Shown piece by piece: positions 1 to 64,000 of a DNA stretch of 64,000 nt (positions are counted from its first letter, which is position 1; the number at the start of each line of letters is the position of its first letter). A program made the translations under genes and the position numbers. The stretch is from Candidatus Omnitrophota bacterium. Lineage in GTDB: Bacteria; Omnitrophota; Gorgyraeia; JABMRJ01. The notes under the pieces are model-generated. The model saw only the letters and a list, made by a program, of their open reading frames with translations. It was not told the DNA's origin and searched no databases. The stretch spans positions 2,037 to 66,036 of the forward strand of contig JADHWH010000002.1 of assembly GCA_016783555.1 (NCBI GenBank), written 5' to 3'.

Positions 1-1
1 A

Positions 2-121
2 AAGCTTCAAAAAGGAACATTGAAAGGCGCCGAGAGTCTATGTAAACCCGGTTCAGGAAAAGGCTATGGAATAGAAAAGACCATATGCGATCATCCAAAT
101 GAGGAAAATCACAAACACTAA
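2..121 (+). CDS. 3' end of an upstream ORF entering from the window edge (product unknown)
   Basis: Frame 2 is open from position 2 to TAA at 119-121 (40 codons, ...GSGKGYGIEKTICDHPNEENHKH). No recognisable domain. Confidence 0.2.
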   Translation, partial: KLQKGTLKGAESLCKPGSGKGYGIEKTICDHPNEENHKH

Positions 122-140
122 TTAAAAAGGAGGAGGCGCC

Positions 141-515
141 ATGAAAATTTGCGTTACTTCTGAGGGGGGCAATTTAGATTCTAAGGTCGATCCCCGTTTT
201 GGCAGGTGTCAGTATTTTATCATTGTAGACACCGATACTCTAGCGCTTGAGGCGATAGAGAATCCGAATATCGAATCAATGGGCGGCGCGGGAATTCAAT
301 CCGGCCAGTTTGTTGCGGAAAAAAAAGTAAAAGCAGTGCTTACTGGCAATGTCGGACCCAATGCTTTTCAGACTTTGCAGTCAGCTGCGGTAGACGTGGT
401 TACCGGGATTTCAGGTACCGTTAAAGAAGCCGTAGGAAAATATAAAAAGGGCGAATTGAAACCAACACAAGGCCCGAGCGTAAGTTCGAAATTTGGCATG
501 CCGCCAAACAAATAG
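141..515 (+). CDS. NifX/NifB-C-terminal-like (dinitrogenase FeMo-cofactor-binding domain) protein
   Basis: Strong SD AGGAGGAGG upstream of ATG. 124 aa with MKIxVxSxG...FGRxxYFIIVD architecture typical of the NifX/NafY small-domain family. Heads a cluster with MinD-ferredoxin ATPases. Confidence 0.8.
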   Translation: MKICVTSEGGNLDSKVDPRFGRCQYFIIVDTDTLALEAIENPNIESMGGAGIQSGQFVAEKKVKAVLTGNVGPNAFQTLQSAAVDVVTGISGTVKEAVGKYKKGELKPTQGPSVSSKFGMPPNK

Positions 516-545
516 GGAGAATTAAAAATACAGGGGGTGGATAAA

Positions 546-770
546 ATGCCAGGTGGAAACGGAACAGGACTATTCGGGCAAGGCTCGGGAAGAGGCAGAG
601 GTATGGGAAGAGGCGGCGGAAGAGGTAGAATGGGTGGAAATCGTCCAGGTGCAGGGCCAGGCGGAAATTGTATTTGCCCTAGTTGTGGCGCAAAGGCACC
701 TCACCAAGCTGGGGCACCATGTGGTTCCTTAGAATGCCCGAAATGCGGAAACAGGATGATACGGGAGTAG
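546..770 (+). CDS. DUF5320-like Gly/Arg-rich protein with C-terminal zinc ribbon
   Basis: MPGGNGTG start followed by GRGRG low-complexity stretch, then CPSCG...CPKCG (CxxC-x16-CxxC). ATG at 546 has SD GGGGGTGG; the track start at 537 is GTG in the same frame. Confidence 0.6.
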   Translation: MPGGNGTGLFGQGSGRGRGMGRGGGRGRMGGNRPGAGPGGNCICPSCGAKAPHQAGAPCGSLECPKCGNRMIRE

Positions 771-773
771 TTC

Positions 774-1385
774 TTGGAAGAGAGATTGTTAGAAAACCAC
801 AAAAGATATTTAGAGAGAATGAACTTTTACAAGGATTTTGGCTATGATGTTGAAAAGGAGAGAAAGTTTATTTTAGAAAAGTCCTATCCTCTTTTTGGTG
901 ATATATTAGAAGTTGGAACAGGCAAAGGATATTTTACTGTTGAGCTTGCCAGGGAAGGGTATGATTTTGTAAGCGTAGATGTTTCCAGCGAAGAGCAAGA
1001 ATTTGCCAGACTCAATATAAAGTATTTTGGCTTTGAGAAATTCGTGGACTTTAGGATAGAGAACGCAGAGTCTTTAAGTTTTGGTAATTCCAGTTTTGAT
1101 ATAGTGTTTTCCATAAACACAGTACATCATCTTACTAATCCGGTCAAAGTAACAGAGGAGCTGATAAGGATAACTACCCCTGAAGGAAAGATTGTCTTGA
1201 GCGATTTTACCGAAGATGGCCTGAAAATTATAGACAAAATCCACGCTTCAGAAGGAAAGGTGCACGAGGCGGGACGGATAAGCTTATCAAACGTGGGTGA
1301 TTATTTGGAGGAGAGGAGATTTGGTGTTGAGAGGCACAGAGACAAATTTCAAGAGGTCCTTATTGCATACCACCAAATCGTATAA
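774..1385 (+). CDS. class I SAM-dependent methyltransferase
   Basis: Motif I LEVGTGKGYFT, acidic motif FVSVDVS, motif III-like FDIVFS. TTG start at 774 (alternative in-frame ATG at 819). Confidence 0.7.
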   Translation: MEERLLENHKRYLERMNFYKDFGYDVEKERKFILEKSYPLFGDILEVGTGKGYFTVELAREGYDFVSVDVSSEEQEFARLNIKYFGFEKFVDFRIENAESLSFGNSSFDIVFSINTVHHLTNPVKVTEELIRITTPEGKIVLSDFTEDGLKIIDKIHASEGKVHEAGRISLSNVGDYLEERRFGVERHRDKFQEVLIAYHQIV

Positions 1386-1390
1386 TAGCT

Positions 1391-2227
1391 ATGATTATTT
1401 CAATTGCTAGCGGAAAAGGCGGAACAGGAAAGACCACGATAGCTACTAGTCTTACACTTTCTATAAATAACGGTGTCCAACTATTAGACTGTGATGTAGA
1501 AGAGCCGAATGCACATATTTTCTTAAAACCTAGAATTAAGCAAAGCACCACTGTTTCTATTCCAGTGCCAAAAATAGATGAATCGAAGTGCACCTTTTGT
1601 GGTAAATGCGCAGAAATTTGCGCTTACAACGCCCTGGCCGTTCTTAATGATAGAGTTTTAACATTTCCTCATTTATGTCATGGATGCGGAGGCTGCAGTC
1701 TTATGTGTCCCAACAAAGCAATTACAGAAGTCGATAAAGAAATAGGAGTTGTCGAGATTGGCACCTCAAATAAACTACAATTCATACATGGAAAGCTGAA
1801 TATTGGGGAAGTAATGTCTCCACCCTTAATCATGGCAGTCAAAGAGTACATTAATCCAACGAGAATAGCAGTTGTAGATGCCCCGCCGGGAACATCCTGC
1901 CCTGTCGTTGAAGCAGTTAAGGGGAGCGATTTCTGTATTCTGGTTACTGAACCAACCCCTTTCGGCTTAAACGACCTGATACTAGCGGTAGAGATTCTAA
2001 GGAAATTAAATATACCCTTTGGAGTCGTAATAAACCGTTCTGATATAGGGGATGATAAGTTAAACAGTTATTGCAAAAAAGAGGGCATCTCTGTCTTAAT
2101 GCAGATCCCTCTTAAAAAGGAGATAGCCATTGCTTATTCAGATGGTGTTACTATTGTAGAGGCATTTCCATACTACAAGAAGGCATTTACCGCGCTATAT
2201 GAAAAAGTTGCGAGAAGGGTACGATGA
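1391..2227 (+). CDS. MinD/ParA-superfamily P-loop ATPase with inserted 2x[4Fe-4S] ferredoxin domain (CooC/Mrp-like)
   Basis: Deviant Walker A GKGGTGKTT; CTFCGKCAEIC and CHGCGGCSLMC cluster motifs; Walker B-like ILVTEP. Confidence 0.85.
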   Translation: MIISIASGKGGTGKTTIATSLTLSINNGVQLLDCDVEEPNAHIFLKPRIKQSTTVSIPVPKIDESKCTFCGKCAEICAYNALAVLNDRVLTFPHLCHGCGGCSLMCPNKAITEVDKEIGVVEIGTSNKLQFIHGKLNIGEVMSPPLIMAVKEYINPTRIAVVDAPPGTSCPVVEAVKGSDFCILVTEPTPFGLNDLILAVEILRKLNIPFGVVINRSDIGDDKLNSYCKKEGISVLMQIPLKKEIAIAYSDGVTIVEAFPYYKKAFTALYEKVARRVR

Positions 2228-3069
2228 AACAAATAGTGATAATAAGCGGAAAAGGCGGAACAGGTAAGACGATACTAACCGCATCATTTGCTGCTTTATC
2301 TAAGAATGCAGTATTTGCAGACTGCGATGTAGATGCGGCAGACCTACATTTATTATTAAATCCTAATATAAGAGAAAGACACGAGTTTAGAAGCGGAAAG
2401 ACCGCAAGAGTTGATAAGGAACTGTGTCAGCAATGCGAAGAGTGCGTAAGAGTTTGTCGTTTTGCCGCAATAGATACAAATATTATAGTTGATCCTATTT
2501 CATGTGAGGGATGTGGTGTCTGTAGTTATATTTGCCCGGTTGGGGCAATTAAAATGGAAGAAAACATAGCCGGAGATTTGTTTATATCGGATACAAAATA
2601 TGGCCCGATGGTTCATGCAAAGCTAGGCATAGCAGAAGAAAATTCAGGCAAACTTGTTACATTAGTTAGGCAAAAGGCAAAAGAGATGGCTGAAAGGAAT
2701 AACAGCTCCAAGATCATTATTGACGGTCCACCCGGGATAGGGTGCCCAGTGATCGCCTCTTTGACAGGTGCAGATCTAGCCGTGATAGTTACAGAACCTA
2801 CGCTTTCAGGTATCCATGATATGGAAAGAATAGCTGATGTTACTAAACATTTTGGTATTCATGCTAAGGTAGTCGTAAATAAATACGATATTAATTTGAG
2901 CAACACTCAAATAATTAAAAGGGTATGCCAGGGCAGAGATATGGAGGTTATAGCTCAGTTACCCTTTTCAGAAGATGTAAGCCGTTCATTAGTTAAGAAA
3001 ATACCCATCGTAGAATATTGCAATGAAAGAATATCAAAGGATATTATCGGACTATGGAAGAAGATTTAA
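2224..3069 (+). CDS. MinD/ParA-superfamily P-loop ATPase with inserted 2x[4Fe-4S] ferredoxin domain (paralog)
   Basis: GKGGTGKT Walker A; CQQCEECVRVC and CEGCGVCSYIC; ATGA overlap with the upstream paralog. Confidence 0.85.
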   Translation: MKQIVIISGKGGTGKTILTASFAALSKNAVFADCDVDAADLHLLLNPNIRERHEFRSGKTARVDKELCQQCEECVRVCRFAAIDTNIIVDPISCEGCGVCSYICPVGAIKMEENIAGDLFISDTKYGPMVHAKLGIAEENSGKLVTLVRQKAKEMAERNNSSKIIIDGPPGIGCPVIASLTGADLAVIVTEPTLSGIHDMERIADVTKHFGIHAKVVVNKYDINLSNTQIIKRVCQGRDMEVIAQLPFSEDVSRSLVKKIPIVEYCNERISKDIIGLWKKI

Positions 3070-3434
3070 CCAGTTATCCTGAAAATATTATAAAGTTTGC
3101 TAAAGACCCAAAACACTTTGGCAGAATGACAGATCCCACGAGCGCGGCATGCATCAAAGGCCCGTGCGGTGACGAAATGGAAGTGTATCTAGTTATTAGT
3201 GATAGAGTGATAAAAAACATCAAATTTTATACTAAAGGGTGCATCGCTACAGTTGTTTGTGGATCTGCGGTTGCTCAACTGGCTTCAGGAAGATCTGTTG
3301 ACGAGGCCTTAGGCATTTCTCCGAAACAGGTCATAGACATGTTAAACGGGCTGCCGGAAGACCGCTGTCATTGCTCGATTTTGGCTGTCAGTACTCTTCA
3401 TAGAGCTATCGCAGATTACCTGCTTAAGAAATGA
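3054..3434 (+). CDS. IscU/NifU N-terminal-domain Fe-S cluster scaffold-like protein
   Basis: Aligns to IscU by eye: GPCGDEM, KGCIATV, HCSILA...AIADY (three ligand Cys plus His). Confidence 0.8.
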   Translation: MEEDLTSYPENIIKFAKDPKHFGRMTDPTSAACIKGPCGDEMEVYLVISDRVIKNIKFYTKGCIATVVCGSAVAQLASGRSVDEALGISPKQVIDMLNGLPEDRCHCSILAVSTLHRAIADYLLKK

Positions 3435-3449
3435 ATTTAGCTAAATAAT

Positions 3450-4160
3450 ATGCAGATAAAAATACTTTTTGATAGCATGGCTTTGGATAAGAGATTTCAA
3501 ACCGGATGGGGTATTTCATATTTAATTGATGGAACAATTCTATTTGATACAGGCGAGAAATCAAGCTCGTTGCTTAGAAATATGAGAAATATGGGCGTAG
3601 ATGCCCCCAGTTTAAAAACAGTAGTTATCTCTCATGACCATTGGGATCACAGAGGCGGGTTGTGGGGGATTTTGAAAGAAAATCCCAAACTAAAAGTTTA
3701 TGCCTGCCCAAATTTTAGTAAAAGATTTAAGAATAGGGTCAGATTTTATAGTGGTCAACTAATCGAAGTTGATAAATTTACTCAAGTGTACAAAAATCTC
3801 TATACAACCGGAGAAATAAAAGGAAGATACGACGGTAAGCGCATGCCAGAGCAAAGTTTGATTTTAGCGGCATCTAAAGGTTTAGCTATTCTTACAGGTT
3901 GTGCCCATCCAGGGATAATAAGGATTGTTGAAAATGTAAAACGAAGCATATCTGGCAATATTTATCTTGTTATGGGCGGTTTTCATCTAGTTGGCAAGCA
4001 TAAAGAGACAATTAAAGCCATTGTCGGCCAATTTAAACGCTTAGGCGTAAAGAAAATTGCACCTTGCCATTGCACGGGGAAAAATGCTACAAAGTTATTT
4101 AAAGAAGCATATGGCGATAATTTTATTGAAGTAAAAGTTGGTGAAGTAATAGAGATATAA
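3450..4160 (+). CDS. MBL-fold metallo-hydrolase
   Basis: HxHxDH motif (SHDHWDH) with downstream His/Asp ligands (CAHPG, GGFH, CHCTG). Confidence 0.75.
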   Translation: MQIKILFDSMALDKRFQTGWGISYLIDGTILFDTGEKSSSLLRNMRNMGVDAPSLKTVVISHDHWDHRGGLWGILKENPKLKVYACPNFSKRFKNRVRFYSGQLIEVDKFTQVYKNLYTTGEIKGRYDGKRMPEQSLILAASKGLAILTGCAHPGIIRIVENVKRSISGNIYLVMGGFHLVGKHKETIKAIVGQFKRLGVKKIAPCHCTGKNATKLFKEAYGDNFIEVKVGEVIEI

Positions 4161-4232
4161 CTGTTTGTCGTAGATTTGAGTAGATATTTCTGTTAAATTT
4201 AGTATAATATCCTTGAAGAAAGGGTAGTCTGA

Positions 4233-4526
4233 ATGGTTATTCCAAGAAGCAATTATTTTAAGAGTATACTGCTCTTAATAGTTATAATCTTTATATTTCT
4301 GTCTGTGGGGGTAGAATTTCTGCATAATCACAGCGATTCGGAATTTCATAATGACTGCCCTGCATGTATTTGGCTAATCAATTTGGTATTTATCTTTTTT
4401 GTTTTCCTTCTTCTTCCAGGTATATTGTTGCGTTTTGGACACATTTCTTTAAATTTCCTGCGGATTTTCATAAGTAAAACCTACCAAGCCTTACAACGCC
4501 CTCGCTCTCCGCCAAGTTTAGTATAA
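4233..4526 (+). CDS. hypothetical small membrane protein
   Basis: 97 aa with two hydrophobic helices separated by an HNHSDSEFHNDCPAC segment. No family recognised; could be non-coding. Confidence 0.3.
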   Translation: MVIPRSNYFKSILLLIVIIFIFLSVGVEFLHNHSDSEFHNDCPACIWLINLVFIFFVFLLLPGILLRFGHISLNFLRIFISKTYQALQRPRSPPSLV

Positions 4527-4593
4527 CCCATAAAATTACTAATCTTTCCCAAGACTTATCTTTATTTATTAAAATAGAAGGGGGGAAGTGTAG

Positions 4594-6006
4594 ATGAGAA
4601 AAATTTCGATTTTTATGTTTTCTGTTTTTACATTTGTATTTTTTTCGATGACTCCCTGTGCGCTGTCCCAGGAGAAAAAAGATGATGAAATTGCAGAATT
4701 GAAAACGCTTATCAAGGGTCTAAAAAGCGAAATCGATGAAATGCAGAGATGCCATAGGCAAGAAGTGAATGCCTTGAGAGAAGATATAAGAGAAATCCGC
4801 GAAACTCGCGGCATTGCGGCAAAAGAAGAGTCTGACGTTGAAGCATTACGACGCCTTGCCCAAGAGGAGGCCGTGAAAGAAGAGGAGAGAAAAGAGCCCG
4901 ATGACACTGTATTTAAACATGGCGGGCTTGCCCTGCAAAAACTTAATCCGGAGATAAGCATTACAGGGGACATGGTTAACGCATATACGGTTGACGCCGC
5001 TACCGATAGGTACGATTTTGATTTTAGAAACCTTGGCATACATTTTGAATCCTATCTCGATCCGTATACACGTTTCAAAGCCGCTATTCCGGTCACTACA
5101 AGTTCGGCTAGCATAGGAGAGGCATATTTAACACGATATGGCGTTTTAAAAGACGTTAATCTTACTATGGGTAAGTTTAGGCAGCAATTCGGTGTTGTTA
5201 ACCGATGGCACAAACATGCCTTAGATCAGGTTGATTTTCCTCTTGTATTGCGTCAAATATTCGGCAATGGGGGCCTTAATCAATCCGGAATATCACTTGA
5301 TTGGACTATGCCGACCTTATTCGGCTCATCGCAGGAGCTTATAGTGCAAGGCACCAATGGTGAAAACGATCGTGTTTTTTCCGGAAATGTCATAAGTATC
5401 CCAAGCGTCTTAGCGCGTTATAAAAATTATAGAGATCTGTCTAAAAATACATATCTTGAATTGGGCCTCACAGGACTTCTTGGTTGGAATAGAGACTGGG
5501 ATGTGAGGATGGGAGGGGCAACTATTACGAAGAAAGATTACAAACACGCCGCCTGTTTTGGCGCTGATTTCACAGTGCTTTGGGAACCGACTGAGCGTAT
5601 GCGGCACCGCAATCTTGAATGGAGGAGTGAGCTCTATTGGCTTAACAAGGGTATTTTGGCCCCTGATGATTCAGGTAGCGACACGCTCAACGCCTGGGGG
5701 ACTTACAGCTATCTACAAGCCAAGGTATCGCGGACGCTAGATATCGGTATCCGCGGTGATTTCTATATGCCCGATGATAAAGATTATGCTAGTGTTCCCG
5801 GCCTTTCCCTTGCGCCACTTGCTCATACTGAAGATAATGCATATCAATGGCAGATCGGTCCGTATATTACGTGGTGGCAAAGCCCTTTTGTGAAATTCAG
5901 GCTGGAATATAATCATTTGGACGGAGAACGCCTTGCCGAGCCTGAAGACAAGATAATGCTCCAGGCTGTATTTGCTGTTGGTCCACACAAGCATGAAAGA
6001 TACTAA
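4594..6006 (+). CDS. putative outer-membrane beta-barrel (porin-like) protein with N-terminal coiled coil
   Basis: Signal peptide (FFSMTPCALS), about 70-aa heptad/charged coiled coil, then a long domain of alternating amphipathic strands rich in Y/W/G/N. Heads the metal ABC operon. Confidence 0.5.
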   Translation: MRKISIFMFSVFTFVFFSMTPCALSQEKKDDEIAELKTLIKGLKSEIDEMQRCHRQEVNALREDIREIRETRGIAAKEESDVEALRRLAQEEAVKEEERKEPDDTVFKHGGLALQKLNPEISITGDMVNAYTVDAATDRYDFDFRNLGIHFESYLDPYTRFKAAIPVTTSSASIGEAYLTRYGVLKDVNLTMGKFRQQFGVVNRWHKHALDQVDFPLVLRQIFGNGGLNQSGISLDWTMPTLFGSSQELIVQGTNGENDRVFSGNVISIPSVLARYKNYRDLSKNTYLELGLTGLLGWNRDWDVRMGGATITKKDYKHAACFGADFTVLWEPTERMRHRNLEWRSELYWLNKGILAPDDSGSDTLNAWGTYSYLQAKVSRTLDIGIRGDFYMPDDKDYASVPGLSLAPLAHTEDNAYQWQIGPYITWWQSPFVKFRLEYNHLDGERLAEPEDKIMLQAVFAVGPHKHERY

Positions 6007-6023
6007 TGATATGGAGGGTAATC

Positions 6024-7091
6024 ATGAGAAGAGTATGCTTAGTTATGTTATTCTTACTGATTATAGTATGCTGTTATCAGAGTGCGGGCATTTGTGAAGG
6101 CAAAAGTCTCCTCAGGGTGGTGACAACACTTCCTGACTACGCATTTTTTGTAGAGAGAATAGGAAGAGAGCGCGTTTCCGTAACTCATATAGTCCATGGA
6201 GACCAGGATGCGCATTTCATTCGCCCTAAGCCTTCCTTCGTTACTCTTGTCCGTGATGCGGATGTATTGATTTCAACCGGATTAGATCTTGAACTATGGT
6301 TGCCAACGATCATAAATAAATCCGGCAATACTCATATTCGCAGCGGACAACCTGGTTACGTTTCAGCCGCGCACGGTATGAACCTTTTGGAAAAGCCGAT
6401 GACTATATCAAGGATAGAGGGCGGCGTTCATATTTACGGCAATCCGCACGTTACCTCGAGCCCCATTAATATGAAGATTGCCGCCCGCAATATCGCAACC
6501 GGCCTGATTAAAAATGACCCCGAAGGAAAGGAAGTGTATCTGGCAAATCTTAAGAATCTGCTGGATGAGATAGACAGACGTCTTTTTGGTGAGGAGCTTG
6601 TTCAGATTCTTGGGGGTGATACTTTATGTAGTATGGCCGAAAAGAGGACATTGATACCGTTTCTTAAGAAGCGTAAGTTACATGATAAGCCACTCATTGA
6701 CTATCTTGGCGGATGGATGAAGAAAACACTTTTTATTCGGGACACTTCCATTGTTACTTATCACAAGAACTGGGTTTACTTTTTAAGGCTATTCGGCCTT
6801 GAAGAAGCCGGGACTATAGAGCCGAAGCCGGGAATCCCCCCATCACCTAAACATGTGACAGGCCTTGTTGAGTTGATGCGCGCGAGAGATCTTAGAGTTA
6901 TCCTTGCAGCAAATTACTTCGATGAACAAAAGATCCGGACGGTTGCTAATAAAGTGGATGCCGAAGCGGTGATTGTCCCGCTTTACGTTGGCGGCGAGGC
7001 GGGTGTTAAGGACTATTTTCAGCTTGTTGACCGCTGGATCAATGGTCTTATTGCCGCGTATCATGAAAAAGGCCTTTTGAATAGGGGGTAA
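6024..7091 (+). CDS. metal (Zn/Mn/Fe) ABC transporter substrate-binding protein, TroA/ZnuA family
   Basis: Signal peptide/lipobox-like N-terminus and TroA-family His ligands (VTHIVHGDQDAHF). SD GGAGGG before ATG 6024 (track start 6006 is in frame). Confidence 0.8.
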   Translation: MRRVCLVMLFLLIIVCCYQSAGICEGKSLLRVVTTLPDYAFFVERIGRERVSVTHIVHGDQDAHFIRPKPSFVTLVRDADVLISTGLDLELWLPTIINKSGNTHIRSGQPGYVSAAHGMNLLEKPMTISRIEGGVHIYGNPHVTSSPINMKIAARNIATGLIKNDPEGKEVYLANLKNLLDEIDRRLFGEELVQILGGDTLCSMAEKRTLIPFLKKRKLHDKPLIDYLGGWMKKTLFIRDTSIVTYHKNWVYFLRLFGLEEAGTIEPKPGIPPSPKHVTGLVELMRARDLRVILAANYFDEQKIRTVANKVDAEAVIVPLYVGGEAGVKDYFQLVDRWINGLIAAYHEKGLLNRG

Positions 7092-7110
7092 CACTCAAAC
7101 GGAGGTCGGG

Positions 7111-7923
7111 ATGTCAGAGACCTTAAGTTTTTTTGCGATACAGATTACATTTTTGGCAGTGGTTCTAATTCTACACACCTATCTTGGGCTTCACGTCATC
7201 AGGCGAACCATTGTCTTTTCGGATCTTGTGCTTGATCAACTGGCGGCCTTTGGCGCCTTGGTCGGGATAGGGATAGGGATCCGATACGGAACAGCGAGTT
7301 CCTACCTGGTTTCGTTGATAGCCGTTATTTTTGGCGCTGTGCTGCTTGCTGTAATTAAACCCAAGAATCGATTGATACCAAGAGAAGCCGTTATCGGCAT
7401 AATGTATGCCTTAGCCCTTGCGGCATCCCTTTTATTAGCGGACAAACTTTCAGGGGGAGAGACTTATGTTACCAAGACCCTTTCCGGTTCTATGTTGTGG
7501 GTAACCTGGCCTCTTGTTATCGCAACAGTCGTTGCTTATATAATTTTATTATTGTTTCACTTCAAATTCCGTAGTCAGTTTATAACTTTAACCGAAAAGA
7601 AACTCATTATTAAAAATGAGAGATTCTGGGACTTTTTATTTTTTACCACCCAAGGTATTATTACGGTTCTTGTTGTTCCGATTGCCGGGGTTTTGCTGGC
7701 TTACGCATTTCTTATGATTCCGGCAGCGATCGTTGCGATGTTTACGAGAAAATGGGCCATTGCCGTGGCAATAGGATGGGGTATAGGGTTTATGGCCTGC
7801 ACGATAGGCCTTTTTGCCTCATATTTCTTCGATCTGCCTTATGGGCCTAGTCTTGTTTTATCATTGGGAGGTTTTTTTGTATGCGCTGTGATTATTCGCG
7901 CCTTTTTGCCGCAAAGGGCCTGA
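7111..7923 (+). CDS. metal ABC transporter permease (ABC-3 family, TroC/ZnuB-like)
   Basis: Polytopic; conserved YLGxHVIxRxxxFxxDxLxQxAAxG N-terminal ABC-3 signature. Confidence 0.8.
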   Translation: MSETLSFFAIQITFLAVVLILHTYLGLHVIRRTIVFSDLVLDQLAAFGALVGIGIGIRYGTASSYLVSLIAVIFGAVLLAVIKPKNRLIPREAVIGIMYALALAASLLLADKLSGGETYVTKTLSGSMLWVTWPLVIATVVAYIILLLFHFKFRSQFITLTEKKLIIKNERFWDFLFFTTQGIITVLVVPIAGVLLAYAFLMIPAAIVAMFTRKWAIAVAIGWGIGFMACTIGLFASYFFDLPYGPSLVLSLGGFFVCAVIIRAFLPQRA

Positions 7924-7940
7924 TCTGAAAAAGAAAGGAT

Positions 7941-8786
7941 TTGGCTATGCCACAACTCATTCAAATCTTTAGCCAACCGTTTTTAGTGTGCCTAACGATG
8001 GTCTTCATTTTGGGCTATATGGGTATCCATGTTCTCAAGAGAGAGGTAATATTCATTGACATTGCTCTGGCTCAGATTGCGGCAGTAGGGGCAATTGTTG
8101 CCCATGTTGCCTTTGAAGCGCACGGAGATTCACTTTTTAGTTATTCTTTCGCATTTGGTTTTACGCTGGTTGCATCCGTTTTCTATTCTCTCGTTCGTAG
8201 GAAGGTTAATCAGATCCCATTAGAGGCGGTTATCGGCATTTCCTACGCGATCGCGGCCGCAGCAGCGCTCTTTCTGGTTGGGATAGCTCCGGGCGGCCAC
8301 ATTCATGTGCACCAGATGCTATCCGGAAGTATTCTCTGGGCAACATGGAAAGACTTTTTATTATGTGTTTTTGTTTTTTCGGTAGTCGGTTTTTGCTTCT
8401 ACGTTTTCCGAAAACCCTTTAAGGAGATATCTGATAATTACGAAGCCGCTCTCAAGAAAGGAATAAAAGTAGTGTGGTGGGATTTTCTCTTCTATGCGTT
8501 ATTCGGCATTGTGATCACACTGGCTGTTAGGATTGGCGGCGTGGTGGTAATTTTTGCCTTCCTTATCATACCGGCAACAATCTCTTCCTTATTTTCTTCA
8601 AATTGGGTAAGGCGTTTGGTTATTAGCTGGGTAATCGGTGTAGGAGCGATAGTAGCGGGACTCTTGTTTGCAGACCATTTCGATTTTTCTATTGGTTCCT
8701 CTATTTCCTTTTTTCTGGGAGTGGCATTGGTTTTTGCTGGGCTTTTTCGGATAGGCCGACAGCGTATTGCTATAGCAAAAAAATGA
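7941..8786 (+). CDS. metal ABC transporter permease (ABC-3 family, TroD-like)
   Basis: Paralog of the upstream permease (YMGIHVLKREVIFIDIALAQIAAVG). Confidence 0.8.
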   Translation: MAMPQLIQIFSQPFLVCLTMVFILGYMGIHVLKREVIFIDIALAQIAAVGAIVAHVAFEAHGDSLFSYSFAFGFTLVASVFYSLVRRKVNQIPLEAVIGISYAIAAAAALFLVGIAPGGHIHVHQMLSGSILWATWKDFLLCVFVFSVVGFCFYVFRKPFKEISDNYEAALKKGIKVVWWDFLFYALFGIVITLAVRIGGVVVIFAFLIIPATISSLFSSNWVRRLVISWVIGVGAIVAGLLFADHFDFSIGSSISFFLGVALVFAGLFRIGRQRIAIAKK

Positions 8787-9547
8787 AAAGACTCATTTAC
8801 TCGATAGCAGTTGTAGGGATGGTAACAGTTTTGTGTTCTTGCGCAAGCACGCCTATTAAACCGCCAGACTATTCCAGAATGGATATTATTACGCAGCCCG
8901 CTACTCCTATCTTAAGGAAAGATATTATTCATAAGGTAGCCCCTGGAGAGACGGTTTGGCGCATCGCTAAGATGTATGATATTAGAATAGAAGATATCAT
9001 GCAGGCGAATACTCTAAAGAAGCCAAAAGAGCTAAAAATGGGCCAAAGCCTTCTTATACCAGATGCTGCGCCGCTGGAAGCAGTCATTCCTCTTTATCCT
9101 TCTAAAAAATGGAGATATATTATTATTCACCATAGCGCAACCGATGAGGGATGTGCGCTGCATTTCCATTTTGCGCATCATTCAAGAGGATTTAAGAGAG
9201 GTTTAGGCTACCATTTTGTTATTAATAATGGGACAAGGGAAAAAGACGATGGATATATTGAAATTTCGCCTCGTTGGTTAAAGCAGCTGAATGGCGCGCA
9301 CTGTAAAGCCTCAGGGATGAATAAGAAGGGAATAGGCATTTGTCTTGTGGGCAATTTTAGTAAAGAACGAATTTCTGAAAAACAGATGGATTCATTATTA
9401 TATTTGGTGAATTGTCTGAGAAAATACTATAAGATTTCTCTAAAAAACATAATGGGACATGGCCAAGTTTTTGGAGCAAGAACAGAATGTCCGGGTAAGA
9501 ATTTTCCTTTCGGTAAGCTTAAGAAACAACTCAAAGTATCAGATTAA
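8783..9547 (+). CDS. LysM-domain N-acetylmuramoyl-L-alanine amidase (amidase_2/PGRP fold) lipoprotein
   Basis: Lipobox LCSCAS; LysM (HKVAPGETVWRIAKMYDIRIEDIMQAN); amidase_2 motifs (IIIHHSAT, GYHFVI, Cys near the C-terminus). Confidence 0.75.
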   Translation: MKRLIYSIAVVGMVTVLCSCASTPIKPPDYSRMDIITQPATPILRKDIIHKVAPGETVWRIAKMYDIRIEDIMQANTLKKPKELKMGQSLLIPDAAPLEAVIPLYPSKKWRYIIIHHSATDEGCALHFHFAHHSRGFKRGLGYHFVINNGTREKDDGYIEISPRWLKQLNGAHCKASGMNKKGIGICLVGNFSKERISEKQMDSLLYLVNCLRKYYKISLKNIMGHGQVFGARTECPGKNFPFGKLKKQLKVSD

Positions 9548-9634
9548 AAGAATGTAAATAGAAAAATACAAAATAGCTTGACAAGCCCGCTAATATGTGC
9601 TACTTTAGTAAAAAAAGTAATACCAAGATAGCCC

Positions 9635-10051
9635 ATGTCAGAATTATTTAGATTTGGAGTTTCATTGCCGAAGGGATTACTTAATAAGTTCGATGAACTT
9701 ATTAAGAAGAGAAGTTATTCTAACCGCTCCGAAGCGTTTCGCGACTTAATCCGCAACGAATTAATAAAGAAAGAGTGGCAAGAGGGTAAAGAGATCGCAG
9801 GAGCAATAATCCTCATTTACGATCACCATAAAAGAGAACTGGTTAACAAACTCGTGGACATTCAGCATGATTACCAGAATCTAATTGTTTCCGCTCAGCA
9901 TATTCACTTAGATCATAGTAACTGTTTAGAGATGATTGCGGTGAAAGGCAAGCCCAAAAATGCTCAAAAACTGGCTGACACGTTGAAATCAGTAAAAGGC
10001 GTAAAGCATGGAATCTTAAGTATGTCAAGTACAGGCAAAAGGCTTGCGTAA
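9635..10051 (+). CDS. nikR: nickel-responsive regulator NikR (ribbon-helix-helix + metal-binding ACT-like domain)
   Basis: RHH N-terminus (RFGVSLPKGLLNKFDELIKKRSYSNRSEAFRDLIR) and C-terminal H..H..C nickel-site residues (HHKRE, HIHLDH, NC). Confidence 0.8.
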   Translation: MSELFRFGVSLPKGLLNKFDELIKKRSYSNRSEAFRDLIRNELIKKEWQEGKEIAGAIILIYDHHKRELVNKLVDIQHDYQNLIVSAQHIHLDHSNCLEMIAVKGKPKNAQKLADTLKSVKGVKHGILSMSSTGKRLA

Positions 10052-10115
10052 GCGGTAATATTTTTTTGTTCTTTAGTAACACGAATTTAGGAAACGTAGT
10101 AACAGGGGGGTGGTA

Positions 10116-11399
10116 ATGAAAAGAGTATTGTTTTTATGTGGGTTTATGGTTCTCATTGTCTCAGCAGGCGTCTTTGCCGATGAAGGTGAGGTAACGACGA
10201 AAGATCTTATGAAAGAAATACAGTACCTTAAAAATAGAGTGAAGGAGCTTGAGGACAAGGTCGAACGGCAGGAGGTGACTTTAAAGAAGCAGGAAGAGGA
10301 GGTAAAAGAGACGAAAAGCGTGTTTATAAAGTATGAACCCGGAGAAGGCATATCTATCGAACCTACCGGCCCGTCATTAAGCGCAGGTGCTACCGTTGTT
10401 ACTCAAATGGCACTCGATCCAAATACAGCAAATGATGCATCCGGGGATAATGATGTCACCGATGCAAGTTACAGTATTGACATCGAGATAGAACAAGAGA
10501 TAGGCGAGATCGGCCTTGCGTATCTTCATCTTGAAGGCGGCGAGGGGGCCGGCCTAGATGGTGATGAGATAGCCACATTCAGCGGGGTCAACAGGGACGC
10601 CGGAGACAGCGGCAGCCACGTCGACATAACAGAGGTATGGTACGAGCATTACCTGTTCGATAAGATGCTTACCCTGCGGGGCGGAAAACTTGATCCGACT
10701 GTTGTTCTTGATACTAGCGCTATCGCAAACGACGAATGCACGCAGTTTTTATCAGCGACTTTCAGGAACTCGACTGCGCTCGAGTTCCCAGATGATAATG
10801 CCTATGGCATCTGGACAAATATCGAACTTTTTGAATGGATGGCTTTAGAGGGCGGGATCTATGATGACAACGCAGACTGGGAAGATCCCTTAAGAGATAT
10901 GTTTACTTATGCCCAGCTCAATATAAAGCCAGGACTTTTTGGCAGAGAAGGTAATTATAGAAATTACTTCTGGTACGATGATTCAAACCATACCAAGTGG
11001 GATGATCCCGGCACGACTACACAGCCCAATTTCGGATTCGGTATAAGCTGCGACCAGAAGATTCTCGACTATCTTACCTGGTTCGGCAGGTGGGGGTGGG
11101 AGGACCCCGATGTGTCGGTGGTTGAATGGGCATGGAGCACAGGACTTCAAGTTGACGGTACCCCCTGGGGCAGAGATAATGATTACTTAGGGGTAGCGAT
11201 TGGAATGGATATTGCAAGCGATGATTATGAAAACGCCGGCAATCCCGGAGATGCCGAAGGGCATGTTGAGCTATATTACAATATCCACCTAAACGACAAT
11301 GTCAGCATATCGCCGAATTACCAGCTTGTTTGGAATCCCAACGGAGAAGACAGGGATCCTATAAATATATTTGGATTAAGAAGTCAAATCGATTTTTAA
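10116..11399 (+). CDS. putative outer-membrane beta-barrel protein with N-terminal coiled coil (paralogous architecture to 4594..6006)
   Basis: Signal peptide, coiled coil (LKNRVKELEDKVERQEVTLKKQEEEVKE), acidic Asp/Gly-rich region, C-terminal strand ending ...GLRSQIDF (terminal Phe). SD GGGGGG before ATG 10116. Confidence 0.5.
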   Translation: MKRVLFLCGFMVLIVSAGVFADEGEVTTKDLMKEIQYLKNRVKELEDKVERQEVTLKKQEEEVKETKSVFIKYEPGEGISIEPTGPSLSAGATVVTQMALDPNTANDASGDNDVTDASYSIDIEIEQEIGEIGLAYLHLEGGEGAGLDGDEIATFSGVNRDAGDSGSHVDITEVWYEHYLFDKMLTLRGGKLDPTVVLDTSAIANDECTQFLSATFRNSTALEFPDDNAYGIWTNIELFEWMALEGGIYDDNADWEDPLRDMFTYAQLNIKPGLFGREGNYRNYFWYDDSNHTKWDDPGTTTQPNFGFGISCDQKILDYLTWFGRWGWEDPDVSVVEWAWSTGLQVDGTPWGRDNDYLGVAIGMDIASDDYENAGNPGDAEGHVELYYNIHLNDNVSISPNYQLVWNPNGEDRDPINIFGLRSQIDF

Positions 11400-11412
11400 A
11401 AGGAGGTGAATT

Positions 11413-12051
11413 ATGCACATTCCGGACGGTTTTTTAGCGGCGAATACATGGATACCTGCCTGGATCTTGTCTATCGGCGGTTTAGGATTTTGCATAAAGA
11501 AAGCGCAGGAGGCTTTGAAGGAGAAACTTATACCGCTGATGGGCGTTGTAGCGGCCTTTATCTTTGCCGCTCAGATGTTGAATTTTCCTGTGGCCGGCGC
11601 TACATCCGGTCATCTTTTAGGAGGGGTATTGGCGGTTGTGCTGCTGGGTCCATACGGCGGGGCCATAGTAATAGCTATAGTCCTTGTTATACAATGCCTA
11701 GTCTTTCAAGACGGAGGTGTTACAACTTTAGGGGCAAACATCTTTAATATGTCTATAATCGGATCCATGGGAGGCTATTATCTTTACAATGTGATTAGAA
11801 AAAGGATAGATGGTGACAGGGGCATATTGATAGGTACGGCTATAGCCGCATGGTTATCTGTTGTAGCAGCATCAGCCTTCTGCGCTGTTGAGTTGGCCAT
11901 ATCAGGGACATCGCCGCTACATATCGCTCTCCCGGCAATGGCTCTGGTTCATATGCTTATAGGGATAGGTGAGGCTATAATAAGCGTGCTTGTCGTCTCA
12001 TTTGTATTGAAAACGAGGTCTGACTTAATATATAATAAGGAGGAACTATGA
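11413..12051 (+). CDS. cbiM: Ni/Co ECF-type transporter substrate-capture subunit CbiM/NikM
   Basis: Canonical MHIPDGFL N-terminus and polytopic profile. Confidence 0.85.
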   Translation: MHIPDGFLAANTWIPAWILSIGGLGFCIKKAQEALKEKLIPLMGVVAAFIFAAQMLNFPVAGATSGHLLGGVLAVVLLGPYGGAIVIAIVLVIQCLVFQDGGVTTLGANIFNMSIIGSMGGYYLYNVIRKRIDGDRGILIGTAIAAWLSVVAASAFCAVELAISGTSPLHIALPAMALVHMLIGIGEAIISVLVVSFVLKTRSDLIYNKEEL

Positions 12052-12335
12052 AGCCGCAAGACATTATTATCGGTTTAGGAATAGCTTTTATTCTCGCTAT
12101 ATTTATTTCTCCGTTCGCGTCACCTTTTTTGGATGGTTTAGAGAAGGTAGCTGAACAAAAGGGGTTTCTGGAGAAAGGAGAAGAGGCGGTATTGAGCTCG
12201 CCCATTCCCGATTACATCTGGCCTGGCGTTAAAAATGAAGGAGTGGCTACAGCTATAGCTGGTGTGGCCGGGACAGTAGTTACTTTTTTTGCAGCATGGA
12301 GCCTGGCCTTGCTTTTGAGGCGCTCCCAGCCTTAA
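12048..12335 (+). CDS. PDGLE-domain membrane protein (CbiN/NikL-like accessory subunit)
   Basis: SPFLDGLEKVAEQ (PDGLE motif) flanked by two TM helices; ATGA coupling to cbiM. Confidence 0.6.
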   Translation: MKPQDIIIGLGIAFILAIFISPFASPFLDGLEKVAEQKGFLEKGEEAVLSSPIPDYIWPGVKNEGVATAIAGVAGTVVTFFAAWSLALLLRRSQP

Positions 12336-12353
12336 GACACTGAAAGAACTTTC

Positions 12354-13127
12354 ATGGAACACTTATTTATAGACCAATATAGTGGCCTCGATAGCATTAT
12401 TCACCGGTTGGATCCTAGGACAAAGATAGTAACGCTTATTATCTTTGTCATTTTTATAGTCCTGACTCCACCCACTTATTTTCTGCAGTTTTTGTTATAC
12501 TTTGTTGTTATAGGAGGCCTAATTTTACTGTCCAAGGTTCCGTTTATCTTTGTGTTTAGAAGAGTCCTGGCGGTAATGCCATTTGTTATAGTGATAGGAT
12601 TATTTATACCTTTTATTAAGGAAGGAGAGATAGCCGGTGCATATTCGCTTGGTAACATAAAATTAAACGTTACATATTCAGGCCTTATCATTTTTTGGAA
12701 CATATGTATAAAGGCATTTTTGACAGTTATGTGCCTTACGCTTCTAACATCTACAACATCATTTCCGTTTTTCCTGAAAGGGCTTGAAAAATTATGGGTT
12801 CCAGGCATTTTTATTATGGTACTTTCTTTTATGTATCGATATCTATTTGTGAGTATAGATGAATTAATGCGCATGAAACATGCGAAAGACTCAAGGACCA
12901 TCAAGCCTAAAAGACTCTTTGAAATCAAGACATTAGCGAATATGCTGGGCAGCCTTTTTATAAGAAGCTACGAACGGGGCGAAAGCGTTTATCTTGCCAT
13001 GTGCTCAAGGGGTTTTAATGGAAGTATAAAGACATTGGACAATTCCTCTTTCGGGTACAAAGATGCTATTTTCAGCGTCGGATTAACATCCATTCTTGTT
13101 TTGATACGATTGACGGGGATTCTATGA
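12354..13127 (+). CDS. cbiQ: ECF transporter transmembrane component CbiQ/NikQ
   Basis: Polytopic 257 aa between the M/N and O components; CbiQ-like topology. Confidence 0.75.
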   Translation: MEHLFIDQYSGLDSIIHRLDPRTKIVTLIIFVIFIVLTPPTYFLQFLLYFVVIGGLILLSKVPFIFVFRRVLAVMPFVIVIGLFIPFIKEGEIAGAYSLGNIKLNVTYSGLIIFWNICIKAFLTVMCLTLLTSTTSFPFFLKGLEKLWVPGIFIMVLSFMYRYLFVSIDELMRMKHAKDSRTIKPKRLFEIKTLANMLGSLFIRSYERGESVYLAMCSRGFNGSIKTLDNSSFGYKDAIFSVGLTSILVLIRLTGIL

Positions 13128-13858
13128 ATGATTTAGCGCTTGAAGTGAAGAATTTGAGTTTTACATACCCGGATGGTACACAAGCCCTAAGTGGTATAAA
13201 CTTTTCAGTAAGAGACGGAGAGCGTGTCGGTTTTATAGGCGGAAACGGGGCCGGCAAGTCAACACTCCTATTGCACTTAAATGGTACGCTGAGGAGCAAC
13301 GGTAGCGTAAAGATATTTGGCCTTGAGATAAATGACAAGAACATTCATTGCATAAGAAAGAGAGTCGGGCTCATCTTTCAAAATCCTGATGATCAACTCT
13401 TTATGCCGACTGTATTTGACGATGTCTCTTTCGGGCCTGTAAACATGAATTTAGAAAAAGACGAAATTATTAGGCGTAGCAGGGAAGCATTGAGTGTGGC
13501 CGGCATGGAGCATAACATAAAAAGATCAAGCCATCATTTGAGTTTTGGCGAAAAAAAGAGGGTCTCCTTTGCTACAGTGCTTTCGATGAAGCCGGATATT
13601 ATTTTACTGGACGAGCCTACGGCAAACCTGGACCCGGGAGGAAGGCGAGAACTCATAGATTTCTTAAAGACTATCAAGACTACCAAAATAATAGCCAGCC
13701 ATGACCTCGAGATGATATATAGACTCTGCGGTAGAACTATGCTTCTCAATAAAGGCAGAATAATAGCAGACGGCGAAACGCAAGAGATGCTCATAGATAA
13801 AGAGCTTCTCGAATCCAACGCGCTGGAAGCCCCTCTCGCTTTATATCTATCGGGATAA
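13124..13858 (+). CDS. cbiO: ECF transporter ATPase CbiO/NikO
   Basis: Walker A GGNGAGKST, ABC signature LSFGEKKRV, Walker B ILLDEP. Confidence 0.85.
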   Translation: MNDLALEVKNLSFTYPDGTQALSGINFSVRDGERVGFIGGNGAGKSTLLLHLNGTLRSNGSVKIFGLEINDKNIHCIRKRVGLIFQNPDDQLFMPTVFDDVSFGPVNMNLEKDEIIRRSREALSVAGMEHNIKRSSHHLSFGEKKRVSFATVLSMKPDIILLDEPTANLDPGGRRELIDFLKTIKTTKIIASHDLEMIYRLCGRTMLLNKGRIIADGETQEMLIDKELLESNALEAPLALYLSG

Positions 13859-14120
13859 TCAAGATTTAATCCTTGTGCTCAGATGAAATAGCACCTACCC
13901 AAAACAAAAATCTTCTAACTTGCTTGAAGTCATCCGTCTGACAAAGTCCTTGCCGCCAATAGGGTTTAATGATATCATAATACCAAAAGGCGGTAAAAAC
14001 GTGAAAACGTGAACTAAAACGTGGAGTGGGGGCCATTTCGTATATAAAACAGGCCGAATCTTGGCACCTTTTCAAAATAGGGGTCCCCAAAATGCAAAAT
14101 GACTAAAGAGGAGATAAAGA

Positions 14121-14621
14121 ATGGCTAAAGAAAATTCATCGTTCGATATTATCGCGGAAGCGAACCTTCAGGAGGTAGACAACGCTGTTAATCAGACAAA
14201 GAAGGAGCTTTCGCAGAGATTCGATTTTAAGGGAAGTAAAGCTTCGATAGAATATAACCGCAATGAAAAGAAGATAACGCTGATCGGAGATGATAATTTT
14301 AAATTGCGCGCCCTTAAAGACATTTTTGCCACTAGACTTGCCAAGAGGGGGGTTTCTATAAAACTCCTGATATTTAAAGAACCGCAGAAGGTTTTCGATG
14401 GCTGTATTCAGCAGATAGTCGATCTTGTATCAGGAATACCCCACGAGAAAGCAAAGGAGATCACCAAGATAATAAAAAAACTGGGACTCAAAGTCCAGGT
14501 CCAGATAGAGGGAGAGAAGATAAGGGTATTTTCTCCAAAAAAAGATAACCTCCAACTTGTAATAGCGCACCTGCGAAAAATAGACTTTCCAATAGCACTT
14601 ACTTTTTGTAATTATAGGTAG
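14121..14621 (+). CDS. yajQ: YajQ-family (UPF0234) nucleotide-binding protein
   Basis: Collinear with E. coli YajQ: SFDIIAE.NLQEV.NAVNQ...SQRFDFKG...KLKVQVQIEGEKIRV. Confidence 0.8.
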   Translation: MAKENSSFDIIAEANLQEVDNAVNQTKKELSQRFDFKGSKASIEYNRNEKKITLIGDDNFKLRALKDIFATRLAKRGVSIKLLIFKEPQKVFDGCIQQIVDLVSGIPHEKAKEITKIIKKLGLKVQVQIEGEKIRVFSPKKDNLQLVIAHLRKIDFPIALTFCNYR

Positions 14622-14712
14622 AAGTAAATTGAAAAATAGGGGATAGCCCGAAGGAGCCACCCTTCGACGCGCTCAGGGCATGCTTCTTGAGGTAAGACCT
14701 GGTACCTTGGGG

Positions 14713-14810
14713 CCTGTCCCCAAAACACCTGTTCCCAAAACACCCTGTTCCCAAAACACCCTGTTCCCAAAACACCCTGTTCCCAAAACACCCCAAAACA
14801 CAAAAAAACC
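14713..14810. repeat. tandem direct repeat, about 16-bp unit (TGTTCCCAAAACACCC) x about 5 with degenerate flanks
   Basis: Directly visible: ctgtccccaaaacacc / tgttcccaaaacaccc x3 / tgttcccaaaacacc / ccaaaacac. Confidence 0.85.
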
Positions 14811-14947
14811 CTAAAAACAAAGAAACCCAGTCTGCACATATGGGAAACAACATAAGCTTGTTAGAAGAAAAAAATCTAGATTTATTTGTTGTATTTTTTA
14901 TACAACAGTGGTATACTTGAAATAGGAAAAGAAAGGGGGTGCCGATA

Positions 14948-15319
14948 ATGGCAACAGGAAGGAGTTTTGGAAGCTTTTTCAAAGAGAAACGAATAGAGCT
15001 TTCTTTAACATTGCGGCAATTCTGCGAAAAATACAATTTAGATGCCGGCAATATAAGTAAAATGGAGAGAGGCATATTCCCTCCCCCAAAATCAGAAGGA
15101 CTTTTAAAAAAGTATGCCAAATTGCTTAATCTTAAAGAAGGGACAGATGATTGGTATCTTTTCTTCGATCTGGCTGCCGCTGAAACAGGAAGGTTCCCCA
15201 GGGAGCTTATGGAAAAGGACGTCTTAAAAAGAATGCCTCTTCTATTTAGGACGCTTCGAGGAAAGAAACTAACGAAAGAGAAACTTGATAAATTAATCAG
15301 GATTATCAAAGAGTCGTAG
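14948..15319 (+). CDS. XRE-family helix-turn-helix transcriptional regulator
   Basis: HTH (LTLRQFCEKYNLDAGNISKMERG); SD GGGGG before ATG 14948. Directly precedes an ImmA/IrrE peptidase gene. Confidence 0.7.
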   Translation: MATGRSFGSFFKEKRIELSLTLRQFCEKYNLDAGNISKMERGIFPPPKSEGLLKKYAKLLNLKEGTDDWYLFFDLAAAETGRFPRELMEKDVLKRMPLLFRTLRGKKLTKEKLDKLIRIIKES

Positions 15320-15925
15320 TTGAGTTTTGAGATCACAGCGCCTTATAAGAACCATAATTATATTGCTAAAGCCGCAGACCGTTTTCTTGCGAAATACCAC
15401 CCCGGAAAATCTTATCCTATCCCAATAGAGGAGATCGCAGAATTCCATTTGAAACTGGATATAATTCCTATTCCTGGTTTGCACAGAGCGTTTGATGTAG
15501 ACGGGTTCTTATCGTCAGATCGTAAAAGCATATCAATTGACGAAGGAGTTTATCAGAGCAGACCGGGACGTTATCGTTTTACTTTAGCTCATGAAATAGG
15601 GCATCTTGTTTTGCATAAAGATATATATGAACGGTATGAATTTGAGAATGTCGCGGAATGGAAAGAATTTATCAATAAGTTTCCGGAGAAGGAATATTCA
15701 TGGTTTGAATGGCAAGCATATGAATTTGCAGGTTTGGTTCTTGTGCCACCCGCTCATTTAAACAAAAGGGTTATTTACCATACGAAGGAAATCAAATCTT
15801 TAGGCATTCAAAATAAAGACGTAATAAATGACAGGGTAACAGAACTTTTAAGCGAAGATTTTGTCGTTTCGCGAGATGTAATCCAAAGAAGGCTTACCAA
15901 GGAAGCCAAAAAAAGCGAGGGATAA
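15320..15925 (+). CDS. ImmA/IrrE-family zinc metallopeptidase
   Basis: HEIGHLVLH (HExxH) with downstream E; typical partner of XRE repressors in phage and ICE modules. Confidence 0.75.
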   Translation: MSFEITAPYKNHNYIAKAADRFLAKYHPGKSYPIPIEEIAEFHLKLDIIPIPGLHRAFDVDGFLSSDRKSISIDEGVYQSRPGRYRFTLAHEIGHLVLHKDIYERYEFENVAEWKEFINKFPEKEYSWFEWQAYEFAGLVLVPPAHLNKRVIYHTKEIKSLGIQNKDVINDRVTELLSEDFVVSRDVIQRRLTKEAKKSEG

Positions 15926-16226
15926 GACATCGCGTTACCCAACAAGACTTTCCCTGACGTAAATCTCGAATACATTCTTCCTTAACCTTATCCTACATAT
16001 CTGTGATTTTGAGATTGCTTCGGCCGCCGAATGGGAAAGGGCAGACTAAAGTCTGCCCTATAAATGTATAAGGCGGCCTCGCAATGACGGGGGCATTACC
16101 TTGCCCCTCACCCTAACCCTCTCCCCAAAAAGCTTCGCTTTTTTGGGGAGAGGGAATCATGAGGGAATTACTATCTTGATATTATGGGGTAATTAGTGTA
16201 TATTATAATTTGCCTATATATGTAAA

Positions 16227-17336
16227 ATGTGGTGGGAAATGAGAAAAATCATAGTTGTTTCGTTAATGTTGTTGTTGCTAGTCGGGACGGCGCAGGCACA
16301 GGCGCAGTACTTCTGGATAAAAGGCTATAAATACTATCCCCTGTACTCGGTATGCCGTGGGAAGGATATAGATTATGACTGGGACTCATCCGGCAGGATC
16401 GCGACGCTTAAGAAGAACGGCGTCGAGGCGAAGATAAGGATAGGAAGCGATAGAATTTTAATAGACGGAAAGAAGCTCGAGGACATAGGCCCGCCTATTT
16501 ATTTTCACAAAGGCATGGTAGTAATCCCCAGCTCGTTTGCGAAGAGAGGTATCGATAGGATATTTAAGGAGAAGAGGACTGCATACCGGGCAAGGAGGGC
16601 GACTGCAAGAAAAAGCGCAGTCTCCCACAACACCATAAGGACCATAGTGCTTGATCCGGGCCACGGGGGGAAAGACCCCGGCGCTATCGGGAGGTATCAC
16701 AAACTTAGAGAGAAGGACATAAATTTGGATATCGCAAAGCGCCTAAAGAGACTGCTTTCAAATAGAGGCATGAAGGTCTATCTTACGCGTGAGAAGGATG
16801 TTTCTATGTCTCTTGAGAAGAGGGCAGCATTCGCCAAGAGAAAAGGCGCTGATTTTTTTATAAGCATACACGCAAATTCATCAAGGTCAAAGTGGCTGCG
16901 GGGTTTTGAGGTATATCATCTTTCGGAGAGGACAGATGACAATGAGCGCGCCAAAAAGGCCGCTAAGAACCAGGGTTTCGAATTAGAGAACGGCTCTATA
17001 GGCAGGTATGACAAGACAACAAATGCGATAGCATACGATTTGCAATTCACCGAAAATAGGATTGTATCGAAAGATCTCGCAAGGTGTCTACTAAAGGCTG
17101 TCAGGAAAGACGCATACGTAAGAAAGAATAGCTTAAGAAGCGCGAGGTTCCATGTCCTTAAGAACATAAAGACTGATATGCCCGCCATCTTGGTGGAGGT
17201 GGGATATCTGTCGAACAAAAAAGAAGAAGGGCTGCTTAGACTCTCTTCCTACAGAGACAAGATCGCCGAAGGATTAAAGAGGGGCATACTGGCATACAAG
17301 GGTGAGTATGAAAAGGCAGATGGGTTTACTCGTTGA
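16227..17336 (+). CDS. N-acetylmuramoyl-L-alanine amidase (AmiA/B/C type, amidase_3) with N-terminal targeting domain
   Basis: Signal peptide; amidase_3 motifs IVLDPGHGGKDPGAIG, DINLDIAKRL, SIHANS, GYLSN. Confidence 0.8.
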   Translation: MWWEMRKIIVVSLMLLLLVGTAQAQAQYFWIKGYKYYPLYSVCRGKDIDYDWDSSGRIATLKKNGVEAKIRIGSDRILIDGKKLEDIGPPIYFHKGMVVIPSSFAKRGIDRIFKEKRTAYRARRATARKSAVSHNTIRTIVLDPGHGGKDPGAIGRYHKLREKDINLDIAKRLKRLLSNRGMKVYLTREKDVSMSLEKRAAFAKRKGADFFISIHANSSRSKWLRGFEVYHLSERTDDNERAKKAAKNQGFELENGSIGRYDKTTNAIAYDLQFTENRIVSKDLARCLLKAVRKDAYVRKNSLRSARFHVLKNIKTDMPAILVEVGYLSNKKEEGLLRLSSYRDKIAEGLKRGILAYKGEYEKADGFTR

Positions 17337-18133
17337 TGGATAGAAGACCTATAGGTGTATTCGATTCCGGGCTTGGAGGGCTTACTGTAATAAGGGAGAT
17401 AAAGAAGGTCCTTCCCGGCGAAGATATAGTATATTTCGGCGATACCGCGAGGCTCCCCTACGGCAACAAATCAAAAGAGACCGTAACGCGGTTTTCGAAA
17501 GAGAACGTAAGATTCTTATTGAAATTTAAGGTTAAGCTTATAGTGGTTGCCTGCAATACCGCCTCGAGCGTGAGCCTGCCGGCGCTGGCAAGGTTATTCG
17601 ACGTCCCCGTCATAGGGGTTATACGGCCCGGCGTTGAAAGGGCGTTAGAGGTCTCGGACGGAAGCGCCGTAGGGGTAATAGGGACACGCGCTACGATATC
17701 AAGCGACGCCTATAAGAGGCTCTTAAAGAGACGTATACCGGAGGTAAAGATTATAAGTAAGCCCTGCCCGTTATTTGTGCCGCTGGTAGAGGAAGGCTGG
17801 CTTGATAATAATATTACTTTACGGATAGTAAGTGAGTATCTGGGCGATCTTAAGAAGGCAGGGGTGAAGACCTTGATCTTAGGCTGCACGCATTACCCGC
17901 TCTTAAAAAGCGCCATAAATAAATTTATGGGTAAGGGCGTCAGGCTTGTGGATTCGGCGCATGAGACCGCCAGGACGGTTAAGCGCGTTTTAAAAGAGAG
18001 CTCCCTTTTATCGGATAGAACCAAATCTCGGTCTCATAGGTATTTTGTGACTGATGAACCGGCGAATTTTAAGAAAGTCGGTGAGATGTTTTTGGGTACC
18101 AGGATAGGTTTTATAAAGAAGGTCAACATTTGA
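17333..18133 (+). CDS. murI: glutamate racemase
   Basis: GVFDSGLGGLTV, VACNTAS, GCTHYPLL motifs. Confidence 0.9.
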   Translation: MMDRRPIGVFDSGLGGLTVIREIKKVLPGEDIVYFGDTARLPYGNKSKETVTRFSKENVRFLLKFKVKLIVVACNTASSVSLPALARLFDVPVIGVIRPGVERALEVSDGSAVGVIGTRATISSDAYKRLLKRRIPEVKIISKPCPLFVPLVEEGWLDNNITLRIVSEYLGDLKKAGVKTLILGCTHYPLLKSAINKFMGKGVRLVDSAHETARTVKRVLKESSLLSDRTKSRSHRYFVTDEPANFKKVGEMFLGTRIGFIKKVNI

Positions 18134-18191
18134 TTCTGCTTCGCCGAGCTTTTGCTAGATGCAAGCTTGGCTTCGCAGAAAGAAGGTGTTT

Positions 18192-18551
18192 ATGTACGAG
18201 ATTATGGTTAAATCTGATTTCAGCTCGGCCCATAAATTGAGGAATTATCACGGCAAATGCGAAAGGCTCCACGGGCACAATTGGATCATAGAAGCAGCCG
18301 TCTCTTCAAAGACTTTAAACAGAGACGGGCTCTTAATCGATTTTAAGATACTAAAGAGCAGGTTAAACAAGATCCTGGAAGGACTCGACCATACCAATCT
18401 GAATGACGAACCGCCTTTTAAGACCAAGAACCCTACGTCGGAGAATATAGCAAAGTTTATCTTCGACATGCTCAAGAAAGACGGTATAACCCCCCAGAGG
18501 GTTTCGGTATGGGAGAGCGATTCATCCTGCGCAACATATTTCGGTAGATGA
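18192..18551 (+). CDS. queD: 6-carboxy-5,6,7,8-tetrahydropterin synthase
   Basis: CERLHGHNW zinc motif; start moved to ATG 18192 (MYEIMVKSDFSSAHKL) on length and SD (GAAGGTG). Confidence 0.85.
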   Translation: MYEIMVKSDFSSAHKLRNYHGKCERLHGHNWIIEAAVSSKTLNRDGLLIDFKILKSRLNKILEGLDHTNLNDEPPFKTKNPTSENIAKFIFDMLKKDGITPQRVSVWESDSSCATYFGR

Positions 18552-19222
18552 CGAAAAAGAAAGCGGTAGTATTATTGTCGGGAGGCGTAGATTCGGCCAC
18601 AACTCTCTTTATGGCTAAAGAGAAGGGCTACGAATGCCTTCCCCTTATCTTCGACTACGGCCAGAGGCACAAGAGAGAGCTTGAATCGGCCAAGAAGATA
18701 TCGGATAGCGCCGGCTGCAGGCATAAGGTATTAAAGATAGAACTTCCGTGGAAAGGAAGCGCCCTTCTAAACAAGAAGAAGAAGTTACCGAACAATAGAT
18801 CCTTTAAAGAGATAAAAAAAGGTATTCCTTCAACGTATGTACCTGCGAGAAATACGATATTTTTGAGCTTTGCGTTGAGTTACGCCGAGGCCATAGGCGC
18901 GTACAAGATATTTATCGGCGCAAACGCCGTTGATTTTTCGGGATACCCGGATTGCAGGCCCGCGTTTTTAAAGGCCTTCGAAAACGTCATAAGAGACGGG
19001 ACAAGAAGAGGCATGGAAGGAAAGCGGATCGCCATCGAAGCGCCTCTTATATTAAAGACCAAATCGCAGATCATAGAAGAGGGAGAGAGGCTTAAAGTCC
19101 CTTATGAATATACATGGTCGTGCTATGCCGGAGAGAGTTCCCCCTGCGGCAATTGCGACTCCTGCATCATAAGAAAGAAGGGGTTTGAGGGGGCGGGCAT
19201 AAAAGACCCGCTTGTAGAATAA
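18548..19222 (+). CDS. queC: 7-cyano-7-deazaguanine synthase
   Basis: PP-loop VVLLSGGVDSAT; C-terminal zinc site CYAGESSPCGNCDSC. Confidence 0.9.
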   Translation: MTKKKAVVLLSGGVDSATTLFMAKEKGYECLPLIFDYGQRHKRELESAKKISDSAGCRHKVLKIELPWKGSALLNKKKKLPNNRSFKEIKKGIPSTYVPARNTIFLSFALSYAEAIGAYKIFIGANAVDFSGYPDCRPAFLKAFENVIRDGTRRGMEGKRIAIEAPLILKTKSQIIEEGERLKVPYEYTWSCYAGESSPCGNCDSCIIRKKGFEGAGIKDPLVE

Positions 19223-19935
19223 TGGAAAAAGAGAGAAGCCCGAAAGCGGATGTACTTGAGATATTCTCTTCGGTCCAGGGCGAAGGCCCGTTCGTCGGCA
19301 TAAAGCAGATATTTATAAAGTTTGCCGCTTGTAACGTAACGTGCAAATTCTGCGATTTAGAGCGCAATCTACCCCCGAAGGAATTTTCCATCGAGAAACT
19401 CTTAAGTGTCGTGAAACAGATTTGCGTGAATTCAGGCGATCACCATTCCATGTCTCTTACCGGCGGAGAACCGCTTCTCTATAAAAACTTTCTAAAAGAT
19501 TTCCTTCCGAGGATTAAAAAGGAGCATAAGGATTTAAAGGTCTACCTTGAGACCAACTCCACGCTTGTTCATTCCTTAAAAGAGATAATAGACTTTGTCG
19601 ATATAATAGCTATGGATTTTAAACTGCCGACTTCTACAGGGACTAAGGATTACTGGAAGGAGCATAAAGAGTTCTTAAGCGTGGCGCGCAAGAAGAACTG
19701 TTTCGTCAAGGTAGTAATAACAAACGAGACGAGAGAAAGTGATATTAAGAAGGCGGTAAACGTAATTTGCGGCATAGACAAAGATTTATTATTAGTGCTT
19801 CAGCCGGTATGGCCCGTAAGGAATATAGAACGAGCAAAGACCTCACTTTTGTTCGATTATCTATTTTTGGCGGAGAGACGGCTGAACAATGTCAGGATAA
19901 TGCCGCAGATGCACAAAGTTCTTAGGGTAAGATAA
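19222..19935 (+). CDS. queE: 7-carboxy-7-deazaguanine synthase (radical SAM)
   Basis: CNVTCKFCD cluster motif; QueE-like length; operon position. Confidence 0.85.
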   Translation: MEKERSPKADVLEIFSSVQGEGPFVGIKQIFIKFAACNVTCKFCDLERNLPPKEFSIEKLLSVVKQICVNSGDHHSMSLTGGEPLLYKNFLKDFLPRIKKEHKDLKVYLETNSTLVHSLKEIIDFVDIIAMDFKLPTSTGTKDYWKEHKEFLSVARKKNCFVKVVITNETRESDIKKAVNVICGIDKDLLLVLQPVWPVRNIERAKTSLLFDYLFLAERRLNNVRIMPQMHKVLRVR

Positions 19936-19936
19936 T

Positions 19937-20461
19937 ATGAGAAAATCCGAAATCCGAAATCCGAAATCCGAAACAAATCCAAAATCGCAAATTTCAAATT
20001 ATGAAGGGTTGCAAGCAGACATCAGAAATTTAAGGACACCAAAAATAGACGTCTGGGAGAACAAATATCCCGAAAAGGAATACACGGTCAATCTAGAGAG
20101 TGCGGAGTTTACATGCATATGCCCGAAGACGGGGCTCCCGGATTTCGCGACTATAAAGTTAAAATACAGACCGGATAAGCGGTGCGTAGAGCTTAAGTCA
20201 TTTAAACTCTATATAATCTCTTATCGCGGCGTGGGTATATTCCACGAACACGCCGTTAATAAGATCTTGGACGATTTTGTCAAGGCATGCTCGCCCCGCT
20301 GGGCGCACATTGAGATGGTGTTTAACCCCAGAGGAGGCATAACGACTACAGTAGAAGCGGAGTATGCCAAGAGCGAAAAACTCAAAGCGCAAAGCGCAAA
20401 ACTAAAAGGTAAAACTAAAAATGAAAAAAATAAATACAAGAAAGATAAAACAAATAGTTAG
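19937..20461 (+). CDS. queF: NADPH-dependent 7-cyano-7-deazaguanine reductase (type I QueF) with repeat-encoded N-terminal and Lys-rich C-terminal tails
   Basis: FTCICPKTGLPDFA and ELKSFKLY motifs. The 5' end contains an AAATCCG x4 DNA repeat. Confidence 0.8.
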   Translation: MRKSEIRNPKSETNPKSQISNYEGLQADIRNLRTPKIDVWENKYPEKEYTVNLESAEFTCICPKTGLPDFATIKLKYRPDKRCVELKSFKLYIISYRGVGIFHEHAVNKILDDFVKACSPRWAHIEMVFNPRGGITTTVEAEYAKSEKLKAQSAKLKGKTKNEKNKYKKDKTNS

Positions 20462-21263
20462 TCAGCTATGCATTGAGGCGAATATGAACTTAAGAAAAGA
20501 TATCCTCAATGCATTGAAGAAAGCCCTTAAGGTTGAAAGAAATAAAAGAGCGAAAAGGATATTAAGAGAGATTATCGATAACGCAAGGATAGCGAAGACT
20601 GAGAGACTGCCCATATGTCAGGATACGGGCGTAGCCGTAGTCTATTGCGAGATAGGCCAGGATGTCTCAATTGTGGGGAGTGAGTTTGAGAAGGCCGTTA
20701 ATGAGGGGGTAAGAGAAGGTTACAGGAAGGGAAATTTAAGAAAGTCCGTCGTCTCTTCCCCTATCGAAAGAGAGAATACGCGCACAAACACACCCGCCGT
20801 TATTCATACGCGGATTGTGCCGGGAAACAAATTAAGAATAACGGTCTGCCCGAAGGGATTCGGCAGTGAAAATAAGAGCGATATCAGGATGTTTGAGCCA
20901 ACCGCGACTACTAAGGATATAAAAGATTTTGTGCTGGATGTCGTAAGGAATTGCGGCGCCGAGGCATGCCCCCCGTTAGTCTTAGGTATCGGCATCGGAG
21001 GGACTTTTGAAAAGGCGGCAGGGCTTGCCAAATTATCATTACTGCGCCCTATTGGCAAAAGAAATCCTAAAAAGCATATCGGGAGATTAGAGAGAGAACT
21101 CTTAGGCGATATTAACAGGCTGAATATAGGGCCGATGGGGCTCGGCGGCAAGACGACGGCGTTGGCCGTGAATATCCTGGAATTTCCGACGCATATCGCG
21201 GGATTGCCCGTTGCGGTCTGCGTATCATGCCACGCCACAAGAAGCGCCAAGAAGGTATTATGA
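20421..21263 (+). CDS. class I (Fe-S) fumarate hydratase, alpha (N-terminal domain) subunit
   Basis: ICQDTGVAVVY and downstream Cys ligands. 5' end overlaps the queF tail, so the true start may be later. Confidence 0.85.
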   Translation: MKKINTRKIKQIVSQLCIEANMNLRKDILNALKKALKVERNKRAKRILREIIDNARIAKTERLPICQDTGVAVVYCEIGQDVSIVGSEFEKAVNEGVREGYRKGNLRKSVVSSPIERENTRTNTPAVIHTRIVPGNKLRITVCPKGFGSENKSDIRMFEPTATTKDIKDFVLDVVRNCGAEACPPLVLGIGIGGTFEKAAGLAKLSLLRPIGKRNPKKHIGRLERELLGDINRLNIGPMGLGGKTTALAVNILEFPTHIAGLPVAVCVSCHATRSAKKVL

Positions 21264-21787
21264 TAAAGATAGAATTGCCACTCGACAGAAAGAAGAGAGT
21301 CTCCTTAAAAACAGGCCAGAGACTCCTTTTATACGGGAAGTTATATACAGCCAGGGATATGGCGCATAAAAGACTTAGAGAGATGATAAGAAAAAGATCG
21401 CCCCTTCCTATTTCTTTAAAGGGCGAGATACTGTATTATTGCGGCCCTACGCCGCCTCCGCCGGGAAGGCCGATCGGCTCCTGCGGCCCTACCACCAGCT
21501 CCAGGATGGACCCTTTTACCATACCGCTTCTTAAGAAAGGGTTGGGCGGCATGATAGGGAAAGGTAGAAGGTCGCCCGATATACGCAGGGCGATAAAGAG
21601 CCACAGGGGCGTCTATTTAATAGCCACAGGGGGAGCGGGGGCGCTTCTCTCCGGCAAGGTAAAGAGAGCGAGTATCGTGGCCTTTCGCGATCTTGGGCCC
21701 GAGGCGATATATGAACTGGAAGTGGAGGGCTTTCCTGTAATTGTGGCCATAGACAGTAGAGGGAGAGATATTTATGATGAGAAATAA
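21260..21787 (+). CDS. class I (Fe-S) fumarate hydratase, beta (C-terminal domain) subunit
   Basis: [25 protein letters not shown]; start set at ATG 21260 (ATGA overlap, SD GAAGG). Confidence 0.85.
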
Positions 21788-22502
21788 TGGAAGAAAACAC
21801 GACGTTTTAAGAAAGATTAAGATCACGCGCAACTATATGAACTTCGCAGAGGGCTCTTGTCTTATAGAGATCGGTAAGACAAAGGTTGTCTGTACCGCCT
21901 CTGTCGAAGCCGGCGTGCCTATATTTTTAAGGGGTAAGGGTAGAGGCTGGCTTACGGCGGAATACGGGATGCTTCCGCGTTCCTGTAAAAGTCGTGTTGC
22001 AAGAGAATCTTCGAGAGGCAGGGTCGGCGGAAGGACCCACGAGATCCAGCGGCTTATAGGAAGGTCCTTGAGGTCAGTCGCCTCTTTAGATTCCCTTGGC
22101 GAGCGGACAATCTGGATGGATTGCGATGTTATCCAGGCTGATGGGGGGACGAGGACCGCAGGTATAACCGGCAGCTTTATAGCCCTGGTAGACGCCCTGA
22201 AGTCTTTAAAGGAAGACGGGGTTTTGACTGACATCCCGCTGTGCGGTTATGTGGCAGCGGTGAGCGTGGGCATAGTTGACGGTAAGAAATTTTTAGATCT
22301 TGACTACGACGAAGACGTCAGGGCGGAAGTTGATATGAATATTGTTATGACGGATTCGGGCAGGTTTATCGAGGTGCAGGGAACGGCCGAAGGCACGCCA
22401 TTCAGTGGTACAGAGCTTAACGGATTGATCAATCTGGCCAATAAGGGTATAAAAGGAATCGTGAGCGCCCAAAAGAAGGCCTTGGGCAAAGATGCCTTAT
22501 GA
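21774..22502 (+). CDS. rph: ribonuclease PH
   Basis: RPDGR-like N-terminus ([11 protein letters not shown]), [33 protein letters not shown]. Confidence 0.9.
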
Positions 22503-23116
22503 AGCGGGAGCTTGTAATATCTACTAGAAATAAGAAGAAATTCAGAGAGATCAAAAGGCTCTTTAAAGGTTCTAATATAAAGATATCCTCTTTAAATAGA
22601 TTTCCAGGCATACCCCGGGTCATTGAAGACAAGAAGACCTTCAATGGCAACGCCGTAAAGAAGGCGCTTCTTGTATCAAGGCGCACTAAGAGACTGGTCC
22701 TGGCGGATGATTCAGGCCTTGAGGTCTATTCTCTCCACGGAAGACCCGGAGTCTTCTCTTCCCGCTACGCAGGGCCGGGAAAGAGCGACAGGCTCAACTG
22801 CCTTAAACTGCTTCGGGCTTTGAGAAATAAGCCACCCGGCAAAAGAAAGGCCCGCTTCAGATGCGCTGTAGCGATAGCAGATGAGGGAGGGCTTATCAAA
22901 GTTATTGAGAAATCTTGCTCGGGTAAGATCGGGTATGATATGGAGGGTGGATCCGGCTTTGGATACGACCCTCTATTTATACCCCGCGGCTATAAAAAGA
23001 GTTTCGCGCAATTAGGTTCGAAGGTAAAAGATAAGCTGAGCCACAGAGGAAAGGCATTACGGCGGGCAAAGGGTTTTATCGAAAAATATCTTTCAGGATC
23101 CCCTCGACCTCTTTAA
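22499..23116 (+). CDS. rdgB: non-canonical purine NTP pyrophosphatase (RdgB/HAM1)
   Basis: [27 protein letters not shown] motifs. Confidence 0.85.
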
Positions 23117-24758
23117 ACTCACCCTTGAAGATTTCCTTGACGGGCGCTGAACTCATTTTATATTGAGGCTCTTTCAATGTGCCGGTAATCTTCACCCTCC
23201 CCATATAATTACCGGCCTCTGAAATAAGAAGATTGGCTATCTGGGAGGCGTCCGAAGTCCCTTCTACTAAATCCTGTATTATATGCGTCTTCATCAAGAG
23301 ATCTATATTTTGATCGAAATCGACAGAGCCCATAAGGGTCATATTTACCTTTTCGCTGAAAAAAGTAAGGTCTTCGGTTGATATCTTTCTTTGGCCCACG
23401 ATGAAGTTGCCAAACGCCTCTTGGAATGTTACGGAATCAAGACCGGAAAGCTTCAGCAATTCCGCTGCACCGCCCAATAACGGCAATTCCCAGAGATGGC
23501 CGTCTATAACTTTAACCCAGCCGTTGCCGCGCAGGGTCTCTGTCGAAGCCGCCTTTCCGTTAAGGAAGAACTTGCTTGATATAAAACCTTTCATCTTCTC
23601 CTGCCCGAAATTCATATCAGCTGAAAATTTTGCCAGGTTTAGGTCTCTTAGCTCGAAGCTTACGGAATATGGAATATCTTTTTTATCGAGCTCCGCGGAT
23701 ATAATCACAGCCAGATGCCCAAGATACGGCTTTAGGGTAAACCTCTCTGTATTGAGACGCCCGTCTTTTAACCTCAGGTCTAAGTTGAGGTCATCAAGGG
23801 CGAGCCCATGCAGAAAGACCTTATTGGACTTTAATTTCACACTGGCCTCGGAAGCCTCAATCTCGCTTAAGTTCCCGTTAAAAAATACGGCGGCATGACA
23901 CAACCCGGCGGGATTTAATGAATCCTGTATATATCCGGATCTGGGGAGGGCCTTCTTTAAATCCGCAAGATCTAAGCTGGCTTCGCCATAGATATTGATT
24001 AGCGGGTCGGTCAGACCTTTAATCTCCCCCATGATCTCAAAAGAGGATCCGAGAAACGTCCCGCCGATCTTCTCTATCTTCAGGTAGTCATACTTAAGGA
24101 TGAAGTTCCCTTCAGATTTTAGCATAGGAGATGTAAGAGATAGCCGGCCCTGCGGGGAGTCTTTATCCAGATCTGTTATACTGCCTTCTATATTGTAGAC
24201 CGTGTTCTTATATTTAAGGAAGGTGTCATCCAGGCGGATGGTCTCTTTGTCTAAATTTACCTCCCCTGAGATGTTCTCTATTTCAGTGGGCAGGCCGGGG
24301 GCCTCTACGGAAAAATTCGCGAATTTCACAGTCCCATCAAGACCTTTAAAAAATAAGCGTTGCTCCGCGGCCTCGCTTTTTCTTAATGATATATACACAA
24401 CACCGCTTAACTTTGTGGAATTATGTGTGAGATCCTTCAGCCCCACACGCGCCTTGATATCCCTTTCTTTCAAAAGCGGCCAGAGGCTGATGTTGAAAGA
24501 TAGCTCGTTTAGGATTATTAACGGATTACTGGAGGGCGTGTTATCATAGATAGTGATGTCATTGAGATAGAATTGGCTGATCGGCAGATAATTAATGCTG
24601 CCGATGGAGACACTGCGGCCGGTCTTCTCTTCCAGGAAATTTGTAACAAGGCCTTTTATCTTGACGGGCAGTACGTATTTATTTATGTACCAGACGCCAA
24701 TAAGAAGGCCGAACAATATCGTCAATATTATGATTATAACGGTTATTTTTGTTTTCAT
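23076..24758 (-). CDS. AsmA-family outer-membrane biogenesis protein (probable)
   Basis: N-terminal TM anchor then a large, repeat-like, beta-rich periplasmic region with Lys-rich C-terminus. Convergent with and overlapping rdgB. Confidence 0.5.
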   Translation of the reverse strand: MKTKITVIIIILTILFGLLIGVWYINKYVLPVKIKGLVTNFLEEKTGRSVSIGSINYLPISQFYLNDITIYDNTPSSNPLIILNELSFNISLWPLLKERDIKARVGLKDLTHNSTKLSGVVYISLRKSEAAEQRLFFKGLDGTVKFANFSVEAPGLPTEIENISGEVNLDKETIRLDDTFLKYKNTVYNIEGSITDLDKDSPQGRLSLTSPMLKSEGNFILKYDYLKIEKIGGTFLGSSFEIMGEIKGLTDPLINIYGEASLDLADLKKALPRSGYIQDSLNPAGLCHAAVFFNGNLSEIEASEASVKLKSNKVFLHGLALDDLNLDLRLKDGRLNTERFTLKPYLGHLAVIISAELDKKDIPYSVSFELRDLNLAKFSADMNFGQEKMKGFISSKFFLNGKAASTETLRGNGWVKVIDGHLWELPLLGGAAELLKLSGLDSVTFQEAFGNFIVGQRKISTEDLTFFSEKVNMTLMGSVDFDQNIDLLMKTHIIQDLVEGTSDASQIANLLISEAGNYMGRVKITGTLKEPQYKMSSAPVKEIFKGEFKEVEGILKDIFR

Positions 24759-24880
24759 AATGCGATCTTCTTTAAAATCAATCTATTATATACTACATAG
24801 AACGCATATTCAAGCCAATTTTGCAGCCTCTAAGCCGGGTAAAATTGTCAGGCCGGCCTCTAAGATCATTTGACAAATAT

Positions 24881-25912
24881 ATGATTTCAATATATACTTT
24901 TAGAAAAGAGGTGCATGTGAGAATAGAGAGAAATATTAGATACTCGGTTTTGGCAGCAGTTTTTTTATCTTCTATCCTTTTACCTGTATTTACCGCAGAA
25001 GGAAAGGGATCGGAAAAAAAATCCGAAATAGAAGAGCAGGCGCTTTACAAACGGCAGAAGGATGCTCGCAATCTATACGATGTAAAGTTTCCCGAAAAAA
25101 AAGAAAAGTCAGATCTGGAAAAGCATCTTGAAACCAGGATCGCGGGATTGAGAGAGCTTTTTGAAGAAGAGAGGAAGGCCGAAAGGGAAGAGAGGAAGAG
25201 AAAGACGAGGGAGGCGGTAGAGGCCCGTAAGAAGGCGAAGAAGCAGTCGATCCCGGAGAAAAGAGCTCGCAGAGAAGAGGTACGCCGAAAAAGGAAAGAA
25301 TTATTACAGGAGAAGAGAGATAAGCTTAAAAAAGAGCTTGAGAGGCGGAAGCGAGAAAGGCAAGAAGCGCGGGAAGAGAAGATTAGTAAAGAGAAAGAGG
25401 CCAAGCTTAAAAAGAGGGCCGAAAGAAAGGCCCAGCTTAAAGAAGATAAAAAGAGATTGAGAGAAGAAAGGGAGAGAAAGAAGGCCGAGAAAAAGGCTAA
25501 GATAGAAGAGAAGCGGAAGAGATTGAAAGAAGAAAGAGAGAGGCGAAAGGCCGAGAGAAAAGCAAGGCTTGAAGAGAAGAAGAGGAAGAAAGAAGAAGAA
25601 AAGAAAAGACGAGAAGCAGAGAAAAGACCTGAGCCCGAAAAGAAAGAGATAAAAGAAGAACGAAAAGAGAGAGAAGAAGATAAGGCCGAGGAAGAGAGAG
25701 GGTTAGAAGAAGTTAAGAGAGAAGAGCAGGCTGATCTGAAAAAGATTGCCGAGGAAGAGATGGCCTATGCCATAAGGCATAGAGGTTCACACCGATTCAT
25801 TGACTTGCTGCTTGAAGAAGGAGATATCTTATTTAACGAAGGAAAATACGAAGAGGCAGCCAAGAGGTATTTTAAGGTCAACCGCGCCGTTGCCGGCGAA
25901 GTTGTCGAGTAA
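24881..25912 (+). CDS. secreted Lys/Glu/Arg-rich low-complexity (charged coiled-coil) protein with short C-terminal TPR-like segment
   Basis: Hydrophobic signal-like segment (VLAAVFLSSILLPVFTAEG), then about 250 aa of KE/R repeats. Start is uncertain: 24821, 24881 and GTG 24911 are all in frame. Confidence 0.45.
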   Translation: MISIYTFRKEVHVRIERNIRYSVLAAVFLSSILLPVFTAEGKGSEKKSEIEEQALYKRQKDARNLYDVKFPEKKEKSDLEKHLETRIAGLRELFEEERKAEREERKRKTREAVEARKKAKKQSIPEKRARREEVRRKRKELLQEKRDKLKKELERRKRERQEAREEKISKEKEAKLKKRAERKAQLKEDKKRLREERERKKAEKKAKIEEKRKRLKEERERRKAERKARLEEKKRKKEEEKKRREAEKRPEPEKKEIKEERKEREEDKAEEERGLEEVKREEQADLKKIAEEEMAYAIRHRGSHRFIDLLLEEGDILFNEGKYEEAAKRYFKVNRAVAGEVVE

Positions 25913-25975
25913 AAAATAGGGACAGGTCCATTTTTCCCGAGAGAGACATTGAAAAATGGACCTGTCCCTATTTTT
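25912..25975. terminator. bidirectional rho-independent terminator (24-bp perfect inverted repeat flanked by A- and T-runs)
   Basis: AAAAATAGGGACAGGTCCATTTTT-N16-AAAAATGGACCTGTCCCTATTTTT between the convergent KE-rich gene and tRNA-Arg. Confidence 0.7.
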
Positions 25976-25981
25976 ATAAAT

Positions 25982-26058
25982 TGGCGCGCCTGGCAGGACT
26001 CGAACCTGCAACCAAGTGGTTCGAAGCCACCTACTCTATCCATTGAGCTACAGGCGCG
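25982..26058 (-). tRNA. tRNA-Arg (anticodon TCG)
   Basis: Reverse complement folds as a cloverleaf with anticodon loop CTTCGAA, T-loop GTTCGAGTC, CCA end encoded. Confidence 0.85.
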
Positions 26059-26350
26059 GGATCAACTTCAACTTAACCGGCGGGCTTCTCGTTGTCGTCG
26101 CCGGTCAACGACTTTTGCGCGTTCTTGAATTCCTTTATAGCCTTCCCCAGAGACCTTGCTATTTTAGGCAAGTTTTTAACATCGAACAAGACAAGGCAGA
26201 TGACCAATATTACTATAATCTCGGGAAGGCCTATCCCAAACATGAAGACCCCTTTTTGTTATTACAAGAATAGCATATGCGCGCCGAAAATTCAAGATTA
26301 AAAACGTTGACTATCCCATACAATATTACTATAATATTACCATATAAAAC

Positions 26351-26428
<78 letters not shown>

Positions 26429-26585
26429 GAATTGCTACTTTGAAATTCATCGGGTGTTGTGAGAGGATTCGAAGCGAGCGAGCGCCGAGCAAAGCGAGGA
26501 TAAGGCCGATAGCCGCGAAGCGGCGAGGCCGTAAGCGAGTGAGGGGAGCCTACGCAGCGAGCGCATAAGCGCGAGCGTAGTAGGC

Positions 26586-26606
26586 GAATCCTCTCACCCC
26601 GACCAG
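26586..26606. repeat. 21-bp perfect direct repeat of the tRNA-Pro 3' end (GAATCCTCTCACCCCGACCAG); att-like scar
   Basis: Identical to 26409..26429. A partial inverted copy (GTGAGAGGATTCGAA) lies at 26460..26474. Confidence 0.8.
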
Positions 26607-26614
26607 GGTAACGT

Positions 26615-26691
26615 GCGCCTGTAGCTCAGTTGGATAGAGCATCTGCCTTCTAAGCCGAGGGTCGCAGGTTCGAATCCTGCCAGGCGTACCA
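26615..26691 (+). tRNA. tRNA-Arg (anticodon TCT)
   Basis: GCGCCTGTAGCTCAGTTGGATAGAGC...anticodon loop CTTCTAA...GGTTCGAATCC...ACCA; one mismatch in the anticodon stem. Confidence 0.8.
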
Positions 26692-26794
26692 ATTCCGCCA
26701 AAGGCGGAAATGATCCTGAGCGAGTACTTGACATCGAAGATGTCAAGTACGAAGCGAAGGACCTTAAGATATTTCGCCGAAGGCGGAAATTTAC

Positions 26795-26872
26795 GGTGGG
26801 TGTAGCTCAGTTGGTCAGAGCACTTGACTGTGGCTCAAGTGGTCGGGAGTTCAAGTCTCCTCACCCACCCCA
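26795..26872 (+). tRNA. tRNA-His (anticodon GTG) with encoded G-1
   Basis: Extra 5' G pairing with discriminator C; anticodon loop CTGTGGC; CCA encoded. Confidence 0.85.
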
Positions 26873-26925
26873 GTGTTTGATTTTTTACGAAAGTTAACAA
26901 GAAACAGAAAAAAAATGGAGAAGAT

Positions 26926-27291
26926 ATGAAGTCAAAAAAGGTATTGGTAATCGATGACGAAAAGGATCTGCTTGAGTTGTTGACAACCAGGCTTCAGGGC
27001 GAAGGCTTTGAAGTCACCTGCGCATTTAACGGGAAAGAGGGGCTGGACAAGGCCGCTGAATGGAAACCGGATTTAATACTTCTGGATATCATGATGCCCG
27101 AGATGGACGGCATTCAGACATTGAAGGTATTAAAAGAGACGTCCGAGACAAGGACCATACCCGTGATTATGCTTACCTGTAAAGGAGAGACAGAGAGTAT
27201 ATTTAAGACAGAGAAGCTGGGATCGACAGATTATATCATAAAACCGTTTGACTCGACTGAATTGCTCAGTCTGGTTAAGAGGTATATCTAA
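26926..27291 (+). CDS. stand-alone response-regulator receiver (CheY-like)
   Basis: VLVIDDE...phospho-acceptor D in LILLDIMMPEMDG...conserved T and K. Confidence 0.85.
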   Translation: MKSKKVLVIDDEKDLLELLTTRLQGEGFEVTCAFNGKEGLDKAAEWKPDLILLDIMMPEMDGIQTLKVLKETSETRTIPVIMLTCKGETESIFKTEKLGSTDYIIKPFDSTELLSLVKRYI

Positions 27292-27299
27292 CCAAAGAG

Positions 27300-27686
27300 A
27301 TGGCAAAAGAGAAGATACTCGTTATCGATGACGAAAAAGAATTCTTAAGCCTGCTTGAGAGCCGGCTTGGGGCGGAGGGCTATGAGGTCATCACCGCTTC
27401 AAACGGTATTGAGGGCTTAGAGAGGGTTAGAGAACAGAAACCGGATTTAGTGGTCTGCGATATAGGGATGCCCTTGAAAGACGGTTTTGAAGTTCTAAAG
27501 GAGATAAGGGAAGGGGTAGACAAGCGCCTTCCCGTTATCATAGCTTCAGTTGTAGATGATTTCGATAAGATCACCAAGGTCTATGAAGACGAAGCGGATT
27601 TTTTTGTATCCAAACCGGTCGAGATTATAACGCTTTCGAAGAATATAAGAACCCTGCTTAATCTGTGCAAAGGTAAACGCGAGTAG
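27300..27686 (+). CDS. stand-alone response-regulator receiver (CheY-like)
   Basis: ILVIDDEKEF...DLVVCDIGMPLKDG. Confidence 0.85.
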   Translation: MAKEKILVIDDEKEFLSLLESRLGAEGYEVITASNGIEGLERVREQKPDLVVCDIGMPLKDGFEVLKEIREGVDKRLPVIIASVVDDFDKITKVYEDEADFFVSKPVEIITLSKNIRTLLNLCKGKRE

Positions 27687-27708
27687 TAACTATTGTAGAA
27701 AGCAGAAG

Positions 27709-28461
27709 ATGCCCAGAATAGAAGCGATAAACATATTATTTAAAAGGACGAAACTTTTCATCCAGGATCCCCGTAAATTCATTCAGGATGCCCGCAGATT
27801 CCTGCGCCCTGTGCCCGGAGAATACAGGAAGTGGTCCAGCATGAGTTTGAAGGATTGGCTTTTATATCACCAAAAGGAGATAGTCTTTGATAAGTGTCAC
27901 TGGATGGGCAAACGCGCATTCAAGAACCCATTCGACGCGTGGATATATCAGGAGATAATCTATGAGGTCAAACCCGATCTTATAATAGAGATAGGGAGCG
28001 CAGAAGGCGGAAGCACGCTCTATTTTGCCCATCTCCTTGATATAATCGGAAAAGGAAAGATAGTCTCAATTGATATCGAGAGGTCAAAATTTAATGTAAG
28101 GCATAGAAGGATTGATGTGATTACAGGCGACAGCTCAAGCCCTGAAACAGTTGCCAAGGTATCTAGGCTATGCCGGGGTAGATCCGTTATGGTAATACAT
28201 GACGGCGACCATTCGAAGGGCCAGGTTCTTAAAGACCTGAAGGCCTATTCGAATTTTGTAAGCATGGGAAGTTATCTTATTGTAGAGGATGGTATAATAG
28301 ACCTGTTTAAACCGGGCGACGGCATAGGGACATATGTAGACGGGCCGTATAATGCGGTAAATGACTTCCTGGAAGATCACCCGAATTTTATAGTGGATAA
28401 AGAACGGGAACGTTATATAATGACATATAATCCAAGAGGTTTTCTAAAGAGGATTAAATAA
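27709..28461 (+). CDS. CmcI-family (cephalosporin-hydroxylase-like) class I methyltransferase
   Basis: W..MG...KNPFDAWIYQEIIYEVKPDLIIEIGSAEGGSTLYFAHLL signature of the CmcI/rhamnosyl O-methyltransferase family. Confidence 0.65.
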   Translation: MPRIEAINILFKRTKLFIQDPRKFIQDARRFLRPVPGEYRKWSSMSLKDWLLYHQKEIVFDKCHWMGKRAFKNPFDAWIYQEIIYEVKPDLIIEIGSAEGGSTLYFAHLLDIIGKGKIVSIDIERSKFNVRHRRIDVITGDSSSPETVAKVSRLCRGRSVMVIHDGDHSKGQVLKDLKAYSNFVSMGSYLIVEDGIIDLFKPGDGIGTYVDGPYNAVNDFLEDHPNFIVDKERERYIMTYNPRGFLKRIK

Positions 28462-28462
28462 A

Positions 28463-28957
28463 GTGGAGACGTTCGATTCCATAGAAAGAAGAGCAAGTGT
28501 AAGGGGGTATCAGTCCAAGGCTGTTTCAAAAGAGCTGTTGGAAAGAGTTGTCGACGCCGGAAGGCGGGCGCCTACCGCAAGGGGAGAGGAACCCTGGGAA
28601 TTTGTGGTCATTGTAAATAAGGAGACCCTAAAAGAGCTTGGCGGAATAGCAAACTCCGGCAGCTTTATTAAGGATGCGGCCGCATGCATAGCAATATTCT
28701 GCAGGGATACCAAATATTATCTCGAAGACGGCTGCGCCGCTACCGAAAATATCCTCATTGCCGCTCAAGACCTGGGTTTGGGGGCATGCTGGGTAGCCGG
28801 TGATAAGAAGCCCTACATAGGTGAAGTTTCCAGGCTCTTGGCGGCTCCTCAAGGCTCAAGATTAATAAGTCTAATCTCACTGGGCTGGCCGGCGGAGAAG
28901 ATCAAACAGAATAAGACCCGGCAGTTAAGAGACGTTCTTCACTGGGAAAGATTTTGA
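28463..28957 (+). CDS. nitroreductase-family flavoprotein
   Basis: RRASVRGYQ..., PTARGEEPWEFVVI, AAQDLGLGACWV motifs; GTG start. Confidence 0.75.
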   Translation: METFDSIERRASVRGYQSKAVSKELLERVVDAGRRAPTARGEEPWEFVVIVNKETLKELGGIANSGSFIKDAAACIAIFCRDTKYYLEDGCAATENILIAAQDLGLGACWVAGDKKPYIGEVSRLLAAPQGSRLISLISLGWPAEKIKQNKTRQLRDVLHWERF

Positions 28958-29002
28958 CGTCTTTATCAAAAGAGAAAAGAGCGAAAAGAAAATAGGTAAC
29001 TT

Positions 29003-30052
29003 ATGAACACACGTCTACTTATAATCGGCGGTGATGAAAGGGTAGTGAATCTCCTTAAGGCACTGAGAGAGCTTAGGGGTATTAAGCTGGAGGGGCTTTG
29101 TGATAAAAGAGAGGACTCTCCCGGCATGAACTACGCCCGCAAGATAGCGCTCGATACTTATACCGACTTTAAGACGTGCATATCCGAAAAAAGACCCGAT
29201 ATTATAATCAATACGTCAGGCTGCAAAAAATTCCAAAAAGCGCTTAAGGACCTGAAAAAGAGGGATATCAAGATAATAGATTTAAAGACAGCCGGCCTCT
29301 TATTAGATATTGCCTCCGAGGAGATAAGATCAAAGAAAGAGGTCGATAAGATGAAGACGGAATTTATCTCTGCCACTTCTCACGAATTAAGGACGCCCCT
29401 GACAGCGATAAAAGAGTCGGTTATGCTTGTATTGGACGGCACCGCAGGCAAGGTATCCCCTCAGCAGATACGTTTTTTGAATATTACCAGGAAGAATATA
29501 AATAGACTGGCCGAATTAATAAATAATCTGCTCGATATATCTAAGATAGAGAGCGGCAGGCTAAAGCTCAAAAAAGAATTATGCAGCATATCCGGGCTTG
29601 TGATATACACAGTAAGATCCATGAAGCCCCTTGTCAGAGAGAATAGGCTTAAATTGAAGCTGGATATACCAAAGGCGCTGCCTAAGGTTTACTGCGATCA
29701 CGACAGAGTAGAACAAGTTCTTCTTAATTTTGTAGACAACGCTGCTAAATATACCCCGGCAGGCGGCAACATTAATATTAAGGCCTCGGAGCTCGTTGTT
29801 AAAAAGAAGAGATTCATGCAGATCTCTGTTAGGGATACCGGTATAGGCATAGCCAAGAAAGATATACCCAAGCTTTTTATCAGATTTGAACAGCTGGATA
29901 AATCTCTTACGAGAAGACCCGGCGGGGCAGGCCTCGGGCTTGCTATATGCAGAAAGCTTATCGAGATGCACGGCGGGCGTGTGTGGGTAGACTCTAGACC
30001 AGGCGGGGGTTCGATATTCAGTTTTACATTGCCGGTTGACGGCAGGAAGTGA
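29003..30052 (+). CDS. cytoplasmic sensor histidine kinase (N-terminal uncharacterised domain + HisKA + HATPase_c)
   Basis: H-box SHELRTPL, N-box NAAKYT, G1 DTGIGI, G2 GGAGLGL. No TM segments. Confidence 0.85.
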   Translation: MNTRLLIIGGDERVVNLLKALRELRGIKLEGLCDKREDSPGMNYARKIALDTYTDFKTCISEKRPDIIINTSGCKKFQKALKDLKKRDIKIIDLKTAGLLLDIASEEIRSKKEVDKMKTEFISATSHELRTPLTAIKESVMLVLDGTAGKVSPQQIRFLNITRKNINRLAELINNLLDISKIESGRLKLKKELCSISGLVIYTVRSMKPLVRENRLKLKLDIPKALPKVYCDHDRVEQVLLNFVDNAAKYTPAGGNINIKASELVVKKKRFMQISVRDTGIGIAKKDIPKLFIRFEQLDKSLTRRPGGAGLGLAICRKLIEMHGGRVWVDSRPGGGSIFSFTLPVDGRK

Positions 30053-30079
30053 ACCGGCATTGAAAACGAGGGGGTAGAT

Positions 30080-30484
30080 ATGGCAAAATTGAAGATCTTA
30101 TTGATAGATGACGAAAAAGATTTTCTCGAGCTTATGGGCAGGGTTATAAAGATGTGGGGCTATGATCTGATTACGGCCTTAAACGGAAAGGACGGAATAG
30201 ACGCGGTGAAAAAAAAGAGCCCGGATATCATAATATTAGATTATATAATGCCGGATTTAGACGGACTCTCTACGCTCAAAAAAATAAGGAGAATCGACAG
30301 AAAGATTCCCGTTATCATGTTTACGGCGCACCCCGACGGCAAATCATTAGGTCATACGGAAAGATTAGGGGTATCTTCATATATACCCAAGATGAGCGCA
30401 TATTCCGATACTCACGCTACGCTAAAGGCGGCTATCGAGATGGCGACAAAGAAATTGGGCGATAGGGGGTTACGAGATGGATAA
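30080..30484 (+). CDS. stand-alone response-regulator receiver
   Basis: ILLIDDEKDF...DIIILDYIMPDLDG. Confidence 0.85.
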   Translation: MAKLKILLIDDEKDFLELMGRVIKMWGYDLITALNGKDGIDAVKKKSPDIIILDYIMPDLDGLSTLKKIRRIDRKIPVIMFTAHPDGKSLGHTERLGVSSYIPKMSAYSDTHATLKAAIEMATKKLGDRGLRDG

Positions 30485-30848
30485 GAAGAGAATATTATTG
30501 GTTGATGATGAAAAAGACCTGGTTGAGACATTGACCTTCAGGCTGAAGGCAAATAATTACGAAGTAATCCCGGCCTATGACGGACAGGACGCATTCGACA
30601 AGGCGAAGAAAGAAAAACCGGATATAATAATATTGGATTTAATGCTCCCCAAGATGGACGGATATAAAGTCTGCGGCCTGCTTAAGGCTGATGCCAGATA
30701 CAGGAGTATCCCTATAGTCTTGTTTACCGCCCGCGCCCAGGATTCAGACAGGAAGATGGGTGAAGAAGTCGGCGCAGACGCGTATGTCACCAAGCCTTTT
30801 GAACCGCAGGTCTTGCTTGCAAAGATCAAAGAGTTATTAGAAAAATAA
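30477..30848 (+). CDS. stand-alone response-regulator receiver
   Basis: ILLVDDEKDL...DIIILDLMLPKMDG; ATGA overlap with the upstream receiver. Confidence 0.85.
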   Translation: MDKKRILLVDDEKDLVETLTFRLKANNYEVIPAYDGQDAFDKAKKEKPDIIILDLMLPKMDGYKVCGLLKADARYRSIPIVLFTARAQDSDRKMGEEVGADAYVTKPFEPQVLLAKIKELLEK

Positions 30849-30857
30849 GGAGATTAC

Positions 30858-32405
30858 ATGGCACGCGCTAAGGTAAAACAGAGAGGCGATGATTACCGAG
30901 AGCTTGTAGAAGGGCTTAAGAAGGCGAATGAAGAACTGAACAAAATAAATCAGATGAAATCCGATTTCATATCAGCGGTCTCTCATGAAATCCGCACGCC
31001 GTTGGCCTTGATCAAAGAGGGGGTTACGCAGGTATTAGACGGGACACTGGGGAGCCTCGCCAAAGATCAAGAGAGGTCCTTATCTATTGCGTGGGATAGT
31101 ATCGATAGGCTGTCAAAGGTGGTGGATTCTCTCTTGGATATCTCCAAGCTTGATGCGGGAAGGGTTGAGCTCAGAAGGACCCACGTAGATATGCCTGAAG
31201 TCGTAGAGGGCGTAGTCGAAGAATTCCGGCGCCTTGCCGAGAGCAAACGGATCAGTTTAAAATACAACAGGCCTGAAGAAAATTTCGAGATGTTTATAGA
31301 CGCAGAGAACATCAGGGGGGTTATTTCAAACCTTCTCTCAAACGCATTCAAGTTTACAAAAGAGGGCGGGGAGATTACAGTTGACTTGGAGGATAAAGGT
31401 AAGCATATGATTATGTCGGTAAAGGACACCGGCATCGGGATTGCGAAGGCTAATGTACCGAAGTTGTTTGATAAATATTCTCAATTCGGCCAAGCCCCCG
31501 CAGGCTACAAAGAAAAAGGCACGGGCCTGGGCCTCGCTATCGCTAAGGGGGTAGTAGAGATGCATAACGGCCGCATCTGGGCAGAATCGGCATTGGGCAA
31601 AGGAAGCACGTTTATATTTATGATTCCCAGGTTAAGCAGCGAAACCGTATTCAGGGAATATATATCTTACGGAATTAAAGAAGCCATTAATAAGGAGTCT
31701 TTCTTATCCATAGTGGTCTTGCGGCTAGAGGGCTATAAAGAACTACAGAAGAAGTTAAAGTCCGATGAGACCATAACTATATTGACCGGTCTGGAAGGAG
31801 ATGTAAGGAAGATACTCAGAAGCAATACAGACATATTCTTAAGAGACACCGGCGAATGCGTAATAGTGCTTTTCGGCACGGACAGAAGCGGGGTTATGGT
31901 CGTTAAGAACAAGGTTATAGAAGCGGCGAGAAGATATATAGACCAGGTTCAAAAAAAGCGTAAGACCATACTTAAAATCAGCATAGGGATATCCACCTAC
32001 CCCGAAGAAGCCAGGACGAGCGAAGAGATGCTCTTTAAGGCCCGTGTTAGATTAATCCCCATGTATACCGGCCCCGAGAGGAGGCAGTATTACCGTAAGA
32101 TCTGCAAGATTGACGCGAGGGCTGTTAAGGAGGAGAAAGAGCTTATGGAGCTTGAGACGGTTGATGTAAGCGAAGGGGGAGTCTGTATATTTACTGATTC
32201 GCCGGTCAAAAAAGGCTCAATGCACGAATTTATCTTTGACTTGCCGAGAGGGCTTGGAACCATAAAGACGAAGGTCAAAGCGATATGGGCAATAAAAGAA
32301 GAAGGAAGAGAGAGTTATAGAACCGGTTTTCAGTTTACTGAAGTGAGCAATGAGGATTTAAAGAAACTCAGGAGTTTTATATATTCCGGTTCCAGGGGAG
32401 AATAG
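30858..32405 (+). CDS. cytoplasmic histidine kinase fused to a degenerate GGDEF-like domain and a C-terminal PilZ domain
   Basis: HisKA (SHEIRTPL) + HATPase_c (DTGIGI, GTGLGL); middle domain with GGDEF-like fold (IVVLRLEGYKEL...RDTGECVIVL) lacking the GG(D/E)EF active site; PilZ motifs RRQYYR and DVSEGG. Confidence 0.7.
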   Translation: MARAKVKQRGDDYRELVEGLKKANEELNKINQMKSDFISAVSHEIRTPLALIKEGVTQVLDGTLGSLAKDQERSLSIAWDSIDRLSKVVDSLLDISKLDAGRVELRRTHVDMPEVVEGVVEEFRRLAESKRISLKYNRPEENFEMFIDAENIRGVISNLLSNAFKFTKEGGEITVDLEDKGKHMIMSVKDTGIGIAKANVPKLFDKYSQFGQAPAGYKEKGTGLGLAIAKGVVEMHNGRIWAESALGKGSTFIFMIPRLSSETVFREYISYGIKEAINKESFLSIVVLRLEGYKELQKKLKSDETITILTGLEGDVRKILRSNTDIFLRDTGECVIVLFGTDRSGVMVVKNKVIEAARRYIDQVQKKRKTILKISIGISTYPEEARTSEEMLFKARVRLIPMYTGPERRQYYRKICKIDARAVKEEKELMELETVDVSEGGVCIFTDSPVKKGSMHEFIFDLPRGLGTIKTKVKAIWAIKEEGRESYRTGFQFTEVSNEDLKKLRSFIYSGSRGE

Positions 32406-32408
32406 CAT

Positions 32409-34106
32409 ATGGCGAGGAAGGTCAAGAAGGCGTTAGGCGAAAGCCTGGTAGATGCGGGGATTATAACGCGCGACCAGCTTAAAGAGGCGCAGGATGAAGA
32501 ACAGAAGACCGGCCAGCGCCTGCGCACGGTTTTAGTGAAGACGGGGTTAATCGCGGAAGAAGACCTTGTGGCGTTCTTAAGCGATAAATTAGGCGTGCCG
32601 AGAATCGAACTGGGCAACTATTTAATAGACTCAAAGATAGTGGAATTAATACCGGAGGAACTCGCAAGAAAGCACGGACTTATCCCGGTATTAAAGATAG
32701 GAAACCGCCTTACCTGCGTCATGGTCGACCCCTGGAATGTATTTGCGCTCGATGAGATAAGGTTGAGGACCAATCTTATTATCGAGCCGGCGGTGGCTAC
32801 CGAGTCCGAAATCAAGAAGGCCCAGAATGAGCATTACGGCGCAAAGGGGACGATGGAGGATGTAATAAAGAGTGTCGAGAAAGAGAAAGTCGAGATAAAA
32901 GCGGGAGAGACGGATGTCAGGAGGTTAGAAGGGGTAGCTGAGGAGCCTGTTGTCGTAAGATTGGTTAATGTGATAATCATGAAGGCCGTTGGGGAAAGGG
33001 CAAGTGATATACATATTGAACCGGAAGAGACGGCGCTTAAGACGCGATTCAGGGTTGACGGCATGCTTCATGAGGTCCAGTCTCCGCCTAAGCATCTGCA
33101 GTCTGCTATAATCTCAAGGATTAAGATAATGGCAAATTTAGACATCGCCGAGAGGAGGATCCCCCAGGACGGAAGATTCGACATAAATATAGCGGGTAGA
33201 AAGATCGATGTCCGCGTATCATGTGTGCCTACCGTATACGGCGAGAATGTAGTCATGCGGCTTTTGGACGTAGCCACGACGCTTTTGACGCTTAGGGATA
33301 TAGGGTTTTCCAAAGAGATTCTCCTTGAATATCAGAAGCTCATTTCGCGGCCGCACGGCATAATATTGGTTACAGGCCCTACCGGCAGCGGAAAGACAAC
33401 TACGCTCTATGCGTCTTTAGACAAGATAAACACCGTTGAGAAAAATATAATCACTATTGAAGATCCCGTTGAATATAAACTCGCGGGCATAAGGCAGATT
33501 CAGGTAAATGAGAAAGTGAATCTTACCTTCGCCAATGGGCTGAGGTCCATATTGAGACAGGATCCGGATATAATAATGATAGGCGAGATAAGAGACTATG
33601 ATGCCGCTGAGATCGCAATCCACGCCGCTCTTACCGGCCATCTTGTCTTTTCCACGCTCCATACTAACGACGCGCCGGGCGCCGTAACGAGATTGCTGGA
33701 TATAGGCCTGGAGCCGTTTTTAGTCTCCTCTTCTATAATAGGCATCCTGGCCCAGAGGCTTATAAGGACAGTCTGCAAGGATTGCAAAGAGGAATATACG
33801 CCTACCGAAGAAGAGTTGAGAGATATCGGGTTATTAGAAAGAAGCCAGAAAAAAATAAAATTCTATAGGGGCAAGGGGTGTCAGAAGTGTATGAATACAG
33901 GCTACAAGGGCAGAATAGGGATCTTTGAGCTGATGCCTATTACCGATAAGATTCGAAATCTAATCGTTGCCAAGGCCCCCGTAGAAGATATAAGAAGAGA
34001 GGCGCTTTCGTTGAAAATGGTTACATTGACAGCGAACGGCATAGATAAGATTGTGGAAGGCCTTACCACAGCGGAAGAGGTGCTGCGGGTGACTCAGGAG
34101 GAGTAA
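32409..34106 (+). CDS. pilB: type IV pilus assembly ATPase PilB/GspE with N-terminal MshEN-type domain
   Basis: Two MshEN-like motifs (ALGESLVDAGIITRDQLKEAQ, RLRTVLVKTGLIAEEDLVAFLSDKLG); Walker A GPTGSGKTT; tetracysteine CKDC...CQKC. Confidence 0.85.
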   Translation: MARKVKKALGESLVDAGIITRDQLKEAQDEEQKTGQRLRTVLVKTGLIAEEDLVAFLSDKLGVPRIELGNYLIDSKIVELIPEELARKHGLIPVLKIGNRLTCVMVDPWNVFALDEIRLRTNLIIEPAVATESEIKKAQNEHYGAKGTMEDVIKSVEKEKVEIKAGETDVRRLEGVAEEPVVVRLVNVIIMKAVGERASDIHIEPEETALKTRFRVDGMLHEVQSPPKHLQSAIISRIKIMANLDIAERRIPQDGRFDINIAGRKIDVRVSCVPTVYGENVVMRLLDVATTLLTLRDIGFSKEILLEYQKLISRPHGIILVTGPTGSGKTTTLYASLDKINTVEKNIITIEDPVEYKLAGIRQIQVNEKVNLTFANGLRSILRQDPDIIMIGEIRDYDAAEIAIHAALTGHLVFSTLHTNDAPGAVTRLLDIGLEPFLVSSSIIGILAQRLIRTVCKDCKEEYTPTEEELRDIGLLERSQKKIKFYRGKGCQKCMNTGYKGRIGIFELMPITDKIRNLIVAKAPVEDIRREALSLKMVTLTANGIDKIVEGLTTAEEVLRVTQEE

Positions 34107-35320
34107 TGAGCAGATTTGCCTACAGGGCGCGTGATACTATGGGAAAACCCGTCAAGGGCTCGATAGAAGCAGATACAAAGACAGAAGTCATAGACAGGCT
34201 TAATAAGATGAACTATATGGCGACGTATGTTGGTGAAATCAGACCCAGCACGAAGTTAGAATCGATGCTCCAGGGGTTAAAGAGGGTTAGAAGTGATGAC
34301 ATGCTGCTGTTTTTTATTCAATTCTCCAACATGATAAATGCGGGTATACCCATTCTTACGTGCCTTCACACGCTCGAGGCGCAGATAGAGAATGTAGTCT
34401 TAAAGAAGACCGTGCGCGGCGTGGCAAATAACGTTGAAGGCGGGGATAGTCTTTCTCAGGCATTTGCGGGATTTCCCTTTATATTTCCCAGGCTATTTAC
34501 AAATATGATAAAGGCCGGCGAGGCAAGCGGAAAGCTCGATACTGTTTTGGCAAGATACGCCCAGTTTTTTGAACATCAGGAGGATTTAAGACAGCAGGTA
34601 AAGGGGGCGCTTATATATCCTATAATACTTTTATGCGCGGGGCTTGTCGTTATTCTTATCATAGTTACTTTTGTTATCCCTCAGTTTGCCGAGATCTACA
34701 TGAAGGCAGGCATAAGGCTGCCGATACCGACGCTGATCGTCTATAATATCGGCACAGCGATCAGGCATTATTGGTATCTCTTCGTTTTAGCTCTTCTCCT
34801 TATCTCAACCGGCATTAAATATTATTCAAGGACCAAGAGAGGCACGCTTAAATTTGATAGATTGAAATTGAAGATACCCGTCATCGGGCCGCTCAACCGC
34901 AAGGTAGCTATCGCCAGATTCTCAAGGACGCTGGCGACGCTTGTCGGAAGTGGTGTCCCTATATTGGAGTCGTTGGATATAACAAGGGGCGTTATAGAGA
35001 ATGAAATATTGGCGCGGGTTATAGATAATATGCGAGGCTGTGTCGAGAAGGGCGATAGGATGGCCGGGTCTTTAAAGATAAGCGAAGAATTTCCGTCAGA
35101 TGTGATTCAGATGATCAATGTGGGGGAAGAGACCGGAAGTCTCGATACGATGTTAAATAAGATCGCGGACTTCTATGATATGACGGTTGGATACGCTGTA
35201 AGGAGATTGACCACTCTTATCGAGCCGTTCTTTTTAGTCATAATGGGCGTTATGATAGGGTTTATAATGGCATCGATGCTTCTGCCCATTTTTGATATGA
35301 TAAAGACCTTGCGCCATTGA
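34106..35320 (+). CDS. pilC: type IV pilus inner-membrane platform protein PilC/GspF
   Basis: Two GspF repeats and 3 TM segments; ATGA overlap with pilB. Confidence 0.85.
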   Translation: MSRFAYRARDTMGKPVKGSIEADTKTEVIDRLNKMNYMATYVGEIRPSTKLESMLQGLKRVRSDDMLLFFIQFSNMINAGIPILTCLHTLEAQIENVVLKKTVRGVANNVEGGDSLSQAFAGFPFIFPRLFTNMIKAGEASGKLDTVLARYAQFFEHQEDLRQQVKGALIYPIILLCAGLVVILIIVTFVIPQFAEIYMKAGIRLPIPTLIVYNIGTAIRHYWYLFVLALLLISTGIKYYSRTKRGTLKFDRLKLKIPVIGPLNRKVAIARFSRTLATLVGSGVPILESLDITRGVIENEILARVIDNMRGCVEKGDRMAGSLKISEEFPSDVIQMINVGEETGSLDTMLNKIADFYDMTVGYAVRRLTTLIEPFFLVIMGVMIGFIMASMLLPIFDMIKTLRH

Positions 35321-35340
35321 GATGGAAGAGGGGGTGAAGT

Positions 35341-35568
35341 ATGCAAGTATTTATGGAAATGTTCTTAACGGTTGCGTCTTTAATCTTTTTGCTTGTCGGC
35401 GCACTCTTTTTGCTCTCTCCACAGACCGTTGTCAAGATCTCTAATTTTTTAAATCTGACCGCATTTACCATAGATGAAAAGATGCACAGGATGCGGAGGG
35501 CGGTCGGGGCATTCTTTCTTGTCTTGAGTATTGTGTTGTGGTATATTGGTTTTCCAGGTCCGCGTTAA
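35341..35568 (+). CDS. hypothetical small two-TM membrane protein
   Basis: 75 aa with two hydrophobic helices, lying between pilC and the pilin gene. Confidence 0.35.
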   Translation: MQVFMEMFLTVASLIFLLVGALFLLSPQTVVKISNFLNLTAFTIDEKMHRMRRAVGAFFLVLSIVLWYIGFPGPR

Positions 35569-35610
35569 GGGAATTTATTATAAAAAAAGAGATAAAAAGG
35601 AGGATTAAGG

Positions 35611-36039
35611 ATGAAGAGAGGCTTTACGATTCTCGAACTTCTGATAGTCATAGCTGTAATATCCATCCTGGTCGGCATAGCGCTTCCGCGATTCAGGGGC
35701 ATGCAGGTGGAAGGGCTCTACGCGCAGGCAAAAGGAGAATTGCGCACACTCCAGACCGCCGTGGAGAGCTATTATATCCACAATGGCGCTTATCCTTCTA
35801 CTTTTCCCGATGATGTCGAAGGGGCAACCCCTAATATTATCGGCGCCACTGCTCCTACGGATCCATTTACCACCAGCAGTGATTATGGATATGATACCAC
35901 GGGAAATTATTACATCATATGGTCGGTAGGCCCCGGCGGCACGGCGACCATTTCCGGGATTGATACGAATGGAGCTCTTGAAGGCACAACCGGCGATGAT
36001 ATATACGCCTCTAATGCCTTTGCTACTATAGGCGGCTGA
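35611..36039 (+). CDS. type IV major pilin (class III signal peptide)
   Basis: MKRG|FTILELLIVIAVISIL prepilin cleavage/methylation motif with Glu at +5; strong SD AAAAAGGAGG. Confidence 0.8.
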   Translation: MKRGFTILELLIVIAVISILVGIALPRFRGMQVEGLYAQAKGELRTLQTAVESYYIHNGAYPSTFPDDVEGATPNIIGATAPTDPFTTSSDYGYDTTGNYYIIWSVGPGGTATISGIDTNGALEGTTGDDIYASNAFATIGG

Positions 36040-36049
36040 TCGGACATAT

Positions 36050-36448
36050 ATGGGGGACTCGATTCGCGGTTTTACATTATTGGAGGTCCTTATCGCTACT
36101 GTCATTATGACGGCAGGGATGCTGGCGATAATGTGGGCCTTTAGTGCGGGGATATTCGCCATAAGCGACGTCGAGAATGTAGAAGATACCCTGAATGCCG
36201 GCCAGTTGAAGATGGAGGAGGTCTTCGCCGAACTAAAAGATATAAATTTTTCTGTGTTGACTGACCAGAATGTGCAGGATTTTGAAGATAGAAAGAGCGG
36301 CACGGTTTCGGGATACGATGTGACCGTAGACTTATATGAAGATGATCTTGATTCAGGAGATCTTATGCAGATAGATGTGAAGGTTGAATGGGATGTAAAA
36401 GGCGGAACAGCAGAACTTATCTTAACAACGTTAGCAGCCGACTATTAA
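36050..36448 (+). CDS. type IV minor pilin (prepilin-type N-terminus)
   Basis: IRG|FTLLEVLIATVIMTAG; acidic globular domain. Confidence 0.6.
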   Translation: MGDSIRGFTLLEVLIATVIMTAGMLAIMWAFSAGIFAISDVENVEDTLNAGQLKMEEVFAELKDINFSVLTDQNVQDFEDRKSGTVSGYDVTVDLYEDDLDSGDLMQIDVKVEWDVKGGTAELILTTLAADY

Positions 36449-37620
36449 TGAAGAAGATGCGGGGTGCGAATCACGCGTTCACAATTATAGAATTGATGAT
36501 GACGATTGTGCTCTTTGTCATTTTAACCGTAGTCTCAATCTTTCTATTCCGTACGATTTTATTAAGCTGGTCCAGCCAGGAGACCAGGGCGGGTATCGAT
36601 ATAGATATCGATTTTGCAGTGGAGAATATGGTGCGGGACCTGAGGGAGGCCCAGATAGTAGGTTTTGCCAATGCCGATGAGATAAGATTTACACAAGGCC
36701 TCAACGACGACACTAATAATTACATATATTACCTTTATGACTCCAGTGATTCCTATCCGCCCGATTTTGACCAGGATACATACCAATTAAGAAAGGCCGG
36801 CTTAACCGGCGTAAGCGGCCGGGATCTGTCAACGGGGACTTTTACCTATGGCGAGGGAGATATTATCACAACCGATGTGATATCGCCCAATGACGCGGAT
36901 GATCCATCGGATCTGTCGTTCAGGGTGCCGGAGGCGTTTTATTATGTACTCCACGCAGGCAACCTCTATACAGGCGACGATATTACTTTTCAAGGTTCCA
37001 GCGGAACGATCACCGGTGATTTAAGTGCCTCTGATAAAGTATCACAAGAAAGCGGCATGACGATAAACGGGACTATATACGAGATGGGCGACTCCAATAC
37101 GACTCTGCCTATCGTGGGACTCTCTTACTACGGGAGTATCGCTGATTATTCTTACACAACCAACCAGACATTTTCGGCAGATCCGGCGGCTGGGATACAC
37201 TACATAGACGGCAATGTCACAATAACGAGCAACGTGACTATTGACAACGCAACGATTATCGCTACGGAAGGTATTACCCTGCGGAATGCCACGGGTTTGA
37301 CCGTAAGCCCGGCATATCCTTATCCCGCCCTAGTCGCAGGGAGCAGTATTAACGCAAGCGGGGCAGAGGGCACTATAAACGGCCTGGTCTATGCTGCTGG
37401 TAACGTAGATTTAGATCAGGCGAACATTATCCTTAATGGTACGATGGTTGCGGGCGGCACCATTACTATGACCGACGGGACCTTTACGTGTACCTATGAT
37501 TCTGATATACAATCTGTCTCACCCCCATATTTTTATTACAGCACTATTACTTTAGATTTATGCGTCGAAAGCGACGACGAGAAGATAGAATCGAGCACAA
37601 AGGTAAGGCCGAGATTATGA
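36448..37620 (+). CDS. large pseudopilin (prepilin-type N-terminus + N/T/G-rich beta-helix-like repeat domain)
   Basis: Start set at ATG 36448 (TAATG overlap): MKKMRGANHA|FTIIELMMTIVLFVIL; C-terminal repeats (NVTITSNVTIDNATIIATEGITL...TINGLVYAAGNVDL). Confidence 0.6.
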   Translation: MKKMRGANHAFTIIELMMTIVLFVILTVVSIFLFRTILLSWSSQETRAGIDIDIDFAVENMVRDLREAQIVGFANADEIRFTQGLNDDTNNYIYYLYDSSDSYPPDFDQDTYQLRKAGLTGVSGRDLSTGTFTYGEGDIITTDVISPNDADDPSDLSFRVPEAFYYVLHAGNLYTGDDITFQGSSGTITGDLSASDKVSQESGMTINGTIYEMGDSNTTLPIVGLSYYGSIADYSYTTNQTFSADPAAGIHYIDGNVTITSNVTIDNATIIATEGITLRNATGLTVSPAYPYPALVAGSSINASGAEGTINGLVYAAGNVDLDQANIILNGTMVAGGTITMTDGTFTCTYDSDIQSVSPPYFYYSTITLDLCVESDDEKIESSTKVRPRL

Positions 37621-38726
37621 AGGGGATAATCACTTTTAATGAAAAAGGCGCGGCGCTATTGTTCACCTTTATGATAATGGCAACGCTTGTCATATTTACG
37701 GTCTTCTTTCTATTTATGACATCGACGCAACTAAGACGCTCGGCTTTTGATAAACAGGGCTCCCAGGCGCTATGGATAGCCGAAGGGGGGCTGCAGCGAT
37801 ATATATATCTTCTTAGCGACGGGACATATGATAGCGGCAATCATCCGGATTTAAGCGATAGCATATCGGTAGACGGCACGACAATCGGAGATTATGAGGT
37901 AACATCCACTTATAATGCGGGGACGAGTACCTTTACCATTACCTCGACCGGGACAGTAGGGGTCGTGGATAGAGAGGTAGCGCAGGACGTTACAGTAACG
38001 ACAACGGAAGCTATTCTGACCCGGGCCATACATTCCGACGGAAGCCTATTAGATTTTGAAGGGTCCGACGGAACCATAAACGGAGATATGAGCTGCCATG
38101 TTCAGGTGGCCAATGAGGAGAGCCTGACATTGATAAACTGCACCATATATGAAGGTCTCGTCAAACTCAACCCTACGGTAGATTTCCCTACCTATGAGGT
38201 CCTCGCCGATGCGGTCGGCCAGTCTGTGACGATTAATCTTACGTTTGAAGACGCTACTTATGCGGGAGTATGGTACACAACGAAAAAGGCTACTATAGGT
38301 AATAACGCTACCATTAACGGCTCCGTCTTTGCCGAAGGGGCCATCGACTTTGTCAACAGCGCGACTAATATCACCATAAACCCCAACAATAATTATCCCG
38401 CACTCGCTACGCAGTCCAGCATTAGCAGTTCCGATACCGGCCCGCCTGCCGCAAGGACCGGCTTGAACGACGCTACTATAAACGGCATGGTCTATGCCTT
38501 GCAGAATATTACATTGGATTATATGAATAAGAATACTGCGAACAGCGTCACCATCGACGGCACTATAATCGCAGGAAGTAATATTACAATAAAGAACGGC
38601 ACCAATTTTACTATTATTTACAATGAAGATATTTATGATCCCATGCCGCCGGGCGTAGATCTCGGCGTCACGACAACGATCAATGTTACACCAAAAGATT
38701 GGGACGAGAATATCCCAGTCTCCTAG
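37617..38726 (+). CDS. PilX-like large minor pilin with beta-helix-like repeat domain (paralog of upstream gene)
   Basis: PilX_N-like N-terminus (EKGAALLFTFMIMATLVIF...STQLRRSAF); C-terminal repeats share YPAL...TINGMVYA...TIDGTIIAG with the upstream gene; ATGA overlap. Confidence 0.55.
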   Translation: MKGIITFNEKGAALLFTFMIMATLVIFTVFFLFMTSTQLRRSAFDKQGSQALWIAEGGLQRYIYLLSDGTYDSGNHPDLSDSISVDGTTIGDYEVTSTYNAGTSTFTITSTGTVGVVDREVAQDVTVTTTEAILTRAIHSDGSLLDFEGSDGTINGDMSCHVQVANEESLTLINCTIYEGLVKLNPTVDFPTYEVLADAVGQSVTINLTFEDATYAGVWYTTKKATIGNNATINGSVFAEGAIDFVNSATNITINPNNNYPALATQSSISSSDTGPPAARTGLNDATINGMVYALQNITLDYMNKNTANSVTIDGTIIAGSNITIKNGTNFTIIYNEDIYDPMPPGVDLGVTTTINVTPKDWDENIPVS

Positions 38727-38735
38727 AGATTACTT

Positions 38736-40325
38736 ATGGGAATATTTAAGAAAGATTATATTGTAGGACTGGATATAGGTAGTTCCTCGATAAAGCTGGC
38801 TCAATTTGTAAAGAGGCAGGATGGCCTCTATCTTGTAAAAGCCGATTTAAAAGAGATTAAAACCACTGGTAATGATACCCTTGATGAGGGGATAATAGTA
38901 GGTTCTCTTAATGAGTTTTTAAGGGATGTTAATATTAAGAGGTCTAAGTTTGTCGTTGCCATTAATTGCCCCAAGACATGCGTGAGGACAGTCGTTGTCC
39001 CTTACATGCCGAAGAATGAATTGCAGGAAGGGATAAGGCTTGCGGCAAAGAATTATTTTCCGTTTCCTGTGGATGATGTATTGATGGATTTTGAGATATT
39101 GGGCGAGATATTAGAAAAGGGCGTTAGGAAATACCAGTTGTCTGTGGCCGTATCGCCGAAGACGACCGTCGATAGATATATTGCTTTATTGCGCAAGGCC
39201 GGCATAAGGCCTTCTTTATTTATACCTCTCCCTTTGGCGCTGCAGAAGGTGATAGAGCGGGCATGCCCCGAGGAGAAAGATGTTAAGGCGGCGCTCGACA
39301 TAGGGGAGTGTTTTACGGAGCTGGCCATATTCACGGGCAAAAATTTAGTCTTCTGCCGTAAGATCCCGGTAGCGGGCAGCGATATTACCAGGGCGATGAC
39401 GGATGTCTTGGCTTCGGATATAGGAAAGACATCATTGTCCATGGAAGATGCAGAGAGGTTGAAGCGCGAGCATGGAATACCCAGGGAGGGCGACGCGAGG
39501 ATTATAGAAAATAAAATCTCCACACAACAGATCTTATCCATGGTAAGGCACCCGTTAGAAAATATGGCCAACGAGATAGATAGATGTTTTGATTATTACA
39601 GGGAAGAATCGGGCGGCGGAACGATAGATTCTATGCTGCTATTCGGAGGAGGGGCGTTTTTAAGAGGCCTGCCGGAGTTTCTAACTGAGGAACTTGGCAT
39701 AGAGGTCAAGCTCGGCAATCCTCTCAAAAACCTTAAGATCAAGACCGGCAAGGTAATTGAGAAGAAGGGCATATCCAACCGATTAGCGACGTCAATAGGC
39801 GCGGCTTTAAGTTTTGCTAAAGGGATGAACCTGCTTCCCGTAGAGGTAAAAGAAGAGACCAAGCGCACCGTTAAGCGCGTAACCGCGTTTGGTGCTGTTA
39901 CGGCAGTTATTCTCTCTTTGATTCTTTTGTATGTAGGCATGAAGATACAACTCACAGCTTTTCAAAGAAGGATCGGCGCTGCAAAGAGAGAGTATATAAG
40001 CATCATGCCTCAGCTTAAGCTGGCCGAGACGCAGGCGATGGCCGACAAGACATTGACAAACGAGCCTTATTGGGAAGACGTCTTTATGGAGATAAGCAAT
40101 GTTATACCAGGAAATATTTATCTTACGGAATTAAACATGAAGGATGGAGCTAAGGATGGAGCTATTGAGATAAAAGGGATTGTAGATATAGAAGAAGGCG
40201 AGGGAGTCCTTTCAGACTTTATCCTTGCCCTGGAAAAAGGGATATTTAAAAACGTAAAACTTATTACGACAAAAGATATAGAAGATACAAAAAGCAGGTT
40301 TGAGATAAAATGCAGGGCGGATTAA
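38736..40325 (+). CDS. PilM-PilN fusion protein (actin-like ATPase domain + TM + PilN domain)
   Basis: PilM N-terminus (GLDIGSSSIKLAQF) over about 350 aa, then TM helix (VTAFGAVTAVILSLILLYVGM) and a PilN-like periplasmic region. Confidence 0.75.
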   Translation: MGIFKKDYIVGLDIGSSSIKLAQFVKRQDGLYLVKADLKEIKTTGNDTLDEGIIVGSLNEFLRDVNIKRSKFVVAINCPKTCVRTVVVPYMPKNELQEGIRLAAKNYFPFPVDDVLMDFEILGEILEKGVRKYQLSVAVSPKTTVDRYIALLRKAGIRPSLFIPLPLALQKVIERACPEEKDVKAALDIGECFTELAIFTGKNLVFCRKIPVAGSDITRAMTDVLASDIGKTSLSMEDAERLKREHGIPREGDARIIENKISTQQILSMVRHPLENMANEIDRCFDYYREESGGGTIDSMLLFGGGAFLRGLPEFLTEELGIEVKLGNPLKNLKIKTGKVIEKKGISNRLATSIGAALSFAKGMNLLPVEVKEETKRTVKRVTAFGAVTAVILSLILLYVGMKIQLTAFQRRIGAAKREYISIMPQLKLAETQAMADKTLTNEPYWEDVFMEISNVIPGNIYLTELNMKDGAKDGAIEIKGIVDIEEGEGVLSDFILALEKGIFKNVKLITTKDIEDTKSRFEIKCRAD

Positions 40326-40326
40326 G

Positions 40327-40869
40327 ATGAGGCTTGAAAAAGATAAATTAAAAATGATTATAGCAGGCACTTCTTTAATTTGCGCTTTGGGGATATACCT
40401 CTTTTTATACAAACCCTTGGTAATAGACTTAAAGAAGGCATACCGGGAGAGCAGAAACTGGGAGATCAAGGTGCTCGATGCCCGGGGTTTTATTGAGTCT
40501 GTTAAGATAACGCGGGCCAAGAGCACGGTCCTGGCCGAAGAAGACATCTCGCTTGCAATAGACGAGCTTACCAGATTCGGCAGGTTAAAAAACGTCAATT
40601 ATATTTCTATGACGCCCAAAGAGGGCCGGAAGAAGAAACACTTACATTACCAGATATTACCTATCGAGATAGAGACGGAGTCCACTTATGAAGACTTGGG
40701 TGAATTCCTGGGTTCCCTCGATGAACTAGAGCACAGTTTAATCACAGTAGATAGTTTTAGAATCACTCCCCATAAGGCAAAGGAGATAAGCGACGAAGGT
40801 GATCTATCAAACATTAAATCAAAGTTGGTTATAAATATGTATCTTATAGGCAGAGTTTATGCAGAATAA
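40327..40869 (+). CDS. PilO-like pilus assembly protein
   Basis: N-terminal TM helix, coiled-coil and PilO-like periplasmic fold; operon position. Confidence 0.55.
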   Translation: MRLEKDKLKMIIAGTSLICALGIYLFLYKPLVIDLKKAYRESRNWEIKVLDARGFIESVKITRAKSTVLAEEDISLAIDELTRFGRLKNVNYISMTPKEGRKKKHLHYQILPIEIETESTYEDLGEFLGSLDELEHSLITVDSFRITPHKAKEISDEGDLSNIKSKLVINMYLIGRVYAE

Positions 40870-41275
40870 AAAATTAATAATACTGGTAATATTGATTATC
40901 GGGGCCATAGCCAGCCTGATATACGGCATAAACGCCCCGCCGAAAACAAAATATGGAGTCCAAAGAGCGCCGTCATCAGTTGAGGAAAGAATCGAGATGG
41001 CAAAGAGGACTATCTCGGTTAAGCGCAGGGCCAGGAAGACCGAATATACCGTATGGGGTAGAAACCCCTTTGTGCCGGAACTAACCCCGAAAGAGCGGCT
41101 TGTAAAGCTTACCCTAAACGGCATACTCTGGGATGAAGATTACCCCAGCGCTATATTAAATAAGAGCATTGTAAAGATAGGCGATGTTGTGGACGGAAAT
41201 ACCATTGTAGATATAGGGCCTGATAAGGTCATACTGAATGACGGGACAGGCGACTTCGAACTCAGACTGGAATAG
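40859..41275 (+). CDS. PilP-like lipoprotein/periplasmic pilus assembly protein
   Basis: TM/signal anchor, GRNPF motif (PilP RDPF-like), beta-rich C-terminus. Confidence 0.4.
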   Translation: MQNKKLIILVILIIGAIASLIYGINAPPKTKYGVQRAPSSVEERIEMAKRTISVKRRARKTEYTVWGRNPFVPELTPKERLVKLTLNGILWDEDYPSAILNKSIVKIGDVVDGNTIVDIGPDKVILNDGTGDFELRLE

Positions 41276-41307
41276 CTAGCCCCACAAGCCCTTATTTTTT
41301 ATAATAT

Positions 41308-41336
41308 TTGCCTAAGTTTTATGCATCTGGTATAAT
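41308..41336 (+). promoter_or_regulatory. sigma70-like promoter upstream of glnA (TTGCCT-17-TATAAT)
   Basis: -35 at 41308..41313, 17-nt spacer, -10 at 41331..41336, 27 nt before the glnA start. Confidence 0.4.
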
Positions 41337-41362
41337 TTTAACATTAAACTCGGAGGATTAAT

Positions 41363-44061
<2,699 letters not shown>

Positions 44062-44079
44062 CACTTTTAAGGAAAAGAC

Positions 44080-44107
44080 TTGACAAAAATTTTTTATATG
44101 TTATAAT
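44080..44107 (+). promoter_or_regulatory. consensus sigma70 promoter (TTGACA-16-TATAAT)
   Basis: Perfect -35 and -10 hexamers directly visible; about 35 nt upstream of a terminator hairpin. Confidence 0.45.
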
Positions 44108-44141
44108 TGTATTGACAGTGAAGTCATAGAAGGCGAAGCAG

Positions 44142-44168
44142 CCCCGAATTAAATTTCGGGGTTTTTTT
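44142..44168 (+). terminator. rho-independent terminator hairpin (CCCCGAA...TTCGGGG + T7)
   Basis: 7-bp GC-rich stem, 6-nt loop, TTTTTTT tail; 80 nt after the gdhA stop. Confidence 0.6.
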
Positions 44169-44281
44169 ATTTGTAGGCCTTTGTAGGGGCCTTAAGGGCA
44201 AAGATGCCTTTTTTGGATATCCTAATATTGCGATATCCGAAAAGGCTTTTATTTTTTAAAATCAAAAAAAGGAGGTAAAAA

Positions 44282-45871
44282 ATGAATTTACAACGGCCAA
44301 ACGCAAATGATGTCACGAGAACTTACAACCGTTCGAAAAACGTGGTACCTTGTTCCGGGTTGTGTTCGAGATGCCTTGAGACATGCAGGGGAAACTGCGA
44401 GATATTTAAGTCTTCATTCAGAGGAAGAGAGGTCATCTACCCGGGGCCTTTCGGAGAAGGCACTGCCGGGGCAGACAAAGATTACCCTGTGGATTACTCG
44501 CATCTAAACATTCAGGGTTATGCGCTTGGCGCCAAAGGTCTTCCTAAAGGTGTCAGGCCCAGCCCGGATTCCACAAAGTTTCCGGATGTTGATACGGAAA
44601 TCTCATATGGATGGAAGAGAAAGGTTAAGATGAAAGTGCCCATCTTTACGGGGGCGCTAGGGTCAACGGATGTAGCCAGAAAGAACTGGGATAATTTTGC
44701 AATAGGGGCGGCAATATCGGGGATAACGATTGTCTGCGGAGAGAATGTCTGCGGTATAGACCCCAAACTGGAATCGAATTCCAAGGGTAAGATTATAAAG
44801 GCACCCGACATGGATCATAGAATAGAGGTATACAAAAGATTCCATGAGGGCTATGGGGAGATGCTCGTCCAGATGAATGTGGAAGATACGCGCCTTGGAG
44901 TGGCGGAGTACGTCAGAAAAAAACATAAACTCGAATCGATAGAGCTTAAATGGGGCCAGGGCGCGAAGTGTATAGGCGGAGAGATAAAGGTCCGCTCACT
45001 TGAGAGGGCGCTGGAATTGCAAAGAAGAGGATACATAGTCACGCCTGACCCCAGTGTACATGCGAATCAGCAAGCGTTTAAAGACGGCGGGTTAAAAGAG
45101 TATGAGAGGCACTCAAGGCTCGGTTTTATATCAGAAGAGTCTTTTATTAAAGAAGTAGAGAGATTGAGGGAGATGGGCTTTAAGAGAATCACCTTAAAGA
45201 CCGGCGCCTATTCAATGCGTGAGCTTGCCATGGCTATTAAGTATGCGTCTATGGCAGAGATAGATTTACTGACTATAGACGGAGCCCCCGGCGGGACCGG
45301 CATGAGCCCATGGAGGATGATGGTCGAATGGGGAATCCCTACTTTTTACCTTGAATCCTTGAGTTATGAATTTTGCGAAAGGCTCTCCAGGAAGGGTATG
45401 AAGGTACCGGATATTGCCATCGCGGGCGGTTTTTCTTTAGAGGACCATCTCTTTAAGGCCATAGCGATGGGCGCGCCGTATGTAAAGGCGGTATGTATGG
45501 GCAGGGCCCTTATGATACCGGGTTTTGTGGGGAGAAATATAAGTGAGTGGATATCGAAGAACGACCTGCCCAAAAGCGTGCTGGAATTCGGCAGAAAGCC
45601 CAAAGAGATATTTGTCTGCTACGATGAGTTGGAAGATAAATACGGAAAGGATATGAAGAATATACCTCTCGGGGCTGTGGGGGTTTATACATTTACGCAG
45701 AGGATAAAGGTGGGATTGCAGCAGCTTATGGCGGGAAGCAGAAATTTCCGGATAGATACGATTTCGCGTCGAGACCTTATGTCTTTGACGGAAGAGGCAG
45801 CCAAGATCTCAGGTATCCCTTATGTGATGGACGCCTACCGCGAAGAGGCGGATAAGGTCCTTAAGGGGTAA
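44282..45871 (+). CDS. glutamate synthase-related protein (FMN-binding GltS domain, archaeal-type large subunit)
   Basis: N-terminal Cys cluster CSGLCSRCLETCRGNC; TIM-barrel FMN motifs (IDGAPGGTGMSP, AIAGGF). Confidence 0.8.
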   Translation: MNLQRPNANDVTRTYNRSKNVVPCSGLCSRCLETCRGNCEIFKSSFRGREVIYPGPFGEGTAGADKDYPVDYSHLNIQGYALGAKGLPKGVRPSPDSTKFPDVDTEISYGWKRKVKMKVPIFTGALGSTDVARKNWDNFAIGAAISGITIVCGENVCGIDPKLESNSKGKIIKAPDMDHRIEVYKRFHEGYGEMLVQMNVEDTRLGVAEYVRKKHKLESIELKWGQGAKCIGGEIKVRSLERALELQRRGYIVTPDPSVHANQQAFKDGGLKEYERHSRLGFISEESFIKEVERLREMGFKRITLKTGAYSMRELAMAIKYASMAEIDLLTIDGAPGGTGMSPWRMMVEWGIPTFYLESLSYEFCERLSRKGMKVPDIAIAGGFSLEDHLFKAIAMGAPYVKAVCMGRALMIPGFVGRNISEWISKNDLPKSVLEFGRKPKEIFVCYDELEDKYGKDMKNIPLGAVGVYTFTQRIKVGLQQLMAGSRNFRIDTISRRDLMSLTEEAAKISGIPYVMDAYREEADKVLKG

Positions 45872-45892
45872 TCCAACCTTAAGCAAAAGGGT

Positions 45893-46064
45893 AGAGGGGA
45901 CGTTTCACCTTGTTATTACTCCTTTATCCGTAAGCAGTTACGGTAGTAAGCGGTACACTTTTCGACAAAATGATTTAACCTGAAAAGATGTACCGGTTGA
46001 ATTTGTAACTTCTTACCATATAAGTAGTAATATAAGGGTGAAACGTCCCCTCTTTATTTTTTTG
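45893..46064 (+). terminator. long inverted repeat (17-bp perfect arms about 130 bp apart) followed by T-run
   Basis: AGAGGGGACGTTTCACC (45893..45909) pairs with GGTGAAACGTCCCCTCT (46037..46053), then TTTATTTTTTT. Contains nested hairpins. Confidence 0.4.
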
Positions 46065-46070
46065 TGGAAA

Positions 46071-46102
46071 TTGTAAACTAGAAATGATAAAATGGTTTAC
46101 AA
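46071..46102. promoter_or_regulatory. BirA-type bio operator (TTGTAAAC-N16-GTTTACAA)
   Basis: Half-sites match the canonical BirA operator consensus, directly upstream of and overlapping the bioB start. Confidence 0.55.
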
Positions 46103-47001
46103 TGGAAGTGTTAAAGACGTCCCTTACAGAGCTGATGGCTCAGGCCCATAAGATCAGGAAGGAATCGATAGGCGAGAAGCTTGAGCTCTGCAGTATAATA
46201 AACGCCAAATCCGGCCTCTGCGGCGAGGATTGTAAGTTCTGCGCGCAATCCTCCCGTCACAACGCCGACATATCTAAGTATCCCCTTAAAGGCAAGAATG
46301 AGATTGTGAGGGCCGCAGAGACTGCGAAGGATATCGGCGCCGGGAGATTCGGCATAGTAACGAGCGGAAACAAGCTTACCCCTAAAGAACTGGATGAGAT
46401 CGCAGGCGCGGTAAGAGATATAAAAAGGGATGTCGGAATAGCCGTATGCGGTTCATTAGGCGCGTTGAAGAAAGACGAATTGGCAGTCTTAAAAGACGCA
46501 GGCCTATCGCGCTATCACCATAATATAGAGACCTCACCCAATTTTTATTCAAAAATCGTAACGACTCACGGCTTTCAAGAGAGAATAAACACAATCAATG
46601 CCGCCAAAGAGAGAGGCCTTGAAGTCTGCTCAGGCGGCATAATAGGTATGGGCGAGACATGGCAGGACAGGATAGATATAGCGAACCTATTGATGGATCT
46701 GGATGTCGATTCTGTCCCTATTAATTTTCTCATTCCCATGAAAGGCACGCCGCTTGAATCTGCAGAGACTATCTCCTGTAACGATGCCATAAGGACGATA
46801 TCTATATTTAGAATTATCCTAAAAGAGAAGACCATAAAGATAGCAGCGGGAAGAGAGACCGTATTGAAAGATTCTCAAAAATTGGGATTCTTAGCCGGCG
46901 CGAACGGCATGCTCATCGGCGGATACCTCACAGTGAAGGGGAGAGACGTCGAAGCCGACCAGGAACTAATAAGAGAGATAAAGAGAGTATGGACAGAATA
47001 G
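46102..47001 (+). CDS. bioB: biotin synthase (radical SAM)
   Basis: CGEDCKFCAQS radical-SAM motif and 2Fe-2S ligands; start moved to ATG 46102 (MEVLKT...) because the track start lies inside the operator. Confidence 0.9.
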   Translation: MEVLKTSLTELMAQAHKIRKESIGEKLELCSIINAKSGLCGEDCKFCAQSSRHNADISKYPLKGKNEIVRAAETAKDIGAGRFGIVTSGNKLTPKELDEIAGAVRDIKRDVGIAVCGSLGALKKDELAVLKDAGLSRYHHNIETSPNFYSKIVTTHGFQERINTINAAKERGLEVCSGGIIGMGETWQDRIDIANLLMDLDVDSVPINFLIPMKGTPLESAETISCNDAIRTISIFRIILKEKTIKIAAGRETVLKDSQKLGFLAGANGMLIGGYLTVKGRDVEADQELIREIKRVWTE

Positions 47002-48143
47002 ATGAATTCTTGAAAGAGAGGAATACCAAAAATCTATTAAGGGTGCTACGTCCCGCAAGACAGAGGAATGAGGGTCTTATCTATTTTAAAGATAAGAGAT
47101 ATATAGATTTTTCATCGAATGACTATTTGGGGTTGTCGAACCACCCTAAGCTCAAAGAGGCATCGAAAAAAGCGACATATGAGTTTGGAACCAGTTCTTC
47201 CGCCTCGAGACTCTTAAGCGGGAGCTTAGAACTGCACAAGAGGCTGGAGGATAAGACAGCCGCGTTTAAAAAGAAAGAGAAGGCCTTAGTCTTTAATTCC
47301 GGCTATCAGGCCAACTTAGGCATAATAAGTTCTCTTTTTGGTAAAGACGATGTAATCTTTACCGATAGGTTGAGCCATGCCAGCATTATAGACGGGATCC
47401 TCTTATCGAAAAGTAGGTTTTTTAGGTTTAAGCACAATGATATGGGGCATCTCGAAGGGCTTCTTAAAAGGGAAAGAAGAAGATACAAGGAATCACTTAT
47501 CGTAACAGAGACGATATTCAGCATGGACGGGGATAGAGCCCCTCTTAGAGAACTCGTCCGGCTAAAGAAGAGATACGATTGTAAGCTGATGGTGGATGAG
47601 GCGCACGCAACGGGCATATTCGGCAGGAACGGAAGCGGTGTCGTTGAGGAAGAGGGTTTGGCGGAGGAGATAGATTTAATCATGGGGACTTTTAGCAAGG
47701 CGCTCGGCAGTTTCGGGGCGTATCTGGCGTCATCTAAAAAGATGGTCGATTACCTGGTGAATTCCTGCAGGAGTTTTATATACTCTACGGCCCTGCCACC
47801 GGGGGTAATAGCGGCAAATCTGGCGGGCCTGGAATTGATTAAAGAAGAGCCTTTTAGGAGAAGGACCCTTTTAGAGAATGCGGGATATTTTCGTAAGGGG
47901 CTGGAGAAATGCGGATTTGAGACGAAGGGCTCATCCCAGACAATCCCCCTTATTATAGGAGAGGCAAAGAAGACAATCGCGCTTGGCGAAAGGCTTCAAG
48001 AGAGAGGCTATTGGGCCCTGCCGATAAGACCGCCGACAGTTCCGGCCGGGGAGTCGAGACTAAGATTTTCATTGAACTATAACCACACAAAAGGGATATT
48101 AAAAAAATTTTTAGATGATATCTCGGAAGCCAAATCAGTTTAA
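46989..48143 (+). CDS. bioF: 8-amino-7-oxononanoate synthase
   Basis: PLP lysine motif GTFSKALG; class II aminotransferase fold. Confidence 0.85.
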   Translation: MDRIDEFLKERNTKNLLRVLRPARQRNEGLIYFKDKRYIDFSSNDYLGLSNHPKLKEASKKATYEFGTSSSASRLLSGSLELHKRLEDKTAAFKKKEKALVFNSGYQANLGIISSLFGKDDVIFTDRLSHASIIDGILLSKSRFFRFKHNDMGHLEGLLKRERRRYKESLIVTETIFSMDGDRAPLRELVRLKKRYDCKLMVDEAHATGIFGRNGSGVVEEEGLAEEIDLIMGTFSKALGSFGAYLASSKKMVDYLVNSCRSFIYSTALPPGVIAANLAGLELIKEEPFRRRTLLENAGYFRKGLEKCGFETKGSSQTIPLIIGEAKKTIALGERLQERGYWALPIRPPTVPAGESRLRFSLNYNHTKGILKKFLDDISEAKSV

Positions 48144-48171
48144 ATATGTAGAGAGAAGAAAGAGAGAGTCG

Positions 48172-48789
48172 ATGGCCTTAATTCCCGGCTGGGCGACCGA
48201 TTACAGGATATTCGACTCTCTGGATTTAGATTTTAATTATCTGGTACCTGTGGGCTTTTCCCCGGATAGCTTCGAAGAAGACCTCATCGAGGCGTTAAAA
48301 GAACATAATATTAAGAACCTCTCTCTATTCGGTTATTCCCTGGGAGGATTTCTGGCATCCCGCTTTGCATCAAGATACCCGGCCCTTATCGATGAGCTTA
48401 TCCTGGTAGGGATAAGAGTGAAGTACAATAAAGAGGAACTCGATATGGTAAGAGCGAGCTTAAGAAGAAGTAAGAAGGGGTATCTCTATAAATTCTATGC
48501 GCAGTCTTTTGTTAAGGAAGAAGAGATGCGCTATTTTAAGAAGAATCTGCTTAGATACTATCTGGAAGAGATGGATCTCGATTATTTATTAAGGACATTG
48601 GATTATTTAGGGACTTGCGAGTTTAAGCCGGAGGAGTTAAGAGAGGTAAGAAAGATAAAGATAGTACACGCGAGGGACGACAAGATCGCTCCTATTGAGG
48701 AGGCGTTCCGGATTAAGGCGGAGCTTCCCCAGGCAGAGATGATAACACTGAAAGACGGCGGCCACTCCCCATGGATAAAGAGGCTATAA
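48172..48789 (+). CDS. pimeloyl-ACP methyl ester esterase (BioH/BioG-type alpha/beta hydrolase)
   Basis: Nucleophile elbow GYSLGG, C-terminal DGGHSP (His of the triad); position in the bio operon. Confidence 0.6.
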   Translation: MALIPGWATDYRIFDSLDLDFNYLVPVGFSPDSFEEDLIEALKEHNIKNLSLFGYSLGGFLASRFASRYPALIDELILVGIRVKYNKEELDMVRASLRRSKKGYLYKFYAQSFVKEEEMRYFKKNLLRYYLEEMDLDYLLRTLDYLGTCEFKPEELREVRKIKIVHARDDKIAPIEEAFRIKAELPQAEMITLKDGGHSPWIKRL

Positions 48790-49535
48790 AGAAAAATTTT
48801 TCAAGATACGCGCGATCTTACGATACTTATTCCACGGTTCAGGATCACTGCGCGGCCGGGCTGATTGCAAAGATTAAATCCAACGGCTTCAGAAAGATCC
48901 TGGATATAGGCTGCGGCACCGGTAACTACACAAGGCTATTAAAGGAGAGGTATCCTCAAGCAAGCATTAAGGCGGTAGATATATCAGAAGAGATGGTTGA
49001 TGTAGCCAGGGAGAAACTAGACGGCCAAAGAGTGGATTTTCTTGTGAGAGACGCCGAAGCGATAGACTTAGATGATGAGTTCGATCTTATAAGCTCCAAT
49101 GTAAGTTTTCAATGGTTTGAGGATTTAAAGGATCCCCTGTCAAGATACAGCGGTCTACTTAAAGAAAGCGGCATTATAGCCTTTTCTCAATTCGGCCCAA
49201 AGACATTCTATGAGCTTAATAGCTCTTTAAGGATACTTTTTGGTAAAGACGTCTCAATAAGCGCGTATAATTTTGTAGAGAAAGACGAGATAGAGACCCT
49301 GCTTAAGCGCCATTTTAAGATGGTTGAGGCAGCTGAAGAGATATACAGAGAGAGCCACAATTCATTAAGAGAGCTCTTAACGAAGATAAGGTATACAGGC
49401 ACAAGGGGGCGGGGATTAAATAACGGGAACCTCTGGACTCCAAAGGTTATCAATAATCTTGAAGATATCTACAGAGAGAGGTTTAAAGGCATTACGGCAA
49501 CATATCAGGTATTTTACTTAAAAGGTGTAAAATGA
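48771..49535 (+). CDS. bioC: malonyl-ACP O-methyltransferase
   Basis: SAM motif ILDIGCGTGNYTRLL; bio operon context. Confidence 0.8.
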   Translation: MDKEAIKKNFSRYARSYDTYSTVQDHCAAGLIAKIKSNGFRKILDIGCGTGNYTRLLKERYPQASIKAVDISEEMVDVAREKLDGQRVDFLVRDAEAIDLDDEFDLISSNVSFQWFEDLKDPLSRYSGLLKESGIIAFSQFGPKTFYELNSSLRILFGKDVSISAYNFVEKDEIETLLKRHFKMVEAAEEIYRESHNSLRELLTKIRYTGTRGRGLNNGNLWTPKVINNLEDIYRERFKGITATYQVFYLKGVK

Positions 49536-49536
49536 G

Positions 49537-49652
49537 CCCCGTTAGACCTCTAACAAAGGCTAAGAGGGGATAACATTCAGGATTTGTAGCCCAGGTTTAA
49601 ACCTGGGCTACAAATCCGGGAGGAAATACAATTGATAGGAGGTCTAACGGGG
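49537..49652 (+). promoter_or_regulatory. intercistronic palindromic element that sequesters the SD and GTG start of bioD
   Basis: CCCCGTTAGACCTC (49537..49550) is complementary to GAGGTCTAACGGGG (49639..49652, overlaps SD GGAGG and the GTG start); inner perfect 32-bp palindrome at 49583..49614. Confidence 0.5.
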
Positions 49653-50263
49653 TGAGAGGGATATTCGTTACGGGGACAGATACGGGTGTCGGCAAGACCG
49701 TGGTTACGGGATTATTGGCGCGGTATCTTTCTGACGGAGGATATAGCGTTATTACGCAGAAGTGGATAGAGACAGGCAGCAAAGGCTTTTCGAAAGATAT
49801 AGATATGCACCTTAAACTGATGGGAAAGAGAAGGAAGGATATAAAAGATTTTCTGCCTCACGTATCTCCTTATGTATTTAAGTTCGCCTCATCGCCGCAC
49901 CTCGCGGCGAAGCTTGAAAGAGAGAGGATTAATAAAGATAAGATTAAAAAGAGTTTTAGGGTTTTGCAAAAGAGACATGACTTTGTAATAGTAGAAGGGG
50001 TAGGAGGCGCGCTGGTTCCTTATAACGAGAAGAGATTGGTTATAGATATAGCAAAGGAGCTTAAATTGCCCGTCATAGTCGTTGCGGAAAATAGATTGGG
50101 CGCTATTAATCACACGCTGCTTACAATCGAGGCGATAAAAGCGAGAAAGATGAAAGTAGTAGGGGTAATATTCAATGATTGGCGGGGAAAGACCGATAGA
50201 AAAATCCTTAAGGATAATATACGCATAATAAAAAAATGGATAGCTGGATTAAAAAAGATCTAA
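49652..50263 (+). CDS. bioD: dethiobiotin synthetase
   Basis: P-loop GTDTGVGKT; GTG start. Confidence 0.85.
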   Translation: MRGIFVTGTDTGVGKTVVTGLLARYLSDGGYSVITQKWIETGSKGFSKDIDMHLKLMGKRRKDIKDFLPHVSPYVFKFASSPHLAAKLERERINKDKIKKSFRVLQKRHDFVIVEGVGGALVPYNEKRLVIDIAKELKLPVIVVAENRLGAINHTLLTIEAIKARKMKVVGVIFNDWRGKTDRKILKDNIRIIKKWIAGLKKI

Positions 50264-51582
50264 AGCATATATGGCATCCCTATACGCAGATGAAGGATTG
50301 CAAGATACTTCCTCCTATTCTTATAGAGAAAGCCAGAGGGCTTAAGCTCTATGATAATAAAGGCAGTTTCTATTACGACACAATCTCAAGCTGGTGGTGC
50401 AATGTCCACGGCCATAATCATCCCAGGATAAAGAATGCCATAAAAAGGCAGCTCGATTCTTTAGACCACGTATTATTTGCCGGATTTACGCACAAGCCGG
50501 CGATACTCCTGGCCGAGAGGCTCATCTCTATAACCCCGGGAAACCTTAAGAAGGTATTTTTTTCCGATAACGGTTCTACGGCGGTTGAGACCGCCCTCAA
50601 GATGTCATTTCAATATTGGCAGAATTCGGGCAGGGAAAAAAAGAAAAATTTCATCTCTTTGGATTATGGCTATCACGGCGATACTATAGCAGCTATGTCG
50701 GTAAGCGGCGTGGATCTATTTAACGAAATATTCGCGCCGTTATTTTTTAAATCTTATAAAATACCCTCTCCTTATTGCTATCGATGCCCGATGAAGAAGA
50801 AGAGGACCTTTTGCGATATAGAGTGCATAGGACCGTTAGAGAGGTTATTGCGAAGAAGGAATTCTGAAATCGCAGCTATAATTATAGAGCCGCTCGTTTT
50901 GGCGGCAGGCGGCATGATAGTATACCCTAAGGAATATTTAAAGAGAGCAGCGCATCTCGCAAGAAAATACAACGTCCACCTAATACTGGATGAAGTTGCT
51001 ACCGGCTTCGGCAGGACCGGCAAGATGTTCGCATGCGAACATGCAAAGGTCAAACCGGACTTTATGTGCCTTTCAAAAGGCATAACTGCAGGCTTTCTTC
51101 CGTTAGGGGCGACATTGACCACAGATGAGATATACGGCGCCTTTTATGATGATTATAAGAAGGGAAAGACTTTCTACCACGGCCACACTTATACGGCTAA
51201 TCCCATCTCATGCTCGGCGGCGCTGGCCAGCCTCGACGTCTTTAAAAGGGAAGATACCCTAAGGAAGGCGGAGGGGCTCATATCGATATTTCATAATAGG
51301 CTTGAGAGGTTTCGCGGCCTTGATATAGTGGGGGATGTAAGATGCATAGGCATGATAGGGGCGCTTGAGCTGGTTAGGGATAAAAAGGGCAAAAAAAAGT
51401 TCGGCATTAACGAGAGAATCGGATTGAGGATTTATAAGAAGGGATTAAGAGAGAGCCTTATACTGCGGCCGCTTGGGGATATTGTATATTTCTATCTTCC
51501 GTTCTCTATAACAAAAGACGAGATAGGTGTTATTGTAGATAAGACATTTGATATTATAAAAAACGAAAGAAGCGTGAGATAA
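50236..51582 (+). CDS. bioA: adenosylmethionine-8-amino-7-oxononanoate aminotransferase
   Basis: Class III aminotransferase; PLP lysine in DEVATGFGRTGK. Confidence 0.9.
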   Translation: MDSWIKKDLKHIWHPYTQMKDCKILPPILIEKARGLKLYDNKGSFYYDTISSWWCNVHGHNHPRIKNAIKRQLDSLDHVLFAGFTHKPAILLAERLISITPGNLKKVFFSDNGSTAVETALKMSFQYWQNSGREKKKNFISLDYGYHGDTIAAMSVSGVDLFNEIFAPLFFKSYKIPSPYCYRCPMKKKRTFCDIECIGPLERLLRRRNSEIAAIIIEPLVLAAGGMIVYPKEYLKRAAHLARKYNVHLILDEVATGFGRTGKMFACEHAKVKPDFMCLSKGITAGFLPLGATLTTDEIYGAFYDDYKKGKTFYHGHTYTANPISCSAALASLDVFKREDTLRKAEGLISIFHNRLERFRGLDIVGDVRCIGMIGALELVRDKKGKKKFGINERIGLRIYKKGLRESLILRPLGDIVYFYLPFSITKDEIGVIVDKTFDIIKNERSVR

Positions 51583-51669
51583 TAAAAGAAGCGTTTGCCA
51601 GATTGAGATTAACCTTGAGATATTTCGGCGCATAAGATATAATAATAAAACTAAAATCAGGAGCAAGAT

Positions 51670-51903
51670 ATGACGGTAGATTTAACACAGGTAAGGCCGG
51701 GAGAAAGCGGCATTGTAGCGGATATTCAAGGCGGCCACGGTATGACAGAGAGAGTCCAGGCCATGGGTGTAAGGCCGGGAAAGAGAATAACCAAGATCAG
51801 CTCGCATTTCTGGAGGGGGCCGCAGACCGTGCAGGTCGATAATACCCAAGTTGCCATAGGCTTTGGTATGGCGAGAAGGATTTTAATAGAAGTCGAGAGA
51901 TGA
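51670..51903 (+). CDS. feoA: ferrous iron transport protein A
   Basis: 77-aa SH3-like FeoA (LTQVRPGESGIVADI...RVQAMGVRPG). Confidence 0.8.
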   Translation: MTVDLTQVRPGESGIVADIQGGHGMTERVQAMGVRPGKRITKISSHFWRGPQTVQVDNTQVAIGFGMARRILIEVER

Positions 51904-51904
51904 A

Positions 51905-51952
51905 CCCCGTTAGACCTAATAAGAGGTCGACGGGGCGGGAGGTCTAACGGGG
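51905..51952 (+). promoter_or_regulatory. second copy of the SD/start-sequestering palindromic element, before feoB
   Basis: CCCCGTTAGACCT (51905..51917), imperfect partner GAGGTCGACGGGG (51923..51935), perfect partner GGAGGTCTAACGGGG (51938..51952) ending in the GTG start. Confidence 0.5.
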
Positions 51953-53670
51953 TGAAAGAGATAAATAAGATATTATTGATGGGTAATCCTAACGTGGGGA
52001 AGAGCGCCATATTCTCCAGGCTTACAGGCGCTAAGGTGGTGATCTCTAACTATCCCGGCACAACGGTGGAATTTACCCAGGGCCATGTGAAGATTGACGG
52101 CGCGAGGCCCATGATAATAGACGTTCCCGGGACTTATACATTGGAGCCAACCAGCAAGGCCGAAGAGGTAGCCGTCCAGATGTTAAAGGAGGGAGACTTC
52201 GTTATTAACATCGTCGATGCTACGAACCTCGAGAGAAATCTTTATCTTACATTACAGCTTATAGAGAAAGGTATTCCCCTCGTTGTGGCTTTAAATATGT
52301 GGGATGAGACGAAGCACCAGGGGATAGAGATAGATATTAAGAGGCTGGAAGAGAGATTGGGTGTGTCGATAGTCCCCACCTGCGGCCTTACGGGGGAAGG
52401 GATAAGAGAGCTTGTAGCCCGCATATCGGAAGCAAGGCCTTTAAAGAGACACCTCTTTACGGAGAGAAAGAAATGGGAGAGCATAGGAAGAATAGTTAAT
52501 GAGGTCCAGCGGCTTACCCACCACCACCATACATTCTTGCAGAGACTGGAGGAGTTAAGCATAAAACCTGTTACGGGGCTGCCTATAGCGGCGGGTGTTA
52601 TGTTCTGCGCGTTTTTAATTATCCGTTTTATAGGCGAAGGCTTAATAGGCTATCTATTTGAGCCTCTGTTTAATAATATATGGCTTCCAGTGATGACGAG
52701 ACTAAGCTTGATATTAGGCGGAGAGACATTTTTGCACCATATATTTATAGGCAAACTTATTAATGGCGGGATAGATTTCGGGCAGTCCTTCGGGCTTTTT
52801 ACCACAGGGTTATTTGTGCCTATAGCCATGGTCTTACCGTATCTATTCAGTTTCTATTTAGTATTGGGACTCCTGGAAGACTTCGGCTATCTGCCGCGCC
52901 TTGCCGTACTGCTCGACAATCTTATGCATCGAATGGGGCTTCACGGATATGCTATAATACCGCTCATCCTGGGATTGGGCTGCAATGTCCCTGGGGCCTT
53001 AGCCACCAGGTTATTGGAAGGAAAGAGGGAGAAGTTTATCGCGGCGACTTTGATGGCGGTCGCCGTTCCCTGTATGGCCCAGATTGCCATGATTGTAGGA
53101 TTGGTAGGCGAGAGGGGAGGAAGGTATCTAGCCATTGTATTCGGCACGCTTTTTTTGGTTTTAATCATAAAGGGGCTTATTTTAAATAGAGTCATGAAAG
53201 GCCCGAGTCCCGAGATACTGGTTGAGATCCCCCCGTATAGAATCCCTCAGCCTATTGCGGTTGTAAAAAAAGTCTGGATGCGCGTCTTTGGTTTCTTGAA
53301 AGAGGCCCTTCCTTACGTGCTTTTAGGCATACTCTTTGTTAATGTCCTCCATGTGCTAAAGATCATAGATTATCTCGCAAGACTATTCAGTCCGCTCGTA
53401 ACAAATGTGTGGGGGCTTCCAAAAGAGGCGATATCGGCGCTTATTATCGGGTTCTTGAGGAAGGATGTCGCTGTCGGAATGCTGGGGCCGCTTGACCTTA
53501 CTACCAAACAGCTTGTCATAGGCTCTACGGTCCTGGCCATCTACTTTCCCTGCATTGCCACTTTTGCTGTATTGGTGCGCGAGTTGGGCATAAGGGATAT
53601 GTTGAAATCAGCCGCTATCATGATTGGCGTGGCGCTATTGGTAGGAGGATTGCTTAATATAATATTGTAA
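51952..53670 (+). CDS. feoB: ferrous iron transporter B (GTPase + membrane domain)
   Basis: G1 GNPNVGKS, G2/G3 TVE/DVPG, G4 NMWD; polytopic C-terminal domain. Confidence 0.85.
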   Translation: MKEINKILLMGNPNVGKSAIFSRLTGAKVVISNYPGTTVEFTQGHVKIDGARPMIIDVPGTYTLEPTSKAEEVAVQMLKEGDFVINIVDATNLERNLYLTLQLIEKGIPLVVALNMWDETKHQGIEIDIKRLEERLGVSIVPTCGLTGEGIRELVARISEARPLKRHLFTERKKWESIGRIVNEVQRLTHHHHTFLQRLEELSIKPVTGLPIAAGVMFCAFLIIRFIGEGLIGYLFEPLFNNIWLPVMTRLSLILGGETFLHHIFIGKLINGGIDFGQSFGLFTTGLFVPIAMVLPYLFSFYLVLGLLEDFGYLPRLAVLLDNLMHRMGLHGYAIIPLILGLGCNVPGALATRLLEGKREKFIAATLMAVAVPCMAQIAMIVGLVGERGGRYLAIVFGTLFLVLIIKGLILNRVMKGPSPEILVEIPPYRIPQPIAVVKKVWMRVFGFLKEALPYVLLGILFVNVLHVLKIIDYLARLFSPLVTNVWGLPKEAISALIIGFLRKDVAVGMLGPLDLTTKQLVIGSTVLAIYFPCIATFAVLVRELGIRDMLKSAAIMIGVALLVGGLLNIIL

Positions 53671-53673
53671 GCT

Positions 53674-54885
53674 CTACTCTTTTATAGGTCTTTCTTTCAG
53701 GGGTTTAAATGCATAACCGCTGTCGGCAGAAGGAAGGCCCGCCGCAGGCTCAACCAGCAGGAAATCACCCTTTTTAATCCATTCTTTCAATGTCTTTGCA
53801 ATCTCAAGCGCTTTCGGGTAACTGGAAAGCGGAGCCGTGGGCACATCCCTGCCCTGAACCTTTATTGTGCCGCTTTTAAGCTCTTCATAATTGACTTCAC
53901 CCAGACTCCCGGATTTCCCCTGCGGATAATCTTGACCATAATCGACTATCTGTGCCCATATCTCTTTATCGCTTACGGCGGTATATCGGCATATCTCCTC
54001 GTTTAGTATCGGGATGGGGATACCTATACCTATGGTAAGCGTTACGCCATATCCCTGGAAGGAGGTTCCCACCAGATATTTGGGCGACATATTCTTTAGA
54101 TCTCCCAATAGGGCCAATGTGCCTGCCGGTACTTGAGGCACGCCGTTACCCTTGCGCTTAACACCGGGGTTATGCTGCGTGCCGTGCCAGACGATATAAC
54201 CTACACCGCCGCCCAAAAATACCCTTGTCCCTATGCCGATAGTCTTATAGTAGGGGTCGTTTAAGAGGGGAGAAAGCTGTCCGGCAGAACAGTAATTGGC
54301 ATTGCCTAAGTGGGGTTTTAGCGCGCCCATGTAGGTATAGATAATTTTGTCAGAGAGGTTTACCGCTGCGTTGTAATTCTGGTAGACGTTTCTGGGATTA
54401 AACAAGACCGCCTCGTTTAAATCCTTTATGTTAATAAGAGTCTCGAGCTTCTTTCTGGGATAGCAGTCGGTGCCGTAGGTGGTAGCGGTCAGCTTCAGGT
54501 CTTTTCCCGCTACCAAGTCCTGTATTACGTGGGCGCCGCCGTATTTGAATTCTCCCGGATAGACTTTGTTTCTGGGATCATCGTCAGGCAGGATGGTGGC
54601 GCCGACATAAATGTCAACCGCGGCAAAACCGCCATACGCAGGGACGTCATTTATATATACCTTACCTCCGCCCAGCTTGATCTTCGGTTTGGAGTGGCCT
54701 GTATTGAAATAAGCGCCGGATGAGCACATAGGCCCGAATGTGCCTGTAGTAACTATATCGACTTCCTCAGCCGCCTGCTTCGACCCCTTCTTATTGACGA
54801 TTTCTATTATCTCTTCCGCTGTCGCAACTACTACTTTACCTTTTTTAATCTTTTCATTAATCTCTTTTATGGTCTTGGCCATCAC
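53674..54885 (-). CDS. DUF39/COG1900-like protein (putative sulfur-incorporating homocysteine biosynthesis enzyme)
   Basis: About 400-aa protein with Cys-containing motifs (GPMCSSG, TDCYP), in an operon with cysK and an Rrf2 regulator. Family assignment is from memory. Confidence 0.45.
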   Translation of the reverse strand: MMAKTIKEINEKIKKGKVVVATAEEIIEIVNKKGSKQAAEEVDIVTTGTFGPMCSSGAYFNTGHSKPKIKLGGGKVYINDVPAYGGFAAVDIYVGATILPDDDPRNKVYPGEFKYGGAHVIQDLVAGKDLKLTATTYGTDCYPRKKLETLINIKDLNEAVLFNPRNVYQNYNAAVNLSDKIIYTYMGALKPHLGNANYCSAGQLSPLLNDPYYKTIGIGTRVFLGGGVGYIVWHGTQHNPGVKRKGNGVPQVPAGTLALLGDLKNMSPKYLVGTSFQGYGVTLTIGIGIPIPILNEEICRYTAVSDKEIWAQIVDYGQDYPQGKSGSLGEVNYEELKSGTIKVQGRDVPTAPLSSYPKALEIAKTLKEWIKKGDFLLVEPAAGLPSADSGYAFKPLKERPIKE

Positions 54886-54938
54886 AACCTCCGCTTAGGT
54901 TTATTATACAACAAATTGTTATTACGTCACTAAAAAAA

Positions 54939-55880
54939 TTATCCTCTAAAAGGCCATGTGCTTAAGTATCGTTCCCCCGTATCCGGCAGTATAAGAACGA
55001 TCATCTTGCCTCTATTTTCAGGCCTCCCGGCTACTTCTATAGCCGCCCATGCTGCCGCGCCGCTTGATATACCTGCAAATATCCCTTCCTCCCTGGCCAG
55101 TCTTCCGGCAAGCCTGCCTGCGTCATCGTTTGTGACTTTTATAATCTCGTCAATTATCTTTGTGTTCAAGATCTTAGGAATGAATCCGGCTCCTATGCCT
55201 TGAATTTTGTGCGGTCCAGGCTTTTCGCCTGATAAGACGGGAGAATCTGCCGGTTCGACAGCCACCGCTTTAAACTCCGGCTTCTTCTTCTTTATGGCTT
55301 CGGCTACCCCCGTAATAGTGCCTCCCGTGCCGACACCGCTTACCAAGATGTCAACCTTGCCGTCCGTATCCCGCCATATCTCCTCGGCTGTAGTCTCTCT
55401 ATGTATTTTAGTATTGGCCGGATTATTAAATTGCTGGGGCACAAAGGTATCAGGGTTATCTCTTGCCAGTTCTTCAGCCTTCTTAACCGCTCCGAGCATA
55501 CCTTCATGGCCGGGCGTCAATACTAGTTCAGCGCCTAATATAGATAGTAAATGCCTGCGCTCAACAGACATAGTATCCGGCATCGTCAGGATTAAGTGGT
55601 AACCCCTTGCCGCGCAGACGAAGGCGAGGGCGATGCCGGTGTTTCCGCTGGTAGGTTCTATTATAATTGTATTCTTCTTTATCAGTCCCCTGTCCTCCGC
55701 ATCGCGAATCATAGATACGCCTATCCTGTCTTTTATGCTGGAAAGGGGGTTGAATGATTCAAGCTTGGCAATTACCTCCGCTTTCAAGCCCTCGGTTATC
55801 CTGTTTAATCTTACCAGCGGCGTGTTTCCTATTAATTCGGTTACGTCTTTGGCTATCTTTGGCATATTTTCCTCCGGCAT
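54939..55880 (-). CDS. cysK: cysteine synthase A (O-acetylserine sulfhydrylase)
   Basis: [16 protein letters not shown] lysine SSIKDR, GTGGT loop. Confidence 0.9.
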
Positions 55881-56323
55881 TAAATATTATAAATTAAAGA
55901 GGTCTCGAGTTTCTCCTTCCGGCGCCCTAGCAGATCCTGAAGGGTTATAGATTCCAGGGTGCGGGTTATATTCTCTTTCAGCTCTTTCCATACGTCTATG
56001 GTAATACAGTAATTAGTCCTATGGCAGAGGGCGGGGTTGTCGACGCATCTTACCGGCGCCAGCGACCCCTCCATTGTCTCCACTATATCTTTTAAGTTTA
56101 TTTTAGATGGGGATTTTGCAAGGGCATACCCGCCATGCGCTCCACGGCCCGAAGTCACCAGGCCCGCTGCTTTAAGAGGAGGCAGAAGGTGTTCCAGATA
56201 ACCTACAGATATCTCCTGTCTCCTGGCGATATCTTTCAATAAGATATTGCCCTTGCCATAATGTGAGGCGAGATCTATCATTAATCTCGCGCCATACCGC
56301 GATTTAGTTGAGAGTCGCATCAT
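55880..56323 (-). CDS. Rrf2-family transcriptional regulator with three-Cys (IscR/CymR-like) cluster site
   Basis: w[21 protein letters not shown]...; Cys triad [14 protein letters not shown]. Confidence 0.8.
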
Positions 56324-56426
56324 TACTATTTACCTCCGGTTACAATAACCTACTAATCTTATTAGATTAATAGGAATTATATATCAATGGGTAAGGTTTG
56401 TCAAGAATTTTTTTATAAAATTTTAC

Positions 56427-56474
56427 TTTAAAGATCCTTCGCCCTATAGGCCTCAGGATCAAGTCAAATTTGCT
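56427..56474. promoter_or_regulatory. 48-bp conserved box with near-perfect palindrome (GATCCTTCGCCCTATAGGSCTCAGGATC), copy 1
   Basis: 47/48 identical to 57151..57198. Sits upstream of a TTGACA -35 and a further 11-bp-arm palindrome, in the divergent region between Rrf2/cysK and the 56556 ORF. Confidence 0.45.
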
Positions 56475-56555
56475 GATGCAAATTTGACTTGACAAATATA
56501 GCTAATACAGCTAATTTATTATAACTGCCACAAAGACATAGATGAGGTCTAGGAT

Positions 56556-57113
56556 ATGGGCTACGCCCAAGCTGTAGAAAAGGCATGGAATGATATTACG
56601 GCTTTAGCCGGAGATAACAAATATTCAGTAAAATTTTTAGCAGATACTTACGATGTGGATCTGGATAAAAGAGAGGTCATCTCTCTATCCTGCAACACGC
56701 CTGCAAAAGAATATATAATTGTACTTCTATTGCACTACCTTAAAAAGAGGCTCAAGCTTAAGATCCTGCCTGCGCCTACAGGGGAATGGATAAATTTCAA
56801 GCAGCTTGAAGGAGGTGACGGGTATTACCCCGCCTTTAAAAAGCGAACCATAGATGTCGTATTAAGGAAATACCGAGCCAATCCACAGGCCATACTGGAT
56901 TTAATCGGCCGTTTTTGCGCAAAGAGGGTCCAGATAGGGGATCTCGGGGTTGTTATAGAGGCCTTAGAAAAAGTACCTATCCTTATAACCTTATGGAAAG
57001 GGGATGAAGAATTCGGCCCTGAGGCAAATATACTATTCGATGCCGGCATAGCCGAGATATTCTGCACCGAGGATATAGTAGTGCTTACCGAATTCCTGGT
57101 CCATTTACTGTGA
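56556..57113 (+). CDS. hypothetical protein (possibly DUF3786-like)
   Basis: 185 aa, no motif I can assign confidently; preceded by the conserved box. Confidence 0.4.
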   Translation: MGYAQAVEKAWNDITALAGDNKYSVKFLADTYDVDLDKREVISLSCNTPAKEYIIVLLLHYLKKRLKLKILPAPTGEWINFKQLEGGDGYYPAFKKRTIDVVLRKYRANPQAILDLIGRFCAKRVQIGDLGVVIEALEKVPILITLWKGDEEFGPEANILFDAGIAEIFCTEDIVVLTEFLVHLL

Positions 57114-57150
57114 GCGCTGGCGGGGGTTGCCTCCGCTTAAATTTTTAAAT

Positions 57151-57198
57151 AAAATTTTACTTTAAAGATCCTTCGCCCTATAGGGCTCAGGATCAAGT
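57151..57198. promoter_or_regulatory. 48-bp conserved palindromic box, copy 2
   Basis: Near-identical to copy 1; followed by palindrome AGTTAATT-N11-AATTAACT and promoter TTGACA-17-TATCAT. Confidence 0.45.
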
Positions 57199-57282
57199 TA
57201 ATTGTTTAAATAAAAATTAACTTGACATAATGATACTAATATGGTATCATTTAAAAGGAAGCAAAAAAGAGGGAGGTAAACA

Positions 57283-57360
57283 ATGCATCTCGGAATAAGA
57301 TATATGTTGAGGCCGGTTGCGCACTGCAAAGAAGGGTGTTGTAGCAAGTCCCGGGCATGA
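57283..57360 (+). CDS. 25-codon Cys-rich upstream ORF (MHLGIRYMLRPVAHCKEGCCSKSRA) with very strong SD
   Basis: AAGAGGGAGG-6nt-ATG. Followed by a GC-rich hairpin (GCGCCGCTCGCTT...AAGCAAGCGGCGC) and then the second Rrf2 gene. Below the ORF-track size cutoff. Confidence 0.3.
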   Translation: MHLGIRYMLRPVAHCKEGCCSKSRA

Positions 57361-57448
57361 CGTTAAACCGCCCCTAGCACTATGATTGCGCCGCTCGCTT
57401 CTTTAATATGCAAAATAAGCAAGCGGCGCAAAACATGGGGGAATTATT

Positions 57449-57862
57449 ATGAAACTTATTACGCGAGATACGGATTATGCGATAAGGGCCATGTGTGTTA
57501 TCGCTAAGCGGAAAGATAAGGTGGTCTCTGTCAAAGACTTGACCGATTACCTCAAGGTTCCGAGACCGTTTTTAAGGAAGATACTACAGATTTTAAATAA
57601 AAGAGGACTGCTAAAATCATATAAAGGTATAGGCGGCGGTTTTACGATAGCTCTTTCGCCGAAGAAGATATCATTAGTTAAATTAATAGAGGTCTTCCAG
57701 GGGCCGATAAGACTTAGTGAGCATAAATTAAAGAAGAAGATCTGTCCAGAGGCCAAGATCTGCCTTTTAAAAAAGAGATTGGATAATATTGAGAAGTACG
57801 TTAAGGCTAGATTAGAAGCCATTACATTAGAGACTTTGATTGAGGAAGCAGGGAGGATTTAG
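57449..57862 (+). CDS. Rrf2-family transcriptional regulator (second copy)
   Basis: wHTH MKLITRDTDYAIRAMCVIA...; C-terminal Cys pair CPEAKIC. Confidence 0.8.
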   Translation: MKLITRDTDYAIRAMCVIAKRKDKVVSVKDLTDYLKVPRPFLRKILQILNKRGLLKSYKGIGGGFTIALSPKKISLVKLIEVFQGPIRLSEHKLKKKICPEAKICLLKKRLDNIEKYVKARLEAITLETLIEEAGRI

Positions 57863-57864
57863 AG

Positions 57865-58704
57865 ATGGCAAAGAGGAAGATTATAAAGATCGATGAAGAT
57901 AAATGCAACGGCTGTGGGCTCTGTATACCGAACTGCCCAGAAGGGGCCTTACAGCTAATAGACGATAAGGCGCGCCTTATAAGCGATCTCTTCTGTGACG
58001 GGTTGGGTGCCTGCATCGGCCACTGCCCCGAAGGCGCTATTACTATAGAGGAAAGAGAAGCCGAGCCGTATAACGAAAAGAGGGTCATGGAGAATATAGC
58101 CAAACAGGGAAAGAATACTATAAAAGCGCATCTGGAGCATCTTAAGGAACATGGCGAAAACATTTATCTTAACGAAGCGATACAGGCCTTGAAAGATAAA
58201 GGTATAGAAGTCCCTGACTTGGAAAAGGGACCCGCCGGCGCGCATACACACCATGGAGATTCTTCTGAATGCCCCGGCTCGAAGATGGTGGAATTAAGAC
58301 CAAAGGCCGGCAAAGATAAACCGGGAGCCAAAGGAATGCCGCAATTAAGACAGTGGCCGGTCCAGATAATGCTTGTGCGGCCGTCCGCGCCGTATTTAAA
58401 CAACGCAGACCTTTTAATAGCGGCCGATTGCGTTCCGTTTGCTTATGCGGATTTCCATCGCGATTTACTGAAAGGCAAGGTTTTGCTTGTAGGCTGTCCT
58501 AAACTGGATGACATTGGATTTTATAAAGATAGGTTTACAGAAATTTTTAAAAACAATCATATAAAATCTGTGACGTATGCCCACATGGAAGTTCCATGCT
58601 GTTCTGGTATGATAAAGGCCGTTGAATCGGCTATTTCTCTATCGGGTAAAAAAATCCCCTTCAAAGAGATTACTATAAGCATAAAGGGAGAGAGGCTAAA
58701 ATGA
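57865..58704 (+). CDS. 4Fe-4S ferredoxin-domain protein with uncharacterised Cys-containing C-terminal domain
   Basis: CNGCGLCIPNCP and CDGLGACIGHCP cluster motifs; C-terminal VGCPKLDD...PCCSG. Confidence 0.6.
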   Translation: MAKRKIIKIDEDKCNGCGLCIPNCPEGALQLIDDKARLISDLFCDGLGACIGHCPEGAITIEEREAEPYNEKRVMENIAKQGKNTIKAHLEHLKEHGENIYLNEAIQALKDKGIEVPDLEKGPAGAHTHHGDSSECPGSKMVELRPKAGKDKPGAKGMPQLRQWPVQIMLVRPSAPYLNNADLLIAADCVPFAYADFHRDLLKGKVLLVGCPKLDDIGFYKDRFTEIFKNNHIKSVTYAHMEVPCCSGMIKAVESAISLSGKKIPFKEITISIKGERLK

Positions 58705-58955
58705 CTGTAAAATGTCCCGGCTCACAGACCTTTAGCCAGCCCCATCCGGATTTTATAAGATGTCCTTTCTGCAAGGCCGAAGTGGAGATATGGTCGGATG
58801 AGGCTAAGACGAAATGCCCGGGGTGCAAAAAGACCGTTTTGCGCGACCAAGGCCAGAGCTGTCTCGACTGGTGCAGGTACGCAAAGGAGTGCGTAGGAGA
58901 GGAGCAATTTAAGAAATTCTTAAAAAATAAAAGGCTTAACAAATCAGATAAGTAG
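58701..58955 (+). CDS. small Cys-rich zinc-ribbon protein
   Basis: CPFCK...CPGCKK pairs plus CLDWCRYAKEC; ATGA overlap with the upstream gene. Confidence 0.4.
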   Translation: MTVKCPGSQTFSQPHPDFIRCPFCKAEVEIWSDEAKTKCPGCKKTVLRDQGQSCLDWCRYAKECVGEEQFKKFLKNKRLNKSDK

Positions 58956-58988
58956 TATATAATCATAAGATAAAGCAAAGAGGAGGGT

Positions 58989-59222
58989 ATGATGGAATTA
59001 AAAGAAAAAGTAATGGGTGTGCTGAATAAGAAGATAAAGCCGTGGCTTAAGGCGGACGGCGGGGATTGCGAGCTGGTAGATGTCACTACTGACGGTGTGG
59101 TCAAGGTGAAATTAACCGGCGCATGCGGCACATGCCCCATGAGCCAGATGACACTCCAGATGGGAGTAGGAAGGGTATTAAAAGAAGAGATACCTGAGGT
59201 AAAAGAGGTCGTTGCCGTATAA
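58989..59222 (+). CDS. NifU C-terminal-domain (Nfu-type) Fe-S cluster carrier protein
   Basis: IKPWLKADGGDCELVDV...KLTGACGTCPMS (CxxC) signature. Confidence 0.8.
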   Translation: MMELKEKVMGVLNKKIKPWLKADGGDCELVDVTTDGVVKVKLTGACGTCPMSQMTLQMGVGRVLKEEIPEVKEVVAV

Positions 59223-59245
59223 CGGCGATAAGAGTTTTAAAGAGA

Positions 59246-59959
59246 ATGGTCGAATTCGATACAGAAGTAGTAGATGTAATAGAGATGACCTATAATGTAA
59301 AGAGCTTCAGGTTTAGAGCCGGAGATGATGCGGTTTTTAGGCCCGGACAGTTCTTCTTTGTTACGATAAAAGCTGAAGACCGGGATATGACGAAACATTT
59401 CTCTTTTTCGAATTCGCCTACGGAAAAAGGTTATGTAGAATTTACCAAGAGGATTACCGGAAGCCCGTTTTCTAAAGCGCTTGACGGATTAAAAAGAGGC
59501 GATTGGGCGCACTTGAGGATGCCGTACGGTAACTTTACGTTTGAGGGAGGGCATGATAGAATAGCCTTTCTTTCCGGCGGCATAGGCGTAACGCCTATAA
59601 GGTCTATGTGTAAGTATGCCGGAGACATGAAATTAGAGAGAGATATAGTCTTACTCTATGGCAACAGTGAGGAGAGGGATATTATATTCAGGCGGGATTT
59701 AGACGAGATAAGCTCGAAAATTAAGAATATCCGCGTACTATACACCTTGACCTCTCAAGACGTTGATAACTCTACTTGGGCCGGGAGGATAGGTTACATA
59801 GATAGTAAGATGGTAAGAGAAGAAATCCCCGATTACAATAAAAGGATCTTTTATATATGCGGCCCGCCTAATATGGTAGAGGGTTTAAAAAATATCTTAA
59901 GAGACGATCTCGGCGTTAAAGAAGGCAGTATTAAATATGAGAATTTTTCAGGGTATTGA
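59246..59959 (+). CDS. ferredoxin-NADP reductase-like FAD/NAD(P)-binding oxidoreductase
   Basis: FAD motif RxYS-like (FSFSNSP), NAD motif AFLSGGIGVTPIRSM, C-terminal YICGPPNMV. Confidence 0.7.
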   Translation: MVEFDTEVVDVIEMTYNVKSFRFRAGDDAVFRPGQFFFVTIKAEDRDMTKHFSFSNSPTEKGYVEFTKRITGSPFSKALDGLKRGDWAHLRMPYGNFTFEGGHDRIAFLSGGIGVTPIRSMCKYAGDMKLERDIVLLYGNSEERDIIFRRDLDEISSKIKNIRVLYTLTSQDVDNSTWAGRIGYIDSKMVREEIPDYNKRIFYICGPPNMVEGLKNILRDDLGVKEGSIKYENFSGY

Positions 59960-60007
59960 TCTTGAGTGAGGCGGTCTATTTTGATTTCGCAAGATAGGAG
60001 GATAATA

Positions 60008-60586
60008 ATGGGAAAGTCCGTGAAAGGAACTAAGACAGAAAAGAATCTACTCGCTTCTTTCGCCGGTGAATCGCAGGCGAGAAACCGCTATACATATTTT
60101 GCCGGTGTGGCCAAAAAGGCCGGTTACGAGCAGATTGCGGCCATATTCTTAGAGACCGCCGATAATGAGAAAGAGCATGCCAAGAGGTTCTTCAAGCTTT
60201 TGGAAGGTGGGGAAGTAGAGATCGCGGCTTCATACCCTGCGGGGGTGATAGGAGATACCCCGGCAAATCTTAAGGCCGCCGCAGAAGGCGAAAACCTCGA
60301 ATGGACAAAGCTTTACAAGGAGGCGGAAGAGAGAGCGCGCAAAGAGGGTTTTGAAGAGATTGCCGAACAGTTTAAAGAGATTGCCGAAGTAGAAGAAGAG
60401 CACGAAAAGAGATACCGCAGGCTCCTTCGGAATATAAAAGAGAAGAAGGTCTTTAAGAGAGAGACCGTCGTTAAATGGAAATGCCGAAACTGCGGATATC
60501 TCCATGAGGGCAAAGAGGCACCGGAAGAGTGCCCCGCCTGCGCCCATCCACAGGCGTACTACGAACTTCTGTGCGAGAATTATTAA
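60008..60586 (+). CDS. rbr: rubrerythrin (diiron ferritin-like domain + C-terminal rubredoxin-like domain)
   Basis: ExxH diiron motifs (NEKEHAKRF, EEEHEKRY) and CRNCG...CPACAH; SD AGGAGG before ATG 60008. Confidence 0.9.
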   Translation: MGKSVKGTKTEKNLLASFAGESQARNRYTYFAGVAKKAGYEQIAAIFLETADNEKEHAKRFFKLLEGGEVEIAASYPAGVIGDTPANLKAAAEGENLEWTKLYKEAEERARKEGFEEIAEQFKEIAEVEEEHEKRYRRLLRNIKEKKVFKRETVVKWKCRNCGYLHEGKEAPEECPACAHPQAYYELLCENY

Positions 60587-60612
60587 AAGTAATGCGGTGA
60601 AAAGGAATGATT

Positions 60613-60749
60613 AAATTCGAAATCCGAATATCGAAATCCGAAACAATATCGAATTACCGAAATTCGAATGTTCCAAACCAAGTGTTTTGGTCATTTGAAA
60701 ATTCGGATTTCGTATTTGTTTCGAATTTCGGATTTCGTGCTTCGAATTT
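60613..60749. repeat. about 137-bp imperfect palindromic element built from CGAAATCCGAA / TTCGGATTTCG motifs
   Basis: Left half carries two direct CGAAATCCGAA units, right half two inverted units, centre CCAAACCAAGTGTTTTGG. The same motif occurs as a tandem repeat at 19942..19985. Confidence 0.5.
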
Positions 60750-60789
60750 AACAAGCAGATAAACATATTATACGAGGGAGGTGCGAATC

Positions 60790-61233
60790 ATGAAAGGGTA
60801 TGTGTGTAAAGTATGTAAATATATCTCTATAAACGGAAGCGCGCCGGATAAGTGCCCGGTCTGCGGGGCGCCGAAGACGGCTTTTGAAGAGAAGGATAAC
60901 GCCGCATCGGCCGCTAAAGACACAAATAACCTGACCGAATTGGAGAAGAAGCACATACCGGTTATTACCGTCTTAAAAGAGTGCGGCTTAATACCCGAAG
61001 GCTGCATGGATGTACATGTAAAGATGGGAGAGATCAAACACCCTATGCAGGCCGACCATTACATCGTACACATCGACTTCTATATAGAGAACGAGTTTAT
61101 ATCGAGGGTTATATTGACTCCTGATAGACTTAATCCGGCAGCCGCGCTCCACCTTAACGCAAAGAGCGGCAGGCTTACGGTTATAGAGCTCTGCAATATA
61201 CATGGGGCTTGGGTTAAAGAGGCAAATCTATAA
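60790..61233 (+). CDS. superoxide reductase (desulfoferrodoxin-like: N-terminal Cys4 domain + C-terminal SOR domain)
   Basis: CKVCKY...CPVCG N-domain; SOR ligands H (KKHIPVI), H (IKHPM), H (ADHYIVH), C-x2-H (ELCNIHG); SD GAGGGAGG before ATG 60790. Confidence 0.8.
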   Translation: MKGYVCKVCKYISINGSAPDKCPVCGAPKTAFEEKDNAASAAKDTNNLTELEKKHIPVITVLKECGLIPEGCMDVHVKMGEIKHPMQADHYIVHIDFYIENEFISRVILTPDRLNPAAALHLNAKSGRLTVIELCNIHGAWVKEANL

Positions 61234-61250
61234 AAGAGGGGGGAGACTTT

Positions 61251-61730
61251 ATGGGCAACATATTTTCTGGAAGCGAGATAGTAGAGATGGGAATCCAGAT
61301 TGAGAAGAACGGCAAGGCCTTTTATGACAGGTTGACCGAAAAGTCCAGCAATGGTGAAGCCAAAGATATTTTTAAATTTTTGGCCGGAGAGGAAGAGAAG
61401 CACATAGTTCTATTCAAAAAGATATTGGAGGCGGTAGGTAAATTCCAGCCGCAGGAGACCTATCCAGGCGAGTATTACGAATATATGAACGCCTTGGCCG
61501 GAGAGTATATCTTTACCCAGAAAGGGAAAGGCCAGGAAGTGGCCGCCGGGGTAAAGGATGATAAGGATGCGGTAAATCTTGGCATAGGCTTTGAGAAGGA
61601 TTCGATTATCTTCTACGACGGGCTTAAGAGAGTCGTGCCGGAATACGACCAGAAGACAGTAGATACATTAATAACAGAGGAGAAGGCCCATTTAAGAAAG
61701 CTGTACGGTCTGAAGAGGAAGATCGGATAA
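61251..61730 (+). CDS. rubrerythrin-family ferritin-like diiron protein (erythrin-like, no rubredoxin domain)
   Basis: Two ExxH-type pairs (EEEKHI, EEKAHL) in a four-helix-bundle-sized protein. Confidence 0.6.
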   Translation: MGNIFSGSEIVEMGIQIEKNGKAFYDRLTEKSSNGEAKDIFKFLAGEEEKHIVLFKKILEAVGKFQPQETYPGEYYEYMNALAGEYIFTQKGKGQEVAAGVKDDKDAVNLGIGFEKDSIIFYDGLKRVVPEYDQKTVDTLITEEKAHLRKLYGLKRKIG

Positions 61731-61743
61731 GAAGGATCTACAG

Positions 61744-62784
61744 ATGGAGAGAGAACCGACTTGCCCCCACTGCGAAGAGAGAACGCCATTATACAAAAAT
61801 AAGACTTTTATCGTATCCTCTATACTGATATCGGCGGCTCTTTTATCTTATATCGTACCTATCATGGAACCTTTTAGAAGATCCCTTTTTGTATATTTTA
61901 AGACTATATGGTGGGCGATCCTCCTCGGTTTTTTGCTTGGCGGCGCGATAGACCACTATGTCCCGCGTGAATATATATCGCATATCTTAGCGAGGCCGAG
62001 GAAGAGGACGATATTCTATTCTGTAATCCTGGGCTTTTTTATGAGCGCATGCTCGCACGGGATACTCGCCCTTTCTATCGAGCTCCACAAGAAAGGAGCG
62101 TCGAATCCAGCGGTGGTGGCATTCCTTCTCGCGAGCCCCTGGGCCAATCTTACTCTTACGATAATGCTGATAGGGTTTTTCGGCTTAAAGGCGTTATATA
62201 TTATAGTTTCGGCTATTGTAATTGCCGTGATCACAGGATTTATATTCCAATTTTTAGAGTCGAAGAATCTCATCGAAAAGAATGATAATATCGTAAATAC
62301 CGAAGAAACCTTTTCTATCGTTAATGATATCAGGAAGAGATTCGGCGATTATGAATTCTCCTTTAATGCTGTTAGATCTGATATAAGAGGCATTTTAAAC
62401 GGGGCGCTTTCGTTAAGCAATATGGTATTATGGTGGGTTCTGATAGGTGTGGGGATTGCGAGCTTAGCTGGGGGTTATGTCCCGTCAGGTATATTCCAGA
62501 GATTTATGGGGCCAACCATGCTCGGACTCGCCGTAACGCTTATCGTCGCTACAATCATAGAGGTATGCTCCGAAGGTTCGGCGCCGATGGCGTTTGAGAT
62601 ATTCAGGCAGACCGGCGCGCTGGGAAACAGCTTTGTCTTCCTTATGGCGGGCGTCGTGACTGATTATACGGAGATAGGGCTCCTGTGGCATAATGTGGGA
62701 AGAAGGGTAGCTATCTGGCTGCCGATAATTACGGTACCGCAGGTTGTCTTATTGGGCATAATAGCCAATAATATATTTAAATGA
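61744..62784 (+). CDS. DUF318-family predicted permease
   Basis: N-terminal CPHC, about 8 TM helices, two-repeat organisation with a CSHG motif. Confidence 0.55.
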   Translation: MEREPTCPHCEERTPLYKNKTFIVSSILISAALLSYIVPIMEPFRRSLFVYFKTIWWAILLGFLLGGAIDHYVPREYISHILARPRKRTIFYSVILGFFMSACSHGILALSIELHKKGASNPAVVAFLLASPWANLTLTIMLIGFFGLKALYIIVSAIVIAVITGFIFQFLESKNLIEKNDNIVNTEETFSIVNDIRKRFGDYEFSFNAVRSDIRGILNGALSLSNMVLWWVLIGVGIASLAGGYVPSGIFQRFMGPTMLGLAVTLIVATIIEVCSEGSAPMAFEIFRQTGALGNSFVFLMAGVVTDYTEIGLLWHNVGRRVAIWLPIITVPQVVLLGIIANNIFK

Positions 62785-62826
62785 GGCCATGACTTACGGA
62801 ACGAAGTGAACGTAAGTCATATGGCC
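62785..62826 (+). terminator. stem-loop immediately after the permease stop (GGCCATGACTTACG...CGTAAGTCATATGGCC)
   Basis: 14-bp stem with a 2-nt bulge; no T-run, so terminator function is uncertain. Confidence 0.35.
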
Positions 62827-62832
62827 GAATTT

Positions 62833-62900
62833 ACCCAGCACTAATTTTATGAAATATTGGGTCTATGTATTAAAAAATAGGAATAAAATTAGTGCTGGGT
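62833..62900. promoter_or_regulatory. 16-bp perfect inverted repeat (ACCCAGCACTAATTTT-N36-AAAATTAGTGCTGGGT)
   Basis: Directly visible; followed at 62941..62969 by a second perfect 12-bp-stem hairpin just before trxB. Confidence 0.3.
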
Positions 62901-62984
62901 TTAATGCGACCTTTCATAGAAGAGAAACAGAGGAGATAAACTTACGAAAAATCGGAGATTTTTCGTAAGTTTAGGTCTTATTAA

Positions 62985-63887
62985 ATGCGCGACTTGATTA
63001 TTATAGGGGCAGGGCCGGCCGGCATAACAGCCGGCATATACGCTATCCGCCAGGGGCTTGATCTCCTGGTTATATCGAAAGATATCGGCGGCCAGACCGT
63101 CTGGAGCGGCGACATCGAAAATTATACGGGCTATCAATTTATTTCAGGCCCCGAGCTTACGGGCAAGTTCGAAGAGCATATGCGCAAATATGGGATCGAA
63201 CTGAAAAATGAGGAGGAGGTAACTAAACTTGAGAAGACCGGTGGCGGTGTCACGATTGAGACTGTGGAAGGTCAGTATGAGTCGCGGACAGCGATAATCG
63301 CCTCGGGAAAGAGATCAAAAGAGCTTAACGTGCCGGGTGAGAAGGAATTTAAAAACCGGGGTCTTACGTATTGCGCAACCTGTGACGGCCCGCTGTTCGC
63401 GAAGAAGGATGTTGCGATAATAGGCGGCGGAAACTCCGCCATGGACGCGGCCCTCAAGCTTATAAAGATAGCCAACCGCATCTATATTATTAATAACACG
63501 CCCGCTCTCGGCGGCGACGCAATAATACGGCAGAAGGTGATTGAGAGCGATAAGGTATCGACCTTTAACTCCTCCCGGGTGGCATCTGTCTTTGGGGATA
63601 AACTGGTAAGCGGTATTAAGATAGTAAGCGGGAAGAATGAGAAGACGTTTTCAGTCCAGGGAGTCTTTGTGGAGATAGGTCTTGTGCCGAATTCCGGGTT
63701 TATAAAGGGTGTGGATAAGAACGAAGACGGGGAGATCAAGGTTAACAAAAGGAATGAAACCAATATACCCGGTATCTTTGCCGCAGGCGACGTCACCGAT
63801 GTGCCGGAGAAGCAGATTATAGTGGCGACCGGCGAAGGGGCTAAGGCGGCGCTTCAGGCCTTTAAATATCTGGCGCAGCAAAAATAA
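62985..63887 (+). CDS. trxB: thioredoxin-disulfide reductase
   Basis: FAD GxGxxG (IIIGAGPAG), redox-active CATCDG, NADPH GGGNSA. Confidence 0.85.
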   Translation: MRDLIIIGAGPAGITAGIYAIRQGLDLLVISKDIGGQTVWSGDIENYTGYQFISGPELTGKFEEHMRKYGIELKNEEEVTKLEKTGGGVTIETVEGQYESRTAIIASGKRSKELNVPGEKEFKNRGLTYCATCDGPLFAKKDVAIIGGGNSAMDAALKLIKIANRIYIINNTPALGGDAIIRQKVIESDKVSTFNSSRVASVFGDKLVSGIKIVSGKNEKTFSVQGVFVEIGLVPNSGFIKGVDKNEDGEIKVNKRNETNIPGIFAAGDVTDVPEKQIIVATGEGAKAALQAFKYLAQQK

Positions 63888-64000
63888 AGGATATGATTTC
63901 AAAGAAAAGATTGCTTAACGGTCTACATGAACTTGTGCATGTCGAGGAAGGGGCGGTTACGCTCTACGCAAATTTTACGAAGACCCTCTTGAGGCATGCG

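Follow-up and report, generated by a model that had tools for sequence, protein, structure and literature searches.

In this work, the seven co-directional genes at positions 141-4160 of the window (the whole 64,000-nucleotide stretch of Omnitrophota DNA that was analysed) were identified, on the evidence of their sequences, as an Omnitrophota variant of the anaerobe-specific orange-protein (ORP) system, whose gene cluster was first described in Desulfovibrio in 2011 (Fievet 2011; Pardoux 2019). The locus is orthologous to a Desulfovibrio ORP locus, paralog for paralog and in the same gene order, and was therefore assigned to this system. The original prediction had proposed a not-yet-described system; however, the core of the Desulfovibrio ORP complex and operons is just such a combination of a NifX-type protein and a pair of MinD-ferredoxin ATPases. 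Its statement that no function has been assigned holds in so far as the ORP authors still call the role unclear (PMC8359166), although the system itself is known, and its metal-cluster theme is plausible. All seven open reading frames (ORFs) were found on the forward strand, closely packed, and profile searches back their domain calls. The features are as follows:

1..121, + strand: 3' end of nifX2 (last 39 codons and stop; frame 2 has no stop between the window edge and the TAA at 119-121); the gene (132 aa) starts outside the window
141..515, + strand: g1, ORP-type NifX-domain carrier, 124 aa (PF02579 Nitro_FeMo-Co, E=3.6e-24)
549..770, + strand: g2, 73-aa zinc-ribbon-like protein of a short DUF5320-related family (MPGGNGTG N-terminus, Gly/Arg-rich stretch, six-Cys/one-His C-terminus)
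774..1385, + strand: g3, class I SAM-dependent methyltransferase, 203 aa, TTG start (PF08241 Methyltransf_11, E=4.6e-20)
1391..2227, + strand: g4, MinD/SIMIBI-type P-loop ATPase with an inserted 2x[4Fe-4S] ferredoxin domain (PF01656, E ~1e-14; Fer4, E ~1e-11)
2224..3069, + strand: g5, MinD-ferredoxin ATPase, paralogue of g4 (PF01656, E ~1e-14; Fer4, E ~1e-11)
3054..3434, + strand: g6, IscU/NifU-N-type Fe-S scaffold paralogue, 126 aa (PF01592 NifU_N, E=2.2e-24)
3450..4160, + strand: g7, MBL-fold protein of the TM1679/7dck family, 236 aa, accessory at the operon end (PF00753 Lactamase_B, E=3.5e-8; HDHWDH motif)
4233..8786, + strand: neighbouring metal-uptake genes (97-aa membrane protein, 470-aa signal-peptide protein, ZnuA-type binding protein, two ABC-3 permeases)

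The tight packing was confirmed, but only one of the several ATGA overlaps claimed for it exists (g4/g5). In addition, g5 and g6 overlap by 16 nt, and 3-33 nt separate the genes at the remaining junctions. In the profile check of each ORF, the NifX, SAM methyltransferase, P-loop/Fer4, NifU_N and Lactamase_B assignments stood, whereas g2 scored only 10.9 bits (E=1.1) against Pfam DUF5320, for which the cut-off is 27. The label "DUF5320-like" is nevertheless fair, because about a quarter of the g2 homologues among the matches listed carry a precomputed PF17253 match and one is named "DUF5320 family protein".

Among PDB entries, g1 matches the D. gigas ORP best (2wfb, E=6.2e-22), with MTH1175 second (1eo1, 2.2e-18). 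The locus of Desulfovibrio sp. X2 served as the reference; its ORP shares 72% identity with the D. gigas protein and 42% with g1. The two ATPases are one-to-one orthologues of those flanking this genuine ORP gene: g4 shares 42% identity with ATPase a (E=3e-82) and 28% with b, and g5 shares 45% with b (E=2e-87) and 29% with a. Both have a CbiA/ParA P-loop and two complete CxxCxxCxxxCP motifs; g4 shows a deviant Walker A (SGKGGTGKT), eight ferredoxin cysteines and a conserved switch II (PPGTSCP). The Foldseek matches of the AF2 model of g4 (pLDDT 78) are all SIMIBI ATPases (MinD, ApbC, Cfd1, BchL, NifH, HypB, CooC), none of which bears the ferredoxin insert, and this structure search does not separate NifH-like electron transfer, MinD-like positioning and CooC/Mrp-like insertase roles. 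In the purified Desulfovibrio complex, Orp3, Orp4 and Orp8 co-purify, and MrpORP transfers Fe-S clusters to Orp3-Orp4-Orp8 in vitro (PMC6345978).

The neighbourhood was tallied within +-8 kb in 81 loci from approximately 17 phylum-level groups, 35 of these loci being fully flanked. The core of ORP-type protein and ATPase pair recurs in 80 genomes across these groups, archaea included. Conservation of the cluster in bacteria and archaea is supported: g5 adjoins g4 in 80 of the 81 loci, 71 loci have a member of the ORP family of g1, and 63 have a NifX gene of the Di-Nase type. Apart from the core, the accessory genes treated below and a radical SAM gene, only regulators, small zinc ribbons, ARMT1-like, DUF364 and TrmO-like proteins and, in a few loci, a pyridine-nucleotide disulfide oxidoreductase occur in at least six.

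The left window edge cuts the operon. An identical contig (L001; 0 mismatches over 12,227 bases) was used to read the genes upstream, and three further ones precede g1 in the order Fur-family regulator, true DUF5320, NifX2; the window therefore holds the seven 3'-most genes of an operon of ten (fur-like, DUF5320, nifX2, g1 to g7). The full nifX2 gene (L001 8333-8731) encodes a protein with HFGRC and C-terminal CDH motifs that aligns to positions 265-363 of the 365-position NCBIfam MrpORP model, in the Di-Nase domain (E=7.2e-28). The best NCBIfam matches of the regulator are Fur proteins, at 129 bits and under the cut-off. A promoter (TTGACA-17-TAAACT) sits upstream of fur, and TGAAAATnATTTTCA-like operator-like sites (<=2 mismatches) occur only twice in ~72.6 kb of contiguous sequence, just past this promoter and within the fur-DUF5320 spacer. 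Equivalent boxes lie beside cluster-linked fur genes in seven other loci from six taxon groups of the tally (Omnitrophota twice). A dedicated Fur-family repressor with two predicted operators at the operon head would tie expression to metal status, probably that of iron, although the effector could instead be another metal or peroxide.

The true start of g2 is ATG 549 and not GTG 537, because its homologues start with MPxGDGTGP. The protein is Gly/Arg-rich (G 32%, pI 10.2) with the conserved pattern CxCPxCG-x5-H-x4-PC-x5-CPxCG, and its homologues form 595 90%-identity clusters at E<=1e-3, with a typical length of 74 aa. In other genomes, g2 precedes g4 at a distance of 1 nt or overlaps with it, and in all three loci picked via g2 homologues rather than g4 it is directly upstream of the ATPase pair. 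This is the place of orp5 in the Desulfovibrio order orp5-orp4-orp3 (PMC8359166). In DUF5320, a conserved peptide at the N-terminus is followed by a basic region that is disordered and by a coiled coil at the C-terminus; the DUF5320 mid-region (32% Gly, 14% Arg+Lys, 22% aromatic, 0% acidic, pI 11.3) is comparable to the IssA tail (21% Gly, 10% cationic, 20% aromatic, pI 10.7), which was proposed to bind anionic thioferrate (PMC5524996). The likeness of DUF5320 and g2 to the IssA tail is compositional and not demonstrable homology, and the Gly/Arg stretch of g2 is without IssA's aromatic residues (WYF 1-3%). Of 95 ORP-domain ORFs, 10 (in 10 loci) carry a Gly/Arg(/Met) tail in cis, an arrangement that they share with IssA, a thioferrate-storage protein. 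Five of them (L027, L036, L046, L077, L079) also bear a DUF5320-like C-terminal coiled coil, and in L005, the single such case, the ORP domain is fused to a g2-type zinc ribbon. The IssA clade also holds MTH1175, the second-best PDB match of g1, and an uncharacterised "IssX" clade with Gly-rich tails was described (PMC5524996).

The remaining genes are less constant. For g3, all NCBIfam matches were far under cut-off (e.g., 42.9 bits vs. 155 for the DVU_1556 family). The IscU-like and methyltransferase genes had been presented as additions in this genome. The methyltransferase is a lineage-specific insertion between g2 and g4 found in eight of the 81 loci (Omnitrophota 5, Planctomycetota 2, Leptospirales 1). 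The IscU-like gene is not peculiar to this genome and occurs in 16 of the 35 fully flanked loci. The TIGR03419 score of g6 is 96.9 bits, under the 187.9 cut-off, and its Cys-Gly-Asp, Gly-Cys and His-Cys ligand motifs are kept across 34 cluster-linked homologues. Mrp/NBP35 carriers are present in 24 of the 35 loci. Both occur together in 10 and are not mutually exclusive (Fisher p=0.72), so that replacement of Mrp by IscU is a local statement only. The MBL-fold g7 (PDB matches 7dck, E=4e-42; 3h3e (TM1679), 7.5e-35; 2p4z, 6.6e-31) is present in 12 of the 35. In a Candidatus Aureabacteria locus (L086), genes for MBL-fold, 97-aa, 478-aa and ZnuA proteins follow the ORP cluster in the same order, with 32-69% identity. 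The 470-aa protein has a match in just one of the 80 other loci, and the metal-uptake genes at 4233..8786 are not part of the conserved ORP core. The window genes around the cluster deal with transition-metal uptake (ZnuA/ABC-3, NikR-OprB-CbiM).

We hypothesize, with somewhat less than even confidence, that the system carries or stores an anionic metal-sulfur species, driven by ATP and redox reactions. Beyond the orthology, the shared gene order, the fusions and the operator sites, which were observed, we infer what the cargo is, what ATP and electrons do, in which direction Fe-S flows and what the regulator responds to. The ORP-type g1 and the Di-Nase-type NifX2 would carry an anionic inorganic metal-sulfur species non-covalently, possibly a thiometalate, or else Fe-S or thioferrate-like material in polymer or cluster form. 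The cationic Gly/Arg-rich g2 and DUF5320 may neutralise or cap this cargo, doing in trans what the IssA Gly/Arg/aromatic tail does in cis. A heterodimeric ATP-sandwich (SIMIBI) ATPase of g4 and g5 would bind the ORP protein and, by ATP-driven switching and four [4Fe-4S] clusters, load, reduce or release the cargo. The IscU-like g6 may be the Fe-S donor or acceptor, in the place held by an Mrp/NBP35 carrier in most other loci, and g3 and g7 are probably lineage-specific accessories. Work by others on homologues has shown that this domain family binds anionic metal-sulfur species, that the ATPase pair co-purifies with Orp8 and that Fe-S reaches the sub-complex. Against a store, Fur-type repression usually means induction at low iron, which suits mobilisation better than storage.

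Alternatively, g4 and g5 could work in the manner of MinD/ParA ATPases and position the septum or some large cargo, with a DUF5320-type protein as the ATPase-stimulating partner (cf. MinE, ParB, McdB) and the Fe-S domains as redox sensors only. The three-part layout of DUF5320 described above is also that of McdB-type partners, and in many genomes translation of g2 is coupled to that of g4. MinD, FlhG, FleN, ParA and McdA are among the top Foldseek matches of g4, but NifH, BchL, ApbC, HypB and CooC score on par with MinD, and a MinD-type membrane-targeting helix was not found in the ATPases. Published work calls the ORP complex "putatively involved in cell division" and reports a polar MrpORP as well as morphological defects on loss of OrpR (PMC6345978; PMC8359166), and the ORP authors favour this link (PMC8359166). 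However, division or segregation genes are not recurrent near the cluster in the 81 loci; its constant partners are NifX-domain cofactor carriers and its frequent ones Mrp and IscU Fe-S proteins, and it is the NifX domain to which the Gly/Arg proteins are fused, not the ATPases. We consider this explanation unlikely.

It is similarly improbable that ORP proteins sequester tetrathiomolybdate- or tungstate-copper species in sulfidic cells, such as the species seen in the D. gigas ORP, with the ATPases delivering or detoxifying Mo, W or Cu. The only ORP-bound species ever characterised is indeed a Mo-Cu-S cluster, [S2MoS2CuS2MoS2]3-, and not Fe-S (PMC6345978), g1 is closest to the D. gigas protein, and transition-metal uptake genes are nearby. 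Nevertheless, genes for the transport of Mo, W or Cu or for cofactors of these metals (mod, moa/moe, cop) do not recur in the 81 neighbourhoods, a search for Moco or other metal riboswitches returned none, the regulator is Fur-like, and the recurrent accessories are Fe-S carriers. Still less probable is the earlier suggestion of a dedicated maturation or insertion machinery for one client metalloenzyme, comparable to NifX/NifEN/NifH for nitrogenase or CooC for CODH. The NifX-like, SIMIBI ATPase and IscU families serve such pathways, and a radical SAM gene recurs in 19 of the 81 loci, but no client enzyme is recurrent within +-8 kb of them and nitrogenase-like genes are absent from the source contig gene lists. 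Chance juxtaposition of unrelated genes in the source genome is practically ruled out by the same genes in the same order in ~17 phylum-level groups, with overlapping stop/start codons and gene fusions, and nothing was found in its favour.

Compared with the Desulfovibrio ORP system, whose regulation by OrpR, sigma54 and IHF was dissected (PMC8359166; PMC3897727), the Omnitrophota operon is under Fur-type rather than sigma54/OrpR control, is without the Mrp carrier gene, and adds IscU-like, methyltransferase and MBL genes. A new pointer is the IssA-like architecture of the ORP domains that are fused with Gly/Arg tails.

In this work, seven + strand open reading frames were found at bases 141-4160 of the window, with spacings of -16 to +33 nt between neighbours.

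g1, 141-515, + strand: Nitro_FeMo-Co/NifX domain (PF02579, E=3.6e-24)
g2, 549-770, + strand: Gly/Arg-rich protein, zinc-ribbon-like pattern of six conserved Cys and one His
g3, 774-1385, + strand: class I SAM methyltransferase
g4, 1391-2227, + strand: CbiA/ParA-type P-loop ATPase, deviant Walker A SGKGGTGKT
g5, 2224-3069, + strand: g4 paralogue with an identical feature set
g6, 3054-3434, + strand: NifU_N/IscU (E=2.2e-24)
g7, 3450-4160, + strand: MBL fold, HDHWDH motif

The original prediction had assigned these domains from the sequence, and its list was borne out by the Pfam and NCBIfam matches, although g2 had no significant Pfam match. Of the several ATGA overlaps that it described, only one is present. 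The best PDB match of g1 was the orange protein (ORP) of Desulfovibrio (Megalodesulfovibrio) gigas, 2wfb (E=6.2e-22, 112 residues aligned), with which it shares the DPRFGR and GAG motifs. MTH1175 and then TM1290 followed, and no NifX or NafY structure was among the g1 matches at E<0.01. The Desulfovibrio reference used here was the locus of Desulfovibrio sp. X2 (L084), reached via the 2wfb sequence, and not the Orp proteins of D. vulgaris or D. alaskensis. The X2 ORP is 72% identical to 2wfb and 42% identical to g1. The gene order in X2 is a PAS-sigma54 activator, two Gly/Arg-rich proteins, ORP, ATPase a, ATPase b and a NifX-type protein. The identity of g4 is 42% to ATPase a (3e-82) and 28% to ATPase b, while that of g5 is 45% to ATPase b (2e-87) and 29% to ATPase a. 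The two are reciprocal best matches of the ATPases beside the Desulfovibrio ORP gene and stand in the same gene order. By this paralog-for-paralog matching, the ATPase duplication is older than the divergence of these phyla. The window cluster is very probably an ORP-type operon, a variant, in composition and regulation, of a system that already has a name. It had been put forward as a not-yet-described system, which does not hold, since the literature describes this unit in Desulfovibrio; the accompanying statement that no function had been assigned was nearly right.

The inserted domain of g4 carries two complete CxxCxxCxxxCP motifs. The g2 frame starts at ATG 549, and g2 itself scored below the PF17253 gathering threshold in Pfam (10.9 bits against 27, E=1.1, N-terminal 40 residues only), whereas an HMM of the DUF5320 N-terminal 26-mer matched 11 of the 17 motif-bearing members of its family at E<1e-3. 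The label "DUF5320-like" is therefore borne out by the family but not by g2 at the Pfam threshold. All cluster ligands occur in g6, in the motifs PCGD, GC and HC, which are kept in 34 homologues, but its scores stay below the equivalog cut-offs (TIGR03419, 96.9 bits against 187.9; TIGR01999, 62.9 against 192.4), which points to a divergent paralogue of the IscU/NifU N-terminal scaffold. In g7, HDHWDH occupies residues 62-67 and conforms to the HxHxDH metal motif. A match to PDB 7dck over residues 2-235 (E=4e-42) places g7 in the TM1679/7dck MBL-fold family. Its relatives 7dck, TM1679 and 2p4z are PDB depositions without a functional name, and a literature search on 7dck returned nothing.

The genes do lie at 141-4160 as proposed, but the operon extends beyond the left window edge by three more genes. 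An exact search with g4 returned three metagenomic contigs, and close homologues carry the annotation Candidatus Omnitrophota. One of the three contigs, L001, agrees with the window at every one of 12,227 bases and reaches further upstream (window base 1 is L001 base 8611). It carries the following features 5' of g1.

Predicted operator 1, L001 7406-7420: directly after the fur promoter
Fur-family regulator gene, L001 7437-7907: 156 aa, PF01475 on record
Predicted operator 2, L001 7926-7940: in the 56-bp fur-DUF5320 spacer
DUF5320 gene, L001 7963-8250: 95 aa, PF17253 on record
NifX2, + strand: NifX-type, 132 aa, last 39 codons at window bases 2-121

NifX2 matched the Di-Nase domain (the C-terminal NifX-type domain) of the NCBIfam MrpORP model NF041136 at E=7e-28 over model positions 265-363. 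The best NCBIfam match of the regulator was a Fur model, at 128.9 bits, below the cut-off of 220; the protein carries HHHHLVCTSC and CNGC (CxxC pairs and a His-rich site). A near-consensus sigma70-type promoter, TTGACA-17-TAAACT, lies upstream of fur. The inverted repeat TGAAAATnATTTTCA, with at most two mismatches, was found at just the two operator sites in about 72.6 kb of contiguous sequence (L001 plus window), and equivalent boxes stand beside cluster-linked fur genes at seven other loci in six taxon groups of the tally. No TGGCAC-N5-TTGC-like sigma54 site was found upstream, and an Rfam scan returned no riboswitch, hence no hint of the effector metal. The full unit therefore comprises fur, DUF5320, nifX2 and g1 to g7, and is probably autoregulated by its own Fur-type repressor at the predicted operators. 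The ferrous iron uptake genes feoA/feoB lie at window 51668-53670. No cluster-type Fur box was found at up to two mismatches at feoA/feoB or anywhere in the window, and the absence of such a box at feoA/feoB is a hint that the ORP-linked Fur paralogue acts locally and is not the global iron regulator. Co-regulation of the ZnuA/ABC-3 genes and feoAB by the Fur-like protein was considered but is not supported, since these genes lack the cluster-type operator at up to two mismatches.

ORP-linked Fur proteins share an unusual extension at the N-terminus. It is about 20 residues long, reads roughly PPWWHG(K/R)FRG(C/G)GYR, and was seen in L001 and in the related loci L004, L005, L008, L009, L011, L020, L061 and L086; two Omnitrophota have MPRG(N/D)GTGP ahead of it. 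A module common to the Fur and DUF5320 N-termini is not supported: the DUF5320 26-mer HMM gave E=0.06 for one Omnitrophota Fur and no match for the other. Furthermore, a stable hairpin lies between DUF5320 and NifX2 (L001 8254-8308) without a clear U-run. The 101-nt segment L001 8240-8340 has an MFE of -28.4 kcal/mol (z=-2.9, 0/200 shuffles as stable). The hairpin might raise the ratio of DUF5320 to downstream expression, or act as a processing site.

Directly 5' of the fur promoter lie genes for an HTH protein and for a tyrosine recombinase (Phage_integrase; L001 5445-7069); a mobile element or island may adjoin the operon there. On the other side of the operon, window 4233-8786 encodes a membrane protein of 97 aa, a signal-peptide protein of 470 aa that has no Pfam family, ZnuA and two ABC-3 permeases; no ABC ATPase gene was called near the latter. 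A Candidatus Aureabacteria contig (L086, 11289-14225) has MBL, 97-aa, 478-aa and ZnuA genes in the same order behind its ORP cluster, at 32-69% identity. From about 9665-12051 onward, the window encodes a NikR-like regulator, an OprB-family porin and CbiM/PDGLE (Ni/Co ECF uptake), and the stretch is therefore rich in transition-metal homeostasis genes. Further along are four clustered tRNA genes (25985-26869; three are on the + strand, the fourth on the - strand), and a hybrid histidine kinase-GGDEF-PilZ gene directly 5' of T2SS/T4P ATPase (T2SSE/MshEN) and platform (T2SSF) genes (30858-35320).

Conservation was assessed by a scan of one genome per species with an alignment of g4 homologues, which yielded 80 loci in about 17 phylum-level groups. 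Bacterial taxa included Omnitrophota, Planctomycetota, Chloroflexota, Desulfobacterota, Bacillota, Ignavibacteria, WOR-3, Zixibacteria, NC10, Acidobacteriota, Verrucomicrobiota and Leptospirales, among others, and three archaeal lineages were represented. All open reading frames within ±8 kb of g4 were clustered for 81 loci, L001 included.

Gene families near g4 and number of loci out of 81
g5 adjoining g4: 80
ORP-type g1 family: 71
Di-Nase-type NifX2 family: 63
DUF5320: 44
Mrp/NBP35 carrier (MrpORP model E=4e-91): 41
FmdB zinc ribbon: 34
g2 family: 31
IscU-like: 29
g7-type MBL: 19
radical SAM: 19
DUF134: 17
ARMT1-like: 16
Fur: 14
sigma54 EBP: 14, mainly Desulfobacterota
g3-type methyltransferase: 8

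The conserved neighbourhood that had been anticipated is borne out by the adjoining g5 and the ORP-type gene. The juxtaposition of the genes is conserved, and its core consists of the ORP-type NifX protein or proteins and the ATPase pair, the rest being accessory. Among the 35 fully flanked loci (at least 5 kb on either side), Mrp and DUF5320 were each present in 24, IscU in 16, g2 in 15 and MBL in 12. In the reciprocal test, all three loci picked via g2 homologues, and not via g4, have g2 directly 5' of the ATPase pair with companions alike. Fur and sigma54 EBP genes did not co-occur in the fully flanked loci (0/7 vs 11/28). Replacement of Mrp by IscU was rejected, as the two showed no anticorrelation across loci (Fisher p=0.72). 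The insertion of the methyltransferase gene between g2 and g4 is found mainly in Omnitrophota and Planctomycetota. In some ORP clusters, a gene for a 448-aa pyridine-nucleotide disulfide oxidoreductase (Pyr_redox_2 and dimerisation domain; L087 8143-9489, L088 9633-10979) either separates the two ATPase genes or follows them, and in L086 and L087 a 55-57-aa 2x[4Fe-4S] ferredoxin is encoded between the ORP gene and g2. A literature search on COG1149, COG1433 and DUF134 returned nothing.

The N-terminal motif MPxG(D/N)(G/R)TGP is common to the DUF5320 proteins, the g2 family and short orphan Gly/Arg proteins, and it occurs in 66 of 2,369 + strand frames against 2 of 2,574 antisense frames. The mid-region of DUF5320 contains 32% Gly, 14% Arg+Lys, 22% aromatic and no acidic residues (pI 11.3) and is followed by a coiled coil. 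Some ORP-domain frames (10/95, in 10 of 72 loci) continue into a Gly/Arg(/Met) tail. In L005 (9428-10000), an ORP domain, a g2-type Gly/Arg stretch and a zinc ribbon share a single frame, and in L027, L036, L046, L077 and L079 one frame encodes the ORP domain, (GMGRG)n repeats and a DUF5320-like coiled coil. The Desulfovibrio X2 locus, too, encodes a Gly/Arg-tailed NifX-like protein, along with a Gly/Arg/Gln protein of 112 aa. A divergent NifX-like domain, an internal MPKSDGTGP motif and a Gly/Lys tail are joined in one frame of L071 (8984-9553). IssA of Pyrococcus furiosus combines a NifX domain with a cationic tail (21% Gly, 10% cationic, 20% aromatic, pI 10.7) that was proposed to wrap anionic thioferrate, and an uncharacterised mesophilic "IssX" clade has Gly-rich tails (Vaccaro 2017, PMC5524996). 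MTH1175, the second-best PDB match of g1, was grouped within the IssA clade (PMC5524996). The window operon likewise combines a NifX (IPR003731) domain with cationic, Gly/Arg-rich disordered segments, and the tailed ORP proteins of the ten loci share the IssA architecture in cis. The cationic segment resides in separate proteins (g2, DUF5320) in the window system, but in the same chain in IssA. The g1 tail after the domain is 19 residues of non-Gly/Arg composition, so g1 lacks an IssA-type cationic Gly/Arg/aromatic tail in cis; g2 differs from the IssA tail in having no aromatic residues and a six-Cys zinc ribbon. No paper linking DUF5320 to ORP or IssA was found within the searched literature. 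We hypothesize, as a speculation that we regard as unlikely, that the ORP core and the DUF5320-type proteins are a widespread split form of IssA/IssX, an ATP- and electron-driven builder and mobiliser of a protein-coated inorganic iron-sulfur (thioferrate-like) store in anaerobic bacteria and archaea. The Gly/Arg proteins would then form the counter-ion coat, with the MinD-ferredoxin heterodimer as the motor for loading and unloading, and each lineage would have its own locus-dedicated regulator (Fur-like, OrpR, DUF134). If true, this would give a function to both the orange-protein complex and DUF5320.

The mechanism proposed here has six steps, which jointly we hold possible though somewhat short of probable. 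NifX-domain proteins would carry anionic metal-sulfur species, as their homologues do (Mo-Cu-S on ORP, thioferrate on IssA). The cationic counterpart would be provided in trans by g2 and DUF5320, as the fusions and the composition suggest. The g4/g5 heterodimer would bind the carrier, co-purification being known in D. vulgaris, and the cargo may be loaded, reduced or released by ATP-dependent switching and the ferredoxin inserts. The scaffold g6 could exchange Fe-S with the system, which is consistent with its conserved ligands and with the frequency of IscU and Mrp in the clusters. Finally, the Fur-like repressor would tie expression to metal status through the predicted operators. A MinD/ParA-like role in division or positioning, as the ORP authors suggest, is a rival explanation. 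A fold search with the g4 model returned MinD, ApbC, Cfd1, BchL, NifH, HypB and CooC alike; MinD-like, NifH-like and Mrp/CooC-like roles could not be told apart by it. Buffering of Mo/W-Cu thiometalates is a second rival. The Mo-Cu-S cluster was demonstrated on the Desulfovibrio orange protein only, and the identity of g1 to that protein is moderate. The third rival is maturation of a specific client enzyme, which neighbourhood analysis had been expected to reveal, but no neighbour of this kind recurred within ±8 kb at the 81 loci.

Prior knowledge of the ORP system came from one model sulfate reducer, in which the complex was purified and the control of its genes was mapped. Several layouts exist, that of Desulfovibrio among them, and the constant unit over the roughly 17 phylum-level groups is the ORP-type carrier with the ATPase pair, while DUF5320-type Gly/Arg proteins and Fe-S carriers (Mrp, IscU) are present in most loci. 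The fusions of ORP with Gly/Arg tails connect ORP to the thioferrate-storage idea of IssA, and these fusions and the IssA link are the most useful new leads. The window on its own is of modest value; the family spans thousands of anaerobe genomes.

By comparison with known systems, g4 and g5 share with NifH, BchL, CooC and HypB the SIMIBI fold and a deviant Walker A with signature lysine. Both have a conserved switch II Cys seven residues after the Walker B Asp, which we take to be the same spacing as that from Asp125 to Cys132 in NifH. Alignment did not confirm that this residue equates with Cys132, as MAFFT misaligned the region against a manually entered NifH sequence. The Fe-S clusters of g4 and g5 are predicted in the inserted ferredoxin domain, as opposed to the bridging site of NifH-type ATPases, and no solved structure with such an insert was returned by the PDB and fold searches. 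Against the MrpORP model, g4 and g5 matched in the Walker A region only (44 bits, cut-off 450). The C-terminal Di-Nase domain of MrpORP (NF041136) is matched by NifX2, and the gene list of the window operon contains no Mrp P-loop gene. The nitrogenase cofactor carriers NifX/NafY have the Pfam domain PF02579 in common with g1; they belong to a nitrogenase context, and the gene list at the window cluster contains none.

The ORP complex and the orp operons of D. vulgaris Hildenborough were reportedly described by Fievet in 2011 and by Pardoux in 2019. The complex consists of Orp3, Orp4, Orp5, Orp8 and Orp9. Two of these, Orp3 and Orp4, are paralogous and carry two [4Fe-4S] motifs apiece; Orp8 is a homologue of the Mo-Cu-S orange protein, and Orp3, Orp4 and Orp8 co-purify, with Fe-S clusters supplied by MrpORP in vitro (PMC6345978). 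A physical ATPase-ORP complex and a bound metal-sulfur cluster were demonstrated with Desulfovibrio proteins only. The window genes form one co-directional operon, whereas D. vulgaris has two divergent operons, and the regulator is of the Fur family with Fur-box-like operators instead of the PAS-sigma54 OrpR with IHF. The Mrp/NBP35 P-loop gene is absent from the window operon and the Di-Nase domain stands alone, in contrast to the fusion in Orp9/MrpORP, and the DUF5320, IscU-like, methyltransferase and MBL genes are extras. On the other hand, the two systems have in common a NifX-domain ORP and two adjacent paralogous MinD-type ATPases with two [4Fe-4S] motifs each, as well as a Di-Nase-type NifX domain. 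In gene order, orp5-orp4-orp3 may correspond to g2-(g3)-g4-g5: with its six conserved Cys and one His, g2 stands where the small Cys-containing orp5 lies directly 5' of the ATPase pair, and is by position a candidate Orp5-type protein. ORP genes were described as "specifically found in anaerobe bacteria" (PMC3897727). The D. vulgaris system and the window cluster are alike in belonging to anaerobic lineages only, and each has a dedicated transcription factor, seemingly for one locus only.

Follow-up and report, generated by a model that had tools for sequence, protein, structure and literature searches.

A soluble histidine kinase with a degenerate GGDEF and an intact PilZ domain in the probable regulatory front end of a Candidatus Omnitrophota operon for type IV pili

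Results

We analyzed a 64-kb stretch of Candidatus Omnitrophota DNA (the window) in which eight open reading frames (ORFs), all on the + strand, occupy positions 26926-32405 in the order REC1, REC2, CmcI-type methyltransferase, nitroreductase, histidine kinase HK1, REC3, REC4, and histidine kinase HK2. Domain architectures were based on Pfam, NCBIfam, AlphaFold (two AF2 models), and Foldseek. A preliminary description had given the same gene order and coordinates, and all eight ORFs were found where it had placed them, on the + strand; its domain calls were all correct, with Pfam backing each one. The genes next in line are pilB and pilC, with the pilB start 3 nt past the end of HK2. The gene string continues to 41275 with every gap ≤53 nt and no terminator-like site on the + strand before 35504. 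The cluster ends with a 138-aa ORF (40859-41275, +), and glnA lies 87 nt further on. Positions 26926-32405 probably form the regulatory front end of an operon for type IV pili (type IV filaments).

The pilus genes themselves are all on the + strand and begin with a PilB/GspE-type assembly ATPase with an MshEN-fold N-domain (32409..34106; Pfam T2SSE, 9e-138; MshEN, 1.5e-20, 73 bits). In NCBIfam, this protein scores above the cut-off for GspE (642.6) and just under the cut-off for PilB (646.4). A PilC/GspF platform protein follows (34106..35320; T2SSF, 1e-60), and the interval between pilC and the pilin genes holds a 75-aa membrane ORF (35341..35568) with a weak DUF4345 match and a hydrophobic segment (KD 2.7); locus L003 has an equal-sized ORF in the same position. 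Four pilin or pilin-like genes were assigned using Pfam (35611-36039, 36050-36448, 36388-37620, and 37560-38726). The first two match N_methyl above the cut-off and the third below it (17.2 bits; cut-off, 21.2), the first also matches T2SSG, and the fourth has no match in Pfam. A PilM-PilN fusion (38736-40325; PilM_2, 3.6e-32, and PilN) and PilO (40327-40869; PilO match) precede the 138-aa ORF.

The four receivers match Response_reg in Pfam (E values of 1e-24 to 1e-28 overall), none has a second domain, and alignment showed that the DD/D54/T(S)/K residues are kept in all four. REC1 (121 aa; 26926..27291, +; 1.9e-28; DD/D54/T/K intact) is most closely related to the second REC behind an HK1-type kinase in L012 (57% identity). 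REC2 (128 aa; 27300..27686, +; 2.7e-24) belongs to a trio with the methyltransferase and nitroreductase genes. In REC3 (134 aa; 30080..30484, +; 9.4e-24), K-M replaces K-P and there is a short C-terminal tail; its orthologs come after HK1 or after a DHp-only stub (L001, 93%; L013, 57%; L002, 55%). REC4 (123 aa; 30477..30848, +; 6.2e-27) shares 8 nt with REC3 and stops 9 nt ahead of HK2. HK2-type kinases, and some kinases of the HK1 type, have it as their conserved partner; it is 66 to 90% identical to kinase-adjacent RECs in L001, L002, L003, L009, L012, L013, and L014. The receivers had been described as orphans without output domains; the lack of output domains holds, but RECs adjoin each kinase, and the term orphan does not apply to these proteins in its usual meaning.

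Both kinases match HisKA and HATPase_c in Pfam, and neither has a hydrophobic segment (maximum Kyte-Doolittle 19-mer of 1.2, versus 3.4 in PilC), which bears out their earlier classification as soluble. HK1 (29003..30052, +) consists of a Rossmann-like N-domain (residues 1 to 110; 29003-29332), HisKA (29351-29557), and HATPase_c (29696-30040). A family profile of the N-domain matched the NAD domain of 1nvm_B (acylating acetaldehyde dehydrogenase; 6e-7), Rex (1e-3), and GFO/IDH/MocA, and the GxGxxG loop is degenerate in the clade of the window (GGDERV). The statement that neither kinase has a transmembrane sensor is thus right about the membrane, but HK1 has a candidate sensor in this domain of ~110 aa.

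HK2 (GenBank MBL7068357.1; 30858..32405, +) was characterized with Pfam, AF2 (full-length model, pLDDT 84.9), Foldseek, and motif analysis. It contains DHp (30954-31160) and CA (31299-31631) regions, a degenerate GGDEF-like domain (GGDEF*; 31632-32045), and a PilZ domain (32076-32384). The kinase core is intact: its H-box, SHEIRTPL, includes the phosphatase motif E-x-x-T, and all of 57 homologs share N162, DTGIG, and GTGLGL. No N-terminal sensor is present, and the sole candidate input is the C-terminal GGDEF*-PilZ module. All three parts of HK2 are under purifying selection (dN/dS of 0.12, 0.07, and 0.14), with GGDEF* the most constrained (0.067), and the HK2-type kinase is intact in relatives, as opposed to a pseudogene.

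The GGDEF match covers HK2 residues 259 to 396 (31.7 bits; cut-off, 23.8), and a model of the C-terminal module matched GGDEF domains in Foldseek (4urg; TM 0.72, rmsd 2.8 Å). When aligned to WspR and TpbB, the GG(D/E)EF position reads TGE-C or TGECV, and LRLEGYKELQKK stands in place of the DxD...FKxxND residues. The alignments uphold the reported loss of GG(D/E)EF and shift its reported placement at RDTGE by 1 or 2 residues. GGDEF* keeps the cyclase fold and, with the signature and the metal/GTP residues lost, is predicted to be catalytically dead, as it is in all 57 + 30 family members. The RxxD five residues before the signature is kept in several members (P0004, RNTD; P0011, RATD; P0009, RRAD). 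In the window HK2 and in its ortholog of 83% identity, this Arg lies one residue off (R-SNTD), and RxxD does not line up under the WspR/TpbB alignments.

The PilZ domain is bona fide, as had been proposed. The Pfam match at residues 407 to 509 scores 51.1 bits against a cut-off of 22.5, and the domain has both motifs, R409xxxR413 (RxxxR) and D436-V-S-E-G-G441 (DxSxxG). R409, R413, and G441 do not vary among 12 homologs, the motifs are intact in the window HK2 and in 29 of the 30 representatives that have the full architecture, and the model of the C-terminal module also matches PilZ domains (4xrn and 4rt0; TM 0.72 to 0.75). PilB had likewise been assigned a c-di-GMP-binding MshEN domain. The fold is supported by its HMM, but when we compared PilB with the published tandem 24-residue c-di-GMP-binding motif, allowing its relaxed form (PMC5013675), the motif (residues 8 to 60; 32430-32588) was degenerate: even against the relaxed form it has four mismatches, among them the counterparts of MshE R9, Q32, and G40. 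This leaves the HK2 PilZ domain as the only canonical site for c-di-GMP predicted at the locus. The MshEN motifs are just as degenerate in the PilB proteins of two loci without HK2, L013 and L014, and on this comparison HK2 is not shown to make up for a lost PilB site.

The remaining genes of the front end are a CmcI/rhamnosyl O-methyltransferase family enzyme (27709..28461, +; RMNT_CmcI PF04989, 7.6e-49) and a small nitroreductase-family flavoprotein (28463..28957, +; Nitroreductase PF00881, 9e-21, and PF14512). The REC2-methyltransferase-nitroreductase trio is found elsewhere behind different upstream genes (72, 71, and 64% identity, respectively): the REC ahead of the same enzyme pair in L016/L017 is 72% identical to REC2, and the neighbor of the methyltransferase in L016 is 64% identical to the nitroreductase. 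The methyltransferase family is widespread across phyla (55 to 71% identity), and in L015 it lies among polysaccharide genes without a REC. Compared with L012, the window locus carries an inserted block that runs from the tRNAs to the nitroreductase. The trio, and probably REC1, may be separate modules that are co-transcribed and no more.

We compared the locus with others in a small synteny sample, in which only one GTDB species representative carries a close relative. In five lineages, an HK2-type gene adjoins pilB or is parted from it by no more than a single REC; these are the window, L001 (83% identity to the window HK2), L002/L008 (53%), L003/L004 (49%), and L011 (47%). The physical link between HK2 and pilB is thereby confirmed, and it is conserved in relatives down to 47% identity. 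In a sixth lineage, L005 (37%), the gene is three genes downstream of a T2SS/T4P-like cluster and co-directional with it. Two family members have no pilus link, L009 adjoining a che cluster and L006/L007 adjoining MerR, and the output therefore need not be the pilus. A stand-alone REC lies directly beside every HK2-type gene examined, and it is of the REC4 type in the loci aligned. In L013 and L014, which both lack HK2, an HK1 ortholog and REC3/REC4-type receivers lie upstream of pilB. Altogether, an HK and a REC are directly upstream of pilB in at least seven lineages, with two kinase types, 47 to 83% identity, and varying other flanking genes.

These results show an Omnitrophota-wide design in which a soluble histidine kinase and one or two single-domain CheY-like receivers lie just upstream of pilB. 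HK2 is a clade-specific addition placed between the receivers and pilB, and its constant partner is the REC4-type receiver. The locus is modular and not the single soluble multi-branch phosphorelay first proposed, since the trio recurs elsewhere, HK1/REC sets occur without HK2, and the tRNAs-to-nitroreductase block is inserted.

Discussion

From the gene arrangement, c-di-GMP may be turned into a phosphorylation signal that controls pili. Our best explanation, to which we give an even chance, is that HK2 works on REC4 as a kinase/phosphatase gated by c-di-GMP, with its output to the type IV pilus machine. c-di-GMP would bind the PilZ domain, and bound PilZ would shift the kinase-versus-phosphatase balance of the HisKA-type core or, alternatively, might control whether the receiver can reach the DHp helix, in the manner of HapZ and SagS. 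The level of phosphorylation of the neighboring, highly conserved REC4-type receiver would be set in this way, and possibly that of REC3 as well. Since the receiver has no output domain, it would act by protein-protein contact and, when phosphorylated, may switch pilus assembly by contacting PilB, PilC, or PilM. A second, older input to the same receiver pool could be HK1 with its Rossmann-like N-domain. The 64-kb window has no diguanylate cyclase or phosphodiesterase gene, which we count against this explanation, and c-di-GMP production by the organism does not follow from the window.

The GGDEF*-PilZ tail could instead be mainly a protein-protein module that binds the PilB N-domain, like PilZ/FimX of Xanthomonas citri, and that puts the kinase at the pilus base or regulates PilB directly, with phosphotransfer secondary. 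The PilB N-domain without a c-di-GMP motif, like the X. citri PilB N1D, the 3 nt between HK2 and pilB, and the high constraint on a GGDEF* that has no catalytic residues all fit this docking role. However, the Xanthomonas PilZ that binds PilB is noncanonical and does not bind c-di-GMP (PMC11656802), whereas HK2 PilZ keeps both motifs; family members occur apart from any PilB (L006 and L009); and the kinase core and neighboring REC are conserved everywhere, which argues for phosphotransfer as the core function. We consider docking unlikely.

It is rather improbable that proximity to pilB means nothing and that these are general cytoplasmic two-component genes beside a pilus operon, with receivers that serve as phosphate sinks or have nonpilus targets. 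An HK and a REC recur upstream of pilB with two kinase types and differing other flanks, and in the window these genes overlap or stand 3 to 9 nt apart, even if Omnitrophota loci carry many tandem HK/orphan REC genes (L013 has 3 HKs and 6 single-domain RECs), HK2-type genes also lie beside che genes or MerR, and the locus in the window is pieced together from modules. We find it very unlikely that the degenerate GGDEF is itself the c-di-GMP receptor, binding through its I-site to sequester or localize the kinase, with PilZ redundant or serving another ligand. The C-terminal GGDEF of SgmT does bind c-di-GMP and sequester the protein (PMC3509222), and P0004, P0011, and P0009 retain RxxD, but the displaced Arg in the window HK2 and its 83% ortholog and the missing REC and GAF domains of SgmT argue against it.

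There are precedents for c-di-GMP acting on histidine kinases in SgmT (PMC3509222), RavS (PMC6707612), and CckA and HapZ-SagS (PMC12564702; 10.1101/2020.02.11.943704), and we view HK2 as a variant among these c-di-GMP-responsive kinases; we found no description of an HK-PilZ fusion in the literature. Like HK2, SgmT of the SgmT/DigR system of Myxococcus xanthus has a C-terminal noncatalytic GGDEF domain, through which the kinase becomes a c-di-GMP receptor, and a link to type IV pilus-dependent behavior (PMC3509222). SgmT, a hybrid kinase, has GAF and REC domains, I-site binding, no PilZ, and a DNA-binding regulator as its target (PMC3509222), whereas HK2 has no GAF or REC, a shifted I-site, a canonical PilZ, and output-less receivers beside pilB as partners. 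In HapZ-SagS of Pseudomonas aeruginosa, PilZ also links c-di-GMP to two-component phosphotransfer (10.1101/2020.02.11.943704; PMC12564702), but there the PilZ is an independent one-domain adaptor, HapZ, and it binds in trans to the REC of a hybrid kinase, while the PilZ of HK2 is covalently fused and the receiver is separate. In CckA (Caulobacter) and RavS (Xanthomonas), c-di-GMP directly switches kinase/phosphatase or phosphotransfer states (PMC12564702; PMC6707612), as it may in HK2; unlike HK2, they bind it on the CA domain itself without a dedicated receptor domain.

The PilZ, degenerate GGDEF, and MshEN-fold PilB N-domain also recall the X. citri PilB-PilZ-FimX system and the MshE/PilB receptors, where c-di-GMP controls the type IV pilus extension ATPase with no histidine kinase (PMC8389850; PMC11656802; PMC5013675). 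MshE/PilB receptors bind c-di-GMP directly by MshEN. In X. citri, the PilB N1D binds a PilZ protein, and FimX (degenerate GGDEF-EAL) is the c-di-GMP sensor (PMC8389850; PMC11656802), with the nonbinding PilZ bridging PilB to the FimX EAL; the window has, in contrast, a degenerate MshEN motif and a canonical, kinase-fused PilZ. A parallel in the use of a kinase and single-domain CheY-like receivers for a type IV pilus is Pil-Chp (ChpA-PilG/PilH) of Pseudomonas (PMC11656802), but ChpA is CheA-type and chemoreceptor-fed, while the window has soluble kinases of the HisKA type whose candidate inputs are a Rossmann-like domain or GGDEF*-PilZ.

HK2 is an intact kinase with a canonical PilZ domain

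The eight ORFs between 26926 and 32405 lie where the preliminary description had placed them (receivers REC1 and REC2, a CmcI-type methyltransferase, a nitroreductase, the soluble histidine kinase HK1, receivers REC3 and REC4, and the soluble histidine kinase HK2), and each of their domain calls passes its HMM (Pfam, NCBIfam). In GenBank, identical proteins are MBL7068357.1 for HK2, MBL7068354.1 for HK1, MBL7068356.1 for REC4, and MBL7068358.1 for the product of the following pilB gene; the HK2 gene already carries the name "PilZ domain-containing protein." HK2 (30858-32405) consists of a DHp domain (residues 33 to 101), a CA domain (148 to 258), a degenerate GGDEF-like domain, here called GGDEF* (259 to 396), and a PilZ domain (407 to 509). 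Its HisKA boxes, SHEIRTPL (H43, with an E-x-x-T motif), N162, D190-T-G-I-G, and G221-T-G-L-G-L, are invariant among 57 homologs, and the H-box is retained in all full-length HK2-type representatives but one. We rejected the possibility that HK2 is a pseudogene or pseudokinase in relatives, since the ORFs are intact and dN/dS is about 0.1. Both kinases had been described as lacking a transmembrane sensor, and a hydrophobic segment is indeed absent from HK1 and HK2. HK2 begins about 30 residues ahead of its H-box, without the PAS domains found in longer relatives; the C-terminal module would therefore be its only input.

The PilZ assignment held up. PF07238 matched residues 407 to 509 at 51.1 bits (cut-off, 22.5) over profile positions 1 to 101 of 102, and both binding motifs are present, RxxxR as R409-QYY-R413 and (D/N)xSxxG as D436-V-S-E-G-G441. 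All 12 homologs compared have R409, R413, and G441, and 29 of 30 full-architecture representatives carry both motifs. All four domains are folded in the full-length AlphaFold model (pLDDT, 84.9), which in Foldseek matched only kinase cores, e.g., HK853 (with which it superposes), and we therefore modeled the C-terminal module separately. The AF2 model has a PilZ beta-barrel (strands within 413 to 495) and a C-terminal helix (498 to 510), and the model of residues 262 to 515 matched c-di-GMP-bound PilZ structures (4xrn, 4rt0, and 5y6g; TM, 0.63 to 0.75), with YcgR and Alg44 among the structures matched. Canonical PilZ domains bind c-di-GMP, and HisKA kinases with the H-E-x-x-T motif are bifunctional, with kinase and phosphatase activities. 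Judging from its motifs, we consider it likely that the PilZ domain of HK2 binds c-di-GMP.

The GGDEF-like domain is degenerate and strongly constrained

The GGDEF fold is supported by PF00990 (31.7 bits versus a cut-off of 23.8, residues 259 to 396), by a phmmer match to TpbB (6e-5), and by Foldseek matches at a TM of about 0.7 and an rmsd of 2.7 to 3.5 Å (4urg, 4iob, and 3i5c; TpbB and WspR included), the match to Thermotoga maritima 4urg having a TM of 0.72 and an rmsd of 2.8 Å. Residue alignments to WspR and TpbB bore out the loss of the GG(D/E)EF signature, in whose place stands TGE-C or TGECV, and showed that the metal/GTP residues DxD...FKxxND are replaced as well, the HK2 region being LRLEGYKELQKK. 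GG[DE]EF occurs in 0/57 Omnitrophota HK-GGDEF homologs and in none of the 30 full-architecture representatives; by this comparison, the signature loss is not private decay of the window protein. Relative to the 83% ortholog, dN/dS was 0.067 in GGDEF*, the most constrained part, compared with 0.12 in DHp-CA and 0.14 in PilZ. Because the strongest constraint falls on this domain despite the lost signature, we infer that GGDEF* is functional but not a cyclase.

An exhaustive profile search over 1.84 billion representatives returned, among the best 150 matches, at least 30 clusters with the full HK-GGDEF*-PilZ architecture, 8 of which lack PAS, like HK2. Most of the other matches among these 150 stop at GGDEF* without PilZ, and some cover the kinase core only. 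Named homologs are nearly all from Omnitrophota. In the Omnitrophota HK-GGDEF* family (homologous proteins P0007 to P0072, alignment A2, and P0365 to P0503), GG(D/E)EF and DxD are absent from every member examined, the remnants being only "GE," plus RxxD in some. Family members differ in what is added at the C terminus (PilZ, REC, or none) and in their N-terminal sensors (PAS, HAMP, GAF, or Rossmann). That a histidine kinase family of 100 or more clusters has a dead, strongly constrained GGDEF domain suggests an unrecognized regulatory use of the fold. A scan of metagenome contigs for the GGDEF*-PilZ module found nothing, and full-text literature searches of partial coverage, in which absence is not proof, found no characterized HK-PilZ fusion. 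In surveys of PilZ fusions, the partners are REC, GGDEF, EAL, HD-GYP, MCP, CheC, and Ser/Thr kinase domains, and histidine kinases are not among them (10.1101/814665; 10.1101/2020.02.11.943704).

HK2-type genes keep company with a receiver and pilB

We compared gene order by exact-protein look-ups of homologs, which gave a small sample of loci on metagenomic contigs. The comparison rests on these look-ups because a scan of GTDB genomes yielded a single locus, L008, with a layout identical to that of L002. At L001 (83% protein identity to HK2), the order is HK1-REC-REC-HK2-pilB-pilC-pilins-pilMN-pilO-x-glnA, as in the window. L002 and L008 (53%) have a DHp-only ORF-REC-REC-HK2-REC-pilB-pilC, L003 and L004 (49%) have a DHp-only ORF-REC-HK2-pilB-pilC-pilins-pilMN-pilO, and L011 (47%) has HK2-REC-pilB, its HK2 bearing an N-terminal PAS domain. 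At L005 (37%), HK2-REC lies three genes downstream of a pilD-gspE-gspF-G/J/K cluster and is co-directional with it. The adjacency of HK2 with a REC4-type receiver and, in the nearest relatives, with pilB is conserved.

At L009 (39%), a PAS-HK-GGDEF*-PilZ gene and a REC gene follow a complete cheW-Y-B-A-C-D cluster (2404-9815), which indicates that the HK-GGDEF*-PilZ module has been recruited to chemotaxis loci too.

The pilus operon and the degenerate MshEN domain of PilB

PilB had been described as having a c-di-GMP-binding MshEN N-domain. The domain itself is supported by HMMs (PF05157, 73.4 bits; NF053729, 51.4 versus 38), but its binding motif is degenerate. The motif applied was the tandem 24-residue RLGxx(L/V/I)(L/V/I)xxG(L/V/I)(L/V/I)xxxxLxxxLxxQ or its relaxed form (PMC5013675). 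The PilB region, ALGESLVDAGIITRDQLKEAQDEE-QKTGQ-RLRTVLVKTGLIAEEDLVAFLSDK, has 4 mismatches to the relaxed pattern: A, Q, and E at positions 1, 21, and 24 of motif I and R at position 3 of motif II. They fall on the equivalents of R9, Q32, and G40 of MshE, of which Arg9 and Gln32 are important for binding and Gly40 is among the conserved glycines that define the MshEN set (PMC5013675). The same positions are off-pattern in the PilB proteins of L001, L002, L003, and L014; the Pro of L001 PilB at motif I position 1 is, however, permitted by the relaxed motif. At the distant locus L005, the ATPase has a near-canonical motif. Since the PilB motif is degenerate, the PilZ domain of HK2 is, as judged from motifs, the only canonical c-di-GMP site at this locus. 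The idea that this PilZ domain compensates specifically for the degenerate MshEN was set aside, as the PilB proteins of L013 and L014, which lack HK2, are equally degenerate.

The genes from REC1 to a 138-aa ORF after pilO (26926-41275) share the + strand, and the gaps between them range from -61 to 53 nt. REC3 and REC4 overlap by 8 nt and pilB and pilC by 1 nt, and spacings of 9 nt and 3 nt separate REC4 from HK2 and HK2 from pilB. A consensus scan found no + strand terminator-like site between 26172 and 35504. The type IV filament cluster has an extension ATPase, a platform protein, prepilins with the N-methylation motif, and PilM/N/O. No secretin PilQ, retraction ATPase PilT, or prepilin peptidase PilD was found among the ORFs scanned in the 64-kb window; these may be encoded elsewhere in the genome, and for this reason the cluster may belong to either T4aP or a T2SS-like system.

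Several details of the operon are worth recording. Between pilC and the gene for the major pilin is a 75-aa membrane ORF (35341-35568; weak DUF4345) with a counterpart at L003 (5354-5581); its 3' part holds a terminator-like hairpin (35504) and a promoter-like match (35519) by consensus scans, both ahead of the pilin gene. PilM and PilN are fused in a 529-aa protein (38736-40325), a fusion shared by L001 and L003. Consecutive pilin-like ORFs, taken from the first start codon, overlap by 61 nt at 36388-36448 and 37560-37620; translation of the 410-aa and 388-aa pilin-like genes probably begins further downstream.

HK1, the receivers, and the mosaic structure of the locus

HK1 (29003-30052) has an SHELRTPL H-box (HisKA, 2.3e-16; HATPase_c, 7e-32). 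The four receivers are without an output domain, as reported; in each protein (121 to 134 aa), PF00072 alone exceeds the curated cut-off, and the aligned catalytic residues (DD, phospho-Asp, T(S), and K) are intact in REC1 to REC4. Full-length HK1 homologs (47 to 54% identity) occur at L013 (HK1-REC-pilB-pilins-pilC), L014 (HK1-REC-(Fic)-pilB-...-pilC-pilin-pilM), and L012 (HK1-REC-REC, then mobile genes), with no HK2-type gene nearby in any of the three. For this reason, the lineage-wide design appears to be a soluble histidine kinase and an output-less receiver before pilB, to which HK2 has been added.

REC4-type receivers are 66 to 90% identical across loci and stand beside HK2-type kinases (L003 and L009, similarly L006 and L011) or HK1-type kinases (L012 and L014), and REC3-type receivers follow HK1 or a DHp-only ORF. 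REC1 is closest to the second REC of L012 (57%), and REC2 has no close match among the HK-locus receivers compared. The trio of REC2, methyltransferase, and nitroreductase (27300-28957) recurs with different upstream genes at L016 (1994-3650) and L017 (1642-3298), at identities of 72/71/64%; a more distant CmcI-type methyltransferase homolog lies among polysaccharide genes without a REC. At L012, HK1 directly follows Ham1, and the window has between these two genes an insertion that holds an AsmA-like gene, a K/E-rich ORF, the four tRNA genes, REC1, and the trio with REC2. The proposal that the eight genes form one soluble multibranch phosphorelay was thus not borne out, since separable modules recur apart (L012 to L014, L016, and L017); from these comparisons, we read the locus as a mosaic of modules, not a single relay.

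The earlier statement on sensors needs a qualification. Neither kinase has a membrane sensor, but HK1 has a Rossmann-type N-domain (29003-29332) that is a candidate cytoplasmic sensor. HK1 residues 1 to 110 alone gave no Pfam call. A 12-member family profile matched the NAD domain of acylating acetaldehyde dehydrogenase (DmpF; 1nvm_B, 6e-7), Rex (1e-3), and GFO/IDH/MocA, and single members matched GFO_IDH_MocA (9/12), DapB_N (8/12), and CoA_binding (5/12). The HK1 clade has lost the GxGxxG loop (it reads GGDERV), which makes dinucleotide binding by HK1 uncertain; a sister clade of Rossmann-HK-GGDEF* proteins (e.g., P0024) has VGAGRAG. The sister clade might comprise kinases that sense redox state or dinucleotides; the proteins considered together with the HK1 N-domain were P0024, P0033, P0034, P0040, P0051, and P0054.

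At L002 (6018-6278), L003 (250-483), L004 (440-673), and L008 (2926-3186), short ORFs of 77 to 86 aa encode a lone DHp (HisKA-only) domain and take the place of HK1 directly upstream of the receivers; their H-box is intact (SHELRTPL or AHRVRTPL). Because they are kept in two lineages about 50% apart, they are probably functional, perhaps in phosphatase or phosphotransfer roles, rather than debris. Neither HK1 nor HK2 was favored as the ancestor of the L002 and L003 ORFs, which are equidistant (about 40 to 45%) from both DHp domains. Genes for a Fic-domain protein and AbiEii toxins are inserted inside the pilus operon of L014 (9545-13346), and HK1-REC-REC of L012 is directly followed by genes for AbiEii and a serine recombinase (10003-13597), as if mobile or defense genes target the pilus-front locus.

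Genomic surroundings

The window is chromosomal DNA of a Candidatus Omnitrophota MAG. Its GC content is even (about 0.39 to 0.48) and gives no hint of a foreign island, and the flanks are housekeeping genes (queD/C/E/F, fumarase, RNase PH, and Ham1 upstream; glnA, gdh, bio genes, and feoB downstream). A tRNA cluster (25982-26872), comprising Arg-TCG on the - strand and Pro-TGG, Arg-TCT, and His-GTG on the + strand, ends 53 nt ahead of REC1. Further upstream lies a 363-aa ORF (24821-25912) of extreme Lys/Glu/Arg content, with coiled-coil-like repeats and a hydrophobic segment at the N terminus; it has no Pfam match and adjoins an AsmA-like gene (23076-24758) on the opposite strand. No c-di-GMP enzyme is encoded among the ORFs scanned in the 64-kb window, and an Rfam scan of the window gave the four tRNAs only and no c-di-GMP riboswitch. 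A DUF520/YajQ-family gene lies at 14121-14621 (PF04461, 3.8e-55); some members of this family are said to bind c-di-GMP in Xanthomonas.

A model for HK2 function and its alternatives

By analogy with HapZ-SagS, CckA, and RavS, c-di-GMP bound at the PilZ domain would alter the kinase/phosphatase output of HK2 or the access of the receiver to the DHp helix, and phosphorylated REC4 might then act by contact on PilB, PilC, or PilM, as in the PilG/PilH case. We lean slightly toward the pilus as the output of the HK2 pathway, and the whole chain from c-di-GMP through the HK2 PilZ domain and REC4 to the pilus machine could about equally hold or fail. More tentatively, and less likely than not, c-di-GMP control of the pilus might bypass the decayed MshEN of PilB and run through PilZ-gated HK2 phosphorylation of REC4, with GGDEF* as an allosteric or dimerizing link.

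Other readings of the same genes have to be weighed against this PilZ-gated kinase. The HK2 tail might instead dock on the nonbinding N-domain of PilB, as in Xanthomonas PilB-PilZ-FimX (PMC8389850, PMC11656802); the two genes are immediate neighbors and the PilB motif is degenerate, but a stand-alone REC lies beside the kinase in 8/8 lineages, which speaks for phosphotransfer. We regard it as unlikely. GGDEF* could also be an I-site c-di-GMP receptor, as in SgmT (PMC3509222). An RxxD motif five residues upstream of the signature is kept in some paralogs; HK2 itself reads R-SNTD, with the Arg one residue off in the WspR and TpbB alignments, and unlike SgmT, a GAF-HK-REC-GGDEF hybrid, it has neither GAF nor REC; we consider an SgmT-like role improbable. 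Mere neighborhood, in which two-component genes adjoin a pilus operon without a functional link, would accord with L006 and L007 (31%), where the HK2-type gene follows a MerR gene. An HK2-type gene lies upstream of pilB with at most one REC between them in five of eight lineages and within a type IV filament cluster in six of eight, and we consider a chance association quite unlikely.

The two chief signaling currencies of bacteria are c-di-GMP and two-component phosphorylation, and to our knowledge, direct links between them are few (CckA, RavS, SgmT, and HapZ-SagS). A kinase with a fused canonical PilZ domain as its sole sensor would be a clean and easily testable case of c-di-GMP as a two-component input, and HK2 (515 aa) and REC4 (123 aa) are soluble and of modest size. 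Omnitrophota are uncultivated bacteria thought to include host-attached, ultra-small forms, and the conserved place of HK2 before pilB gives a concrete hypothesis for pilus regulation in them. If the PilZ-gated pathway is correct, HK2 would be the first histidine kinase with a fused PilZ domain as its sensor, and control of a type IV pilus by c-di-GMP through a phosphorelay would likewise be a first. Neither histidine kinases that respond to c-di-GMP nor the control of PilB by c-di-GMP is new; what is different here is a fused canonical PilZ sensor behind a dead GGDEF domain, together with a conserved output-less receiver and a degenerate-motif pilB immediately downstream.

Follow-up and report, generated by a model that had tools for sequence, protein, structure and literature searches.

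A putative two-headed type IV pilus tip in an Omnitrophota bacterium, with a β-solenoid inserted into a second class of minor pilin

The DNA analysed here (the window) is a stretch of 64,000 nucleotides from a Candidatus Omnitrophica MAG, and contains a type IV pilus-like operon in which two genes, referred to as BIG1 and BIG2, are adjacent (Table 1). The first-pass annotation, made from the sequence alone, had marked the pair as very large paralogous pseudopilins, and both open reading frames stand as described, encoding 390 and 369 aa. The start codon of BIG1 (ATG) shares 1 nt with the stop codon of the preceding gene, which encodes the 132-aa pilin, and BIG1 and BIG2 overlap by four bases (ATGA).

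Table 1. Genes of the pilus-like operon and features of the BIG1 and BIG2 products (aa numbering refers to the precursors).
Feature	Position	Strand	Evidence
Assembly ATPase, GspE/PilB type, N-terminal MshEN	32409..34106	+	Pfam T2SSE 9.4e-138, MshEN 1.5e-20
Inner-membrane platform protein, GspF/PilC type	34106..35320	+	Pfam T2SSF 9.7e-61
Presumed major pilin, 142 aa, MKRG↓FTILE	35611..36039	+	N_methyl 2.1e-6, T2SSG 3.1e-5, both over cut-off; GspG and PilA N-terminal matches
Minor pilin, 132 aa, GspI/PilV position	36050..36448	+	N_methyl 4.3e-6; sub-threshold GspI 0.0022, PilV 0.011
BIG1, 390-aa minor pilin, GspJ/PilW position, inserted β-solenoid	36448..37620	+	
BIG1 predicted leader peptide, aa 1-10, MKKMRGANHA; cleavage before F11-T-I-I-E15	36448..36477	+	Sub-threshold N_methyl; TIGR02532 at aa 8-29
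BIG1 pilin module, first part, aa 11-157	36478..36918	+	Similarity to L001 solenoid-free pilin
BIG1 inserted β-solenoid, aa 158-366, 209 aa, predicted IBP-1-like fold	36919..37545	+	
BIG1 last pilin-module segment, aa 367-390, ITLDL...VRPRL, and stop codon	37546..37620	+	Aligns with C-terminal 23 residues of short orthologues
BIG2, 369-aa PilX/GspK/ComZ-type capping minor pilin with β-solenoid	37617..38726	+	
BIG2 N-terminal helix and pilin β-sheet, about aa 12-130, no Glu5	37650..38006	+	
BIG2 β-solenoid, about aa 131-348	38007..38660	+	
BIG2 C-terminal segment, near-invariant DWxE motif, and stop codon	38661..38726	+	D361, W362, E364 invariant in alignment A6
PilM-PilN fusion protein	38736..40325	+	PilM_2 3.6e-32, PilN 4.5e-5
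PilO-like protein	40327..40869	+	PilO 6.4e-6
Small protein, possibly GspC/PilP-like	40859..41275	+	Sub-threshold T2SSC 0.0014, GspC 0.0042

The 142-aa pilin is probably the major subunit, judging from its size and position. Downstream of it, the order GspI/PilV-like gene, J-position pilin and GspK/PilX-like gene is kept in the window and in four other loci (L001, L003, L004 and L007); a pilin of 119–132 aa occupies the GspI/PilV position in these four and in L026, and the small, possibly GspC/PilP-like protein keeps its position in L001, L003 and L004. Among the called genes at ~14–64 kb of the window and four large ORFs in 1–14 kb, Pfam gave no match to a prepilin peptidase (A24), secretin, retraction ATPase or PilY1, and processing and surface exposure of the pilins thus depend on the rest of the genome.

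The composition of the operon bears on whether BIG1 and BIG2 belong to a surface pilus or instead cap the periplasmic pseudopilus of a type II secretion-like machine, as a piston head. The best named pilin matches are GspG, GspI, GspJ and GspK, a weak GspC-like protein is present, the operon has no retraction ATPase, and the PilM-PilN fusion has its domains in the order of GspL. On the other hand, the PilM_2, PilN and PilO matches are over their cut-offs, no secretin or GspL/M family match is present among the genes and ORFs scanned, and Omnitrophota loci of this kind have been classed as type IVa pili (PMC10066038). Solenoid-bearing caps that have been solved or studied, namely ComZ and PilX, likewise belong to type IV pili (PMC6561018; bioRxiv 10.64898/2026.02.12.705559), and Gsp names discriminate poorly because the minor pilins of Thermus thermophilus also resemble T2SS pseudopilins (PMC6561018). 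A secretion piston is therefore considered unlikely.

BIG1 begins with a class III signal followed by Glu5 (Glu15 of the precursor), which is invariant across seven orthologues. Its N-terminus reads MKKMRGANHA↓FTIIELMMTIVLFVILTVV, and cleavage by prepilin peptidase is predicted at HA↓FTIIE rather than at the canonical G↓FTIIE that had been assigned on first reading; among the four long-form orthologues of BIG1 the site is G↓F in two and A↓F in the other two. This agrees with the type IV pilin pattern, in which a short leader with basic residues and a −1 Gly (seldom Ala) precede Phe, Met or Leu at +1, Glu at +5 and about 20 hydrophobic residues. Position −1 is Ala, and the signal-peptide HMM scores fall just under their curated cut-offs (17.3 against 21.2 and 15.8 against 16.3 bits).

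The first part of BIG1 is 53% identical (1e-43) to aa 1–135 of a solenoid-free pilin in the syntenic operon of L001, which is 166 aa long as gene-called and 180 aa from its likely true start. Residues 17–157 and 367–389 of BIG1 align with this short pilin, and residues 158–366 are extra. By this alignment, the solenoid is inserted directly ahead of the final conserved C-terminal segment, which is 24 residues long; the β-rich domain had initially been placed at the very C-terminal end, a description that needs correcting for BIG1 in this respect. The solenoid is modelled with pLDDT >90, and the pilin module is poorly modelled, with pLDDT <50 at aa 121–158 and 368–390.

The class of this pilin module is indicated by gene position together with sub-threshold matches, which point to GspJ/PilW. 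BIG1 carries Glu5 and lies between GspI/PilV-like and GspK/PilX-like genes, as expected of GspJ/PilW/ComGF from gene order. The best named matches of the short orthologues are GspJ (TIGR01711; 1.2e-4, 21.9 bits with a cut-off of 64.85) and ComGF (9.2e-5, 22.7 bits with a cut-off of 80), and BIG1 itself matches ComGF weakly (E 0.025).

BIG2 belongs to a different minor-pilin class, and the solenoid is all that it has in common with BIG1. Its N-terminus (...NEKG↓AALLFTFMIMATL) has Phe at +5 in place of Glu5, which is also absent from nearly all of 128 representatives of its family. The initial description of BIG2 as PilX_N-like holds for the family rather than for the protein: BIG2 has no match to Pfam PilX_N (PF14341) at E<=0.1, but 46 of the 128 representatives match at E<=0.01, and the BIG2 orthologues P0011 (27.9 bits) and P0022 (27.4 bits) clear the cut-off of 25.5 bits. 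BIG2 also has a sub-threshold N-terminal match to GspK (NF037980; 25 bits, cut-off 130), and its model (pLDDT 90) shows a GspK-like fold in the pilin part. Both N-termini are thus of pilin type, as first proposed, rather than membrane anchors of unrelated proteins.

In the BIG2 model the C-terminal segment contains strands at 355–359 and 363–365 and, by analogy with ComZ, probably returns to the pilin sheet. ComZ is the first-ranked Foldseek match of BIG2 (E 6.7e-7) and its top PDB match by sequence profile (E 0.0016), with a superposition spanning 277 residues. This superposition and the C-terminal strands that follow the solenoid suggest that the insertion site in BIG2 is the same as in BIG1. 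As a ComZ/PilX-type protein BIG2 is unexceptional, and its large family comprises 206 clusters at E<=1e-30, mostly missed by current Pfam models. BIG2 shows that Omnitrophota, too, have as their standard cap the solenoid-bearing ComZ/PilX protein already described in Thermus and cyanobacteria.

The β-rich regions of BIG1 and BIG2 are homologous, as the first-pass annotation had proposed (BLASTP E=2e-23, 32% identity, with the strongest similarity in these regions). The periodic motifs that it noted are real: the best off-diagonal self-alignment scores 56, a value reached by none of 100 shuffles (34.1±5.8 for BIG1 and 31.5±4.9 for BIG2). No DNA-level tandem repeat matching the protein periodicity was found in these genes, and an origin of the motifs in composition or in a DNA tandem array is rejected on both counts. 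Each solenoid, of roughly 210 residues, is modelled as a triangular right-handed β-solenoid of the ice-binding-protein (IBP-1/DUF3494) fold, and each chain combines this IBP-like solenoid with a pilin fold, as ComZ does. A β-helix-like fold had been correctly anticipated, although not its kind, since a pectate-lyase-like right-handed β-helix is neither the best structural match of BIG1 or BIG2 nor represented in them by a catalytic family signature. Little speaks for the solenoids being enzymes brought out on the pilus tip, such as polysaccharide lyases or hydrolase-like β-helices: neither protein shows an enzyme signature, nothing else supports the enzymatic role once suggested for them, and this reading is very improbable.

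Searches of Pfam and NCBIfam with BIG1 and BIG2 returned no above-threshold family for the β-rich domains. Neither protein matches Pfam Ice_binding (PF11999), which is matched by four of the 128 relatives (best 1.6e-7), or DUF7305 (PF23981), which is matched by 12 of the 128 at E<=0.01 and by the distant relative P0026 at 6.6e-16. The fold is common to DUF3494/IBP-1 ice-binding proteins (7BWX, 3WP9, 6BG8), but identity to these is only 15–17%, and the domain is here embedded in a pilin. The same fold also occurs in ComZ of a thermophile (PMC6561018) and in cyanobacterial PilX (bioRxiv 10.64898/2026.02.12.705559). Ice binding is thus an unlikely role, and a reading in which the solenoids bind ice like the DUF3494 proteins of similar fold, and so anchor cells to it, is very improbable.

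Both solenoids are strongly acidic, with net charges of −16 and −17, a pI of about 4.05 and just 3 and 7 basic residues. This bears on a further possibility, namely that the solenoid tip serves natural transformation as a DNA receptor, the function proposed for ComZ and for competence-type cyanobacterial PilX. The acidity argues against it, although charge alone does not dispose of this reading because ComZ itself lacks a positive patch (PMC6561018). Identity to ComZ is just 11–14%, the DNA-binding lysines of ComZ may not be conserved, and no competence genes were seen by Pfam among the called genes at ~14–64 kb of the window and the four large ORFs in 1–14 kb. A DNA receptor is accordingly regarded as a minor possibility.

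The precedents for the solenoid-pilin architecture are ComZ and cyanobacterial PilX. ComZ of T. thermophilus (PDB 6QVI; Salleh et al. 2019, PMC6561018) binds DNA and has a solenoid of about 380 residues with long loops, whereas the BIG1 and BIG2 domains are very acidic and about 210 residues long; only one tip pilin of Thermus bears a solenoid, compared with two here. Cyanobacterial PilX (PilX-Com and PilX-EPS), from a different phylum, resembles BIG2 in being a capping pilin without Glu5 that bears a triangular solenoid of IBP type, probably inserted at the corresponding point, and has been proposed as a tip plug where PilY1 is absent (bioRxiv 10.64898/2026.02.12.705559). In that study the solenoid was described in the PilX family only and none was reported for the PilW family, whereas here the pilin at the PilW/GspJ position has one too. 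In the GspI-GspJ-GspK tip trimer of the T2SS (PDB 3CI0), the GspK insert is α-helical and located at another position (PMC6561018), in contrast to the solenoids of BIG1 and BIG2; GspJ of the T2SS has no solenoid, unlike BIG1, and the machine described here has PilM/N/O-type parts. The modular pilins PilB and PilC of Streptococcus sanguinis (Raynaud et al. 2021, PMC8179133) follow a similar principle, with a functional module joined to a pilin and presented at the tip, but their modules (vWA, lectin) are recognisable database domains attached C-terminally via a linker, whilst the solenoids probably lie inside the pilin fold and escape the Pfam models.

Few proteins are built like BIG1: its architecture is confined to four protein clusters in 5.8 billion. 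For 24 species-representative loci, only the gene directly upstream of the BIG2 orthologue, the PilX-type gene, was checked; in all 24 it encodes a solenoid-free class III pilin of 154–209 aa, and in this comparison L026 alone has the long, BIG1-like form. BIG1 is therefore a rare case in which a tip subunit of another class, small as a rule, has received a PilX/ComZ-type solenoid head.

In neighbour-joining trees, the BIG1 solenoids cluster together in 199 of 200 bootstraps, and BIG2 and its orthologues, including those of short-form operons, cluster without BIG1 in 197 of 200. BIG1 and BIG2 are sisters in 0 of 200, which rejects a recent duplication of the adjacent BIG2 as the source of the BIG1 solenoid, with the proviso that only neighbour-joining was used and that rate artefacts are possible. 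The BIG1 solenoid is 44% identical to those of P0005/P0006 and 36% identical to the BIG2 group.

Taken together, these observations suggest that BIG1 and BIG2 are the heads of a putative two-headed tip plug or adhesin on a type IV pilus-like filament, a deduction to which a probability of about 0.7 is attached. The operon would build the filament, and its tip (priming) complex would come from the three adjacent genes in the same order as GspI-GspJ-GspK of the T2SS, namely the 132-aa pilin (I-like), BIG1 (J-like) and BIG2 (K/PilX/ComZ-like). Lacking Glu5, BIG2 would cap the end of the filament; BIG1, which retains Glu5 and the class III signal, would therefore sit just beneath it. The tip location that had been proposed at the outset is retained, since ComZ and GspK, which are matched here, are themselves tip pilins. 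The solenoids, too bulky for the filament body, would project from its distal end and presumably pack there as two heads, acting as a plug or adhesin in the role held by PilY1 in proteobacteria. No family match of BIG1 or BIG2 indicates a ligand, and the tip would most likely contact a surface or host-cell ligand. Type IVa pili of Omnitrophota have been proposed to attach to host cells (PMC10066038). Minor pilins decide the binding target of type IV pili, and Omnitrophota are thought to be dependent on pili for attachment to host cells.

On origin, a joint reading is put forward tentatively. A small Omnitrophota clade may have built a heteromeric two-solenoid pilus tip by acquiring a PilX-type solenoid laterally from another lineage and splicing it into a GspJ/PilW-class pilin before the C-terminal segment, apparently at the PilX/ComZ topological site, whilst other lineages may have arrived at two solenoids through a tandem duplication inside PilX. 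If so, the number of solenoids at the tip would be under selection and tunable, serving the recognition of hosts or surfaces by these ultra-small, host-dependent bacteria. BIG1 in any case provides a concrete case of tinkering with modules in which one is inserted rather than fused to an end, and a solenoid module mobile between pilin classes apparently lands at the same structural site, and the long-form (L006) and short-form (L001) operons in one sample, ERZ24794671, form a natural pair for asking what the second head adds.

Three other Glu5-bearing solenoid proteins (P0189, P0119 and P0008) are rejected as BIG1 orthologues, as they have the solenoid alone in common with it. Two solenoids can also be present in one chain, as in P0047, P0048 and P0058, each of which contains two full copies.

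BIG1 (390 residues) is a novel form of minor pilin within a known kind, in which a β-solenoid is inserted into a probable J-class pilin, and is encoded next to BIG2 (369 residues), a solenoid-bearing pilin of the capping type. Both genes lie within a closely packed plus-strand operon of a Candidatus Omnitrophica metagenome-assembled genome, and their products are 100% identical to NCBI ISS34_00705 and ISS34_00710 respectively, both annotated 'hypothetical protein'. The start ATG of BIG1 shares one base with the stop codon of the preceding pilin gene, and the BIG1 stop overlaps the BIG2 ATG (ATGA), which suggests translational coupling of the two.

Coordinates of the pilus operon and of other features in the window
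Feature	Position	Strand	Remark
ORF, 470 aa	4594-6006		zero Pfam matches at E<=1e-5
ORF, 363 aa	24821-25912		zero Pfam matches at E<=1e-5
Histidine kinases and response regulators	29003-32405	+	operon member
Histidine kinase	30858-32405		weak GGDEF match, C-terminal PilZ domain
GspE/PilB ATPase	32409-34106	+	MshEN domain
GspF/PilC platform protein	34106-35320	+	
Hydrophobic ORF, 75 aa	35341-35568	+	between platform and pilin genes; sole Pfam signal a sub-threshold DUF4345
Pilin, 142 aa	35611-36039	+	
Minor pilin, 132 aa	36050-36448	+	
BIG1	36448-37620	+	
BIG2	37617-38726	+	
DWxE motif	38697-38708		BIG2 aa 361-364
PilM-PilN fusion, 529 aa	38736-40325	+	
PilO	40327-40869	+	
Small protein	40859-41275	+	GspC matches sub-threshold

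The first-pass annotation had described two paralogous, very large pseudopilins with periodic motifs, and this observation is confirmed. Both ORFs are present, the proteins are homologous (BLASTP E=2e-23, 32% identity), and the periodicity is real at the protein level, with a top off-diagonal self-alignment score of 56 that 0/100 shuffles reach (shuffled scores 34±6 and 32±5 for the two proteins); no DNA tandem repeat was found beneath the motifs. The supposedly canonical G|FTIIE of BIG1 reads HA|FTIIE instead. The site is G|F in two of the four long-form (solenoid-carrying) orthologues and A|F in the other two, with Glu5 invariant.

AlphaFold2 modelling of BIG2 with a 39-sequence alignment (mean pLDDT 90) gives a helix (9-67), an antiparallel sheet (79-129) and then a long series of many short strands, while the BIG1 model exceeds pLDDT 90 over approximately aa 160-365 and falls below 50 in the pilin head. 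Foldseek ranks ComZ first (E 6.7e-7) followed by ice-binding proteins, and ComZ is also the best PDB match of the family sequence profile, the aligned part being the conserved pilin-head region 'AxxYxAEAGLQ ... STGT' (E 0.0016). The models and fold matches thus bear out the earlier β-helix reading but rule out its pectate-lyase variant, the fold being a triangular IBP-1 solenoid.

The architecture of BIG2 has already been described in ComZ, which combines a GspK-like pilin fold and a triangular solenoid superposable on the ice-binding protein FfIBP (PMC6561018). The same IBP-like solenoid is reported at the same site in every cyanobacterial PilX homologue, where it is proposed as a 'tip plug' in the absence of PilY1 (2026 preprint, bioRxiv 10.64898/2026.02.12.705559), and the grafting of modules onto pilins for display at the tip is known as the 'modular pilin' concept (PMC8179133). 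With a PilX/GspK-type N-terminus lacking Glu5 (KG|AALLF...; GspK N-terminal match 1.2e-5, sub-threshold) and a GspK-like fold, BIG2 is an ordinary member of this ComZ/PilX kind. When 1.84 billion cluster representatives were searched exhaustively with a profile, 206 relatives passed E<=1e-30 and 2019 passed E<=1e-10, mainly full-length (320-370 aa). Glu5 is absent in nearly all of 128 family representatives, of which a Pfam scan matched 46 to PilX_N, 13 to Bactofilin, 12 to DUF7305 and 4 to Ice_binding, so existing models cover the solenoid poorly. Among GTDB species representatives, full-length relatives are nearly all Omnitrophota MAGs, with weaker ones in KSB1 and Pseudomonadota MAGs. Orthologues (28-47% identity) also occur in L015, L018, L020, L027, L034 and L046, GTDB third-party assemblies titled 'uncultured Planctomycetia' or 'Scalindua', labels that may be imprecise; there too a short class III pilin precedes the orthologue, as in Omnitrophota loci. 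All close BIG2 relatives have the DWxE motif near the C-terminus, and it is nearly invariant family-wide.

In syntenic Omnitrophota operons with the gene order of the window (L001, L003, L007), the pilin at the position of BIG1 has only 167-180 residues. BIG1 aa 17-157 align with residues 1-135 of the L001 protein as gene-called (53% identity, 1e-43), and aa 367-389 with its final 23. In a seven-sequence alignment, aa 158-366 stand out as a clean insertion of 209 residues, flanked by '...SDLS' and 'ITLDL...VRPRL' and located directly before the last conserved C-terminal segment; by alignment, the pilin module of BIG1 being modelled poorly, this site appears to correspond to that in ComZ. Canonical G|LTLIE signals are present in the short orthologues, whose best named matches, GspJ (1.2e-4) and ComGF (9.2e-5), both sub-threshold, are consistent with the J/PilW position. 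The L001 gene call (7504-8004) begins at an internal Met; read from farther upstream in the same frame (MRRSKKSG|LTLIE), the protein has 180 aa and a canonical class III signal.

The long form is rare, with only four clusters among 5.8 billion proteins. Where the gene upstream of the BIG2 orthologue could be identified in species-representative loci, it is a solenoid-free class III pilin of 154-209 aa in 24/24; a BIG1-type gene (393 aa) was found in L026 only. One metagenome sample, ERZ24794671, yields both the long-form contig of the window (L006) and the short-form contig L001, two populations whose J-pilin modules are 53% identical.

One origin for the insert, a recent copy of the adjacent BIG2, is rejected by bootstrapped neighbour-joining, in which the two solenoids are sisters in 0/200 replicates; BIG1-type solenoids group together (199/200), and BIG2 groups with its orthologues, including those from short-form operons, without BIG1 (197/200). 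The BIG1 solenoid is 44-46% identical to those of the PilX-type proteins P0005 and P0006, the latter from a syntenic operon with a short J-pilin, and approximately 36% identical to that of BIG2. The source may be an older paralogue or another lineage, as judged from neighbour-joining trees that are open to rate artefacts. Some unrelated Glu5-bearing pilins also have the solenoid: P0123 and P0157 have Glu5-type N-termini, and P0008, P0119 and P0189, on comparison, resemble BIG1 in the solenoid alone. P0008 (L009 6590-8260; 556 aa) has an extra ~300-aa region and belongs to a different, smaller pilus operon. Two complete tandem solenoids in the PilX-type representatives P0047, P0048 and P0058 (545-602 aa) indicate that tip-solenoid doubling arose in cis, in addition to in trans here.

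By analogy with GspI-J-K and ComZ-PilA2, the 132-aa pilin, BIG1 and BIG2 would form the priming complex, with BIG2, since it lacks Glu5, as the cap and BIG1 beneath. Both solenoids would point distally as a bulky head serving as plug and adhesin, a predicted two-headed tip; the processing of the pilins, their place at the tip, the packing of the heads and the ligand are all inferred. The adhesive-tip interpretation of the first-pass annotation is supported with these refinements, and no enzyme signature was found in BIG1 or BIG2. An adhesive tip fits the proposed role of Omnitrophota type IVa pili in host-cell attachment (PMC10066038). That the solenoids are instead DNA receptors is weighed against by their strong acidity (net -16 and -17, pI ~4.05, 3 and 7 basic residues), although ComZ, which binds DNA as well as the GspI-like PilA2, likewise has no positive patch (PMC6561018).

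Pfam scans detected no prepilin peptidase, secretin, retraction ATPase or PilY1; they covered the called genes in ~14-64 kb of the window and only four large ORFs in the first 14 kb. Nitrogen-assimilation genes lie downstream of the operon. The PilZ-bearing histidine kinase lies directly 5' of the pilus ATPase, with several response regulators upstream of the pair; MshEN is a c-di-GMP-binding module in MshE, and this arrangement suggests that pilus assembly is under c-di-GMP and two-component control. The PilM-PilN fusion, whose domain order is that of the T2SS protein GspL, is kept in L001, L003 and L004, and ORFs of 69-75 aa occupy the place of the 75-aa ORF in L004, L006 and L007.
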